DNA of 64,000 bases from Neophaeotheca triangularis (lineage: Eukaryota). The translations under genes and the position numbers were made by a program. The notes beneath the pieces are model-generated. The model was given only the letters and a program-made list of their open reading frames with translations, made no database searches and was not told where the DNA came from. Where the stretch lies: assembly GCA_054600435.1 (NCBI GenBank), contig BAAIJX010000007.1:558001-622000 (forward strand), in the 5' to 3' direction. Below are positions 1 through 64,000 of this stretch, one piece after another (positions within the stretch are counted from its first letter, which is position 1; each line of letters starts with the position of its first letter).

Positions 1-626
1 CCAGGAGTCTCCGATGCCTTGTCCTTGACACCTGCGGCTCAATACCTGTCGATGTTGATGGAGCGGACAGCAAGCAGCACATGTGTTCTGCTGTTGCAAA
101 AATCATACCCCAGATTGAAAACGTCCGCCTGCGTATGAGAAAGATGTGCCCGGAACTTCTTGACATCCCGAAGACCGACGCTGCTTGTGTCAGGCTTCGC
201 AAGCTGATTCTAAAGACGCATCAACCCTTCTTCCCGCCCGCACCGACAATGTTGCCAGTCGATTGCGGCCCCGAATCCATACCAAGTGGCGATCCCTTGC
301 TACATAAGCGTATTATTGATGCTGTACCTAAATTTCTGAGCCTGCTATCCAGAATGCGGTCGTGTGGCCACAGTCTACTGTCGGAGGGAGATGTCGAGAA
401 CGTCGACACCGGAAGACGCCCTGATCATGGCCTCAAGAAGCTTCGTGTATCTTATGTGGAAGATGTGGAGCTTAAATACATGGATTGTCTTACCATGACT
501 ATCATCACACCGTGGACGCAATTTTGCCATTACGAAGACGATGGCACCCCTTGCTGGTTCGAGGAAGAGGACCAGGTTTCATTTATGGGTGCTCTGGGGT
601 CGGCAGAACCGCTTCGAAGGGAATGA
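1..626 (+). CDS. 3' part of a fungal F-box/LRR-type hypothetical protein (5' end outside the window)
   Basis: Frame is open from base 3 (RSLRCLVLDTCG...HMCSAVAKIIPQIENVRLRMRKMCPELL) to TGA at 624-626; the LDT.G/H.C/RLRMR..CP pattern resembles fungal F-box protein C-termini. Confidence 0.5.
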   Translation, partial: RSLRCLVLDTCGSIPVDVDGADSKQHMCSAVAKIIPQIENVRLRMRKMCPELLDIPKTDAACVRLRKLILKTHQPFFPPAPTMLPVDCGPESIPSGDPLLHKRIIDAVPKFLSLLSRMRSCGHSLLSEGDVENVDTGRRPDHGLKKLRVSYVEDVELKYMDCLTMTIITPWTQFCHYEDDGTPCWFEEEDQVSFMGALGSAEPLRRE

Positions 627-1034
627 TGGACTTGACAGCACCGCTACGGTAGATTTTTTTCGAAAATCTCGTAGAGATAGTATGGCACGCCATGCGCTTG
701 TGTTCTTCCGAAGTGAATGCTGGGTTCCCCTTTAGTATTAGCGTGCACAAACAGTTTAGAGGCTCCGTCTGTGGTTCAGGTCACCATTTGGTCGTCTTGC
801 TGAGATCACGATGGAAAGGCTTTTATTGAGATTGAGGTAACAGGGTGGAATAGGACAGCCATTGGAATTCCCGCACAGCCGAGAACCCCTCCATTCAGCT
901 CTCCACAGTGATCGTCAGCATAAAGGCCAATGGACCACAAGGGACGACCATTGTGCTTTCGAACCCTGTAGCTCGATGTTTCAAACTTCTGCATTCCTAC
1001 GAGCAGCGAGACCAATATTCTTAATAGTGATGCT

Positions 1035-2671
1035 ATGATGTCTGGTCAAGTCAATGGACAACGAAGGGGCGATCCTGGACGTCAGAAACGCCTTGTCCTC
1101 AATGCTTTCGTCGAAATGTGTAAGTATCCCATCAGAGAAATCGCCGGCGGTGCCTCTACTAGATTGCACAGCGCTAACAATGAAATCCCAGGCGCTGGTC
1201 ATCAAAGCCCAGGACTGTGGCGGCACCCGGACGACAGATCCTCAGACTTCAACTCAATCCACCACTGGATCAACCTAGCCAAACAACTCGAAGCCGGCCA
1301 CTTCCAAGGCATCTTCATAGCTGACGTGCTAGGCGGCTACGACGTCTACGGCGGGCCCAAAAATCTCACCCCAGCCATCAAATCCGGCGCCCAGTGGCCC
1401 GTCAACGAGCCCCTAGCGGTCGTCCCCGCCATGGCAGCAGCAACCCAAAGCATCGGCTTCGGCGTCACAGTCTCCACCAGCTACGAGCAGCCCTATCACC
1501 TCGCCCGCCGTCTCAGCACAATCGACCACTTGACCAACGGCCGCGTCGCCTGGAACGTCGTAACCGGCTACCTGGACAGCGCGGCTCGCAACCTTAGCTC
1601 TGGGGATTCACAAGCCTCCCACGACGACCGCTACGCCCAGTGCGAGGAGTACATGTCCGTCGTCTACGCTCTCTGGAACAGCAGCTGGCGCTCTGACGCC
1701 GTGAAGCGCGATCGCAAAACGGGCATCTACACCGACCCGGCGCGGGTCAGGGAGATCAACCACAAGGGCAAGTACTTTGACGTTCCCGGTCCGCACTTTT
1801 CGGAGCCCTCGCCGCAGCGCACGCCAGTCATCATGCAAGCGGGTACGAGCAAGGCAGGGAAAGCATTCGCGGCTCGGCATGCGGAAGCGATCTTTGTGAG
1901 CGCGCACAGTCCTGCTGCGGTGGCGGGGAGTGTAGCGGATATAAGGCGACAGGCTGCGGAGATGGGGAGGGATGGGAAGGAGATTAAGGTTTTGGCGAAG
2001 ATGTGTCCGGTGCTGGGACGTACGAGAGAGGAGGCCGAAGCGAAATATAGGGATTATGTGCGTTTTGGGGATTACGAGGGGGCTTTGGCGCTGTTTGGGG
2101 GCTGGACGGGTGTTGATATGGCTGGGTATGCAGAAAATGAGGAGTTGCGGTTTGTCGAGTCGAATGCTATTCGGTCCTATATCGAGGGGTTGATTAAGCA
2201 TGCTCCCGATGTAAATGGTGGGAAGTGGACGAAGACGACTTTGGCGGAGCACATCATGGTCGGAGGTTTGGGTGCAACGCCTGTAGGAACGCCGGAGATG
2301 GTGGCAGATGAGATGGAGAGGTGGGTTAGGGATGGAGATGTGGATGGGTTCAACATTGTAAGCGCTTGCTCGATCCTTGATGAGACTGTGATGGCTGACA
2401 TATACTTCTACAGGCGTATGCGCTTATGCCGCAGACTTTCACAGATGTTATTGAGTTGCTTATTCCTGAACTGAGAAAGCGTGAAATTTTCTGGGAGGGG
2501 TATAGGGTACCTGGTGGGACATATCGAGAGAACTTGTACGAAAAGCCAGGGCAGCATGAACCACCATCAGATCATCCAGCAGCGGCGATGATCTGGCGGC
2601 CTCCACCTGAGGATAGGGTGACACACGCGGAGGAGTATGTGCTAGATCCTGTGAGTATGCAGCTGGGCTAG
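1035..2671 (+). CDS. FMNH2-dependent monooxygenase, NtaA/SnaA/DszA family (bacterial luciferase-like)
   Basis: Motifs GHQSPGLWRHP, FIADVLGGYDVY, GRVAWNVVTGY, PSPQRTPVIMQAGTS, DVDGFN. Introns 1120-1191 (GTAAGT..GCTAAC..CAG) and 2358-2413 (GTAAGC..GCTGAC..CAG) join the ORFs to TAG at 2671. Confidence 0.9.
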
Positions 2672-2866
2672 ACGGTAGCGACTGTTAGCCCTTCTTTTCA
2701 CCTTCTTCGAAGTCTCGTATTCTCATGTAGCGATAGACGTTCAGGACACCAAGACCCTCTGCTTTTCCCGATGACTGCAAATAAAGCCGATGTCTCAAAA
2801 CTCTCCATCTCAATGGCACTGTCGCTAAAAGTACGTGAAGTTCTGCGCGCCCGTGGGCGACAAGCA

Positions 2867-3676
2867 CTAATCGTTGCCATGAGTGATTCTGTGATAGCCG
2901 CAGTGGTCACAATCGTTTAGATGACTTTCTGTATTGGGCCATGTCTCCGGATCGTTCTCGGAAAGCTCCAACAGTACTGCACCACAGGAGCCCAGGATAT
3001 TGTTGCGACAACAGAGAAAAGGCTGAACTCTTTCAAACATCTCGCACATGAGTTTAATGTCTTCGGCTTTGAGAAGCTGATCGTCTTGACCAGCACGCTC
3101 AGCGCTCATCTTGACGAACATCTTCCCGATTCTTTCTCGAGCGCGCTCAGCGGCCAGTTCGAAGGTGTAATTGTGAGTAACACCTTCTACCGTGTCAACT
3201 TTGACACCTGTCCTGGCGCGGAAGCGTAATGTGATGCCCGGTTGCTTATTCTCGATCTTGACGTGAGCGGTGAAGTTGTGGCTGTAGAAAAATAAGGAAC
3301 GCAAGCATCCAGCGTTTTCGTCTCCAATTGCTTCGAGCCAACGGTTGCAGATGGTGCGTGGTGTCCAGCTTCCAGGGTACTTGTCCGATTTCCAGCCGCG
3401 CAGATCGATCAAGTAGGTTTTGCGGCTGTAGAAGGCTTCCAGGCTTTCTTTGCGCATTTGACGGGAGACAAAGCTGGTCCAAGGCTGAAGGGCGAGAACA
3501 GGCATTTGCATCAGGTCCACCCAAGCATAGCCGGGATAGTGAAGATAGATCAGGTCTCGGATTTCTCTCGGGAGGTCGAAGATTTGGGTCGAGTCGCTAG
3601 TTGTTGAGGTACCTTCACTGGGGTCTTCAGCCCGCTCGTGGTCCTCGTTGGCAGATACAATACTGAAGTCAAGCAT
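2867..3676 (-). CDS. Hypothetical protein with an F-box-like N-terminal motif
   Basis: Part of a 312-aa ORF containing FDLPREIRDLIY; start uncertain (3676 or 3805). Confidence 0.6.
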   Translation of the reverse strand: MLDFSIVSANEDHERAEDPSEGTSTTSDSTQIFDLPREIRDLIYLHYPGYAWVDLMQMPVLALQPWTSFVSRQMRKESLEAFYSRKTYLIDLRGWKSDKYPGSWTPRTICNRWLEAIGDENAGCLRSLFFYSHNFTAHVKIENKQPGITLRFRARTGVKVDTVEGVTHNYTFELAAERARERIGKMFVKMSAERAGQDDQLLKAEDIKLMCEMFERVQPFLCCRNNILGSCGAVLLELSENDPETWPNTESHLNDCDHCGYHRITHGND

Positions 3677-4874
3677 CCTCGCACCGGCCACGCTTTTCAG
3701 GGGAAGGTGGAGGCTTGAAAGAGCGAGGGTCTTGCGGCATTTGAACTCATGGGTTTGGAAGCAGGCACACACCGTTGTTGGGGATGAGTCGTTGGATCGA
3801 TACACAGATCATTGGTGAAGTGGAGTGTCTCCTGCTCTGTGTTCAATATTGGAAGACAGTCAAGGATCACCTCGCAGGCGTTTCCATGCTGAGATCCCAT
3901 TGTGTTAGTAAGCTGCCAAGAGTTTCTATCTCGCCTTCCAGGTTCCCTGGCTCACTCAAGATACTACTCGTAGGTACCTACCTAGATATGTAGTATGTAC
4001 CTATACTGCGTTCTACACAGCAAGCGGTAGCAGCTACCATATTATCGTATCTGCCCAAAGCGACGTCTCATACCGCGAATACGATTGGAAGGCCGGCGGA
4101 CTTATGGGCAATATGACGGCCGCATCATATCCACCTGGCTTCAAGATTGCGATCAAAAGGCCGAAGCTGGCTACAGGCGCACCGCGGATAAATCTCCCTG
4201 GCATCGCGCTCACAGACGAACGCTCGGAAGAGAACGAGTGCTCTTGAACATACTTACTGGTGACCTGCGGCAATCTGAAGGCATAAGAGCAAGAACTTGT
4301 TCGGGCTGTCTATTGCCGGAGAGCTCTGACCCAGAAAAAGAAAAACCAGTCCAGATACCTACTAGTCCTCCAACCCCGCCATCTCCCGGATCATTTCCTT
4401 TGCGTGGTCCTACACTTGTTTGGGCATTTCGTTTTTCGTCTTGAAGGAGATATTGTGCTCATTTAGAAAGTTCGCCGATCCACGAGTGGGTATGCGTGCG
4501 AGAGAACAGGAACCTTATCCTTTCTAGCTTCCTTCCAATGGCGGGGAAGGCTCGCACGCAATAGCTCCTCATGCACCTCCATACCACACCCCTGACGTTT
4601 CCCCCATACTATTCCAAGGTTACTAACAGCCAAAGCAGTCATCCTGCTAGGCCGCCAACGACGATCACTCAGGAGCTATGCGAATTCCCGAGGGGGAAGC
4701 TACAACGTATGTATAATAGTCGAATGGCATGGCTCTTGAGCTTTCGAGGTCATCTTCTTTCTCTTGATGCAGGCCCTTTCCCAATGGACAGTGTGGTGTT
4801 TGTCTGATCCGTCTCCCATATCTCTGCTCTTATGTGCTGCCATTTTCTTTGTCGTGTCTGTGTCAATAACCACC

Positions 4875-7641
4875 ATGCCTTCCATCTTCTCTTCCTCGCC
4901 TTTCCTCTCCCTTCGACCGGATAAAGATTGTGGGCGGCAGAAAGAGCAAGCTGCAGCCTCAAGTTCCAGCTACTCCTCGTCTACTCAATTCAGCCAGAAA
5001 ACAGGCGCCAACGGGCATGCTAGTCGTCACGATAGTATTCACGATATTCCGCACGGCATTCCAAACGGCTTTTCCAACGGCACTTCAAACGTCAGGTCCA
5101 ACAGGAATGACGACTTTCTACGGCTCGCAACACCTCAGCAGGACTTCCTTCTTCTCCATGGTCCTCGACAGAAATACTCTCTCGAACGAGCGCAAGAAAT
5201 ACCAGAGCTGCGCGAGGACAACGAGATACTCATTCAAGTTTTAGCTATTGGTTTGAATCCTGTTGATTGGAAAGGCCCCGATTACGACTTTGGTCAACCG
5301 TCCTGGCCTTGGATCAATGGTCGCGATTTCAGCGGCTTGGTCGTAAAGGCGCCGAGGAATCCCAGCCGCATCCAGCAAGGAGACGTGGTGTTTGGCCCTT
5401 CCACGGACTATCGCAACATCCGCAAAGCAAGCTTCCAAGAGTACTGCGTCGCCACGGATGCCAACGTCGCCCGTGTGCCACAAGGTGTCGATGTCAAGGA
5501 CGTTGCTGCTCTCGGTGTTGCTTTTGTGGCGGCTGCGCTTGCACTGGGAATCAGTTTCGGTCTTGATTTTTCTACTCTCGATGGTGCCCCTAGTGGCCCA
5601 GACTTTTTAAGGCTAGTGCGATCCCTGGATTATGCCGACATTCCAGAAGACGTCAGAGAGGAGTGCTTCAGCGGTATCAATCCTTCGGAGCGACCACAGC
5701 CTGGGGACTGGCTCGTCATATGGGGAGCGAACAGCACCACCGGACAAGCCGCCTTGCAGCTCGCTAAATTGGCCGGCATGAAGGTAGCATGTGTGGCTGA
5801 TCTGGCGAAGAGCGGACAACGTCTCGGTAGCCTTGGGGCAGACTTCATGGTTGATAGGTTCGATTCGAAACGTGCAGTAGAGATCATACGAGGGGTCTCC
5901 GGTGGCAAGTTGAGGTTCGGCATTGACACTGTTGGGAAGGAGACAGCTGGATGTCTAGAGGAGGCTTTGAAGCAGACCTCGTGGTACGGACCCAAATCAC
6001 ATCTCCTCGGACTGACCGGGACGCCAAAGCAAGCCGCGAGCGGCGTTGTCCACCATAAGGTGCCAATCAAGATCTTCCACGAAGCGCCCGTTGTGGGTGA
6101 AGCGCTCATGCAGTGGCTGGAGCAACTCTTGGTTGCAAAAAGCATCAAGCTACCGGAGGTGGAGGTTGCTGATGGAGGTCTGGCCGGGATAAATGATGCG
6201 TTGGACCGCTTGCGCTCAGGCACTGTTTCCGGGCGCCGCATCGTTGTGCCAGTGGGACCAAAGACGAGTACTGCTTCGCATTCTATCAGCTCGCCACCAA
6301 GCAATGGCGCAAACGGCACAGCGACTACCAATGGCATCTCTCATGCCGAGGGAGACTTTTCTTACGCTGATTCACTCAACTCGGACCCTGAACGAGTCAA
6401 ATTCGCGTATTGGTATGTACTTCCGATTTCTTCCTCGGCGATAGATGAAAGTAACTCTCGTACAGGGTCCCCAACGTAAGCGGCGGAATGGTCATCAGCA
6501 AAATTCCTCAACGGACTAGTTGGGATCTCAAATCAAACCAGCGATATGCCAGAATGGCCGAGAAGATGGGCTTCGAATACGGTCTGACTCAGATCCGGTT
6601 CATGGCTGGATACGGCGCGGACAACCAGCACGAGTCTGTGTCCTTTTGTCAAGCACTACTCCATTCCACCGAACGAATCAAGATGATTGCTGCCCTTTTG
6701 CCGGGACCCTGGGCGCCAGCTTTAGCAGCTAAGCAAATAGCTTCGATCGACAACTATTCCGAAGGACGCATCGCTGTGAACGTGGTGTCGGGATGGTTCA
6801 AGGCGGAGGTTTGTACATTCAGAAGCCACCGTAACCTCGCGGGACTACGCACTAACATTCAATTGTATAGTTTACAAGCATAGGTCAATGGTGGTTGGAT
6901 CACGCTGAGCGCTACCGCCGCAGCCGCGAGTTCATCGAATGTCTCAAAGGCATCTGGACGACCGACAAGTTCACCTATAAGGGTGACTTCTACCAATTCC
7001 ACGACTACCCGCTGAAACCCAAACCTCTGAACCTGCCCGGCCGACCCTGGCCCGAGATCTTTCAAGGCGGCAACAGTGACGATGCCATCGACAACGCCTC
7101 TCATGTCTCAGACTATTACTTCATGAATGGCAACACGCTCGAGGGTTTCCAGTCACAGATCGCTGACGTTAGCGCCAAAGCCCTCAGAGCCGGCCGACAA
7201 GGCCAGGTACGCTTCGCCGTCAATACGTTTGTCATCTGCCGCGAGACGGAAGAAGAGGCTATTCGCGTACTACGGGAGATTCAGGGTAAAGCCGATGTCG
7301 ATGCGGTTGAGGGATTCCGTCAACAAGTGCAAAATGCGGGCGCTTCGACGGCAAACAAGCGCGGAATGTGGCAGGGCTCGGACATGCAGGACCTCGTACA
7401 ATACAACAGTGGCTTCAAGTCAAAGCTCATAGGCAGCCCTCGGCAGATCGCTGATCGAATATGCTTACTGAAGAGCCTGGGAATCGACATAATCTTAGTG
7501 GCGTTTTTGCATTACGAGGACGAGATTGAGCAGTTTGGAAAAGAGGTTCTGCCACTTGTTAGAGAGCTGGAGAAGCAGGGCAGAGGAAAGGATGAGGAGC
7601 TTGAGATTAAGTTGAACGGGCATGTCTATCGGCAGCAGTGA
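4875..7641 (+). CDS. Fusion of an MDR/GroES-like NAD(P)H oxidoreductase and an SfnG-like (dimethylsulfone/alkanesulfonate) luciferase-like monooxygenase, about 883 aa
   Basis: Exon 1 has MDR motifs (GLNPVDWK, GRDFSG, IWGANSTTG). Intron 6413-6465 gives VKFAYW|VPNVSGGMVISKIPQRTSWD and intron 6809-6870 gives KAE|FTSIGQWWLDHAERYRRS, both SfnG-type; FQGGNS and DLVQYN follow. Confidence 0.85.
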
Positions 7642-7731
7642 TCGATCGGTGTGGTGAGCGCGCTTTTACATATCACTACGAGTGCTTACAGAGTGAAAGG
7701 GGCCTGTTTGATTTTTGTATACCACATTGGC

Positions 7732-9747
7732 TCACATCAAAATATATTCGGTCAAGCATTCGCTTCTCAATCCCCACGCTGAGCAATCCATCAGACCGTC
7801 AGCAAACGCAAAGCCAATCAATCGATGGCCATCGCCAGACTGCCTGAGGATGGCCGGAAGCCTCGACCAGCACAGCAGTACCAATAGATCGTCAGGCCGA
7901 ACTGAGTGATGAGTATCTCCCTGAACACCAGAAGAAGTTACAAAGAAGCTCCTCGAGGCCTTCCTGGCGCACACCCTCTCGTGGAACTCGTCTCCAAACA
8001 TCTTCAACTCGCTAAGCCAAGACGCTTCGTCCAGCTCTGGAGGCTTTCCCATCAGAGTCGCGTGCCACGTGGTGAAGGCCGAGAACTCCAAATTTTCCGA
8101 GCTCATCTCCCATGTCAGTACGTCATGCAGAAGCCGGAGCTTGTCTGCTTGCGTGCTTGACCCGGCAGCATCGGCTGATAATGCTGACCATGCGTACATC
8201 GTCCTACTCATCTCGAGCAAGGCTTGCTCTTCTTCTCGTTCATCGCATCTTGTACCGCTCTTGGCGTTCAAGTACAGACGATGGTAGAACTCTCTTGCTG
8301 AGTCTGGGGCCGCAGAAGTCTTCGATATAGTAGAGTGTACCGATCCCTGCACACGCATTGATGGTCGAGGAGGCGAAAGATCAAAAACGGGAGGGGGATC
8401 CCATGCTGTCAATCTCGGAAGCTTCTTGAACCAGAAATCCTCAGGCACCATCCAACGCAAGTCGACGCTGTCACCCTCCCAGTCGAAGGCCCAGGATGGG
8501 AATTCCAGCGACGTTTCCTCGTTGCTCACCTCAGCGAGCATGTCAAGAGTATTTGAAGCTTTGATGATGGCGACTGTGGCTAGAATACATACCACGGACA
8601 TAGGCCGGTTGTAATCGGGCTCGGGGTAGTGCTCACAGACTCTTCGGAATATTGCATACAAGGAATAGAGCTTGTCACGCGAATCGGTAGCGCGAAGACT
8701 CCGAGCCTGCACCAGCACCTCTCGCAGATGATACCAGAACTTTGGCCCGCCTTCATGCTGCTGCAACAGGCGATGCACCCACTGCAGATCCGTATGTGTG
8801 TTGAACCCGTCCAGGCGATTCCAGAAACTTGAAGCGTAGTCGGCCGAAGCAATCATTTCGAACCAGAAAGGCCGCAGCAACCGATGAGCAAAGCGTGCAG
8901 ATTCGAATGAGCACCACGATTGACCGCAGATGAGCACTGCGTTCGTTGAGACGGACGTTTCCTGCAGCGTCCAGACTCGTTCAAAGTATGTAGTGTCCAT
9001 GAAGTCCAGCCATGGGTGGAGGTGGCCTTCATGAAGACATTCGGTGATCTCTTCTACTTTTTGAGAAATTAGTATAGCACTGCCAACAGCCCGAGCATGA
9101 CTGCTTGTAATTGTGAGCGATGGAGAAACCACACGACTTTTTAGTGCCCTCATGAGCCATTCGCAGGTACTACCAAACCGTGAAACCCTTACGAGCATAC
9201 CTTGAAGCCGACAAACAACCCGCCACACCAGCTCCCGAGCCTTCTCAGCAAAGCCCTCTTCCCTAATGCCCCCCAGCTCAACCTCCAAAAAAGGTCTCAA
9301 CCGTTCCAGCGCAACAAAATGGCGGAAAGCCCAAGTCGTTGATGGAGACCCAGGTCCTAGCCACACAAGCACACGCCCCGCCCGTCGGTAGATCTCCCCC
9401 ATCAACTTGACCTGTTGCGCACGTTCCTCGTGATTGGTCTGGTCGATACAGATGGCATCGACAAAGATAGTTCGGCTGCGCTTCGTCCGACGCAGCATTC
9501 GAAGCGCCGCGGCGCAGTTCCGGGTTACTGACAGTCTTTTCCCGCAGCATTTGACGGCAACGCTGTCGGTGGGAGACCCCCAGACGTATGAAAGAGCTTC
9601 AAAGCGTCGACATGGGTTTGAGGGATCGAGGTCTAACTCTTGCAAATCGCAGGAGAGCTCAGTGCTGGTGTCTAAAGAAGGGTGGAGTATTAAGGCGCGA
9701 AAGGATCGCTTGTGCTCGAGGGGTTCGTGGGTGTATTTGTCTTCCAT
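7732..9747 (-). CDS. HET-domain (HET-6-like) heterokaryon incompatibility protein
   Basis: Motifs FEALSYVWG, FVDAICIDQ, ERAQQVKLMGEIY, YFERVWTLQE, ATDSRDKLY, PSWAFDW; probable in-frame intron 9057-9200. Confidence 0.9.
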   Translation of the reverse strand: MEDKYTHEPLEHKRSFRALILHPSLDTSTELSCDLQELDLDPSNPCRRFEALSYVWGSPTDSVAVKCCGKRLSVTRNCAAALRMLRRTKRSRTIFVDAICIDQTNHEERAQQVKLMGEIYRRAGRVLVWLGPGSPSTTWAFRHFVALERLRPFLEVELGGIREEGFAEKARELVWRVVCRLQGMLVRVSRFGSTCEWLMRALKSRVVSPSLTITSSHARAVGSAILISQKVEEITECLHEGHLHPWLDFMDTTYFERVWTLQETSVSTNAVLICGQSWCSFESARFAHRLLRPFWFEMIASADYASSFWNRLDGFNTHTDLQWVHRLLQQHEGGPKFWYHLREVLVQARSLRATDSRDKLYSLYAIFRRVCEHYPEPDYNRPMSVVCILATVAIIKASNTLDMLAEVSNEETSLEFPSWAFDWEGDSVDLRWMVPEDFWFKKLPRLTAWDPPPVFDLSPPRPSMRVQGSVHSTISKTSAAPDSAREFYHRLYLNAKSGTRCDEREEEQALLEMSRTMYAWSALSADAAGSSTQADKLRLLHDVLTWEMSSENLEFSAFTTWHATLMGKPPELDEASWLSELKMFGDEFHERVCARKASRSFFVTSSGVQGDTHHSVRPDDLLVLLCWSRLPAILRQSGDGHRLIGFAFADGLMDCSAWGLRSECLTEYILM

Positions 9748-10210
9748 GTCTCTTGGACGTAGGTGCAGGTTGCGCTGTGCTCTGTGATGGGCCTACCTAC
9801 TCGGGGAGCTGAAGCGTTTGGTTTGACCTACATATGGTAGCTTTCTCAAATATCTTAGTGCTATTGAGATGCGTCTGGTACGTTACCTACAGAGGTAGGC
9901 AGCCTTATCAGAGGTGCTGATGTTGACCGGTGAACACGCAAGTCTTTGCTATTGGCTGTGATATGTATACGCTAGTGGCGGGATATCAAGCTCGTTTTTG
10001 TATGTCAAACAGCATGCGGTGGGCATTCACAAGGTCCCAAGGTTGTTGCGACGATCGAGAAGACGTTGATTTGTGTAAGACAACTTATTCATCAATTTGA
10101 AGTGCTTAACACGCTCGTTACGGCCGCATCACCATCTACGCCATGAATCCAGAATAACCACAACCCGAGAGCCAACGCCATACTGAACGTCTCTCAAAGC
10201 CAGTCACACC

Positions 10211-13008
10211 TCAATGATACAGAGCACTTCTTGCCCTATCCGTCTCCCTCGTTGCATTATGCAAATGCTGTGTCACATCCAGCACAGTCGTAACATGTTT
10301 CTTACTCAACCCTTCACTACGTTTCGAAGCCAACAACTGCGCAGTCTTGAGCACGTTCTTGATTTGACGACCGTTCATATCCATCAGGCAGAGGCGGTCG
10401 AGGTCTTTCTTGCTGATGGTGTGAGGAAGCGTGCGGGAGGCGTGGAGTTGACGGGCTTTTTCTTCTTCCTCGGCAGACGTATCATCGTTGCTGTGGTCGT
10501 TTGTTCCGTTCGTGATATTGTTGGTGGCATCAATTGCTTTCGACTTCGCAGCGGAGACGAGTGGCTTAGATGGTCTTTCGCGAGCGGTGGCTTGGGCAAC
10601 ATTGTGCTGGGCGAGAAAGTTGGTCCAGACGGTACGTCTACTCTCGGCGCTGAGTTCTGGGTACTCAAGAGAGATGTGGATCCTGCTCTGGAAAGCTGCA
10701 TCAAACGTCTCGACGCGGTTGGTCGTCAAAAACATGATGCCCTCGTAGTACTCAAGCACCCGCAAGAAGATGCTGACGAGTTTGTTCCGCTCAAGTTCGC
10801 GCAGGCTTCGAGCAGTGAGGAAGACATCAGCTTCATCGATGAGGAGAATGGCGTTCCATCTCGTACAAATCTCCAAGACGCCTTGAAGTTTCGACTCCAC
10901 CGAACGAGGGTCGAGTCCAAGGTCGCCGGCAGACATCATGTACAGAGGTACATTCATCTCTTCACTCACGCTCTCCGCCGTCAAAGTCTTTCCCGTGCCT
11001 GGCGGACCACACAGCAGCAGGATAATGCCTCTTCCTTTGCCCTCGATGACATCATCGAATTGGCCGTGGTAGCTTTGCTGCGTTTCCGTGAAACCAAGGA
11101 TAAGCTCCTTCTGGTTGGCAGGCAAGACGAGGCTATCAAACGCCCGGCTGTTGAAACTGATGTCTTGCACTGCATTGACGAACAGGTTCAGCCAGATCTT
11201 CTCCTTGAGCGAGTACCCTCTGACGAGCGGCGTCATTATCATCTTCTGTTCGTCAGTAAGAGGCGTCCGAGCAGCAGTCTCTTCTTCTTCGTCAGCAAAA
11301 GCACCGTCCATGGGCATACCCCCCTGGCTGTCACCTTCATCGTATTCGTCATACATGTCGCCGCCCAGGGAGTCGGAGCCGCCGTCAAACATTGCGAGTG
11401 GATCGTCGAAGGCTCAGAGACTGTCGTGGGACGAGGGGTCCTTGATGTTCAGCGGTGTGACATAAACCGCCATGTTGGGGTTGAATTTGTTCCAACCATG
11501 ACCGTCAATGACAATGCGAGACTTGATCGAGTACTTCTCCTTTATTCCCATGCTGTTAAGCCGCCAACCGATCCCGTTGTAGGCACGATAGTGAGGTCCG
11601 GCGAAGCTCTCGACTTTAGCGCCTCGCTCAATCAGCCTCACTTTCAGCTCAGCCTTCTCAGAGTGGAAGCTGAATGGTAGTGCAGCCAGGCTCGCAATGG
11701 TCTTGGTCCCTTCGTACTTGCGGATGCACATGTTGAGCTTGTTTGTGCCGAACCTCGTACCATCCCAGTCGATGTACTGACAATTGAGCCAGTAGACTGG
11801 GCTTCCGTCTCTGTCATGTCCGTAGTGTGACGAACTGAGTCTGAAAACCCGGTCCTGGCCTTCTTGCTTGCTGTATACGTAGGAACCAGGCTGGAATAGA
11901 GTCCAGAGATGCTCGTATGTCATGACACCCTTGTTCTTCATATCAATTGATGCGTCGATTGTGCTTTGGAATTCCTTGACGAGGAGTTCGTACAGCAATT
12001 CAGCATGCTTGAGCTCATCGAGCTTCACCCCGTCTGCAGTACCATCCACCTTGCTTTGCTTAAGTTGTTCAATGGCAGCGGTGAGTACACTCCATCTGTG
12101 AATGATCGGTTCAAATCGACCTGAGAATTCCAGTCGCTGCAGCCCGACGGTAACACCAGGATAGCCGGCGAGGACTTTGCCAAGGAGATCTTTCAGAAGT
12201 GGGGATTGCACGACGATTGAGTGAATGGAGAGTACCTTGCGCGGGTCGTTGTATATCTTGACGTTCCTCACAAGTAGCGCCCATTTCTGCGTTTCCGCAT
12301 CCTCGGCGGGCTTACCAACGTCTTCGGGAATGGTGGTTTGCCATTGGAAGCGGCCACGCTTGTCTTCCTTGCCACTGTAGAGGTTCTTGTACCCAGCAGA
12401 CATGCCGACATCAGCTGGATCGAGTTTGACCATCTCTTGTGTATTGCTTGTTTTCTCAGTGCTTTCAGGGGTTCCACTGGCGCCGGTGGGAGAGGTAATA
12501 GGGGTCGAGGATGTCAGACCATTAGTGGTCGTTGAACGAGGCTCTTTAGCTGCAGAAAGTTAGCGTAGTATTTCCCTCGCTGCGGGTGAGCAGCCATGCC
12601 TGGTTGCAAAGACAAACCAGCCAAAAGGTCGTCCACGGTTGCTGTGTCGTTTGGCATGGCGGACTTTTGGAGATGAAGACTCTCGCCCGGCTTCAGCACG
12701 AGTTGAACGAGAGCTTCCAAGAGCAGCGTTGAAACTGACTTTGTCTCTCTTGGTGCTGTCGTCTCCTTGGATCCGCCATCGTCCGTCGCAGGAGGAGCCT
12801 GGACAGGCATAGTAGGATTCTGCCCTTCCATGTCCGAGTCGGAAGAGACACAGCCTTGTCTTCTTCGTCGCTGCCTCTCTCTTCGACGCCTCCAGGCAGC
12901 TGTTCTATTCTCACGCGCTACGGATTCAAGAAAGCTCTGATGTATCAGCTCGCTCTCCTCGCAATCGAGATCCGGCAAGTCGTCGTGAAGAGGTTCTTGG
13001 ATGTTCAT
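10211..13008 (-). CDS. Fungal AAA+ ATPase with a long N-terminal region and one in-frame TGA at 11414-11416 (possible pseudogene)
   Basis: Walker A GPPGTGKT, Walker B LLIDEAD, LTTNR and SRIH. ORFs 11414-12433 and 10211-11392 share a frame across a single TGA. Intron 12550-12617 (GTTTGT..GCTAAC..CAG) links the upstream exon; start uncertain. Confidence 0.8.
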
Positions 13009-14900
13009 GTAGCTGCCGTGTGAGAGGTGTCAAGTGTCTTTTTAAGGCAGAGTAGGGGGGTCTGAGTCAAAACACGCTGCTGCCTGGGAACCACTAGTGT
13101 TGTCTAGACTTCAAGTGTCTCAGGATTGAATGGTATCGCTGCCTGTGTTGAACAAGGCGGGAATCGTGGGAAAATGACTCCTACTAGAATAGAGAATCAA
13201 TTGAGCTCTGCCTACGACTGCATCCCGCGCGCTCGTGGCATGTCTTTGAGGGCGAGCTGTCCGTTTCGAGCTAGGGTGTATGCACAAGGACGCCTGCAGT
13301 GCGCCTTACTGGCTGGCCCAGTGTCGCTGCTCACCGGAGCCATGGGCGCTTCCGTCAGAGCGTGCTGTGTTGCGGCTTGCCCATCATCCAGTAGAGTGCT
13401 AGTATCTTGACAAGTTGACCGGTCACAGATGAGGTCGCTACCTAGGTACCTTGGTTTGAGAAGTGTCGTTGGACAAGTGCCAAGCAAGGTGGAGCCATCA
13501 AATCCCGAGGTACAGACATGCCGACTTCCAAGGTTCCTGAATCCTGGATCAACTTGGCCGCTGCAAGCTCGGCGGCAATAGTGACAACGAACAGGTTCAA
13601 TAATGCAGCATGAGCAATGCCGAAAAGCACAAGGGTAATGGAAGCCTCACACTGCGATTCTTCTCGTACATGAGAGACTGGCCGTAGAACCATAGATGTA
13701 GGTATCGAGACCATCCTCATCTGGAATTGACATCTGATCATTGAAACGGTCGGCGACAGCTTTGGCCTTGGGCATACACTGCATTGGACTGTTCGATAAA
13801 TCGCCTTCATGCTCAACACCCTTCCGACGAAGGAGTAGTCACAATCCTTCCATTATGCTTGCAGGGCGGCGGTACATGTTAACCTATCTCGCCGCGCTTG
13901 CCCTCGACAGCTCGCTCTTCGATTCATCACCCCGCCTTGCCTTAATGGCCCAGGGACGGTGGTTTATGTTTATGGTGCCTACGTGCTTCTTCTGGATTCG
14001 AAAAGGCGACATGTTCAAGTTCGGGACTTTGGTCGACGCGGGGGGCGAGAGCGGTCTCTCAGCAGCTAATGACTTGAGGAATAAATCAATGGCGCCTACA
14101 GCCGCATCGGGCACCCGTAAGGAAGGAGGGTTGCGATGACGAGACTGGCTCGATGCATAAGGGGGAAGCCGACCGCAGTCCCGGCAACGGTACGTTACAT
14201 CTTGCGGAAACCCATGATGCCAGCGCGCGCTCCATTGAGTCTGTCGTACGGAGGACAGGTGGAAGATGGACGGTCTATCTGCATTCATTTGAAGTGGCGC
14301 TCCGCGGTCCTCAGGCTACGCGCAGTGCCAGTGTCAGAGCTCAGCGTGAGCGCGAAGTGTTGGCCACGCGGCGCTCGAGAGCGCTCGGATCGAGGAAGGG
14401 TGAGAATGTCTTGCTGGAATCGAACTCACAGACTATAGACGGTAGTTGGTTAATTTTGATTACAAGCGCAATGATTTGGGTGTCTCACTCGTTATTTTCG
14501 ATTCTCGTTCGATTTTGGGTGCGAGATCTTTAGGTGACGTTTTAGTGCTGACGATGTAAGAGCTCGATTTTGCCTGAGAACTCGCAACTGTCGTCAGAGG
14601 CCCTTTTGAACGCAGGTTTCGAGGTACAGTGCTCGGCATTATGATCGAGAACAACCGTCTGACCGATATGATGGTCATATGTAGTGGTTGTTGTTGAAGG
14701 ACCAACACCACGAGGGCTAGAGTTTGGGTACGTCTTCTTACCACGTGATTGCAGTCAACGCGGAAGGTTAAGCGGAGGTAGCGCAACTCTCAAACAACGT
14801 CTCGTCAACTGGACATGGGAAAGAACAACACTGTAGGAGGTTCATTATGTGCCGCGCCATGTAGCATGGATTCTTTACTGATCATCACACTGGAATCAAA

Positions 14901-15869
14901 ATGACAGCTCCATCTGCTCGCAAGCAGACCATTAAACAAGCAAAAGCGTCATTTAAATCTCGGAACAATTGCCCGATATCAGACAAGGAGAAGCGCCAAT
15001 TAGAACGGGGACTAGAGCTCGACCGACGTGCGAGATGGGCTCGAGAAAAGGAGAAGCGCAAGACAGACGCTCAGAAGGAGAAGGCTGAGAGGGACAAGGC
15101 GCAGAAGCATGCCGTAGTGCTGAGCACGCAGAGAGTCGGGGATAGATTTGGGTTCAAGAGTAGTCAGCGGCATTTGGGAGCCTTCTTTGGGGGAGGTGCG
15201 AAGTCTGGACCAGCCCAAAACCAGCCTGTTCTGAACGAGACGAGCAACTATGAAGCTACGGGAGAGCAAGAAGAGGCTGAGGATGGATTCGGCGGCGACG
15301 AGCTGGACGATGACAGCCTCCTAGAAGCTTTCGAGACACCCAAAGATATAGAACCGCCAAAAGCCAGCCAGTTCGCTAGAGACTTGTTCCTCATGCCTCC
15401 CCCGCCTCTCAAACGAGCGAACGTCCCCATGGCAGATGCGACCCCCGCATACTCCGAGGACGATCTGAGCTGGCTCGAAGACGACATGGAAAGTAGTACC
15501 CAAATTGCTCGAGATCTCGACTCCCTCAGTAGGTCTGCCGTAGAAGATGCGAAAGAGGACGCCAGGACAGCATCGTTCGGCTCTAGTGACTTCGATCTTA
15601 CGCCCGAGGAGATTGATATGCTCGACCCCCCCAAACAGTCGAAAGACGATCAGGCTCGTATCTTAATGCCTCCACCGCCAACGCCTGCCCCGACAGCGCG
15701 GAAGCAAAAGTCGTCGCGGAATTCCGAGAAGGAGCTGCGACCGCAGACGGATAAGCAGAGTGCTGTCTCTCCAGCTCAGCCGACCTCTTCGGACCCTGGC
15801 TTTACATTATCGCAACTGGAAAGCTTCGTCGAAGACGATCTGCAGCTCACGCAAGCGGCACCTGGATGA
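14901..15869 (+). CDS. Hypothetical protein (basic coiled-coil N-terminus, acidic/Pro-rich C-terminus)
   Basis: 322-aa ORF with coding-like composition; no domain recognised. Confidence 0.7.
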   Translation: MTAPSARKQTIKQAKASFKSRNNCPISDKEKRQLERGLELDRRARWAREKEKRKTDAQKEKAERDKAQKHAVVLSTQRVGDRFGFKSSQRHLGAFFGGGAKSGPAQNQPVLNETSNYEATGEQEEAEDGFGGDELDDDSLLEAFETPKDIEPPKASQFARDLFLMPPPPLKRANVPMADATPAYSEDDLSWLEDDMESSTQIARDLDSLSRSAVEDAKEDARTASFGSSDFDLTPEEIDMLDPPKQSKDDQARILMPPPPTPAPTARKQKSSRNSEKELRPQTDKQSAVSPAQPTSSDPGFTLSQLESFVEDDLQLTQAAPG

Positions 15870-17428
15870 AAGCATTATGTCCTGTGTAGAAAGCCTTAGT
15901 AGGGGCTGACTTGGGCATCTCTACGAGGTCGCGAACAAAGGACGTGATCTCCTCTGAATTCAAGCAGCAAGCTTAGAGTTCTGACAAAGGGGAATCCCTC
16001 CCACCGCTCGGAACTCGGATCAAGCATCTCATCACTCCGTTTCATTGGTATTAGTCTACTAGACGCTCTGCCTACACAAGGATGCCGCTGTACCGAGCAC
16101 ACGCCTAGAGTCAACTATGGCGTACAATCAGGTTATCATTGTTGGCGATTCTATCTTAACACCTTCTGAATCTCGACTTGTCCGAGCGGTTGGTGTGAAA
16201 GCGGATAGAGGCTTTTCGCGGATGTCTGTCGCGACATGACTTTGATCAGGAGCGAATGCTACACGACGTCAAGGTGTGCTAAAATACTCACGCTGTACGC
16301 AACAATCCTGCTAACACGGTTCTCAGCATCGCTACCCCAACGCCAGCATTGAATAGCAATGCGCGACATGTTGCGTCCTTGTACGCCCAAAAAGGCGATT
16401 GTTCAAGGGAAACCGCCACTACACAGGAGGGACAGTCCACTAGATAGTACTGGAAAGCGAGGAGGATGTAAGCGTGACAACCTTCCTCTACTGAAGTGTC
16501 ATAGTGGTAGGGAGAGCGCAGCGAACCTGGTCGCTATGCTTGCGACCAGACTGTCTGCTTCAGAGGGCTGTCGTCAATGGAAGGAGATTTGATGTCGGTG
16601 GAAGAGGTCTACTTGCCACAGCGTTTCGTTCTACTAGAGGTTGGTATATCGTGCTACCTGGTACACGCAAGTAAGTATCTCTCATTGTCTCCCGTCTTCT
16701 TGAACCTCCTTGTCGCCGCGCTTTGTATCATACCCCCCTCTTATGGATCGTAAAAGCGAAAGTGTCTGAGCTCTTCCTGTGGGGCAGTGGGTGAGGCGCG
16801 ATGAGAAGACTTTGGCCGTGCGAGATCCAGGCGGTCAACCGTAGAAGCTATTGCTATGGAATGTTCCTGTCACCCCTTTGGACTCCTGCTGAGGGTACTG
16901 TGGATACATGTCAGGCTCTATACGTATCCAAGGCAGACCATATCAAAGCGTATAGCTACCTGCGCGCCTGCTGCCCTCCTCCCTCTGAGTATACTAGACG
17001 CCCCTTCACTGAAAAGCGTACCTTCACATTCACGTCTACCGCCTAAAGCGTGCTTAACCCCTATTCGTCACCCTATTCGTCACCAGCTTGTGAATTCCTG
17101 CCGGATCGAGCTTACTGTCGCCTGCCTTAGGCATTAGCGCCGACGGGAGCCTGCGGTTGGTGGAGAGTTCCGCGTTGCCTGCAGGTTCTGAGGTCATTTG
17201 CAAGGCCTCGTGCCTTCCAGATTGGTCACTAGCTTGGCGCTGCGCCTCTCCCAAATTCCCACCTACTTAAGAGCCTTCCCTTTCGTTCCAAACCTACAAC
17301 CTTTCTCTTCCTCTCTCCTAAACACAACACCTTCCGACACCTCCTTCTACCATACCTTCCAACCTCTTCAACCCATACCACCAACTACTACTACTCATCT
17401 ACCACATCCACCCTCTCTGTCCGCCAGT

Positions 17429-18603
17429 ATGAAGGTCTTCCTTCAGTTGGCTGTCATGGCTGCCGGTTTCACCACCATGGTGGCCGGCGCTCCGCTTCAG
17501 CCTTCCGAGACTGAGGTTACTGTAGGCACACTGCGATTTTCCGCCAACTCCACTTCATTCTAACATTCTCAGACCCTCGACTCCGCGGCTTTCGAGCCTG
17601 ACCACTACAACTCGGCTGTTCGTAACATCCAGCAATGACTATTCACTCACAACACCCACTGACAATCTTCAAGGGCCCTGTGGCTTTCGGCGTCACAACC
17701 CCTGTCTCTGTCGCCTTTTCGGCCGCCACTACCACCCAGCGCTCTTCTCCTTGGAACATCATCGAGAAGGATGTCAACAACGTCGCTGCCGCCAAGTCCA
17801 ACAAGTACACTGGTTTCAGCAACGCCCGCATCACCCGTGGCCCTCCCCTCCAAGAGGCCAACAGCTGGATCGCTCGTGCTGTTCCGACCGACGGCCCTTC
17901 TCCTGTGAACGCCGGCGACGATTCTGGCGACGCCGACGTCGAGGAATCTCCCACCACCGTCAACCGCGGCAAGGTTCCTGGTGAATGGGGCCCATGTGGC
18001 TTCTGGCACAACTGCAAGGACCCTCACAACACCGCCCACCCATTCCTTACCCTCATCACCAGCGCTGCGCCCAAGGTCGAGGAGACTCCCGTTCCGTCTT
18101 TCGAGCTCCCTTCTCCCATAAAGGAGGGACGCAACCTTGTCGACAAGCGTGTCCCTCCTCCGGATGTTCTTGTAAGTCAACACCTCTTCTCACACTCGTC
18201 GACCGCCAGCTAACCCTCACCCAGGAGCAACTCTGCAACAAGGGTTACCTCAAGTTCTGCACTGCCGTTCCCACCAACACTGTTCTCGACAAGCGCGTTC
18301 CTCCTCCTGACGTTGTCGTAAGCAAATAACTTCCTCTCACCCTCCATGACTGCCCGCTAAACTCCACTCAGGACAAGATGGTTGAGCTCTGTCTCGAGGG
18401 CAACAGCAAGTACTGCGACGCCCTCCCTGACAACCACATGGAGAAGCGCGCGCCCCCTCCGGAGATCATCGTAAGTAGACTCCCTTACCGACATCGGATG
18501 TGAGCAACGGCTAACCTATGCTCAGGACGAGATGACTGAGCTCTGCGACCGCGGCTTCACGAAGTACTGCGACGCGAAGCGCTTCCAGTCTCCTCCCGCC
18601 TAA
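17429..18603 (+). CDS. Secreted Kex2-processed repeat precursor (KEP-like), 301 aa, with three C-x7-C peptides
   Basis: Signal peptide MKVFLQLAVMAAGFTTMVAG. Exons 17429-17521, 17573-17617, 17674-18171, 18225-18317, 18372-18470 and 18526-18603, all separated by phase-0 GT-AG introns with CT[A/G]A-type branch sites. Repeats KR-[VA]PPP[DE]xx..LCxxGxxK[YF]C..KR. Confidence 0.85.
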
Positions 18604-19600
18604 GCGCGGAAAGGCACACCATCCTGCACCGATTGCACACGGCGGACTTCCTTGGTCTGCAGCAGCATATGGGTCGGATGCAAGTTTGCGAATGGGTTTT
18701 CTTGCGGGATAGATTAAAGTCCCAGCATTCGATGAATAGCATCGATCTTCCACTTTTTCGCCTTTGGGTGACAGATAGTAGATACGATCAAGCTATGCTT
18801 TTCATCATGACTTTTTGTCGCTTCCCTTTCATACCACTGTGCCTGTCGCTGTCCTTGTCCTTGCCCAAGTATATGTCATTGTAGTTGTGTCTACTTACAT
18901 TGAGGTCACTGTCCATGTCTACCCCGAGCAAGATGTGCACTGTAGAGGCCACGGGTGGCTTCACATCTCTACCGGTAAGCTTGCTCAAAAGAGAGGCCCA
19001 GGTGGCCACTCTCAACCCCCTCAAAACAACTCGCAAAGTGACAGTGGTGCAATCGAAGCCGGTGAACATCCCTCCCAACTCCGAGCCAGCGTCTTCGACT
19101 TAACACCGCTGGCCTCCATTGAGGCTGCTGTCGGCGTCGTGAGAGCTTCCACGATCCAGGGCATGGGGTTGAGGTTTGCCGTGGATGGACGATTGCTCGA
19201 ATCGCACCTGCAGACCAGCGTTCTTGTCTAGTTAAATGTGCATTGGAAGAAAGCATACACCAAATTCTCCCTCCCACTCTCAGCCATCGAATGTTTGAAC
19301 AAGCATCACAGGCCGCTGACCCAATCCCTAATGTAGCTTCGCATCTGTCCTCACAACACGTCATTCCTACCTTTTCGCGCTCTGATAGTACAATGTTGGT
19401 GGTTGGAAGCTTGATATACCGTGCTACTGGACTAGCTCAACCCCCAGCCCCCCTTCGCCCTTGGGTGTCAAGGTCGTAAGAGAGAGCTGGGCATATCCGA
19501 GCCATATTTACCTCTTTCGCACCGCCACGCTCAACGCCCCGTTTGTCCCTTCCGAATGCCTGGCAAGCACACTACCACCACTCTCTCACGGCCGAGCCGT

Positions 19601-20147
19601 CTATCGCTTCTTCTCAGCGTCCTTCATGACCTTCTTGACAATCTTCTGCTCCTCGATCAGGAAGGCGCGGGTGACGCGGTCCTTGACGCAGTTGGCGCAG
19701 CGCGAGCCGCCGTAAGAGCGCGAGACGGTCTTCTTGGGGCGGGAGATTTGGGAGTATTCGCGGGGACGGAGGGCGGGAATCTTTGGGGCTCCTTGTTAGT
19801 CAACAGCTTTCTGCATGCACGCACATCGCATTGCTCCCGTCTTCCGCTATTGGTGTTTCCGAGCGTGGTTGTGGGTGCGAAGATGGACGAGGAAGACATA
19901 CACCGCTAAGCTTCAGGCCACAGTCACCGCATTTCGGCGCAGTACCCTTCTTCTTGGTGTTGAGGTATCTGAGCTCGCCGCCAGGGGTCTTGATGACGCG
20001 GACTTTGTTGGACTTGGTGTTGTATCTGCAAAGAATCCCACTGCCTCAGTATCTGCCATTCCTGATTGTTTCCCTCCCTGCTGCCAGGTACATGTGTGTA
20101 TCTTACGGTTGCCGCCTGCGGTAGGTGAGTCTGTTGGAGGTGGTCAT
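19601..20147 (-). CDS. RPL34: 60S ribosomal protein L34 (eL34)
   Basis: [37 protein letters not shown]..|[36 protein letters not shown]; introns 20026-20106 and 19781-19901. Confidence 0.95.
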
Positions 20148-20189
20148 CGTGCCGGTGGTTTGCTGGGCGATTCGCTGGGTGTTGAGATA

Positions 20190-20218
20190 CTCGTCGTCGT
20201 CGTCGTCGTCGTCGTCGA
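20190..20218. repeat. (GTC/GAC)n microsatellite upstream of the RPL34 start codon
   Basis: About nine consecutive GTC units. Confidence 0.8.
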
Positions 20219-20925
20219 GGTCGCTGCCGGAGGCTTCAAAGTGTGAAGTTGCGCTTTGCTCGCTAGCGTCGTGCGCCGAATTTGAGCCTGCCAAGAGTTG
20301 ACACTTATCGCGACTTATCGTCACGTGCAGCTCCAAGGTCATGACTCGTGCGAAACTCCGACGTGAACTTTACAACTTCACGCGTGCAGCAAAAGCTTGC
20401 CACTGCCACTACTTTCTCCCCACCTCCACCTCCACCACCATTACTCCTACCATCGACACCACCTTTGCGCAGACAACGGCGCATCTTTATCTTCGTCACC
20501 GCGAGCTTTCGCACCGTCAGAAACTTCACCATAGCGACGCGCGCGATAGCGAGCACTCCAACTTCGTTCCCAGGCCGGCCGTGTGCCGAAGCCGACCTCC
20601 CTTCACTTCCTCCGATATCCTATTGCTTGGTTGCTTCACGACCTCCGTGAACTACAGGCGCTACGCTGTCAGAGTGTAAGGCTCCCTTCCCCTCCCAATG
20701 TCACACCTCAAACTTCAGCTGCCTGAGGGCTGGTCGCCACGTCGCGGTCACCCGACTGAGAAATCTGCGACGTGGTGGTGCACAGTCGACGAAGGCAAAT
20801 TCGACAACATTGTGTGCGCTCAATGCGCCGCTAAATGCGCTTTTTGGGGTGAAGACAAATCGGAAGAAAGACAAGAAGCTAACGAGCCTGAAGTCGAGCC
20901 CCCACAACGTTCAAAAGACAGCACC

Positions 20926-23900
20926 ATGGCAGACATACCCCCACCTCCTCCGTCCGACGATGGGATCCCACCCCCACCCCCAGGCATGGACGACGTGCCG
21001 CCACCTCCTCCTCCCGTCGACGAAGCTACTCTTAAGCGGATACAGCTTCGTAAAGAAAAGAGCGAGAGATATGCGCGCCAGAAACGCCATGCCTTTTCCG
21101 AAAAGAGAAGAGCCGCCGGCCAGTCGACCCAGAAGGTTGACATGCCTGCTCATCACTTGCGCAAGATCATCAAGGACATTGGGGATGTTTCGCACAAGAA
21201 GCATTCCAACGACAAGCGCAGCTACTTGGGTGCGCTCAAGTACATGCCGCACGCCGTCATGAAGTTGTTGGAGAACATGCCGATGCCATGGGAGAGCGCG
21301 CGCGAGGTCAAGGTGCTCTACCACGTCAACGGTGGATTGACGCTCGTCAACGAAGTCCCGAGAGTCATTGAGCCAGTCTTCCACGCGCAATGGGCTACCA
21401 TGTGGGTGACTATGCGTCGCGAAAAGGGTGACCGCAGACACTTCAAGCGCATGCGCTTTCCCCCATTCGACGACGAGGAGCCACCGATGAATTACGCCGA
21501 GAACATTGAAGGTGTTGAGCCGCTCGAGCCAATTCAGATGGAGCTTGACCCAGACGAGGATGGACCAGTCTTCGAGTGGTTCTACGACCACCGCCCCTTG
21601 TCCGACACGGAACACGTCAATGGCCCAAGCTACAAGACCTGGAACATGAACATTGAGCAAATGTCGACTCTTCAGCGCCTCAGCAACCCCCTCTTGAGCG
21701 ACATCACCGATCCAAACTACTTCTACCTCTTTGACATGCCTGCGTTCGCGACTGCCAAGGCTCTCAATGTTGCCATGCCAGGAGGACCAAAGTTTGAGCC
21801 GCTCTACAAGGACATCGACCCCAACGATGAGGACTTTGGCGAGTTCAACGCGATTGATCGCATCATCTTCCGTCACCCGGTGCGCACAGAGTATAGGGTC
21901 GCTTTGCCGTACCTGTACAACAGTATGCCCCGTAGTGTGCAGCTCGGCCCGCACAGCCTGCCCCTGTGTGTCTACATCAAGAACGAAGATCCCAACCTTC
22001 CCGCTTTCTACTTTGACCCCGTCATCAACCCGGTCTCGAGGCGCAAGCTATCCAAATACCTTGATGGAACCCACGAAGACGATGTGTACGGACACGGCGC
22101 CAGCACTGAGCCCGATACGGACGAAGAGGGCGGTTTCAGCCTTCCGACGCTGGCTGAACCCTTTATGGACGACGAGGAGATCGCTCCGGACGAGACTGCT
22201 GCCGCAATCTCACTCTGGTGGGCCCCGTCTCCCTTCAACAGGCGCAGCGGGCAAATGGTTCGCGCGCAAGATGTACCGCTCGTCAAGCAGTGGTATCTCG
22301 AGCACATGCCGGGAAAACAGCCCACCAAGATCCGCGTATCTTACCAGAAGCTGCTCAAGACATACGTGCTGAACGAGCTCCACCACCGGCCCGACAAGAG
22401 CATGAACAAGCAGAACTTGTTCAGGAGCTTGAAGCAGACCAAATTCTTCCAACAGACCACCATCGACTGGGTTGAGGCAGGATTGCAGGTCGTCAGACAG
22501 GGCTACAACATGCTGAACTTGCTCATCCACCGCAAGAACCTCACATATCTGCATCTGGACTACAACTTCAACCTGAAGCCCGTCAAGACTTTGACCACCA
22601 AAGAGCGGAAGAAGTCGCGCTTCGGAAACGCTTTCCATCTCATGCGTGAGATTTTGCGCTTAACCAAGCTTATCGTTGACGCCCAGGTGCAGTACCGCCT
22701 CGGCAACATCGACGCCTTCCAGCTTGCCGATGGTATTCTCTACGCCTTTAACCATGTTGGTCAGCTTACGGGAATGTACCGCTACAAGTACAAACTCATG
22801 CACCAGATCCGTACCTGCAAGGACCTGAAGCACTTGATCTACCATCGTTTCAACTCTGGACCAGTTGGCAAAGGCCCCGGTTGCGGTTTCTGGGCTCCCG
22901 CCTGGAGGGTCTGGCTCTTCTTCATGCGTGGCACCATTCCGATCCTTGAGCGCTGGTTGGGCAATCTACTCAGCAGGCAGTTCGAAGGTCGTCACAGCAA
23001 GGGTGTCGCCAAGACAGTCACCAAGCAGAGAGTCGAGTCTCACTTCGATCTCGAACTCAGAGCGTCCGTCATGGCCGATATCATGGACATGATGCCCGAG
23101 GGCATCAAGCAAAGGAAGGTCAACACTGTCCTGCAGCATCTAAGTGAGGCTTGGCGCTGCTGGAAGTCCAACATTCCCTGGAAGGTGCCTGGTCTGCCCA
23201 AGCCAATCGAGGACATCATCCTGCGTTACGTCAAGAGCAAGGCCGACTGGTGGGTGAACATTGCGCACTACAACCGTGAGCGTATCAGGCGTGGTTCGAC
23301 CGTCGACAAGACTGTGGCCAAGAAGAACTTGGGCCGCCTCACTCGTTTGTGGCTCAAGGCTGAGCAAGAGAGGCAGCACAACTACCTCAAGGACGGCCCG
23401 TACGTCACCACCGAGGAGGGTGTGGCCATCTACACTACTGCCGTGCACTGGCTTGAAAGCCGCAAGTTCCAGCCGATTCCCTTCCCTAGTGTATCTTACA
23501 AGCACGACACCAAGATCCTCATTCTTGCGCTCGAGCGCCTGCGCGAGTCCTACAGTGTCAAGGGCCGCCTGAACCAGTCGCAGCGTGAGGAGCTTGCACT
23601 CATTGAGCAAGCTTACGACAACCCTGGTACCACACTTTCGCGCATCAAGCGCTTCTTGCTCACCCAACGTGCTTTCAAAGAGGTTGGCATCGATATGAAC
23701 GACAACTACAGCAGCATCAACCCGGTCTACGACATCGAGCCCATGGAGAAGATCACAGATGCCTATCTCGACCAGTACCTCTGGTACCAGGCCGACCAGC
23801 GCCGTCTGTTCCCTCCATGGATCAAGCCTTCCGACTCCGAAGTGCCTCCGCTACTCACCTACAAATGGGCCCAAGGCATCAACAACCTCAAGGACGTCTG

Positions 23901-26900
23901 GGAGACCAAGAACGACGAGTGCAACGTCTTGATCGAGACCAGGCTCGACAAGATCTATGAGAAGGTCGACTTGCTTATGCTCAACCGTCTCTTGAAGCTG
24001 ATCATGGATGCGAACTTGGCGGACTACATCACTTCCAAGAACAATGTGCAGCTCAACTACAAGGACATGAACCACAGCAACCACTACGGTTTGATTCGTG
24101 GACTGCAGTTCGCGGCTTTTGCATATCAGTACTACGGTCTGATTGTGGACTTGCTCATCCTCGGGTTGAATCGTGCTTCCGAGATGGCAGGCCCGCCGCA
24201 GAGCCCCAACGACTTCTTGCAGTTCAAGGACAGAGCTGCCGAGACCAACTCGCCCGTCCGTCTCTACACTCGCTACATCGATAAGGTGTGGATCTTCTAC
24301 CGGTACGATGAGGAAGACAGCAGAGACCTGATTCAGAGATACCTCACCGCGAACCCGGACCCCAACTTCGAGAATGTTATTGGGTACAAGAACAAGAAGT
24401 GCTGGCCAAGAGATGCGCGAATGAGGCTGATGAGGCACGACGTTCATCTCGGCCGCGCCGTCTTTTGGAACCTGAAGAACAGCCTGCCCCGCGCCATCAC
24501 CTCTGTCGAGTGGGACGACACCTTTGTCAGCGTATACAGCAAGTACAACCCCAACCTGCTGTTCAGCATGAATGGCTTCGAAGTTCGCATCTTGCCGAAG
24601 TGTCGAAACCAGAACCTCGAGTTCAAGACTGGTGACGCGAACTGGTCTTTGGTGGACAACGAAACCAAGGAGCGTACCGCGCACGCTTTCTTGCAAGTCT
24701 CCCACGATGATATCCAGAAGTTCAACAACCGCATTCGCCAGATCTTGATGAGCTCTGGCTCTACCACCTTTACCAAGATTGCCAACAAGTGGAACACTAC
24801 GCTCATAGCGCTCTTCACCTACTACCGTGAGGCAGCCCTCGTAACGGTTCCACTGCTCGACTGCATTGTCAAGAATGAGACCAAGATCCAGACCCGTGTC
24901 AAGATTGGCCTGAACTCCAAGATGCCGTCGCGTTTCCCGCCTGCCGTCTTCTACACGCCCAAGGAGCTTGGTGGTCTCGGAATGCTTTCGGGCTCCCACA
25001 TTCTCATCCCTACCAGCGACAAGCGTTGGTCTCAGCAAACCGATGTTGGCGTCACCCACTATCGCGCCGGCATGTCCCATAACGAGGAGACATTGATCCC
25101 TAACATTGTTCGATACATCAACCCGTGGGAAGCTGAGTTCACCGACAGTCTGCGCGTCTGGACCGAATACTCGCAGAAGCGCCAGGAAGCCAACCAACAG
25201 AACCGTCGCCTCACTCTCGAAGACCTAGAGGACAGCTGGGACCGCGGTCTCCCCCGCATCAACACGCTTTTCCAGAAGGATCGTTCTACCCTCAGCTTCG
25301 ACAAGGGTTTCCGGGCTCGTACGGAGTTCAAGAACTATCAGCACATGAAGTTCAACCCCTTCTGGTGGACGAGTCAGAGGCATGACGGCAAGCTGTGGAA
25401 TCTGAACGCCTACAGGACCGATGTTATCCAGGCTTTGGGTGGTGTGGAGACTATTTTGGAGCACACGCTCTTCAAGGCAACTGCTTTCCCATCCTGGGAG
25501 GGTCTCTTCTGGGAGAAGGCGTGTTTGGCCTACGACACGCGACTACTTCGCTACGATGGCTCGGAAGTCCTTGTCCAAGACGTGAAGGACGGTGATGAGC
25601 TGCTGGGCCCTGACGGCACTGCTCGTAATGTCAGAAACACTGTCCGCGGTCAGGAATGCCTCTACAAAATCACTGTGGGAGGCGGCGTAGAGCCTATCCT
25701 GTGCACACACAACCACATTTTGGCGATGCAGAAGATCAAGCAAGAGCATCAAGGAACTTTGTACGCTGGACCAAGCACTCAGTCAGAGGACGTCCAAGAT
25801 GTAGAGGTGCTGCCTACCGCTGAGAAGAAGTTCGACTATGTGGACATGACAGCCGAGCAGTTCGCTGGCCTCGATGCTGAGGAGAAGAAGTACTATCGCC
25901 TGTACACCTCTCAAGACAGCTTCATGATCATGGACATCGAGCTGCAAAAGAAGCCTGCCAAATGGGCTGGGTTCCGTGTCGATAAAGACCAGCTTTATCT
26001 ACGTCACGACCACCTTGTCCTTCACAACTCTGGCTTCGAAGAGTCCATGAAGTACAAGAAGCTCACGAACGCCCAACGCTCCGGTCTGAACCAGATCCCA
26101 AACCGTCGCTTCACCCTTTGGTGGTCGCCTACCATCAACCGCGCCAACGTGTACGTCGGCTTCCAGGTTCAACTCGATCTTACCGGAATCTTCCTTCACG
26201 GCAAAATCCCGACCCTCAAGATCTCGTTGATTCAGATCTTCCGTGCCCATTTGTGGCAGAAGATCCACGAGTCGGTCGTGATGGATCTCTGTCAAGTCTT
26301 CGACCAGGAGCTTGAGGCGCTCGGCATTGAGACCGTTCAAAAGGAAACTATCCATCCCCGCAAGTCCTACAAGATGAACTCGTCCTGTGCCGATATCCTT
26401 CTATTCGCAAGCCACAAGTGGAGCGTCAGCAAGCCGAGTCTGCTCTACGACAACAAGGATGTCATGGACTTTACGACTACGAACAAGTTCTGGATTGATG
26501 TGCAGCTACGTTACGGTGACTACGACTCTCATGACATAGAACGTTATGTTCGCGCGAAGTACCTCGACTACACCACCGATGCCCAGTCCATCTACCCATC
26601 TGCCACCGGTTTGATGATTGGTATCGACTTGGCGTACAATCTCCACTCTGCGCACGGTCAGTTCTTCCCGGGTCTGAAGCCTCTGATCCAGCAGGCCATG
26701 GCCAAGATCATGAAGGCCAACCCCGCTCTCTACGTGCTCCGTGAGCGTATCAGGAAGGGTCTCCAGCTGTATGCCAACGACAACAGCACCGAGTTCTTGA
26801 ACAGTCAAAACTACTCCGAGCTTTTCAGCAACCAGATACAGCTCTTCATCGACGACACCAATGTCTACCGTGTCACCATTCACAAGACATTCGAGGGCAA

Positions 26901-28530
26901 CTTGACTACCAAGCCAATCAACGGTGCCATCTTCATCTTCAACCCACGTACTGGTCAGCTCTTCTTGAAGATCATCCACACTTCTGTTTGGGCTGGTCAG
27001 AAACGTCTTGGTCAGCTCGCCAAGTGGAAGACTGCCGAAGAAGTCGCGGCGCTCATTCGCTCTCTGCCTGTTGAGGAGCAACCGAAGCAACTCATTGTCA
27101 CTCGTAAGGGTCTTCTCGACCCTCTCGAGGTGCACTTGCTCGACTTCCCCAACATCAGCATTCGCGCTTCAGAGCTACAGCTGCCCTTCCAAGCTGCTAT
27201 GAAGGTCGAGAAGCTCGGTGACATGATCTTGCGCGCCACCGAGCCGCAGATGGTGTTGTTCAACCTTTACGACGAGTGGCTGAAGGGTATCTCATCTTAC
27301 ACTGCCTTCTCGCGTCTGATCTTGATCCTCCGTGCTCTCCACGTCAACCAGGACAAGACCAAGCTTTTGCTGCGTCCGGACAAGAGTGTCATTACGCAAG
27401 AGCACCACATTTGGCCTTCTCTCTCCGACGAAGACTGGGTGCAGGTCGAAATCCAGCTCCGCGACTTGATTCTCAACGACTACAGCAAGAAGAACAACGT
27501 TTCTACTGCCTCTCTCACCAACTCCGAAATCAGGGACATTATCCTTGGTATGGAGATATCTGCTCCCTCTATGCAGAGACAGCAGGCGGCCGAGATTGAG
27601 AAGCAGCAGGAGCAACAGTCAATGCAGACCGCTGTCACCACCAAGACTCAGAACGTACACGGCGAGGACATGGTGGTCACCACGACAAGCAACTACGAGC
27701 AGCAGGCTTTCACCAGCAAGACCGAATGGCGCACCAGAGCTATTGCCACCAGCAACCTCCGGACCCGCGCCAACAATATCTTTGTCAAGTCGGAAGAGAT
27801 CCGCGAGGACAGCGAGTCCAATGTCTACATCTTGCCTGCCAACATCCTCAAGCGCTTCATCGGTCTCGCCGACTTGCGCGTCCAGGTCGCTGCCTACCTC
27901 TACGGTGGCTCTCCCGCGGACGAGCCCAAGGTGAAGGAGATCCAAGCCGTCGTCCTCGTCCCCCAGGTCGGCAGCACTCGCGAGGTGCAGCTCCCGCAGA
28001 ACCTCCCTGAGCACGACGTCCTCGAGGAAATGGAGCCACTGGGTGTCATCCACACGTCCGCCACGCAAGACACGGCCTACATGACAGCCCACGACGTCAC
28101 CACTCACGCCAAGCTGATGCACAAGTATGACGAATGGGACTCCAAGACAGTCACTATCAGTGTCAACTTCACTCCCGGCTCCGTCTCCGTCACAGCCTTC
28201 AATCTCACTCCGAACGGCTACCAATGGGGCGTCGACAACAGGGACCTCACTTCCGAGCAGCCCGCAGGCTTCTCCACCGCTTTCGGCGAGAAGTCGCAAC
28301 TCATCCTGTCCAAGATGACTCGCGGCCTGTTCCTGATGCCCGACGACGAGCGCTGGAACTACAGCTTCATCGGCTCCAGTTTCGGCGACCAAGACCGTGC
28401 TAAGCATCAGTACGTTGATGTTGCTGCTCCCAGCAAATTCTACGATGATGTGCATCGTCCTGTTCACTTCACCAGGGGTAAGCAGACGAGGAAGTTGCGC
28501 ACTCACGATCGTGAGGATGTTGCCGATTGA
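20926..28530 (+). CDS. PRP8: Pre-mRNA splicing factor Prp8 (single uninterrupted ORF, contains an intein)
   Basis: Conserved blocks [59 protein letters not shown] and [16 protein letters not shown]. Likely start is the Pro-rich MADIPPPPP at 20926; the frame is open from 20698. Confidence 0.97.
25522..26028 (+). mobile_element. PRP8 mini-intein (169 aa, no homing endonuclease)
   Basis: Insertion between FWEKA and SGFEESM, the known PRP8 intein site. Starts Cys (CLAYDT), has a block B TxxH (CTHNHIL), ends VLHN followed by +1 Ser; no LAGLIDADG motifs. Confidence 0.95.
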
Positions 28531-29187
28531 GGCAGCAGTGTGGCGGCTCTCCGTTCGGCGGTTTGGCGATGCTGTCGATCGAGGCAGTTTTGCGATTCTC
28601 GTGCGACGGACTGACGATGTGTCATGTGTACATGAGGCGTTGGCGGCTACTGAATGTTTACGTGCATGGCGATGGGTGGATTAGCATGATGGGTGGAGGG
28701 TGGACATGGCGTTTTTGAAAACCGGCGAAAATTTGTACAAAACATGGGGTGGAATGGATCAGATTGTGTTGCGAAGCGACGGAACGGTGTTATCAGGTGG
28801 CGGTCTTTGCTCCATTAAGTTGTTAAGCCAAGGCCGCGTATTGAAAATGGTGTTTAGACTCTTGTGCTCGTTCCATTAATTCGTGATGTTTGAGCTGTGA
28901 CTATGTACTGTGACTACGTCTTGTACCTACGCCGCTTACACCAGAAACGTCAAAGCTGAGAGGCCGTCCCTCCATTTGTTGCTCGTCGCAAGCTCATGCT
29001 CCCATAGTGACCATAGCCCTCAGCTCGCCTGTACCTGGCAGAACCAAGAGATAAGTACGGGATGTGGGAAAACAAGCCCCCTGCAGTCTCTTCGACCTCG
29101 AGCTCCTCTTCCGTCTCAGCCACTCTAATGATGTCGTTAATGTCCTCGGCCGCTTCTTGGACCGTGGAGCCGTTCGGCGTGCTCGTA

Positions 29188-31231
29188 TCAGCCGCTCTGC
29201 TCGGCGTCCGACGCCTGGGATATGTCGCGAGCAGCCTCTTCACCTTCAGCTTCCTCACCGACAGTTTTCCCACCGGCAACCTCACTGGTAGCTTCTTCAT
29301 TATCAGCTTCTTCGGCTGTAGCCTCCTCCTCGCCAGACTCGACATCACCCACCGCAGAGTCCCCATCACTTCCACTGCCTTCGAGAGGAGTAGAAGCAGG
29401 CAGTTGCGCGGCAAGAGACTTTCGCTTCCTTGGCGTGTATCTCTTCCACATCTTGATCTTCTTCGGCACGCTCTGCTGCCATCTCCCATACCAATCGTAG
29501 TCGGGATCGGCCATCCAGACTGTAGTGGGAGGAATAGCTGGGCCACCTAGAGCGGCGCTTGCAGTTCTGGCGAGGTCGAGAGCCTGCATGATCTCTGGCA
29601 AATTGTTCGCCACCCTCGATCGACGCTCGTATCCGCAATCGATGATGTCGACAGCTATGCAGGTGTTAGTGGTTCCGCGGTTCTTACTGCCCGACATATC
29701 TCACCTGTGTAGTGGAGCTTGATCCATTCCGTGAACACCGAGTCCGCCGCTGGACGCTCTACCATGCTTAGGAGGTCGATGAGGATATGGAGTGGCGCGA
29801 CCGCGTCTTCACTGGGCTTGAGAGCGCCCTGTTTGCGAAAGCAGAGGGCTAGTTTGTTAGCGAGCTGCACAGTCTCCCTTGTGAAAGGGACTGGCTTGGA
29901 CTCGATTCTCTTCCCCAGACTGCGTGCGCGGCAGCAACGATGATAAAGCGACATATTCTCCTCTTCACCATCCGCGTTCGCCATGTTCAGGCTCGGGATC
30001 AGGTCATAAAGGCCAACCTCTAGCAGCTCCTCGACATCCGCCTCATAGCTCCCTCCTGGGGGCGAATGGACAACATGATGCGAGAGCAGCTCATGGGTGT
30101 ACCAAGGCGCTCGTAACTTCTTGACCTGGTACTCGTAGCTCCAGCCCGTCCATCCTTGGATATCAAGAATACGCATGAGATTGGGAGCCTCGTGAAACTC
30201 GACTGCTTGCCCTTTAAGCGTCCTTGCCTTCCTTGTATCTAGGAGATGAATTGAGACATGTCTTTGGCCCTTCGCGAGCCGTCCAGTCCCGTGCACGAAC
30301 GCGAAAAGCGGGCTCGAAGTCCATGACAAGGTTTGGTCGGCCTTCCGGTGCTCCCATAGTAGACGCAGCCCCAACATCTCTCTCAAATGATTGTTGCTGT
30401 TCGGGATCTCGTAGAGGGTATCGTGGCACTTGGTTGTCTCGGCTAGATGAGCTGCAGGAATATGATATTCCATGGTATCGTATCCGTTGGTACGTCCACG
30501 ACCTTCCCAAGATGAGGCACGATAGAGATGATGAGGAGCAGGCCGGAGTGCGTCTAGTGACTGTCAGTATTATGTGACCAACAGGTTGATAGATCCTGCA
30601 GACCTTTGATTTCCGCAATCTTTTCCTCGCTCAATCTTCCGGCAACTGGATCGTAGAGCCAATAGGGCTCACGGAGGGTATTGACGATGTCGACGCCCCT
30701 GGAACCGAATTCCTCGATCTTCTTGACAACATCGCTACCAGCGTACACAGTTGGAGGCACGTAGTCAGCTCCACCAGACCCTGACGCACCCGGGTATCGG
30801 CTCAAACCAGGCTTGGACAGCTTGTTGATGATGCTGTCTGGGATGCCGCTCGGACGCTCCCCCTCGTAGGACTCCAGCTCCTCCATCAAATCTGACCTCC
30901 ACGCCCTGCAGTGTACGGACAAGTCGTGGGGCTTGTATTGTGGATCCAGGGTGTCGGATTCCGACGGATTGTCTGGGACAAGCACTCTCTTCGCAAAGGC
31001 TTTTCGTACCTTTTCCCATCCTGCTTTCTCGTCTTCACCGTAAGTTTGTAGCTGGAGCTTCTCCCTTTCACGATAGGTGATGGTGTGCAAGCAATCTTTT
31101 TTGGGGGAGTTGCTGTCCTCATGCTCATGTAGCGCGTTTCTCTTGCCATTCGAATTGATGGCCTCCGCTGTGCTCGAACCCCCAACGAGGAAGCTGTCGA
31201 CACCATTGCCATCCGACTTCGGCAAAGACAT
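29188..31231 (-). CDS. Three-exon hypothetical protein with an ADP-ribosyltransferase-like R/S/E motif pattern and an acidic tail
   Basis: Introns 30554-30603 and 29655-29704 (ACTGAC/ACTAAC branch sites, TAG acceptors) join three ORFs in frame; motifs PHHLYRAS, LSWTSSPLFA, IHLLDT, THELL. Confidence 0.6.
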
Positions 31232-31961
31232 TGTAAGTGAAACAGAGCACTGAAGTAAGCAAAGGGAGAATGCTCAGCTACACCAGTTAGAAGTCTGTAG
31301 AAAGTGATCGAACGCCGGAAGACTGAAGCAGTCAAGTCTAGTGTCCTTGAACTCGAATGCCTGTAATCTAAAGTCAGAGTGGTGAGGTATGACGTGAAGC
31401 CTGACGAGTCTGTCGAGAAAGGATATCGAATGTTGGTATGTTTGAAGAAAGAGAGAGAGAGGAGTCCGGCATGCACGAGCTTTGAAGTACGCTTCGCTTG
31501 GAAGAGTGCTCGAGGTTTGCAGCTTCACTCAAGCGCCTTGAGATAAGACAGTAGCAAGGGAAGTTAGTGACGCTGTAAGAGAAAGCGGATTCAGATGTCA
31601 ATGTCGAGTAAGAAGTCGAAGTATGGTGTGAAGACCTTTAGATCTGAAGGGAGCAAGGGCACTACCTGGGAGGTAAGGAAGGTGGTGTGATATCGAAGTG
31701 ATACGTCGAGGCCTTGAAGGTACGGTTAACTCGTGGCGTCGGAGGAGGGTCGACGGAAAGGGCTGCATGGATGAAGAAGCCGAGGCCAAAGAAGAGAGAG
31801 CGGCCAGTGGAATCATCAGAGATGAGCAACACGAAAAAGGAAAGGGGTAGATCGCGACCGAATACAAAACTATCCCACCACATCCGCGCAGGGGGGGTAT
31901 CATCAATCACCAACCCACATCCAGGTTCCCGAACACCAAAACAAGCATCCCATCCGCGACA

Positions 31962-34900
31962 TCAAAACGCCCTCCCACACCCTCTCAGAAGCAAATCCAC
32001 AGCCCGATCCAGTCTCAGCCCATCCCCCATATCCGTAATTTTCAAAGCATCCCGCGCATCCCGGACAGTGAAACCCATTCCCACAATGGCCGAGACAGCC
32101 CTTTCACCCGTGTCGTCCGCCAAGCCCGCGAAATTCTGCAGCGACAAGCGGTTAAAGCCCTCGACCCGGTCTTCGCCAATGGGTGAGATCTTGCGAGGAG
32201 AGACGACCGAGGCGCTAGGGATGTGGGAGGGAGACAGCGGCGTCGTAGCGCCACTGCCGGCAGCGCTTGTGTCTTGCGCGCTGTCTCTGCGGCTGAGAAC
32301 ACTCATCGGGCGTTCCGAGTCCATGTCGATGAGCGGCAGGCGTTTGTAAGCGGAAGTCTGGCGCGCGAGGCGGATCTCGGCTGCGAGGCTCGAGACGCGC
32401 ATGCGGGCGGCTTCTTTTCTGCATTTTTCGCCGGCGCTGGGGGTTCGGGAAGCGAATGATGCGCTGCGTTCTTCGTAAAGGCGGGCGACGGGTTCTTTGA
32501 GGAAGGTGGAATAGCTGGTGCTGTCGACTGGGGCAGTCCAGGAGGTCCAGCCGTTGGACGAGGCAAGGGTGAAGCCTTTCTGTGTGTCTTCCAGAGAGTG
32601 TTCGGCCATTTCGACGATAACTGCAGGACTGAGAGTGAGGAGGTAGGCAGTCCACTCTTCTAGCGTGTGGGCTTCTTTCTCCACGTCTCCATTGGGCACG
32701 TCGTTGCCTTCGAAGACGCCCGCGTTTCTTGCCTGTTCGGTGCATTCTTGGTAGCCTGACAACAGCGCGACTAAACACGTCCAGAGCTCCGTCATATCGT
32801 ACAATTGCTCGGCCGTTAAACCTTCACCATTGCCTTTTGCAAAATGCTCGGGTGCATTTAGCAGGACCGAAGAGAAGTCAAAGTCGTAATTGGCGCCGAC
32901 AGTAGCCCCACAGCCTTGCTGATGCGCCAATAGTCCTCCCTTGAGCCAGTCGAGCTGACCGGTGATGTCTTCCTCGCGGTCTTTGCCACAGCCGAAGATT
33001 TTGCAAAAGCACCAGATCCGCCATAGAGCGTCCTCAAAACGTTGGGCGTTAGGGTGATTGGAAATCGAAAGTGCCCACGCGGTATCACGCCGGATGAAAG
33101 TCTGGCATCGATTGACCACCAGATACTTGAGCCGCTGAATTACGGCAAGATCGCGCTTGTGACAGTGCATATAGGTGAGAGGAGTGTGCTCGAGCTGTGA
33201 AGAGGCCTTGCTGCTCTCTAAATCCGTTCGCTCAGGCGGGCACCATTCACGGAACTCCCACGCAGCTGGAGAGGCGTTGTAAGAAACGAGACGAATAAGG
33301 TCCATCTCGTGCTCCCTGTAAACGCGGTACATCCCTTTGTTGATCTGCGCTGTCGCAGCAAGGTCGTCTAGCGATGTCAGCGCTGAGAGAATATTTAGCA
33401 GCACCCCTTCCGCGGCTTTTGCTGACTTGGGTCCGTTGATGTCGTCTTCGCGCTGGATCCAGGCGCGAAATCTGCAAGGAGGTTCGACAACGACTAGACC
33501 ATCGTCGAAAGCAACGGCAGATGACGGTTGAAGGACTTCGAGAGTCAATTCAGGAAGGTTCGCCGCAGAGCGCCGAGTGTTCGGAAGCTTGCTCGTACTG
33601 TTCCATTTCTTCAGCGGCGATACTGCAGGAGAAGCAGAAGCCTCGTTGTCAGAAACAGGGTGTACTATGAAATTGGCGTCTGAGCGTCGCCTTCTCGGCG
33701 TCTGGGCAACTTGTGCTAGTTGCGTCGCGACGCCAGGCTTACACCATTCCCTCTTGCGGCTCCTCTTTGGCACAGCAGGTGCAAGAGAAGGCGGCTGCAT
33801 GACACTGCGCACGCTGCTCGAACGCTGGATACCGACATCAAAAAGGGTCAAGCCAGAGCGGCAGAAGGCTTTTGAGCCATCACCAACGGCACTGTCCAGT
33901 AGCTGAGCGCTCAGCTCGTCTTCGGCTTGGCTAAGTGTCGGGCTTGGTGGTTCAGAGGGTGCGCACGGCATATATGGCGAAGTACGCTTCAAGGCCTTGT
34001 CAATTAAGTCCAACTGTTGCGCATTCTTCGAGACATTCGTTTTGGACTCTTTCATTTCGGCCGTAGCTGTTGTAAAATCCTCAGCTGCACCCCACTCCGA
34101 ACGAGTGGCGTGAGTCTGGACCGGCTTACGGCGTACGGGAAGGCATGGGGCGGCTCGACGAGGGGGAGAAACAGGGATCGGGGGCGATTCCTGGCTTGCT
34201 GCAGCGGCGAAATAGTGTGACTCGTCGAAAACTCCTGCCAGAGCAGGTGATTCGATGGGGTAGTCCTTGCTGGTCTGGCAGTCTGATGTCTCCACATGAT
34301 TTTCCACAACTGAAGAAGGCAGCGGAGATGGGACGATGGAAGTTGCAGAGCTGCGCTTGCTATAGACCGAAGCGTCATCGTTCTCGCCGGTAGAGATGGT
34401 TGAAGATGAGGCGCGAGAGATACTCGGTCGCTCCTTTTGTGTCAGCACTGGTTCGATGTCGCAGAGCGGTTCTTCGGCTCCTGGAAATACCCTCCGTCCC
34501 TGGGACATTGAGTCAATCATCGGCATTATGATTTCCCCGGAGCCTCGCGGCATCGGTACTAAGACAGTGCGATCTTCGGGGTTGCTGATTTGCAGCTGTG
34601 AATTCGGTATAACCACGGACAACGTCGGCTTCTGAGAATTTCGATCGGCCCTCTGAGATGTTTCAACATCTGCGGACCTCGCTCGCCCCTCGATACCTCG
34701 AGCTCCACCTGATAACGATTGCCTCACAGGTTCCTGCATGCCTTCGTCCCATTCAGCGATTCCATTGACCCAGACTCCGATTCTGTCCTTCAGATGCTTC
34801 TTAGTCTTGCGCTCTGGGCTGGCTTTGTTTCTTCCCAAGGACAGCGTCTGTTGCAATGGCGAAGTCCCGTGAAACATGTCGGAGAAGCGGTCATTGCTAG

Positions 34901-35252
34901 GCGCTTGCTCGCTGACTGCGCTCAATATCTCCGCGTTCGGGCTGATCGCCATCTCCTGCTCCAGCGCAGTCATTCGATCGGTAGGTCCTGAGGCCGGGGG
35001 GACGGCTTTGAGAACTGTGCCCTTGATTTTGTCCTGCTTGGAATTGCCGCTAGAAAAGCTTCTCCTTTGGCTGAGCCAGGTTCTCTGCCGATTAGTCATT
35101 TGCTTTGGAGGAGCCGTCGCTGCTTGGGCATCACTCTGGGCCTTAGATTCGGGTGTCTCCGTTCCTCGGCGAGAGAAGATGGAAATACTGCGGCGCTTCA
35201 TGGCAACATTGTCGCCAGCACCAGCACTCGAGGTAACATAGGAAGGGGCCAT
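31962..35252 (-). CDS. Fungal protein with a disordered N-terminal half and a C-terminal UBA-like domain
   Basis: 1096-aa ORF; block FEDALWRIWCFCKIFGCGKDREEDITGQLDWLKGG; C-terminal AIVGMGFT..ARDALK..LDRAVDLLL is UBA-like. Confidence 0.8.
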   Translation of the reverse strand: MAPSYVTSSAGAGDNVAMKRRSISIFSRRGTETPESKAQSDAQAATAPPKQMTNRQRTWLSQRRSFSSGNSKQDKIKGTVLKAVPPASGPTDRMTALEQEMAISPNAEILSAVSEQAPSNDRFSDMFHGTSPLQQTLSLGRNKASPERKTKKHLKDRIGVWVNGIAEWDEGMQEPVRQSLSGGARGIEGRARSADVETSQRADRNSQKPTLSVVIPNSQLQISNPEDRTVLVPMPRGSGEIIMPMIDSMSQGRRVFPGAEEPLCDIEPVLTQKERPSISRASSSTISTGENDDASVYSKRSSATSIVPSPLPSSVVENHVETSDCQTSKDYPIESPALAGVFDESHYFAAAASQESPPIPVSPPRRAAPCLPVRRKPVQTHATRSEWGAAEDFTTATAEMKESKTNVSKNAQQLDLIDKALKRTSPYMPCAPSEPPSPTLSQAEDELSAQLLDSAVGDGSKAFCRSGLTLFDVGIQRSSSVRSVMQPPSLAPAVPKRSRKREWCKPGVATQLAQVAQTPRRRRSDANFIVHPVSDNEASASPAVSPLKKWNSTSKLPNTRRSAANLPELTLEVLQPSSAVAFDDGLVVVEPPCRFRAWIQREDDINGPKSAKAAEGVLLNILSALTSLDDLAATAQINKGMYRVYREHEMDLIRLVSYNASPAAWEFREWCPPERTDLESSKASSQLEHTPLTYMHCHKRDLAVIQRLKYLVVNRCQTFIRRDTAWALSISNHPNAQRFEDALWRIWCFCKIFGCGKDREEDITGQLDWLKGGLLAHQQGCGATVGANYDFDFSSVLLNAPEHFAKGNGEGLTAEQLYDMTELWTCLVALLSGYQECTEQARNAGVFEGNDVPNGDVEKEAHTLEEWTAYLLTLSPAVIVEMAEHSLEDTQKGFTLASSNGWTSWTAPVDSTSYSTFLKEPVARLYEERSASFASRTPSAGEKCRKEAARMRVSSLAAEIRLARQTSAYKRLPLIDMDSERPMSVLSRRDSAQDTSAAGSGATTPLSPSHIPSASVVSPRKISPIGEDRVEGFNRLSLQNFAGLADDTGERAVSAIVGMGFTVRDARDALKITDMGDGLRLDRAVDLLLRGCGRAF

Positions 35253-37389
35253 GTCGTTGATGGGAGTTGTCTATCCCTCGGCAAAATGTGGTCACGTAGA
35301 ATGAGAATGGACCGAGGAGGAAGTGCTGGTATTTAAGATCAGCAAAAGATTCATGCCACTGGCACCATGGTCTGCATACCGGGTCAGCTTTGGGTCAGCC
35401 TAGCCTCTTACAAAGCTAGACTCTCGATCCAACAGGTCACAGCAGCTCTATAATCCCGAGTCAAACAGTCATCATATAAGTGCAAAACACTGCAACATCA
35501 AGAGCGCTTTCCCGCAAGAGTGAAAAGGTGAGGAAGCGATGCAGTCATGATAGGTAATGACCATCAAAGGCGCAGCAGACCAGAGGATGAGGCGAAGGAA
35601 GGGCCAAAAAGCTATACAAAGGAATGAGGCCTACCATGTCGTTCTATTCATACTACCAACGGGTCGTGCAGAGTGCCGAGTATAAGCCCCACAGAGCTAT
35701 GTCTTGACAGGGCTGTGGAGACTTTTCCGTAGACCTACTTATGTACATACAGCGAGTATGTAACAGCCTCGCCACGTTGGGCCAGGTGGCACAACGTGCT
35801 GACGTCGCTTGCGAGTTGCGACATGCTTTGCGGGTTGAGTCGCGACTCGCCTGACAGGCATTAATATTATGATTATTGGCGTCGTTGGTGTATATGCCCA
35901 GTGTGGAATGGCGTCGGGAAGGTTTTCCAAAATCCAATACTCGGGGGGGGAGGAAGCTTGAAGAACGGACGGAAGAGGTGCAGTGGTGCAGTGGTGCAGG
36001 TGAGGTGTGGTCACTGGTCTGCGCCGTGCGGGTCTGACCGCCAAGGCCCGTTCGGGAGTCCCGTCTATTTTTGGGCCCGATCTTCACAGCTGCAGGATGC
36101 AGGATGGACATGCTCGAGACATGGTATGTTCCAGCCAGGTGTAGCGTGTTGGTGGCTTTTTTCAGCTTCCTTCATCCTCTTAGGTACAAGGTACAAGGCA
36201 CACCTCTACACCCGTCCATTCACTACCCCCCATCCTGGACCTCGTCCTGCCCGTCACTCAAGCCGGTCCTCAGGCGTTCAATTTTCACGGGTTCTAGGGC
36301 TGTGTCGGAAAGTGGTGGTCGACGACGGGCGGCCAGATGGAACCGTAGTCTGCCCTCGGCCCCTCGCCCCCTGCGCCGAGCAAGACCGTTCGCAAGACGA
36401 AACGATACGGCAACGTTAACGACTTGCACAACCTTAAGCTTTGCGACACTACTGCAGATTTTATAGTCACAATAGACCAACCCAACGGTCATATTGCATT
36501 CCGTGCAGAAGATGCATATCATCATCACACTAGCACGTAGGCGATGCGAGATCGAAAAGCTAGGAGATAGTCGAGACTCGAGACCCCACAGTTGTGCTTC
36601 AGAGAGTAGGTTTCCGAGAGATACATACTTTCAGCCACAGACCATCTAGGCGGGACTTCTCCAGAGCTCGAATGCCTTGTTTCGGTTTCCACGTGGAAGA
36701 CAGTAACAAGACACCTTCCGACAGAGTAGCAGTCGTCTCTGCGATCGTGCCTCGGTGCAGGAACTTTTGCGCTGTCTGTTGCGTGGGTAGCACGAGTAGT
36801 CGATGATAGGCGAACACATGCATGCTTACTCCGAAGCCCAGATCCTTTTTGGACGCCTCATGGGTATCTAGGCAGCACGATTGCAGGGGTTGCTTTCTAG
36901 CTATGAGCTGAGCGATCTTGCAACGGCTTCAGCTTCTCACCCGATGACAGTTTCTCTCGACTGGCTTCAACCTATTGTGCCACATCCCTGATGCTTGCAG
37001 CTTGTCGGAGTCGAAGGCGCGAGAAAAGACGACTCAGATCGTGGGCGCTGTGGATTTCCCCATTCGAGGGTGATCACGGTCCAAAGCTGCGTCGATCGTA
37101 GCGGTCACGAATTCGCATGTAACGAGATCACTCGAGAAGTACACGTGCAATCAGAGTTCGAGGTCTGTTGTTCGAGATCTCTGTCATTCTCATTAGACAA
37201 TAGCGGCAAACACTCGCGGCTAATCATCCTCCCCTTTCTAATCCACTCATTATAGGCCGTCCGTTACTCAACGCCAGCGCTTCAAAACACAGGGAATTCA
37301 GGATGCTGCAAAAAGAATACTACTCGCGTGTCAAAAAATCTGCAGATTGCCCCCAAGTACCAATCGAGCCAGTCGATTGCCTCGTCGGA

Positions 37390-38708
37390 CTAATCGTCCG
37401 ACACAGCGACAACCGGCCTCTCAACAGACCCAGGTGGCGGAGGGCCAATGGGGCCAGGGATCGCTTGGGAGGCAGCCGTGTGCGGTACCACTGTCACAAG
37501 CTCTCCAGTTTTCGTCGTTGCTGTCAAAGGTCTCGACGAATCGCTGTACCCAGGCGGTGGAGGCTCGGTACGGTCAGCGTTGAGCTGTGGTGCGGCTGCG
37601 TGCGGGAGTACTGTCACTGTTTCCCCGGTCTTCGTTGTGGCCGTTAGAGGCTTTGCAGTAGTTGTTCTATCTCTTTCGGCGGGTTGCATCAGCGTGGTAG
37701 CTGGCTTTTCGGTCGTCGTCGCTGGCTTGGAGACTTTCTCTGCTGCATACACGTTTCCAGACGAGATGGCGCGGGGGACCGTGGCCGCAGGCTCGTCCCC
37801 TTTGGTCGACACTGTCGACGTGTTGGCTGCAGCAGCTCGATCAGATGAGTCGGGCAGCGAAACCACAGTCACCGGCTCACCAGTCGCCTTTGTAGCCGTC
37901 GGCGGGTTGCTCGAAGAAGCTGAACTAGCTGGGGTCAAGGTGACAGCCGGAGTAGCTCTAGGCTGAGCTGCGGGCGCCGACTCGGATGCGTTCGTCGGCT
38001 TCGCCGTCTCTTGCGATGTCTTTGTGGAGGCAGTGACAGTCGTGGCAGCCTTCTCGTTGTCATTTGCGGTGGTCGAGCCAGGTGGCTGCGCAACGTAGAC
38101 CATAGTCTCTTGGTGACTTGAGTATCCACCCTTCTCTTTGGCCTCGTGTGCTCGAACCTTCAACTCCGTGTTCATCTGCGCGAGAGCGCAAGGGATGCAG
38201 TACTAGGACACCTGAGAGAGCAGACCACGTCAGTTGCCTGATCTCTGCAAGTAAAAAGTCCTGGCTACGGCGACTCACCAAACAGTCGCTGAGATCGTCA
38301 CTTTGAATGCCAAACTTCTGTCGAAGCTCAATGCGCTTGGCCATGGTCAAAGGACTGTGGCAGCATGAGGTCAAATAATGCATCAAGCACCCCTCGTTGA
38401 GACCTATGGGATCAACTATCGGCGAGTCGAGGTCTGGCCAGACGTGAAGCCTGTCATCCATCTTGCCGTAGAAACAGTTGGTACAAAACCAGGAGCCGAG
38501 CTGAATGTCGTGAGGGAACGGTTAGTGATGAGCTGGAGACTCGTCAGGGGAGAAGCTGGCGACTAACGCATGCTTTGAAGCTGTTAGCGCCGCAGAAGCC
38601 GCTGAAAAGACCACTCCGCCATTGTCCAGTCCTTTCTTTTTGCTGGACTGCGTGGCTCGTAGAAGACTCGGGCGAGGCAGTCGAGACTTTAACTGTAGAT
38701 GCGGCCAT
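37390..38708 (-). CDS. PLAC8-family Cys-rich protein with a Thr/Ala/Pro-rich repetitive tail; in-frame TAG at 38203-38205
   Basis: WRSGLF..C|LGSWFCTNCFYG..RIELRQKFGIQ..DCL|VS*YCIPCALAQMNTE; introns 38501-38567 and 38212-38278; tail repeats PLTATTKTGE[TL]VTV[LV]PH. Confidence 0.75.
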
Positions 38709-39404
38709 GACTGCTGTGACTCGTTCTCGCAGCCCTGGAAATCAGACTCAGTCCGGTCGTTTGGCTCGAGGAGCTGTAATTGGTTCCGGGCAGTTCTCCT
38801 CTTTAGTGGCAATAGTTGCATGGTGCTAGCGATGTGTAGAAAGTGATACCTTGATAGTGCTTTGTAATGCCGGAGGATGTGCTACTAGAAGATGATATCG
38901 CCTGGCATAAACGGGTCCTACCTGGTGGTCTCTACTTGGTACATATTCGTACCAAGCGTGCAATAGCATTGCCAGGTAAGCGTGATCCTTGTGTTGACCG
39001 ACTTCTTGGAAGGCGAGAAGCATGTCCCAAGATATACTAAGCCATACCAAGGCGCGGCACAGGCCATGCCCAAAGGGACCACCATCTGCATGGACGACAT
39101 TTGACTTTGCATCCTCTTCTTTGATAAATAATCACCAACATTATTAATCAAACACTGCCTGTGTTTCAGACCCACAAACTACTAAGTGGAATTATCAATA
39201 CTAACCCTCAACAGCACCGCTTGAACTATAGGGCACGAGAGCTTGCACTGACCGTCACGTATCAGTCCTGCCGATCGATCATCATTGACCGGCTCACGCG
39301 GTCGGCAGCAACGAGAAGAATTTCAATAGCGAGCGATGGGGTCTCAGGCTCAGGCTCAGTCTCGTGCGTCTGTACAACATGATGGTAAATCCTCGTGGCG
39401 CCAT

Positions 39405-40059
39405 GACAACCGTGGTAGGAGAAGGAAATACACAACTTCTGGATCGACCAGGCTGATGGCGGCAACCTCGGAGAACCCTGGCAGATTAACGGTCAAAGCA
39501 ACTATATCGGATCAATTCCTTATCCGTTCGTCCATGCACTCTAGCACGCCGGCACTCAGGAACCCGTTTGGAAACTTTACCCTTAAGCGCACCAGTGAGG
39601 TCTCGAAAAGGCTTGCACAACGCTACTGGCATCAAGATGGGCGAGCCGTGTGAATGTCTTTCCCTCAGCCGTTCTGGACACACTGGCTCTCAGCGTTTCT
39701 GCAGCATTACCTGGTACTTCGGAAGCATAGCACACGCTTCCCGAACAAGTTGTTGCCGGCCTTTCTGCTGCTGAGACTGGATGGGGATGGTAGAAAACCT
39801 ACGCCGGAGGATTTGGAGCCTATCCAACCATCCGGTGGTTTAGCGAGGTTTGATCACGCCGGTGACGCTGCCCAACGCACCGGAATGAACGGTCTACTTG
39901 CCAGCTGCCGACGACAATGCCACTCAGACGTGGATGTACTGGTGGATCAACCAAACCTACGATGGCGGGCAGAGTGTTACCGTGCTGGCGCCGCTTGAGC
40001 ATATTCCGCTTTTCCACCTCGGTGACAGGGCGGATAACATGTCTGGTAATGTGTTCTAA
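39405..40059 (+). pseudogene. Decayed glycoside hydrolase family 31 (alpha-xylosidase-like) fragment
   Basis: NFWIDQADGGNLGE, LSRSGHTGSQRFCS, QVVAGLSAAETGWGW*KTYAGGF and LITPVT..E*TVYLP..WMYWW..YDGGQSVTVLAPLEHIPLF, with several stops, frameshifts and an apparent internal deletion. Confidence 0.8.
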
Positions 40060-40240
40060 ACTTTCAAATTCAGCAAAATTCATGATCAAGCATTCCTTCT
40101 TCCTATTCATCAGTATCTGCTATCGCGACCTCATGGCGTGCATAAAGCTCGCAAGCACTTTGTTACCGTGGCTCTCTACTTTCGCTGATCTGCCATAAAA
40201 AGACAACCAGAAAGCAGCGTTCCTCGGATCAGCTCCAAGC

Positions 40241-41127
40241 CTACTCGGCCAGAAGAATGACCGGCTTATCCGCTGTTCCACCCAACTCCAAGCGCACAGG
40301 CGGTCCGTCGAACTCCAAGCGCACCAGATCCTCCTCCAGCGCCGTAGTCGAGACCAAACGTTCCGACGTCCGCTCCACAGGCACACTGAAGCGCACCTTC
40401 TTCGTGCTGCGACCGGAGCTCGGGCTGGTGGTAGCAGCGCGCTTGAGACCTCCAGGGGTCTTGGGGCTCTTGACATTGACCTGCTTTGAAAGCGCTGCCG
40501 GTTAATAAAGAACGTATCACAGTGTCCGCCATCACAAAGCCCTACCTTCTTGACGGGCGTAGCCACTGCCTCAGCACCCACTACCCCCTCAACCCCAGAT
40601 TTGCCTTCACCACCCGGAGTCTTAGCCTAGATCTCAGTTAATCAAAGCCCTCGCCACCTGCCATTCCCGACGCAACAAGATACCCACCAACACTTTCTTC
40701 ACTCTCGGCTCCCCAAGCCCACGCTCCTTCGGCTCTTCCTCATCTCCACCCTCCATCTCCTCCCAATCCTCCTCATTGTCCTCGCCGTCTTGAACCTCGC
40801 GCATTTCACCCAACAGCGTCGTCTTACACTTCAGCGCCTTGTGCAAGTTGCAAGTGTGGACAGTGTACCAAGTCCCGTCTTTGCGGAGGACGAGGGACTT
40901 CTCGTTGGCGCAGCGATTGCGGCTGAGCAGGGCGGGAGCGTGAGCGGGGGGTTCATGGTTTTGGTAGGTTTCATGGATGAAGGCGAGAGGAGATTGTGAA
41001 GGGGAGGGATGTGCGCTGCTTACACTTTTTCGCGATAGGATGGGCCGAGGTGGTAGTTGTGGCAGGGGTCGCCGCAGGGTCGGACTTTGAGAGCGTGCTG
41101 CGTGTACCTTGTGATTTGGAAATCCAT
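40241..41127 (-). CDS. Possible multi-exon hypothetical protein
   Basis: GTAAGC donor after REKV, a Cys/His-containing exon, an acidic patch and a basic KSPKTP..KKVRF segment; the phase of the last intron is unresolved. Confidence 0.3.
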
Positions 41128-41515
41128 GGTTGGTAAAGGCCTTCGTTTAGAGGTGTTGAGGTTGGTGTGATGTAGCAGGGCACCTGCGAGAAGTTGCTCG
41201 CCGGTGTGTGGGCGGAGGCGAACGGGTGTACAAGGATCTGCGTGAATGTAGGCGTAAAGACTTAGCGTGGGCCGAGCGCAAGGACTAGCATCCAAGTGAG
41301 GTTGAATTAGGCAGCCACTGTTCTCGCTGTGCTGTGCGGGCGAGATGCGAGCGGACGTCTTTATTGATTTATGGTAGGTGGGGCAGCGAGCATAGTTGCG
41401 AAGTTGATGTTCCAAGTCTTCATAAATACTTTTCATGGTAAGTAGGTAAAGGTCGCAACCAGACCGCGGTGGCCTTGGATCCACCAGCTCCCGCCTCTCT
41501 CTAATAATGGGTATC

Positions 41516-42430
41516 TCATCCTTCATCAGCCACATCCTCCACAGCAACAGGTCTCGGCCCCTTCCTCTCCTCGCCCGCCGGGTAAATCCCACCAATCTCC
41601 TGTTCAAACTTCGCATACTCCTCGTCCAAACCATCACCCAGTTGCCCTTGCGCCTTCACTTGCGCGCGCTCCCTCTCCAACCTCGCCTCCTCGTCAGCGG
41701 CCTTTGCAGCTTTCTCCGCCGCATCCTTCCCAGACTGCTCCACACGATCCGCCTCCTCGGGCTCCATGAGCCGTCCACTGGCCGCTTTGTTGCGAGCTTT
41801 CTGCTGCGCGATGCTCGTGGGCACGAAGCGCGCGGCTTCCTTTTGGAAATCGCGGAGCTTGGGCGCGGAACTGTAAATTTTCTTCGCTTGAGGCGGCACA
41901 GCGCCGGGTTTGGGTGGAAGGGCGTGGGAGGTGGATGTTGGCTGCTCTGGGCGGGGGATCGGAGGGGGTGTATCTCGGGGCATGGGGATTGCGCGGACTT
42001 CTGGGTCGGTTTCGTCGCCGCTGGCTGTGGCTGTTGCTTCGTCGTCGTCTCGTCTTCGTTTGCCGAGTTGTTGTCTGCGTTCTATTTGCTGTTGGCGGAG
42101 GTTTGGAGCTTCTCTGCTGTTTGCGCCATCTTTCCTGCTTTCGTTGGTCGGGAACTTGGGTGCAGCGTCGCCGAGCGCTTCTCGAGCCTTGTTGATGGCT
42201 CGAAGATCTTTTTCGAGCTTTGTGAGGAGTTCTTTCTCTTGTGGTCTTATCCTTCCGCTTTGCTCGCTTTCCTTGAGCTCTTCGATCTGTCGCTGTATTC
42301 GGTTTGGGTTGCGCTGGCCGAGTCGTTCATTGCGTTGCGCCTGAACATTCTTCTTGTTTTTGGCGATCGCTTTGGCTTTGTCGGCCTTGTGCTGCGCGGC
42401 TGCCGGGTTCGCTGAACGTTCCTTGGGCAT
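41516..42430 (-). CDS. WW-domain-binding protein 11 (Wbp11) family splicing factor
   Basis: NPAAAQHKADKAKAIAKNKK..RNERL..RNPNRIQRQIEEL and YSSAPKLRDFQKEAARFVPTSI. Confidence 0.85.
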   Translation of the reverse strand: MPKERSANPAAAQHKADKAKAIAKNKKNVQAQRNERLGQRNPNRIQRQIEELKESEQSGRIRPQEKELLTKLEKDLRAINKAREALGDAAPKFPTNESRKDGANSREAPNLRQQQIERRQQLGKRRRDDDEATATASGDETDPEVRAIPMPRDTPPPIPRPEQPTSTSHALPPKPGAVPPQAKKIYSSAPKLRDFQKEAARFVPTSIAQQKARNKAASGRLMEPEEADRVEQSGKDAAEKAAKAADEEARLERERAQVKAQGQLGDGLDEEYAKFEQEIGGIYPAGEERKGPRPVAVEDVADEG

Positions 42431-43667
42431 CTTGTTCGTTGTCTCGTGTTGCCAGGATTGGCAACGTTCGTAGCAAGAATCTACCTAGGCACGTTAGGAG
42501 GTAGTTCGTGGGGTGACGTGACGTCGAACCGGGCACGAGTCATGAAAGCGGGAACTCCCGCAGCTATCAATCGACCTCACTTGCACTCATTTATAATCTT
42601 TCCCTTCACCTTTGCTAAAAACCGCGCTAAAAAACAATCATTAGCATCGTGCGTTTGCCCCGGTGAGATTCCAATGTCGAAATATATGGGCCTCGAAGCA
42701 TAGCACCGGTATACCTTTTCCACGCTCGTCACTTCGAGTTCTGGCATGCTTCTCGGCCTCGGCAGCATCGGCCTGCACGACGTCAGTTCCTACTTCAAAG
42801 CTGGGGACATCAATTAACGCATCGAACCTTCGCTACTTCTTCTTCGCGTGGACGTATCTGGTGCTTATTGCCGCTACCCATGTGAACTGAGTATGCGGTC
42901 TCATCCTGGGGTTGCTTGTGGCGCTTATTGACATCGTGGAACCACTCGTGTCTAGCTTGTTGAAAACATTTCTTCCGTCTTTATGACAGTTCAGCTTCGA
43001 GCGTCTGGAGCAATTGAGCCATTGCTTACATCCGGCAGTCTGAGGAAAGCCTCCCTGCGGTGTAGTAGACCCCGAGCGCCATTATGACTAGAAGAAGCAA
43101 CCATGGCGCAAGTGGGACTGCGTTCGCGGAGTGGAGGAAAGGCCACAAGGTACAAACATGTAACACTACTCACCGCGATCCCGGCCTGCAAAGGTGTGTT
43201 TTGCGTTCGAGTTTCCCCGCTCGGGCGTAGGCCGCCCCGTACCTAAAGACCTTACTCGACACCCCTAGCCCGGAGAGAGAAGGGAGACACTGTCTTTTTG
43301 AACTTTTTGGCCAAGTTTGCGGGCCACCAGGGGTCTGTGTCTGTTTTTGTTGATCATATTTGTTGGCTTCCTGGAGCGGGGACGAGGCCTTCGCTCAACT
43401 TAGTGCTCACTGCTCCGAATATAACCAATGGACCTCACTTTCGCTGAGACTTCCAGCGCATCAGGGACGATCGACGCAGAGGCGGTGGGAAGATAAGTCA
43501 CTCCGATATAATGATGGTATAATACTTCCCGCTACAAGGCTCGAGCCGCTTCCTTTTGCTCCCCAACGGGCTTCATGGTGTGCGACGCTGCGCCAGGTAG
43601 ACTTGCTTCTGACTGATTTATCGTTTCTCCATCTCCTCAACGCCCAACAATCCTCTGGTATTTGGCC

Positions 43668-44380
43668 TCAAGCCACCATCTCCCACTCGTCGTCGTCCAT
43701 GCCAGATGAGCTCTCCACTTCCACCCAGGCCTCACTGTCCTCCGTTTCGGCGACCTTTGGAATAGAGACCTTTGTGTGGCCCTCAGCTTTCGAGACAGTC
43801 TTGCCGGTGTAACGGGAAGCGTCCGCTGGGGCTTGCTTTCCGTAGTCGCCGCCGCCGCTCTGGCAGGCGTTCGTTAACTCCACTGGCAGCAAAAGCAATC
43901 TTGAACATCACCAATATACCTTGGCTCCGGCATTGGCCTGGACGCTGTTGATCTCGCTCTTTCCGGCCTCCCCGACCGCAGCTTTCTGTGAAGGTATCAG
44001 CACCACTGAGGCAAAAGCGGAAAAGCCGATGGCCACGCACCTCCGACTCCATCTCCTTCTTCACCCGGCTACTGCGCTTGATTTCCTTCTCCACGTTCTC
44101 GAAGTGGACAGCGTACATGGTACCGTCGCCGAGGTCGCGGAACGACACATGGCCCCTGGGCTGCACGCAGTGCTTGCGGCTGTTTCTCGAGCAATTAGCG
44201 GCGAAGGCTTTCAAGAAATCGAGGATGTACTTGCACAGCAGCTTCGTCGGGCTGGCCAAGGTGTGAGATGTCGCGACAGACGTGGGAGATCGAAGGTTCG
44301 ACATCGTAGTCGTCGTCGCTGTCGATGCCCAGGGCCTGGTTGTATTCGCGAAGGCGTTGTTGTAGTGCGAGGGATGGCAT
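43668..44380 (-). CDS. Four-exon hypothetical protein with a GC-AG intron, ending DDDEWEMVA
   Basis: GCAAGT..GCTAAT..CAG intron at 44180-44234 plus two GT-AG introns give a continuous frame. Confidence 0.5.
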
Positions 44381-45877
44381 CGTGATGAGAGCCTGGTGAA
44401 TGGCTTGGGGTGGTACTAGGGGGGGGAAGGTTTCTGGAAAAGGGCGATTGCAGTGGTTGGAGATTATGTCAGGGCAAAGGTTTCTTTGGGGCCAGCTCGC
44501 GAGGAAAAGCAAACATGCAAGGTCCGAGCGGCCTTTAGTCCGGGGTGAATGCCTTTGACGACGTGAATGCGAAAACGAAAGGTCCGTGAGGCTCGAGCTT
44601 TTGGAAAGGGAATCGATTGCTAGAAGTGAATGTTTCCTATAGAAGCCTCTGGACTGCGAAGCCATTCAATGGCAATAGCTATAGTTCCACATACACAGCT
44701 AACTTGAGCTGGATCCGAACCGGAGTTTCCAAGACTGATATACAAGGCTGACGAGCACATAGGAAAGATAGGGGAGGATGTACGTTTAGCCAAACGCTCA
44801 ACTGATGGAACCAATATATATCACAACTACTCTATCTAGCAAGGCTTTTTGATCGCGGGCCTACCTTGCTCTTTTCTGAGAAACATCACGATTAGGTCTA
44901 GGCAATCAGCGCCTTTAGAGCTGGCATAAAGCGTGTAACAAAAGCAAGATCCCAGGATTACGATCGGTTGTGCAGAGGGGACTGTTTATTAGTCTACAGC
45001 CATACAATGAATTGAAGAACATCTCCAGCTCAATGTCTTGTGAACACGGCCGCTGGTATGACTTTCACGTTCACGTCTCCGCAGTTGTTGCTACAGCCCC
45101 TTGTTCCGCTTAGGAGCTTGCAAAGAAGATAAAGTGAGTTTCTCCAACAATGCAAATGCTTGTCTTTGTTGGCTTTCCGGCGAGATCTATCGCTTTTCTA
45201 GTCAGACATATTTCCCTTCCATTCGCGACTGAACCTATGTCATCACGCACTACTTTAGAAGCCGAAGAGAGTACTCAGCAATCATCTCACTGGATCTTGT
45301 GCTTTCCACGACAAAGCCGGTGAAGGGGAGGCGGCGTCTCCAGTTCCTACCAAGCTAGCAATGATGTTGGACCAACGTGTGTATCTCGACTTTTGAGCCG
45401 TCCCAGAGAGTAGTACTGACACTTGTTTAGGAAGACTTCAAGGAGCACCTGGAGTTGATCTGCAGGAAGGAGCGGAAAAAAAATAATTCCAAGACCTACA
45501 ATCATGGCAGAGACGGCGGAAGGAAATAGGCGACGACGCTTAACAAACGCCATCGGCGAGAAGCGATCCGGTACATGGCACTGCAGAATCTACTGTCCTT
45601 TGATCGACGGCGGTGGCGTGGGTTCATGATTTAAGTCAGTCCCAAGTCCAAGCTTGACGTTTCTCTCGCCGTGAATGCTCCTGGCGTGAATTCACTATCG
45701 ACCCGCACTGCGTTTTACCATTCACCTCCCCTAGGCAACCGCACGTCAGAACTCGCAAGTGACTGGTAGCTCGATGGTCGTAGGCAGCTTCTGTTCGCCC
45801 TGCTGCTCCCCACCGCTCATCTCCCTCGCCCAAACCCAATGTTCCCTTGCACTCCTCAAACTAGCACACGGTCCACT

Positions 45878-46420
45878 ATGTCGACGCATCGATCCACCCA
45901 AAGTCAACCCAACAGCCGCGTCGCTTGCAGTGACGACGCTCACAATGGCGTCTTTGGGGAACGCCACGCGCATGTATATCCAGCGGCACCGTCTCCTGAT
46001 TATCGAACTGACAGGCTCCTTAGCCGCGCCAACTGCAACGTTATCAAGTCGTACAAATACTCCCACGGCAAGATGACAGCGGTGCACAAGACGAATGAGA
46101 GCTACGCCGATTCCACGCCGGCGCCGCAACCGGGTAGATCGTCTCGAACCGTTCGTCCGAGGGCATCAAATAGAGCATGTCCGGAGGTGAGCTCGCGGTT
46201 TCCTATTTGAAGTAAAGACTGTGCTGACGTGGTACAGGATCTTCGGGCTCCGGAGATGTTGGACAAGCACGCTTTACCCAAGGACAGCAATGATAGAGGA
46301 GAGACCAGGGTGCGAAAGGACGGAGTTGGTAGGGAGGCGGCGAGGAACCCGGTAGAGCCGGACGATTTGGACGAGGACACCGGGGCGTGGGAGCTTGTAG
46401 GCATGGAGGATCTTCGCTGA
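45878..46420 (+). CDS. Small hypothetical protein ending DDLDEDTGAWELVGMEDLR
   Basis: Phase-0 intron 46187-46237 (GTGAGC..GCTGAC..CAG) joins two ORFs. Confidence 0.45.
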
Positions 46421-47037
46421 GAGAACGCACACAATGCGGCTGCCTGACCGGCGATACGCTGGCATGGTTCGCCAAAAATTGCCACGGCTCAGCGATGGAC
46501 GTCAAAGCGTGCTGCCTCACGAGGCAATTGCAAATCATTCGGTTCTGCCTGATTGAGCGTACGATCTCCCTTGCAGCGTCCTCGCTTCACTACTCGTCAA
46601 CTCGAAGTTACATAATCCACCTCAGATGCACTCGTCTGCGCATGTCCCGCGTCCCACCGTGAAAATGGAACCTAGGCATGTACTCCTTCGGTGAAGAATT
46701 TAGCCTTGCCACATATCTTCTCTCTTTGATCGGCATCTCTCATCCTCTCGATTCTGCTCTGGGGCACGATACTGAGAGTCAAGACTTTCGCGACACCAGT
46801 GCCATGACCCTCCGCCCCACCCCCACCCCCTTTCGTGTTGTGGGGAAACAGCACCAGAGCGATCAACCGGAATCGCTGTTCAACCCGATCGATCACTGTC
46901 TGCTTGCCGCTGAGATCGATTCTCGAGTCCATGCTCTTGCACAACTTATCCACCCCCTCCTCTGCGGACGATACAACAGTCCACCTACGCCGTCTCGCAA
47001 TTCATGGATCATCTCAAAGAGCCGTCATCCCTCCTTC

Positions 47038-47470
47038 TCACATCTCCCCACCCCTCGCCCCGCCCTGTTCCTGCCCCGCACCAGTCTCCCCATTAACCGT
47101 CTCCTCGCCCAAAACCTTACTCGCAGCCATAAACCTAGACAAGACACGTGGAAATCAGCACAAAGTCCAAGCCCTCACAAGCCTTCTCTGAAAGCCAAAA
47201 CCGCAGCCCGGAGATTCAAACTTACATTCCGCCAGCATACCCGCCCAACCCCCTCATGCCCTCGGCCTGGACAGCCGTCATCCGCAGCAAGTTCTCCAAA
47301 TCGCTCATGTGAGCGGTTAGTTGTGCGAGTTGTGAGTGGAGGTGGGAGAGCTGGCGGGATTTGGAAGAAGCTGAGGCGGCGGAGGCAGAGGAGGAGGAAG
47401 CGGTTGGCAGAGTGGAGAGGCGGGTTTGGTGGGTTGTTGAGGGCGTGCGGGTCGGGTAGTTGGATGACAT
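47038..47470 (-). CDS. HSK3: DASH/Dam1 complex subunit Hsk3
   Basis: KSRQLSHLHSQLAQLTAHMSDLENLLRMTAVQAEGMRGLGGYAGGM|FMAASKVLGEE; intron 47135-47225. Confidence 0.85.
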
Positions 47471-47792
47471 TGTTTGCGGAAGCCTGGTCGGGAAGCTTGA
47501 GTTCCACTTTCTGGGTGGTATAGAACTTTGGTGCTGTCGAAGGTGCTGTAGCTACGTTGCGAGTGTATGCAATCCTTTAGTACATTGTAGTGGTAAGGTA
47601 TATCGCGACGTTCGCAGGGAAGACGCGCTGTTGCTTCACTTCGAACACGCTAGTCCGGGAACGGCAAGTTTGCCCAAGCTCGCGGCGACATGACCAGATA
47701 TCTCATAGACCTCCATACCTGGAAAGTTCTGCTCACAGAATCTCAACAAATATTCGCATCTCGGGCGTCAAGAACAAAAGGTCCCTGCAGCA

Positions 47793-48209
47793 ATGTCAAA
47801 CCCGTCCACACAAGCAATCCGGCGCTACGTAATGACGGCCTCTGTCGCCGCCATCACCGCCACAGGAGCCTGGTACGGGGCCGGGCTGAAGACGCGACAG
47901 GAATTCAAAGAGGTCAGTACGCGAAAACAAATCGAAATACACCCAACGCACATGTTCCTCCAAAATCAACGCCCCGTCAACAAATCACATTCCTTTCCTG
48001 TGCGGGAAAAGACACATCAGCTCGACGGCGCGCAATATTGACGTATACAGGAGCAAAAACTCCGCACCCAAGCCAGCCCAGTGGTGAAAATCGAGCAATT
48101 GGAACTGCGACGTGCGAAACTGCTGGAGCAGAAGATGCAATTGCAGAGGAAGATTGATGGCATTGGGAAGGAGGGGGGTGGTGGTCAGTCTAACCATCGT
48201 CTTCGGTGA
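47793..48209 (+). CDS. Small fungal membrane-anchored coiled-coil protein (possibly mitochondrial)
   Basis: MTASVAAITATGAWYGAGLKTRQE, a phase-0 GTCAGT..CAG intron, then EQKLR..IEQLELRRAKLLEQKMQLQRKID. Confidence 0.7.
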
Positions 48210-49151
48210 AACTTCAATGCCGTCGACTTTGGTAGTCGGAGAAAGCAGCACCCAGCTTCCTGGACCCGTCGAGATATTCTGCGGCCGAGTGTGTAGTGGG
48301 AGTTGGAGAAACTTCGGCATAGGCCTCTTTGTCTTAGGTCCCACTGTTTAGTTGGGTGGGATCGGAAAAGCCGCATGTGGGCATTGAGGGCTGGTTTGCG
48401 AACGACGGGGACTAGGAGGATCCATGGATGTCTCTCGCCCAGGCAACGGGTTGGGTTCATCGAGGAGTCCACGAAACTGCAGGACGACCTGCTCTGGCAC
48501 TGCTCTTCGAAAGGCGAGCTTTACCAAGTCGGGTGATAAGGGGATATGAAGGGTCGGAATTGCACAAGACATCGAGGAAGGCCGCTGGGTGTAGCAATCG
48601 ACACTGCTCCGCATTTCGGAGTGACAGTGCGAGAGAGGTACTGGTGGCCAGTAACCAGCTTTAGCGCTCCCTGTCAATTGGTCTTGGTTGCTATGCCGAC
48701 TGAGGGCTGACGCTTGCTTGCCATGAACCTGAAACGTGGCAGGTTAAGAAGACCTAGTGCCTGGTCGAGTCTCCGGATGATCTGTACGTGACAAATGGGC
48801 TGGCCAAGGTTTAATGCTCACCACATGTAACTGTACGGCCACGAGAATCCAAGGACATGGCAGTGTAGATACATTCTAATATCACATGGGATACATGAAC
48901 CATTTTTGAAAACTTGAGACTGGACGTTTCTGAAGAAGCCCCGAAGAGCTTTCAATTGCTGCCGCTAGAGGAGTATTAAACAACGTCCTGTCATGCCATC
49001 ATGCATCATGAGATATCTGCCCCTAAGGGTATCAGAACCACAGCCGTAACGCCATGATCCATAAGAGCCAGCATCCCTTTCCCACTACCGATCTTGCGAG
49101 TCGGTTATTGGTTGAAAGTTTACCAGCAAGGGTATCAGGTGGATGAGACGC

Positions 49152-49667
49152 TTATTTGGAGCCGGTGTTCTCTGTAAGAGGGATGTATATTAGTCGACTG
49201 TTTTTCGCGTAATGAAAGGATGAGAGGTGTCTACTTACGGTTCTGGCCGAGGCCGAGGGTGTCCTGGACAGATTGGGCTGCGCCGGAGAGGGTCTCGGAG
49301 GCCTGGTCGACGAAGGACTTGCCCTGGTTCTGGGCGTCATTGGCGCCGCTGCCGAGGGTGTCGCTGGCAGCCTGGGTGGTAGACTTCTGGTCGGCTGGAG
49401 AGGTGTCAGTGAAGTGATATCAGATGATATCCGTCATGGTTATAGGGAACGTACAAGGCTGGACGGAGCCGGCGACGCTGTCAGCGGCACCCTTGAGCTG
49501 CTCAGAGCCCTTCTCGGCGTAGCTCTTCTCGCTGTCGGGCTTCAGGTTGGACTTGGCCTTGTCGCCCATGGACTCGCGCCTGATATCAGGGTCAGTGGTG
49601 TGTCACTTGATCATGGGAGTAGCTCGTGGAGGAGCTTGACTTGTTGAACTCACATAGCGTCAGACAT
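49152..49667 (-). CDS. HSP12: Hsp9/Hsp12 family stress protein
   Basis: MSDAM|RESMGDKAKSNLKPDSEKSYAEK..DSVAGSVQP..KSTTQAASD; three short introns. Confidence 0.85.
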
Positions 49668-52612
49668 GATGATGGATTTGGTGGGGTGGCTGTTGTTTGG
49701 GTAGTGAGGTTGGTGGGAGAGTGAGTTGACTGGAGATGGGGTTTTGTTGTGTTGTAGAAGGGTGTAAGGTGGTAGAAGGTAGACAAGGGGAAAGCCTTCT
49801 TAAACAAAGCGAGGGGCATTAGCGGGGCAGTCCACCTGGCTGCACCTGCAGGCTGGAGCTGTAGCTCATCGACGTCACAAGCCACACCTGGGCAGGCGCG
49901 ACCAGGGCGAGTGGAGTAGCAGCACCTGCAATACCAGCCTCGAGCGAGCCCACTGCAACGCTACTATTGGCCCAGACCTGTCACGTGTCGACTCTCCCAG
50001 GCCGAATGCGGTAACGGCGACTGACTTTGCGGCCAGCTGCGTCACCAGCCATGCACCTCTCACTTCCAGACCGAGTAGACCGAGCTACCTTCTAGCACGC
50101 CATGCTTGCCTGTGCCACTGCGTGTCCTCTTCCACCACCTGCACTCCTGCACCATTCACTCGAGTCGCATCCAGCCATCGACCATGACGTCTTTCTCCCG
50201 ACGCACGTGACGCTGTGCGGAGCTACGCGCAGAGACGAGCTTCCGCAGCTTTCCGACCGTCAGGTGTGTGTGCTGCGCGCAGCGTGCATGTCACGAGATG
50301 GCCATGGCAACGGCATGGGAGGGGAGCTAGGTAGGTAGGTAGCTACCACATGGCCGTGTTTACTACTGAGACAGACAACAATATCTATACTCCGCCCACA
50401 TCGTGTGGCTCAAGACGTATCTGATGACCCTTGGATAGACGTGTCAGACACCGTCTCACCAGACCCTGCGGCTGTTCATCTTGGGCTTCAGGGTGCTCTG
50501 ATGGGGCTCTGTGGCTCGTTTAGACCATCTTTTAATGCAGGTACCCGCCTCCCTTGAGACAATCAATGGTCACACACGTGGAGTGGACGCCGTTTAGACG
50601 CCGCTGTATCTTCCTTTTAGACGTCTAACAAGACCGATAGTGGCTTCAAAGGGAGCGGCGCATCGTCCTCAGTTATTGGTGTGCCATTCGAATACAAAGA
50701 AAGGGTGCAGCCAGCTACCTACCTACCTAAACTAACCCTCGAGCCATAACGGTAAAGACATTGGGCAGATGTTCAGGTCTGCAGCGCGATTGGCACCAAG
50801 TCGTAGCATTATTGCAATTGATAAACCATTCCGAACCATCTAAAGTCGCAATGCAATCTACTTGCACAGTTCAGTAGTTATGTATTACCTCCATTAATCT
50901 AAGTCATCCGTCCTCGCTTTCAAGTGCTGAAAGGCATTTCCCGAGCCCATCACACGATGGACCGGTCGCCTCCACCACCACCACCACCACAACAAGAACA
51001 AGTCCCTCATCAACACAAATGCTCGCAAAACAATACAGTGCAGCCATAGCCTCTCGGCGCTTCCACGTGTACGATAGCCTCGCGCATCGATCTTCCCAAT
51101 GCTAAGAGTAACGACTGCCCTTCGCCGCACAATATACCGTTTGCAAGAAACCTGTCGTCGAGCCGCGTCCAATACCAAACACCCAAGAGTTGACGAAAAA
51201 ACCCATCCGAGCCGAGGCAAGCTGCCGAGAGTGTGAGCGAACGGTTCTCGGGGACCCCAACAGTCAGCCAGAGCCGCCATGCAACCAGCCTTGCTGGCGG
51301 GCTTCCTCAAACACGACTGCCAAACGTATCGATCTTGCATACTGGTCTGCTCGGAGCCGTGGTTCGCCGCCATGCCGGCGTCTCCACCAACGCGGCAAGC
51401 GAGACGCTGGAAAATTCGACCTCTCACTCTGCTGGAGAGGATTGCACACTGTTGCGCGGCGCGATCGGCTGCTCGACCCGGGTGTCGAGCCTGTCCAGGT
51501 GACGGTTGAGCGAGGAGGGGGCCAGTAGTCGCGATGGTTTCCGGAGAGCATCGATTTCGGATTGCCAGGCTCGACAGTGTCACGACTGGACAGTTGGGCG
51601 TTGGGGATTGGTGGATAGGCATGGCAATGTCGCAGGTGACGAACGTCATCCGGGCAGGCGCGATTGTACTAAATGGATAACGTCTCTTTTTTCCAAAGTG
51701 TCACTTCTCCTTCCTGGTTGGCGTTCCGTGTTGGTAACTGTGCACGGTCAAGGCGCAATTGGTCGACCCGGTAGCGCAGTCTGTCGACTTGATCACTTTG
51801 GCCGCTCCCTGAGGCGCTGTGAGCTGAAGTGCTTTGAACATCTGGCAAAAGTCTGTGAATCTGACGTCGGATCGTGTCGTCCGACGCGACCTAGAATGCG
51901 GTTGTATTCTTGATTGTGTTCTTGCTACCAATCTCTTGCATTATCCCTGGCCTTGAATCCTGCCCTAGCTTCATAAGCGTAGGTGCTCTGTATGCGGCAT
52001 GCTCTACGCTGTTACTGTTACTGTTGATTTTGCTTGTCCTGATGCTCCCACTCAATTCTGCTGATGCTGATGCTGATGCTGAAGCTCCTACTCATTTAGC
52101 CAAGCCGCGCTCAAAAACCTGACATTTTCGTCGGGGGCTCAATGAACCGTATATCCAGTCGCGTAATTCAGAAGCGGTGATGGCGCTGTCCGTTTTCCTG
52201 CCTGATGAAAGAAAGACATTCGCTTTGATCTGCCCATACACCCTTTTTGTAGTCTCAGGATCTGCTCGGCCTCTGCCTGCGCTCAGTGCGCTGCATCCCC
52301 TCGAGTTCTTGGATTATTCATGTGTTTCTAGACATTGACGCGTCGGACGCGACACGGTAGCGAGCGCGCGTCGAGTCCGATTCAGGAGCCGTCGTCGAGC
52401 ACGCGTTTTACTCGTACTTCGTGAGAGGGCGCCTTGAGGGTCCAGCTTCGCATGCGCGAAGCGCTAATTTCAACGGACGGATCGTTTCTCGCTCGAGACT
52501 CGTCCAGGTGTGCTCGTCCGCGCTCCAACTCGTCTCGATCTTGGCTCGACGAGCAGGATCCCAACTTCTCTTTCTGCTACACAAGATGAAAGAAACGGCC
52601 ATCGACCGTCGA

Positions 52613-53872
52613 TCAACCACGGCGACGCATCCTGCCCTGGGCTCGACCTCTATTTTCCAGTGCCGGATTGATCTGTTCTTGTTGCGCGTGTACAAAAGGA
52701 GAAGACTCCGCGTACCAGTTGTGGCCGTAAGCGGGATGCGCTTGCAGCGGCGCGTTGCCGACAGCTGGGCCGGAGCCCTGAGGGTAGACGAAATGCGGAT
52801 GTTGGTCGTACATGAGCTGTTGCTGCATCTGCGGTATGGAGGGTTCGGAAGCGTGTGTCGGCGGCATAGGCGATGGAACGTTTTGCGTGTCAGGGGTCGC
52901 GGTGTGATAGGCCATTGGACTTGGCTGTTGTCTCGGGTCCGGTGGGAGATCGTAGGGATGGGGGGTGTAGCTACCCGACATGCCCTCAGCGTGGCTGTAC
53001 GACATGGAGCGCATCGGTTGGTTAAGAGGCTGCTGGGCGTGCTGCCATTGCGGGTCTGGCCAGGGTTGGTATGAAGCTGTTTGTATTGTTTCGGGATTTG
53101 CCCCTACAGTGGCTTGCTGTGTGGGAAAAGGTGCAAAATCTCCGCCAGGATTATGGTCCTGGTATTGCAACGTTGGCGCCGCGCGGTGGCCCATTGTTGC
53201 ATCCATCGCGGAAGCACTCCGACCCATGTACTGATCGTTCGGAGGCCATGGATGATGTGACTCGGCTTGTGGTTGGTAAATGTATTCAGTTGGAGAAATT
53301 GTGCCTAGGCAAGAGTTAGAAGAATCAATTTGCTATTGGATCAGATTGGAAGCTACCTTGACTAGGTAGCGCGTTGCTGTTCGGTATAGGACCAGGTATC
53401 GGTTGATAAAGCGTTGGCGCGTTAGAAGGGACAGCTGGATAGCTGGCAATCTCCTGAGGAGCCTCAAAAGATCTACTCAGCCCTTCAGAAGCTGGAGGAG
53501 ATACCGCAGAGGATGGTATGGATTCGGTGTTGTTGGTGGCCGCTGAAGCCTGCGACCTGTTCTCCGCCGGAGCTTGTTGGTCGACGGGATAGAAGTAACA
53601 TTCCTTCTTCAATCGTATACAGTTTTGACAGCGATTCTGGGGATCGCCTTCAGCGACCAAACAGCGTATCTTTCTTCGTCGGCAATGGCCTGAGGAAACA
53701 GTCAGCGAAAGTTGCATCGAGGCGACGGCGTGGCGCATGTGTGCCACGGCACGGGAGAGCGCAGCTCAACACGTGCCATTAAATTTATTAGCCTCCACTT
53801 ACCACAGGCTATTGAAATGCGTTGATAGCCAAGCTTGTTCCGCTTCTTGTCGCTGTCGGAGTCGGCCATCAT
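52613..53872 (-). CDS. Zn(II)2Cys6 transcription factor
   Basis: KKRNKLGYQRISIAC|GHCRRRKIRCL..RCQNCIRLKKECYFYPVD after removing intron 53690-53802; a second intron near 53305-53357; Pro/Gln-rich C-terminus. Confidence 0.88.
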
Positions 53873-55970
53873 TGCGACGGAAACTGAGCTGGAACAGAAA
53901 GGAGAATTGGTCTCGGGTATGTTGTACTCCTTGCTGATGAGAGACTCAGATCACGGCGGGGTAAAGGGTGCGGCAGGATGCAGTTGTGTGGACCAGATAA
54001 GATGATGCGTATGTAGGGCCGGCCGGTAGCTGAGCTGTTCGAACGTTTCAGGTATTGGTTGCTGGGCGCTCAAGCCGTGCATTGAGGTCTCCAGTTGGGA
54101 CCGGGACAGGGAATGATAGTAAGGTGCACGGCAGTCCAACGATTGCACCTAGATAGATTAACTAAGGCTACAACGCGGAAGACATGTTTTTCGTGGGAGA
54201 GTGGCGAGGGGAACGTTTCGACCACCTGCAAAGGTCCCTCGCAGGGCTAGATCGTGTGCTCTTGGGAGACCGCGTGCTCGGTATATTGTAGCGTGGATCC
54301 TTACCCGGCGATGTGATGACAAACGCGTTACCATTGGGTGGGCATGTCGACGAAAGGCAATAGAGGCAATAAGATCGATTAAAGCGTGCTGTGTTCCCAG
54401 TCCTCGGGTGTTCCGCAGCGCTAGTGGTCAGGAGTCGGCGGCAGTTGTGCAGTTCGAACGGGATAGTAGTGAAGGCTTTTGGCAAGATCTACCGTCGTCT
54501 GCGCCGAGAAAAACAGCGATGTGTGTGACAGCGATATGCGAGTAAGATGGCGCGGGTGGCGAATGCGGTCACTATCAATGTGACAGATCTGGCCCGCACA
54601 GAACACAGTGAATTAACTGATGAGTCTAATGGGATAATGCGACGACAGCAAGTTTTCGACGACTAATAAGAGCTAGATGGTGACTAGACGAAGGCCATGG
54701 AGAAACGTTCCGAGTAGCTTTCCAACAATGGCGACGCGATGCTGTACTTTGGACGTTAGTAGTAGGAAGTGGCGTTGGACTTCGGTAGTGGACTTGAACG
54801 GCTGGCGGCCAGATGGAAGCTCTCACCAGCAGGGACCAACCGAAAACCTTTGCTGTATTCCTACTTAGTAGTAGTAGTAGTAAGCATGCAACAATTACAC
54901 CTGGACAGGCACGACAGGGCAGGGCACTTGGCTCCACGGTACCGGCATGCAAGCCTCTTCGCCACATCTGCATCTGCCTACTAGTACAGCGAACTTGGTG
55001 GCTTGACTATTGATTGGCCCTCAGAGGATTTGATACGAAATCGAGACCAGACGGTGTGGCACAGCCTCAACCTCTGTGGCTTCTGGCTCGTCCAAGCAAA
55101 GATCTAGGGGCGACGATCGTTTGGGCGAGAATTTGCGCCATGCCTTGTCTCTGTTCAAAGGACCCATGGGCCGCAGCAGCCTAGCGCGCCTGGCGTCTAA
55201 ACGATACGATTAATATTACTATTATTGTTATTGCTGAACGACCACCTACCGACCACCGTCACCACCGTCGAGCTTTGCAAGTCAACCTTGAGGCGTCAGC
55301 CGCGCAACATTATTGGCGTGCGTGTTGTCTGTTGGACCCCTCGTAGCTCATGGGGAGCTGCCGGAAGGATCGCCCAAGGACAAGATCTACAACGTGCAGA
55401 TGTCGTTGATGCTCTGTGGATTCCTGTGGATGATCACAGTATAGTGCAGAACAGAAACGTGGACAGCCAATTCTCTTTGCTTTTCTTACTTCTCTTGCTT
55501 CTCCTACGTGCTTTAGCGTCGCGGAAAAAGGAATTGGCGAGGCTCGAGCGAGGCCGGAAAGGGGTCCGTTGCTGCTTGGAATCGTGAACATGACGTTAAC
55601 GACGATGATGACGAGGTTGGGACAGAGTCGGCGATGCCTGAAAGTTAATTTCTTGTGGCGTTTGGAAGTTTTGTGGCGGGCGGAAAGCCGCTGCCGACGA
55701 CGCCTTGTCTGCAAGCTGTGACACCACGGCTGTCCCTCACTACAGTAGACACTACCTTACCCCTGTAGCACTGGCCTCGATAGGATAGATCCTTCATCAC
55801 ACGCGAGAACTTAGAAGAGCTCATGCTCACTCCAAGAGAACTTGCTATCGTCGTGGAGTACCTGCTTCGGAAGCTGAATCATGCCATGCAATCATCGGGC
55901 AAAGCGAGCTTAGGGCCGATATTAGGACATGTTATTGACGATTCAACGCCTACACACGCGCCTAGCCCAC

Positions 55971-56071
55971 CAAGCGGGTGAGAGAATAACGGGTACAATT
56001 CTTGGCATGTTAAGTCGAGATAGAAGGCGTGTACGGAGCCAAGCTGTCCCCGTTATTCTCTCACCCGCTTG
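55971..56071. mobile_element. 101-bp MITE-like element
   Basis: Perfect 23-bp terminal inverted repeats CAAGCGGGTGAGAGAATAACGGG (55971-55993 and 56049-56071), flanked by the direct repeat CCCAC (55966-55970 and 56072-56076). Confidence 0.75.
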
Positions 56072-58792
56072 CCCACCTTTCCAATAGGTAGATGGAGATC
56101 GACCACTGATCGACGCCGAATTCCGTGTCGTCTCTACCGGCAGTCACCAACGTTGAGTAACCCACTTCCTCCTGGATCCAAGCGGAGCGCATTCCTCTAG
56201 TAGGATCTCATGGGTCGCGTGACAATTCCACTATTCCCATGCCTGCATAGAGCTAGTATTAGTAGTAGTAGTACGCCAACCATGAGGCTCTACTCCTAAC
56301 CACATCCACAACCTAGGTTCTGAGGCTCAATCGGTATTTCCTTCCGGTCCCTTGACGTACGCCGAGGTGACGGCAGCTATGGTATATGGCTATAAGTGGT
56401 GGAAAGTTAGAAAGCCTAATAACTTAGAAGGCACACTTATGTACGCCTACCCACGTGTCTACCGTGCAAGCGGAGACCGGTCACGTTTATACCTACCTAC
56501 TCAGAACGGTGCGGTTAGACACGGACCTTGCTGAGGCCTATTTAGTACTCAGGCTATTGTTGTTGTTTCGCTCGTGGCATCTCGAGCCTTGGTTTGGCCG
56601 GGTTGGGCCGGTTGGCCCATAGACCTCCCTTGCGCACGCTCGCGGCCGCTCGGTGGCGGCTGGCCAGGGCTCAGAAGTGCAGCCGGTGGCGTCTGTAGTC
56701 TGCACAGCTTGGAAGTTGTAGTGACATTGAATGCCAAGCGCACCGAGGCCCAAATGCACTTCACGCATCACAACACCAGCATCATCCAAGACGATACGAT
56801 CGGTGATGGAAGTAGTACTCGGTCAAGTCCGTCAAAGCGTGGTGGTGTGTATTATTATACAGTTTGTGAGCAGCCTGCTCCGCAACTCCACACAGTGATG
56901 TCGTCTAACCTGAGGCGCTGGCTTCGTCCTTGTCACCTGCCTTGTCAGGAAGCATCCAGTGTCAATCACTTGCACTTCAGTCGAGCCTCAAGGGGGCCTT
57001 TCAAGCCTCAGATACGAAAATCGATCAAGTCTTCTTCTTGTTACTATTCTGCATGAACACACCTCCAACAGACCACCACTCGATGAAGTGACACAGAGCA
57101 TGTCTGTCAGCATGTGGATCAATCGACCGATTCACGGGCAAAGGTTTGACGGTCTTGGGGGGGGCGCGGGAGGGAGGCTGCCCGTCTTTGTTGCATCGCC
57201 TTTGACCAGTCGATTTTCCCAAGGGCAGAAAGCAGAACTGCTCATCGGAATTTCCCACTGTGCCAGGTTATCCCGAATCTTCACCTGCATGAGCATGAGG
57301 TAAGTTATGCTTTTTGAGCATGAGGTAGGCGGGACTGTGTGGAGCAAAGCGAGGCGCCTCCACATGGAGTTGTCGTGGGTGGTCAGAGTAGCCTCCTTCC
57401 TGCCGAGTTGCGTGGAAAAGTAAGAGTATGATTCGGGACAGGTCGGATCTACCTATGAAGCCAGGTGCTCAAGAGCAGCATGTCTTTGCCGCAATCCGAT
57501 TCTGCGACAAGCTGGGGGGAAAGTTCCCCCCAAGCTTCAACAACCTAGCAGGCTGTCAAGACCAACACGTCTTTTCCGCAGGTGAGGACCGGCCATGAGA
57601 CCAGCTGCGGAAATGTGTCCACAGAAGTGTCGGCGAGCCCTTATAGTTACTACGAAGACTCCTAGAGGCATGCTGTAGAAAATGGTTTCATCTGGAGAGC
57701 AGTAGGCTATCTACAACGGGGATTGTCTTTTGGTCGAGTTAGGCGACAATTTAGTTGTTCTGACCTGCTAGGACAGAAAGAGCTCAACACTGCGCCGCGA
57801 GCTCATTCATGATGTTGAGTGTTGCTAGTCACTGGGTCATTGTCTTGATTCGAGAATACTGGCGTGGTTTTCTTGTGCCCACGACATGACTCCAAGGTGT
57901 TCTCTAGACATGGCTTGCCGAGAACCAAACAGAGTGATAACGTGAAAGCAAGCAATGCGCCACGAACTCGACGTTGCAATCCAAGTTGGCTACTGAATGA
58001 GTCACCGTTCTGGATTGGGGAGTCCTGGCGTTCCAGGTGAGTGTCAATAGACATCATGTCGTTGACACAGCTTCACGGCATGCTCCAGATATGGCCAGCC
58101 GAAGAGGCAACCAAAGTCACCAATTGAAGATATGGCCAGCTTGTCCTGGTCGTAGAGGTCTGGGGCGACAAACGCTGTAGTGGTACTTATGCATGATACT
58201 CAAACCCTTACCCTGAAAGTCATGTTGCCTTTGGTCCCTGACGAGGCAACATCAACAAGAGTGATGGTTGACCGAGAGACTGTGTCCTGGTCACATATCA
58301 ATTGAACGAAGGCGTCCGCGAGTACCATGGCGAAACCCCAGAGAATGCTGATGCTAAATGCAGCCAAATCGATTTGATAACGATCGCTATATGCACTCTA
58401 AGGTGGTATAGCTCTTGTACGGCCCTTATGAACCCGGCGCTTTAGGTACCGAGACTGCGCTGCTTCGGCTTTGTTGCGCGAGAGGCCTTCCCGCGGTCAC
58501 TTTGTTCCCAGTTGGAGGCTACTCGCACCAGTGTCTTGGTGATATCGGCCAGGCATTCAACAGTGGCTGATAGAAAGTGCCACATGCTGCTGTCTTGACC
58601 GACCACGTCTTGCCATGGGTGGAAAGGGCTCGGATGCCGTATACTCGTGCTCGATTTTGGTGCTGCCGCTGGTATGCTGAACTCGGGCACGAGTCTGCAG
58701 CAGATCAGAAGCATTCACAGCCCCATGGCAGTCTCAAGCTGCAATTTGCCTTGGGCAGTGCCGATAGTAGTACTTCGAGCTTCGACGAAACT

Positions 58793-59797
58793 TCAGCCGG
58801 CCCTCAATGCCAGCTCCCATTCACTCCAGCGACTCTCAGCCAGCTCGACGCATCGTTTCATTATTCCTTTCCCAATTACACCTCCACCTGCCTTCTCAAT
58901 CCCCAAAACCCTACCAGGCTGACCCTTCTCCCGCGCGGGTGCGAGCACGACCGTCAAAGTCTCACGACAAACATCCTCTTCGAACCCATCCGGATCCGCA
59001 AGGAGCCAGCTCTGGGACTCTGATCGCTGTTTAAGAGGCGTAGCAGTGCTGAAGACGGCAAAAGTGCTGGCGACGGGCATGCAAGCGAGGTTCAATCGAT
59101 GCGCTTTGGAAGGCGTTGGAGAGCAGATGATGGCCTCTCTATCGGCGTCCCACCATGCCCTTGGGAGCTGGGTGTTCTGCAGCGCGGCCATGACAGCTCC
59201 CCACGCTGCGTCGAACGCATTGCCATCGAGCGACATGCACAAAATATCTAGATACAGAGTCCAATAGCCCTTGATAACAGTTTCCGGCTCCTCGTCTTGC
59301 CCGTCGTCGTCGGTGCGAGGGGCCTTGTACGAGATCTGCAAGTCTTCGATATTGACCAGTCTCGCGGTGTGAAGCAGGGAGTTTAGACGGTAGCTTAGTG
59401 CTTGCGCCAGCGTCGACGGTGGGTTGCCGGGCAAATGCGCGGGCGAGCAGCCGGTGCTGAGTTCCACGTTCGGTACCAATAGGCCCAGCTCTTCCACCAC
59501 GTTATCGTCCTCGCTCTCCTGCTTGGGAGGATTTGGCACGTCTTCGGCCAGCAGTATCTCAGCTCTGACGCCGCAGACAACTGCTGTATCCCCAACTCTC
59601 ACGACCGCGGAGCCATTGCTGTGCGTCAGAGACCCGGTGTTGACAGTCGGTTGTCTGAAGTTTTCGGAAGATCTACCGCTTGGGCGGGTGCTGGGCTGCT
59701 GTTCAAGATGCGCGCGAAGATATGGTCCAGGTGTGAGCTTGGCGAAGGTCGACGGGGGAAACGTTAAGCCTGGCATATCGTTGGTGTACGTGGGCAT
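58793..59797 (-). CDS. RRP43: Exosome complex RNase PH-like subunit Rrp43
   Basis: RPSGRS..FRQPTVNTGSLTHSNGSAVVRVGDTAVVCGV, LLVPNVELSTGCSP and WTLYLDILCMSLDGNAFDAAW. Confidence 0.85.
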   Translation of the reverse strand: MPTYTNDMPGLTFPPSTFAKLTPGPYLRAHLEQQPSTRPSGRSSENFRQPTVNTGSLTHSNGSAVVRVGDTAVVCGVRAEILLAEDVPNPPKQESEDDNVVEELGLLVPNVELSTGCSPAHLPGNPPSTLAQALSYRLNSLLHTARLVNIEDLQISYKAPRTDDDGQDEEPETVIKGYWTLYLDILCMSLDGNAFDAAWGAVMAALQNTQLPRAWWDADREAIICSPTPSKAHRLNLACMPVASTFAVFSTATPLKQRSESQSWLLADPDGFEEDVCRETLTVVLAPAREKGQPGRVLGIEKAGGGVIGKGIMKRCVELAESRWSEWELALRAG

Positions 59798-60205
59798 TGA
59801 CGGTGCAAAGGTAAGTGGTGGTGGGAAGATTTTGGCGGGCTTGCATGAAACGCGATAACGCGAGCTCACGTGATGTCGCTGGAATTCTACCTGTCTGGAA
59901 GACCGGATGTGAAAGCACTTTCATCACCGTGACATCTTGCCCAGTTGATACAATTTGACGAGGGAAAGACTCTTGCCATGATGCTTTTTGAAATGTACGC
60001 CGCATTCGACATTGTGAGTACGCGGTAAGTGACGTACGTATGAGTGTATACATTTAGCTGCCCAATGGCCCCGCCTGGTTCAACATCCCCAGGCTCTCCG
60101 TGAACTCTCCCTAACCCTCTCCAATCTCCGCCTCTCCCCAATCCCCCAACCCTCTCGCTTGTTCCCCTCAAGCCTACGAGAACGTCTCCCAAGCCTCGAA
60201 AAACA

Positions 60206-60967
60206 ATGACCACCCCTCGCGTCTTCATCATCCGCCACGGCGAAACCGAATGGTCGCTCAACGGCCGACATACAGGCATCTCTGACATTCCCCTCACTGC
60301 CAACGGCGAGAAACGCATCCTCGCGACTGGCCGCGCCCTCGTCGGTACCGACCGCCTCATCATCCCGCAGAACCTCGCGCACGTCTTTGTCAGCCCGCGG
60401 TCGCGCGCGCAAAGGACGCTCGAGCTGCTAGGTGTGACTGGCGGCCGCGGGGTCCGCGACGGCGTCGAGGTCGAGACCACGGACGCGATTGCCGAGTGGG
60501 ATTACGGCGATTACGAGGGGGTTACGTCTGGGGAGATACGGCGGCGGCGCGGGCGCGAGCAAGGGCTACCGGAGGGCCAGGAGGCCGAGTGGGATATCTG
60601 GCACGATGGGTGTCCTGGTGGGGAGTCGCCGGCGCAGGTGACGGCGCGGGTGGATGCGCTGATTGAGCGGATCCGGCGTGAGTTTCATGCGCCGGCGATA
60701 GGACAGGCAAAGGGGAGCGTGCAGCGGCCGTATGATGTGTTGATCGTGGCGCATGGGCATATATTGAGGGCCCTAGCAGGGAGGTGGATCGGTCAGGATA
60801 TTGCCAGGAATCCAAGTTTGATTCTCGAGGCTGGTGGGGTTGGAACGCTGAGTTATGAGCACGCGAAGTTGGCGGAGCCGGCGATTTTGCTGGGTGGTGC
60901 GTTCATGAGTGACGTCGTTGAGAACGCCGAGGAAGAGCAGAAGGGGAAGGACGAGGGGGAGAGGTGA
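60206..60967 (+). CDS. SHB17: Histidine phosphatase/PGM family, sedoheptulose-1,7-bisphosphatase-like
   Basis: IRHGETEWSLNGRHTG, EWDYGDYEG, WDIWHDGCPGGES and VAHGHILRA. Confidence 0.85.
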   Translation: MTTPRVFIIRHGETEWSLNGRHTGISDIPLTANGEKRILATGRALVGTDRLIIPQNLAHVFVSPRSRAQRTLELLGVTGGRGVRDGVEVETTDAIAEWDYGDYEGVTSGEIRRRRGREQGLPEGQEAEWDIWHDGCPGGESPAQVTARVDALIERIRREFHAPAIGQAKGSVQRPYDVLIVAHGHILRALAGRWIGQDIARNPSLILEAGGVGTLSYEHAKLAEPAILLGGAFMSDVVENAEEEQKGKDEGER

Positions 60968-61533
60968 GGAGCGGGCCTCGTTGATTGCTTTGGAAGTTGA
61001 AATAGAGAATGGAGGAAACTGCGACGAGGGACAAACGAGGCCGGAGGTCGAAAGGTCACCGGTCGATTACGCTCCGAGAGCAAGATAAAGAGTAAAGCAA
61101 TAAGTCGACCGAAGAATCAACAGGTCCTTGCAGGAGTTTGACCCTTCAAACGGGTGCACATAGACATGTTAACATGGATGACAGGGAAGAGAATTGGAGA
61201 CAACGTAAACATGATCAACGCCATATCCATTTTGACTGATTGCCCGAGAAAGAGAGCTACTAGTACATCATAGCAGCAATCGCAGCTATTGGCCATGCAA
61301 AGCACGCCCCGACCATACGTTCGCCCGTTCCCCATTTGCAACCACAATCTGCCCCTCTCGTGCTGGAGGTAGAACACCGTTCCACCGAATGAACCTCCTT
61401 CCGAAAGCGTTGAGATCCTTGCAAAGATTCATTCACTCGTCGAGACTTGCCACTCAATATACGTGCAATGCTTGGACTATGGCACAGTATAATGTTAGCG
61501 CCGATTCGAGCAAGAACACCTTCCACCGCCCGC

Positions 61534-63458
61534 TTAATCAGTCTTCACCATGTAGTCCTTGGCGTCGATGCCATCCTCGGGGTACTCCGGCAGAGGCACG
61601 CTGAAGCGAGACTCGACTTGTTTGAGCACTTCGCGGTCCTCGTCCTGAGAGACGAAGCTGATAGCCACGCCCTTGGTGCCGAAGCGACCGGCACGACCGA
61701 CACGGTGGAGGTAAGAATCGGCGTCAGGCGGGAGGTCGTAGTTAATGGCAAGGTTGATGCGCTCAATGTCGATACCACGGCCGAAGACATCGGTGGCAAC
61801 GCAAATGCGCGTGTTGAAGTCCTTGAACTCTTTGTAGCGCTTGATACTATCGGACAAAGTTAGAACATGGCCCATGCGGATATGGAGCTTGGAAGTACAC
61901 GTACCGTTCATCCTGCGAAACACCGGAGTGGACTGCGACAGATGGGAAGCCGCACTGCTTAAGAAGCTTGTCGAGCTCGGTGGCGCGGACAGTGGACTTG
62001 ACGAAGATGATGACCTGGTTGAAGGTCAGGGAGTCGAGGAGCTCGTTGAGCTTGCGGTTCTTCTCAGCCTCGGTGAGCTTGATGTAGTATTGACGGAGGC
62101 CGTCCAAAGACAGCTTAGCCTCGCTCTGCTCAAGCAGCTCGACTGGGTTTTGCATAAACTTCTTGCAGATCGGGATAGTTTCCTTGGAAAGCGTGGCAGA
62201 AAACATCATGACCTGCTTGTGGGTGGGAGTCTTGCGGAAGATGTCCTGGACATCACGGCGCATGTCTGCAGCAGTGTTAGCATTGCAATGCTGGGGTAAC
62301 AAACTTGTAAGGACTAACCAATCTGATCAAGCATCTTGTCGCATTCGTCGAGGACGAAAGTCTGGATGTTGCCGAGGCGCAGCTTGTTGTCGCGGACGAG
62401 AGCATTCAAGCGACCTGGGGTGGCCACGACGATATGGGGGTAAGTGTCCTTGCTGGCCAGAGTGTCGATGTTCTCCTGGATCTGAGTGCCACCGTAGAAG
62501 ACCGAAGTGCGGATGTTCGGCATGTACTTGGTGAAACGGTTGTACTCGTTCTTGATCTGAAAGGCGAGCTCACGAGTGTGACACATGACGAGAATGGAAG
62601 CCTCGCCATCAGTCGGCTCGAGCTGTTGGAGGGTGGAGAGGACGAAGACCGCAGTCTTGCCGTAACCGGACTTGGCTTGGCAGAGAATGTCTTGACCGAG
62701 GATAGCTTGAGGAATGCACTTCTGCTGGACTATGCGGTAAAGTTGTTAGAGTATGCTCGCGAAAACGGTAATCGAGTTAAAGGCGACCGGTTGAAGCGTC
62801 CGTCCATCTATTGAGTCGCAAGCGCGCGAGTTCGAGTGCCAGAGGTTGCCCGCGTATCCCATCCTGCTCTTTACATCCTTTTCACAAAGAATACGTCCAG
62901 CCTCCACTCCAAAACCTCCCACCCTTGCATCGTGTTCCCGCGAAATTATCGCAGACGCGCCGTCGATCTCAGGCAACCATCAATGATGCGACGGCGCGCC
63001 GAGCAGTAGGCAGGTCTCCCCGCGCCGCTCAGAAATTGAAGCTTGTCTGTACCGCAGTCGGCAAAACGGCACAGCGCATTGGCTTCGTACAATGATCGAT
63101 TGTCGGATGTACGCTTGGTTTCCCTCTTTCACTTTGGCTTGCGTGCTTGCTTGAGATGGACGAACGCTCCAGATCGCAAAGGAAGGGCACGCTTCTTTTA
63201 AGGAATGAACTGACCATCGGATGGATGCTCGAAACCGCAGTCGGTGATGGCCTTCAGAAGCTCAGCCTTGAGCAGGAAGTCGCGGAAAGTAGCCGAGTTG
63301 ATGCCGACGTATTTGGCAACGCCGCCAGCTGCGGCCTCGTCGCCCTTCTTAGTGGCCGCGGCTCCATTGGCAGCGGCGCCTCCGTTGGCGGCAGGGGTCT
63401 CGTTGGTGGTTTGGAGCTCCTCGTCAGAGTAGTCGATCAGGTCCTCTTCGGCAGACAT
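61534..63458 (-). CDS. SUB2: ATP-dependent DECD-box RNA helicase Sub2/UAP56
   Basis: [45 protein letters not shown] and [15 protein letters not shown]; introns 62730-63214, 62266-62318 and 61847-61904. Confidence 0.96.
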
Positions 63459-64000
63459 GGTGTTGGGTTGGGTGAAGTGAAGCTGAGAAGCTGAATGAAT
63501 TGGAGGAGCGCGAGAAAACCGGGCTGGTCGGCCGGTAGTACTTGGTACGGAGTGATGAAAAGGTGTGCGACCGTTGTCCTACAAAGCCGAGGGCGGATGA
63601 AGTGATGGGGGTGGTGTGTTTCGGAATGGTGGAGGATGGTGTAGGTGATGAAGTGCAGGCAGCGCAGGTCGCGATGTTGACGAACTTCCAGCTTCTGCGG
63701 GTTGCTAGCGCGAAGGCCCGCTGACTCAGATCACGCTAGTCAGAATTGGGAAAGAAACGCTTCGCTTTGTATTGATCGTTATGGCATTTGTCTTTCGGCA
63801 AAAGAAACAAGACAAATACCGCCCTACCCTCGGATCCCCAAATTCGACAATGGGAAAGGAGGAGCAAAAAGGCCCCAAGGGCGTTCAAAATCTGCATCTT
63901 CACGCCCGAGTTTCCTACCTTCACCAAGCGTGTACCTATCTAGCAACGCAAACAAGTAATACCGATAAGCCCGGCTCTTTCAGTCAACCAATTCTCGAGG

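Follow-up and report, generated by a model that had tools for sequence, protein, structure and literature searches.

The window examined here, a stretch of 64,000 nt from contig C7 of the Dothideomycete Neophaeotheca triangularis, carries on its forward strand a gene that is predicted to be split into six exons (Table 1). Its upstream neighbours are a 334-aa ORF without assignment, genes for DUF7025/AAA, HET, and dehydrogenase proteins, and two luciferase-like genes; PRP8 follows downstream. The region 972–13029, in which two luciferase-like monooxygenase genes flank the zinc dehydrogenase and are followed by the HET-domain and DUF7025/AAA genes, looks like an accessory block. The 334-aa ORF (14865–15869, +) is basic in its N-terminal and acidic in its C-terminal half and matches nothing in Pfam, and a perfect 12-nt tandem duplication (17059–17082) precedes the ATG of the split gene by ~350 nt. 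PRP8 (20680–28530, +) contains a mini-intein of ~170 aa (ORF residues 1614–1783) that starts with Cys, ends with His-Asn, and gives no endonuclease match. Among the 30 + 37 ORFs scanned of the 212 in the window, no member of an oxidase, protease, transporter, or receptor family was found.

Table 1. Predicted exons and introns (window positions) and candidate peptides (residues of the NCBI protein P0001); masses are monoisotopic, with one disulfide assumed in each peptide
Feature	Position	Strand	Length	Content
Exon 1	17429–17521	+		aa 1–31; start codon (ATG) and predicted signal peptide, most probably cut after Gly20
Intron 1	17522–17572	+	51 nt	phase 0; in-frame stop on retention
Exon 2	17573–17617	+		aa 32–46, pro-region; 0/15 codons end in A
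Intron 2	17618–17673	+	56 nt	phase 0; weaker GTTCGT donor, AAG acceptor; same model in P0001
Exon 3	17674–18171	+		aa 47–212; pro-region, first KR (aa 204–205), N-terminus of peptide 1
Intron 3	18172–18224	+	53 nt	phase 0; inside peptide 1, seven codons after KR
Exon 4	18225–18317	+		aa 213–243; cysteine core of peptide 1 (C216, C224), KR 235–236, start of peptide 2
Intron 4	18318–18371	+	54 nt	phase 0; repeat position as in intron 3
Exon 5	18372–18470	+		aa 244–276; core of peptide 2 (C250, C258), KR 268–269, start of peptide 3
Intron 5	18471–18525	+	55 nt	phase 0; same within-repeat position
Exon 6	18526–18603	+		aa 277–301; core of peptide 3 (C283, C291), KR 294–295, 6-aa tail, TAA
Peptide 1	aa 206–234		29 aa	C216, C224; net charge −1; 3171.6 Da
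Peptide 2	aa 237–267		31 aa	C250, C258; net charge −5; 3454.6 Da
Peptide 3	aa 270–293		24 aa	C283, C291; net charge −4; 2711.2 Da

The five predicted introns are all of the GT..AG type and in phase 0, with a CTRAY-like branch site in each, and retention of any one of them brings in an in-frame stop. Splicing yields a predicted protein of 301 aa, as an earlier note on this DNA had proposed, and all six exons match, in order, a hypothetical protein of 301 aa from N. triangularis at NCBI (P0001), which was found with exon 3 as the query. Since this record probably stems from automatic annotation of the same DNA, it counts as a second gene caller rather than as biological proof. The weakest splice signals of the model are those of intron 2, and a transcript that skips exon 2 would likewise preserve the reading frame and encode the same peptides. 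A 216-nt RNA contig from one marine metatranscriptome run (X1, share 0.11) is identical to the gene over 17739–17954 in exon 3; with a depth of 2.6, no junction crossed, and two short unrelated pieces besides it from the same run, it is a weak hint of expression, not proof.

Several features set the coding sequence apart from chance. The pattern C-x2-G-x2-K-[YF]-C occurs three times in the gene and in none of 2000 codon shuffles, and the genome as a whole has seven DNA matches to it, the three here and four scattered ones, against three for a control pattern. The scattered matches were rejected as similar genes, since they fall in stop-rich or unrelated frames, the best of them in a short stop-bounded frame, and their number is about that of the control. 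The pattern KR-[VA]-PPP-[DE] has three matches in the 25.4 Mb genome, all in this gene, which is single-copy, and four or more KR pairs arise in only 0.19% of 200,000 residue shuffles. All six exons are low in third-position A (0–5%). With 3% third-position A and 11% purine at fourfold sites, the gene is more biased than all 11 other window ORFs (8–26% and 27–52%, respectively) and is on par with the alpha-pheromone gene of the same genome (5% and 9%); codon bias of this strength suggests high peak expression. Between repeats, pN is 0.22–0.29 and pS 0.45–0.65, and the corrected ratio of 0.25–0.42 is biased low because the 22 codons per pair were hand-picked for conservation. Taken together, the codon bias, the excess of pS over pN between repeats, and an intron position common to all repeats argue that the gene is maintained.

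The same intron position bears on how the repeats arose. In every repeat an intron falls seven codons behind KR, successive repeat units begin 146 and 153 nt from each other, and intron 3 still resembles intron 4 (core identity 0.66, equalled in 0/300 shuffles), the other nine of the ten intron pairs being not significant. Given the shared position, the spacing, and the resemblance of introns 3 and 4, the repeats are likely to stem from tandem duplication of an intron-containing unit of ~150 nt.

Precursor anatomy and candidate peptides

The signal peptide and long pro-region predicted earlier fit the protein. Residue 2 is basic, hydropathy ranges from 1.0 to 2.3 across the first 15 nine-residue windows, and Gly20 is the sole site within residues 15–27 that obeys the −3/−1 rule. 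Past aa 25, the top 19-residue hydropathy is 1.28, so no transmembrane segment is predicted. The stretch from aa 21 to 203 is rich in Pro, Ala, Thr, and Ser (40% of the pro-region), has six monobasic Arg in its exon 3 part and no N-glycosylation sites, and is predicted to be disordered when the whole protein is modelled by AlphaFold2 with no alignment. The only dibasic sites of the protein are the four KR pairs listed in Table 1, none of which lies in the first 203 residues. They delimit three units exactly as the earlier note had written them, each with one copy of the cysteine motif. The fourth KR, with its tail of 6 aa behind repeat 3, was not mentioned in that note and would be expected if cleavage must set the C-terminus of repeat 3. 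Likewise unmentioned was a fourth cysteine pair, C154 and C160 (C-x5-C), situated behind the single Arg 144 where the pro-region is rich in Trp, Phe, and His (aa 144–161, window ~17965–18020, +). In a study in which a Coprinopsis KEP was expressed in Pichia, non-repeat peptides were released at single Arg (PMC9769878), which makes a fourth peptide with C154 and C160 possible, albeit unsupported.

The GRAVY values of peptides 1–3 are +0.09, −0.41, and −0.47, and helix 1 is amphipathic in each of them (hydrophobic moment 0.47–0.59). Modelled alone by AlphaFold2, peptide 2 is predicted to form helices at residues 4–15 and 19–24 with Cys at positions 14 and 22 (pLDDT 82.8), and in the model of the whole protein each repeat is helical and the remainder unstructured (pTM 0.19). 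These folds are single-sequence predictions whose output gives no S–S distance, and one disulfide per repeat is an inferred feature. There is one Tyr in each repeat, the position of which deviates in repeat 1.

Searches for relatives returned little beyond the protein itself. Against 5.8 billion clustered proteins, exon 3 gave one match among 60 candidates and the repeats, searched at near lengths, one among 90, in both cases the protein itself; in shorter proteins, none of 35 candidates matched the repeats at E 10. A phmmer search of 1.84 billion representatives again recovered only the protein, and none of the 146 and 155 pattern matches in metagenome contigs was confirmed. PDB sequences yielded one weak match (E 0.81), Pfam two (E 0.26–0.28), and the ESM Atlas none in one search and a best score of 0.78 in another, all to be read with the caveat that short diverged repeats may escape every such search and that close genomes are possibly few in the databases. 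Fold searches produced no clear match (best Z 2.7 and 2.5), which does not show a new fold. The family thus stays as unrecognised in Pfam, PDB sequences, and phmmer representatives as it was at first sight, and a clear match to a characterised family, named at the outset as grounds for giving up the proposal, was sought by sequence, profile, and fold and was not found. For want of a homolog, residues cannot be ranked by conservation.

Relation to known Kex2-processed precursors

Kex2-processed repeat proteins (KEPs) have been catalogued in two surveys, which give rules that can be computed. Both ask for an N-terminal signal peptide, and Le Marquer 2019 also asks that no transmembrane segment be present and counts proteins with at least four fragments between KR/RR sites, at least three of them similar, and with repeats amounting to at least 15% of the length (PMC6339444); the present protein has five fragments, three of which are similar, and a repeat coverage of 23.9% (24 × 3/301). 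Umemura 2020 takes at least three repeats of 8–100 aa between Kex2 sites (PMC7329392), and those found here measure 29, 31, and 24 aa. By the computable rules of both surveys, and with a Kex2 gene in the genome, the protein would classify as a KEP, in agreement with the earlier note. Ascomycetes average 5.25 KEPs per strain in the Umemura survey, and 2560 of 7878 catalogued KEPs are without homolog and 78% without a DUF3328 neighbour (PMC7329392). An orphan KEP free of an oxidase is therefore ordinary. The likeness to the KEPs described in both surveys (PMC6339444, PMC7329392) extends to the predicted signal peptide, the lack of a membrane segment, the three KR-bounded units, and the lack of DUF3328 nearby; what differs is the unit itself, which is long (24–31 aa), predicted to be folded, equipped with C-x7-C and an X-PPP cap, and split by an intron. 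Judged by descriptions rather than by catalogue sequences, a long, folding, Cys-stapled, proline-capped, and intron-split unit is a less usual type. No entry containing 'phaeotheca' occurs in the supplement files of the two surveys (PMC7329392 and PMC6339444), and no description of such peptides was found in a literature search that did not use the motif and from which most subscription papers were missing.

Precursors of alpha-pheromones in ascomycetes, particularly the subgroup with two Cys, share with this gene the secretory KR-processed repeats, two Cys with Gly between them, and strong codon bias. According to one survey, many alpha-pheromones of Dothideomycetes belong to a subgroup with two Cys (PMC6339444). 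The two-Cys likeness, the X-Pro after KR, and a nearest ESM Atlas cluster called 'Pheromone 1' (at 0.78, a score that about one third of shuffled proteins reach, no more than a lead) led to a search for the canonical pheromone gene of the species. The pattern W-C-x3-G-x2-C gave 149 matches, and none of the four inspected among the 100 listed was a precursor. A KR-spacer pattern, of whose 66 matches two were clustered, located it on C5 at ~576400–577300 (L030:600–1502, +): an intronless gene for 301 aa with six near-identical F-C-x3-G-x2-C cores (F-C-G-A-x-G-A-S-C-A), KR/RR plus EA/DA/EP spacers, and core N-terminal extensions that are unusually rich in Lys and Arg. Since this canonical precursor sits on C5, the gene studied here is not the alpha-pheromone ortholog, and that candidate is largely closed. 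That the gene encodes a second or diverged mating pheromone for Ste2, itself encoded in the genome, is in turn very improbable: the KR followed by an X-Pro dipeptide, the two conserved Cys per repeat, and the pheromone-like codon bias speak for it, but the place is already taken on C5 by a precursor whose basic cores with C-x6-C and trimmable spacers contrast with the five introns, three diverged acidic units, C-x7-C, and X-PPP start of this gene. Short near-identical C-x3-G-x2-C cores are absent here, the units being diverged, 24–31 aa long, and of the form C-x2-G-x4-C, and promoter 8–10-mers are shared with the pheromone gene no more often than the background.

Dikaritin precursors (ustiloxin, phomopsin, and epichloecyclin GigA) also combine a signal peptide, here a predicted one, with Kex2-bounded repeats, and Tyr is present in the repeats found here. 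The repeats might thus be cyclised by a UstYa oxidase from another locus, a reading helped by the one Tyr per repeat and by the UstYa matches in the genome. However, these matches, at least three, are all on C6, C28, and C21 and none on C7; a dikaritin precursor would have such a gene among its 15 nearest, and here neither the contig nor the scanned window ORFs gave a UstYa/DUF3328 match, so the observation that no such oxidase lies nearby stands. In the Umemura survey, UstYa genes are on average 3.09 genes from the precursor (PMC7329392). Moreover, the Tyr of repeat 1 differs in position, and the residues conserved among repeats are Cys, Gly, Lys, and Pro. A dikaritin-type RiPP (ribosomal peptide) precursor has, on balance, hardly any probability. 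On C28 near 133,000 (minus strand; L008, ~460–1020 from end), a one-intron gene for a secreted protein adjoins a UstYa/DUF3328 gene; the protein has cysteines about every 11 residues and a charged, helical-looking C-terminal half and is no KR-repeat precursor.

Proposed processing and possible action

One P_proprotein match (E 1.4e-28, an 893-aa frame on C57) marks a Kex2-type gene, and the genome contains two DPP-IV-type genes. At three of the four KR sites, P4 is aliphatic (V, L, or M), and P1' is never Pro, whereas Asp occupies P3 of sites 1 and 2 and P4 of site 4. In one study, Kex2 prefers an aliphatic P4 and Asp at P3 is unfavourable (PMC8528282).

Such less than ideal P3 or P4 residues at three of the KR sites, together with the Pro/Ala/Thr/Ser content of the pro-region, would suit an uncut secreted or wall protein in which an O-glycosylated stalk carries three packed tandem disulfide-stapled hairpins in the style of Helicobacter Sel1-like repeats. 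The Hcp repeats of Helicobacter have C-x2-G-x4-C spacing. Their helix-turn-helix junction is held by a disulfide, and the disulfides of HcpB and HcpC tether adjacent helices (PMC3851747). The units here, in contrast, are separated by KR sites, which precede each repeat at the identical place, close the last one, and occur nowhere else, and support from Pfam or folds is lacking: neither P0001 nor exons 4–6 match Sel1 in Pfam up to E 10, the whole-protein model has the low pTM given above, and the best fold matches are those already cited. The Sel1-like protein LpnE scores Z 2.3 (rmsd 3.3, 31 aligned) and is tied with unrelated helical proteins (best Z 2.5). The likeness to Hcp is at most a convergent local motif, and an uncut protein is improbable.

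Release of the peptides would proceed as follows. The precursor would enter the ER and lose its signal peptide, presumably after Gly20; one disulfide would form in each repeat (C216–C224, C250–C258, and C283–C291); and Kex2 would cut after the four KR pairs, with Kex1 trimming the ends to give peptides of 29, 31, and 24 aa, in line with established Kex2/Kex1 biology. As far as it can be read from the sequence, this part of the scheme is very probably correct. The VP or AP, then PP, that follows KR formally matches the XA/XP signature of Ste13, but dipeptidyl aminopeptidases are not known to cut before Pro, and the N-terminal X-Pro-Pro-Pro should thus block trimming, thereby capping the peptide and starting the helix. 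In the predicted fold of each mature peptide, an amphipathic first helix of acidic character turns at a Gly into a second, shorter helix, with the disulfide as staple. Secreted at a high peak level, the peptides might bind an extracellular protein target and act as a non-mating signal among the organism's own cells or toward neighbouring microbes. No gene for a receptor or target turned up among the window ORFs scanned. The statement in full, namely a KEP-type prepro-peptide that releases three folded mini-ligands for an extracellular protein, is put forward tentatively, its chances lying somewhat below even.

Of the roles that the earlier note left open (signalling, antimicrobial, or effector), the pheromone form of signalling is largely closed by the separate canonical gene, and a cationic antimicrobial has become less likely in view of the net acidity. 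Since the peptides are acidic (−1, −5, and −4) and one of them is predicted to fold as a helix-loop-helix, a secreted protein-binding ligand is preferred over the latter. Antimicrobial or membrane-active peptides, such as candidalysin or fungal defensin-type peptides, would agree with a predicted disulfide-stabilised amphipathic helix-loop-helix, with diverged copies in a lineage-restricted gene, and with the presence 4–10 kb upstream of HET and AAA genes such as characterise conflict loci; set against their charge, their low mean hydrophobicity, and the lack of a match in Pfam families or solved structures, this role is quite unlikely.

Ustilago Rep1 and Candida Ece1/candidalysin resemble the present case in that unmodified peptides with an amphipathic segment are released by Kex2, but there is no sequence match, and the units described here are acidic, on average hydrophilic, and Cys-paired. 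Structural or surface-active peptides of the Rep1 kind, self-assembling at the cell wall or within the extracellular matrix of meristematic clumps, would account for the high-expression codon bias, the amphipathic helices, and three diverged copies of ~30 aa. Rep1 peptides form amyloid-like fibrils (PMC9769878), and the cells of black yeasts lie embedded in extracellular matrix (PMC13000284). With peptides that are hydrophilic and acidic on average, predicted to be helical rather than beta, and present in three copies only, such a function is unlikely. A signal-like, secreted ligand that binds a protein is hence favoured, as an inference from the predicted properties, over the surface-assembling, antimicrobial, uncut, pheromone, and RiPP readings. 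A lack of any measurable role is nevertheless a real possibility, because in the Coprinopsis study knockout of kep genes was without phenotype and the synthetic KEP peptides showed no antibacterial activity (PMC9769878).

A bolder and rather improbable extension would be a non-mating peptide-hormone system, in which folded, protease-capped, salt-adapted acidic mini-hairpins, perhaps with the aromatic C-x5-C loop as a fourth peptide freed from the pro-region at single Arg sites, signal density or salinity and aid the endoconidial/hyphal switch. In other species of marine black yeasts, a quorum cue, not identified, was suggested as a possible cause of density-dependent switching (bioRxiv 10.1101/2021.05.16.444389), and N. 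triangularis is described as changing its form with salt (PMC13000284); no link leads from the gene to the switch.

For most KEP peptides no function is known, and the described ones are in the main short and linear, pheromones with two Cys, or RiPPs cyclised by an oxidase. This gene is one orphan among thousands of KEPs and has no family. It nonetheless supplies three exact, synthesizable candidates of 24–31 residues that are predicted to represent a folded, disulfide-stapled, and proline-capped type, and given that the host is a culturable salt-tolerant black yeast whose true pheromone gene is now located, masses, controls, and assays can be specified. In addition, the gene illustrates how a KEP may grow through duplication of an intron-containing unit.
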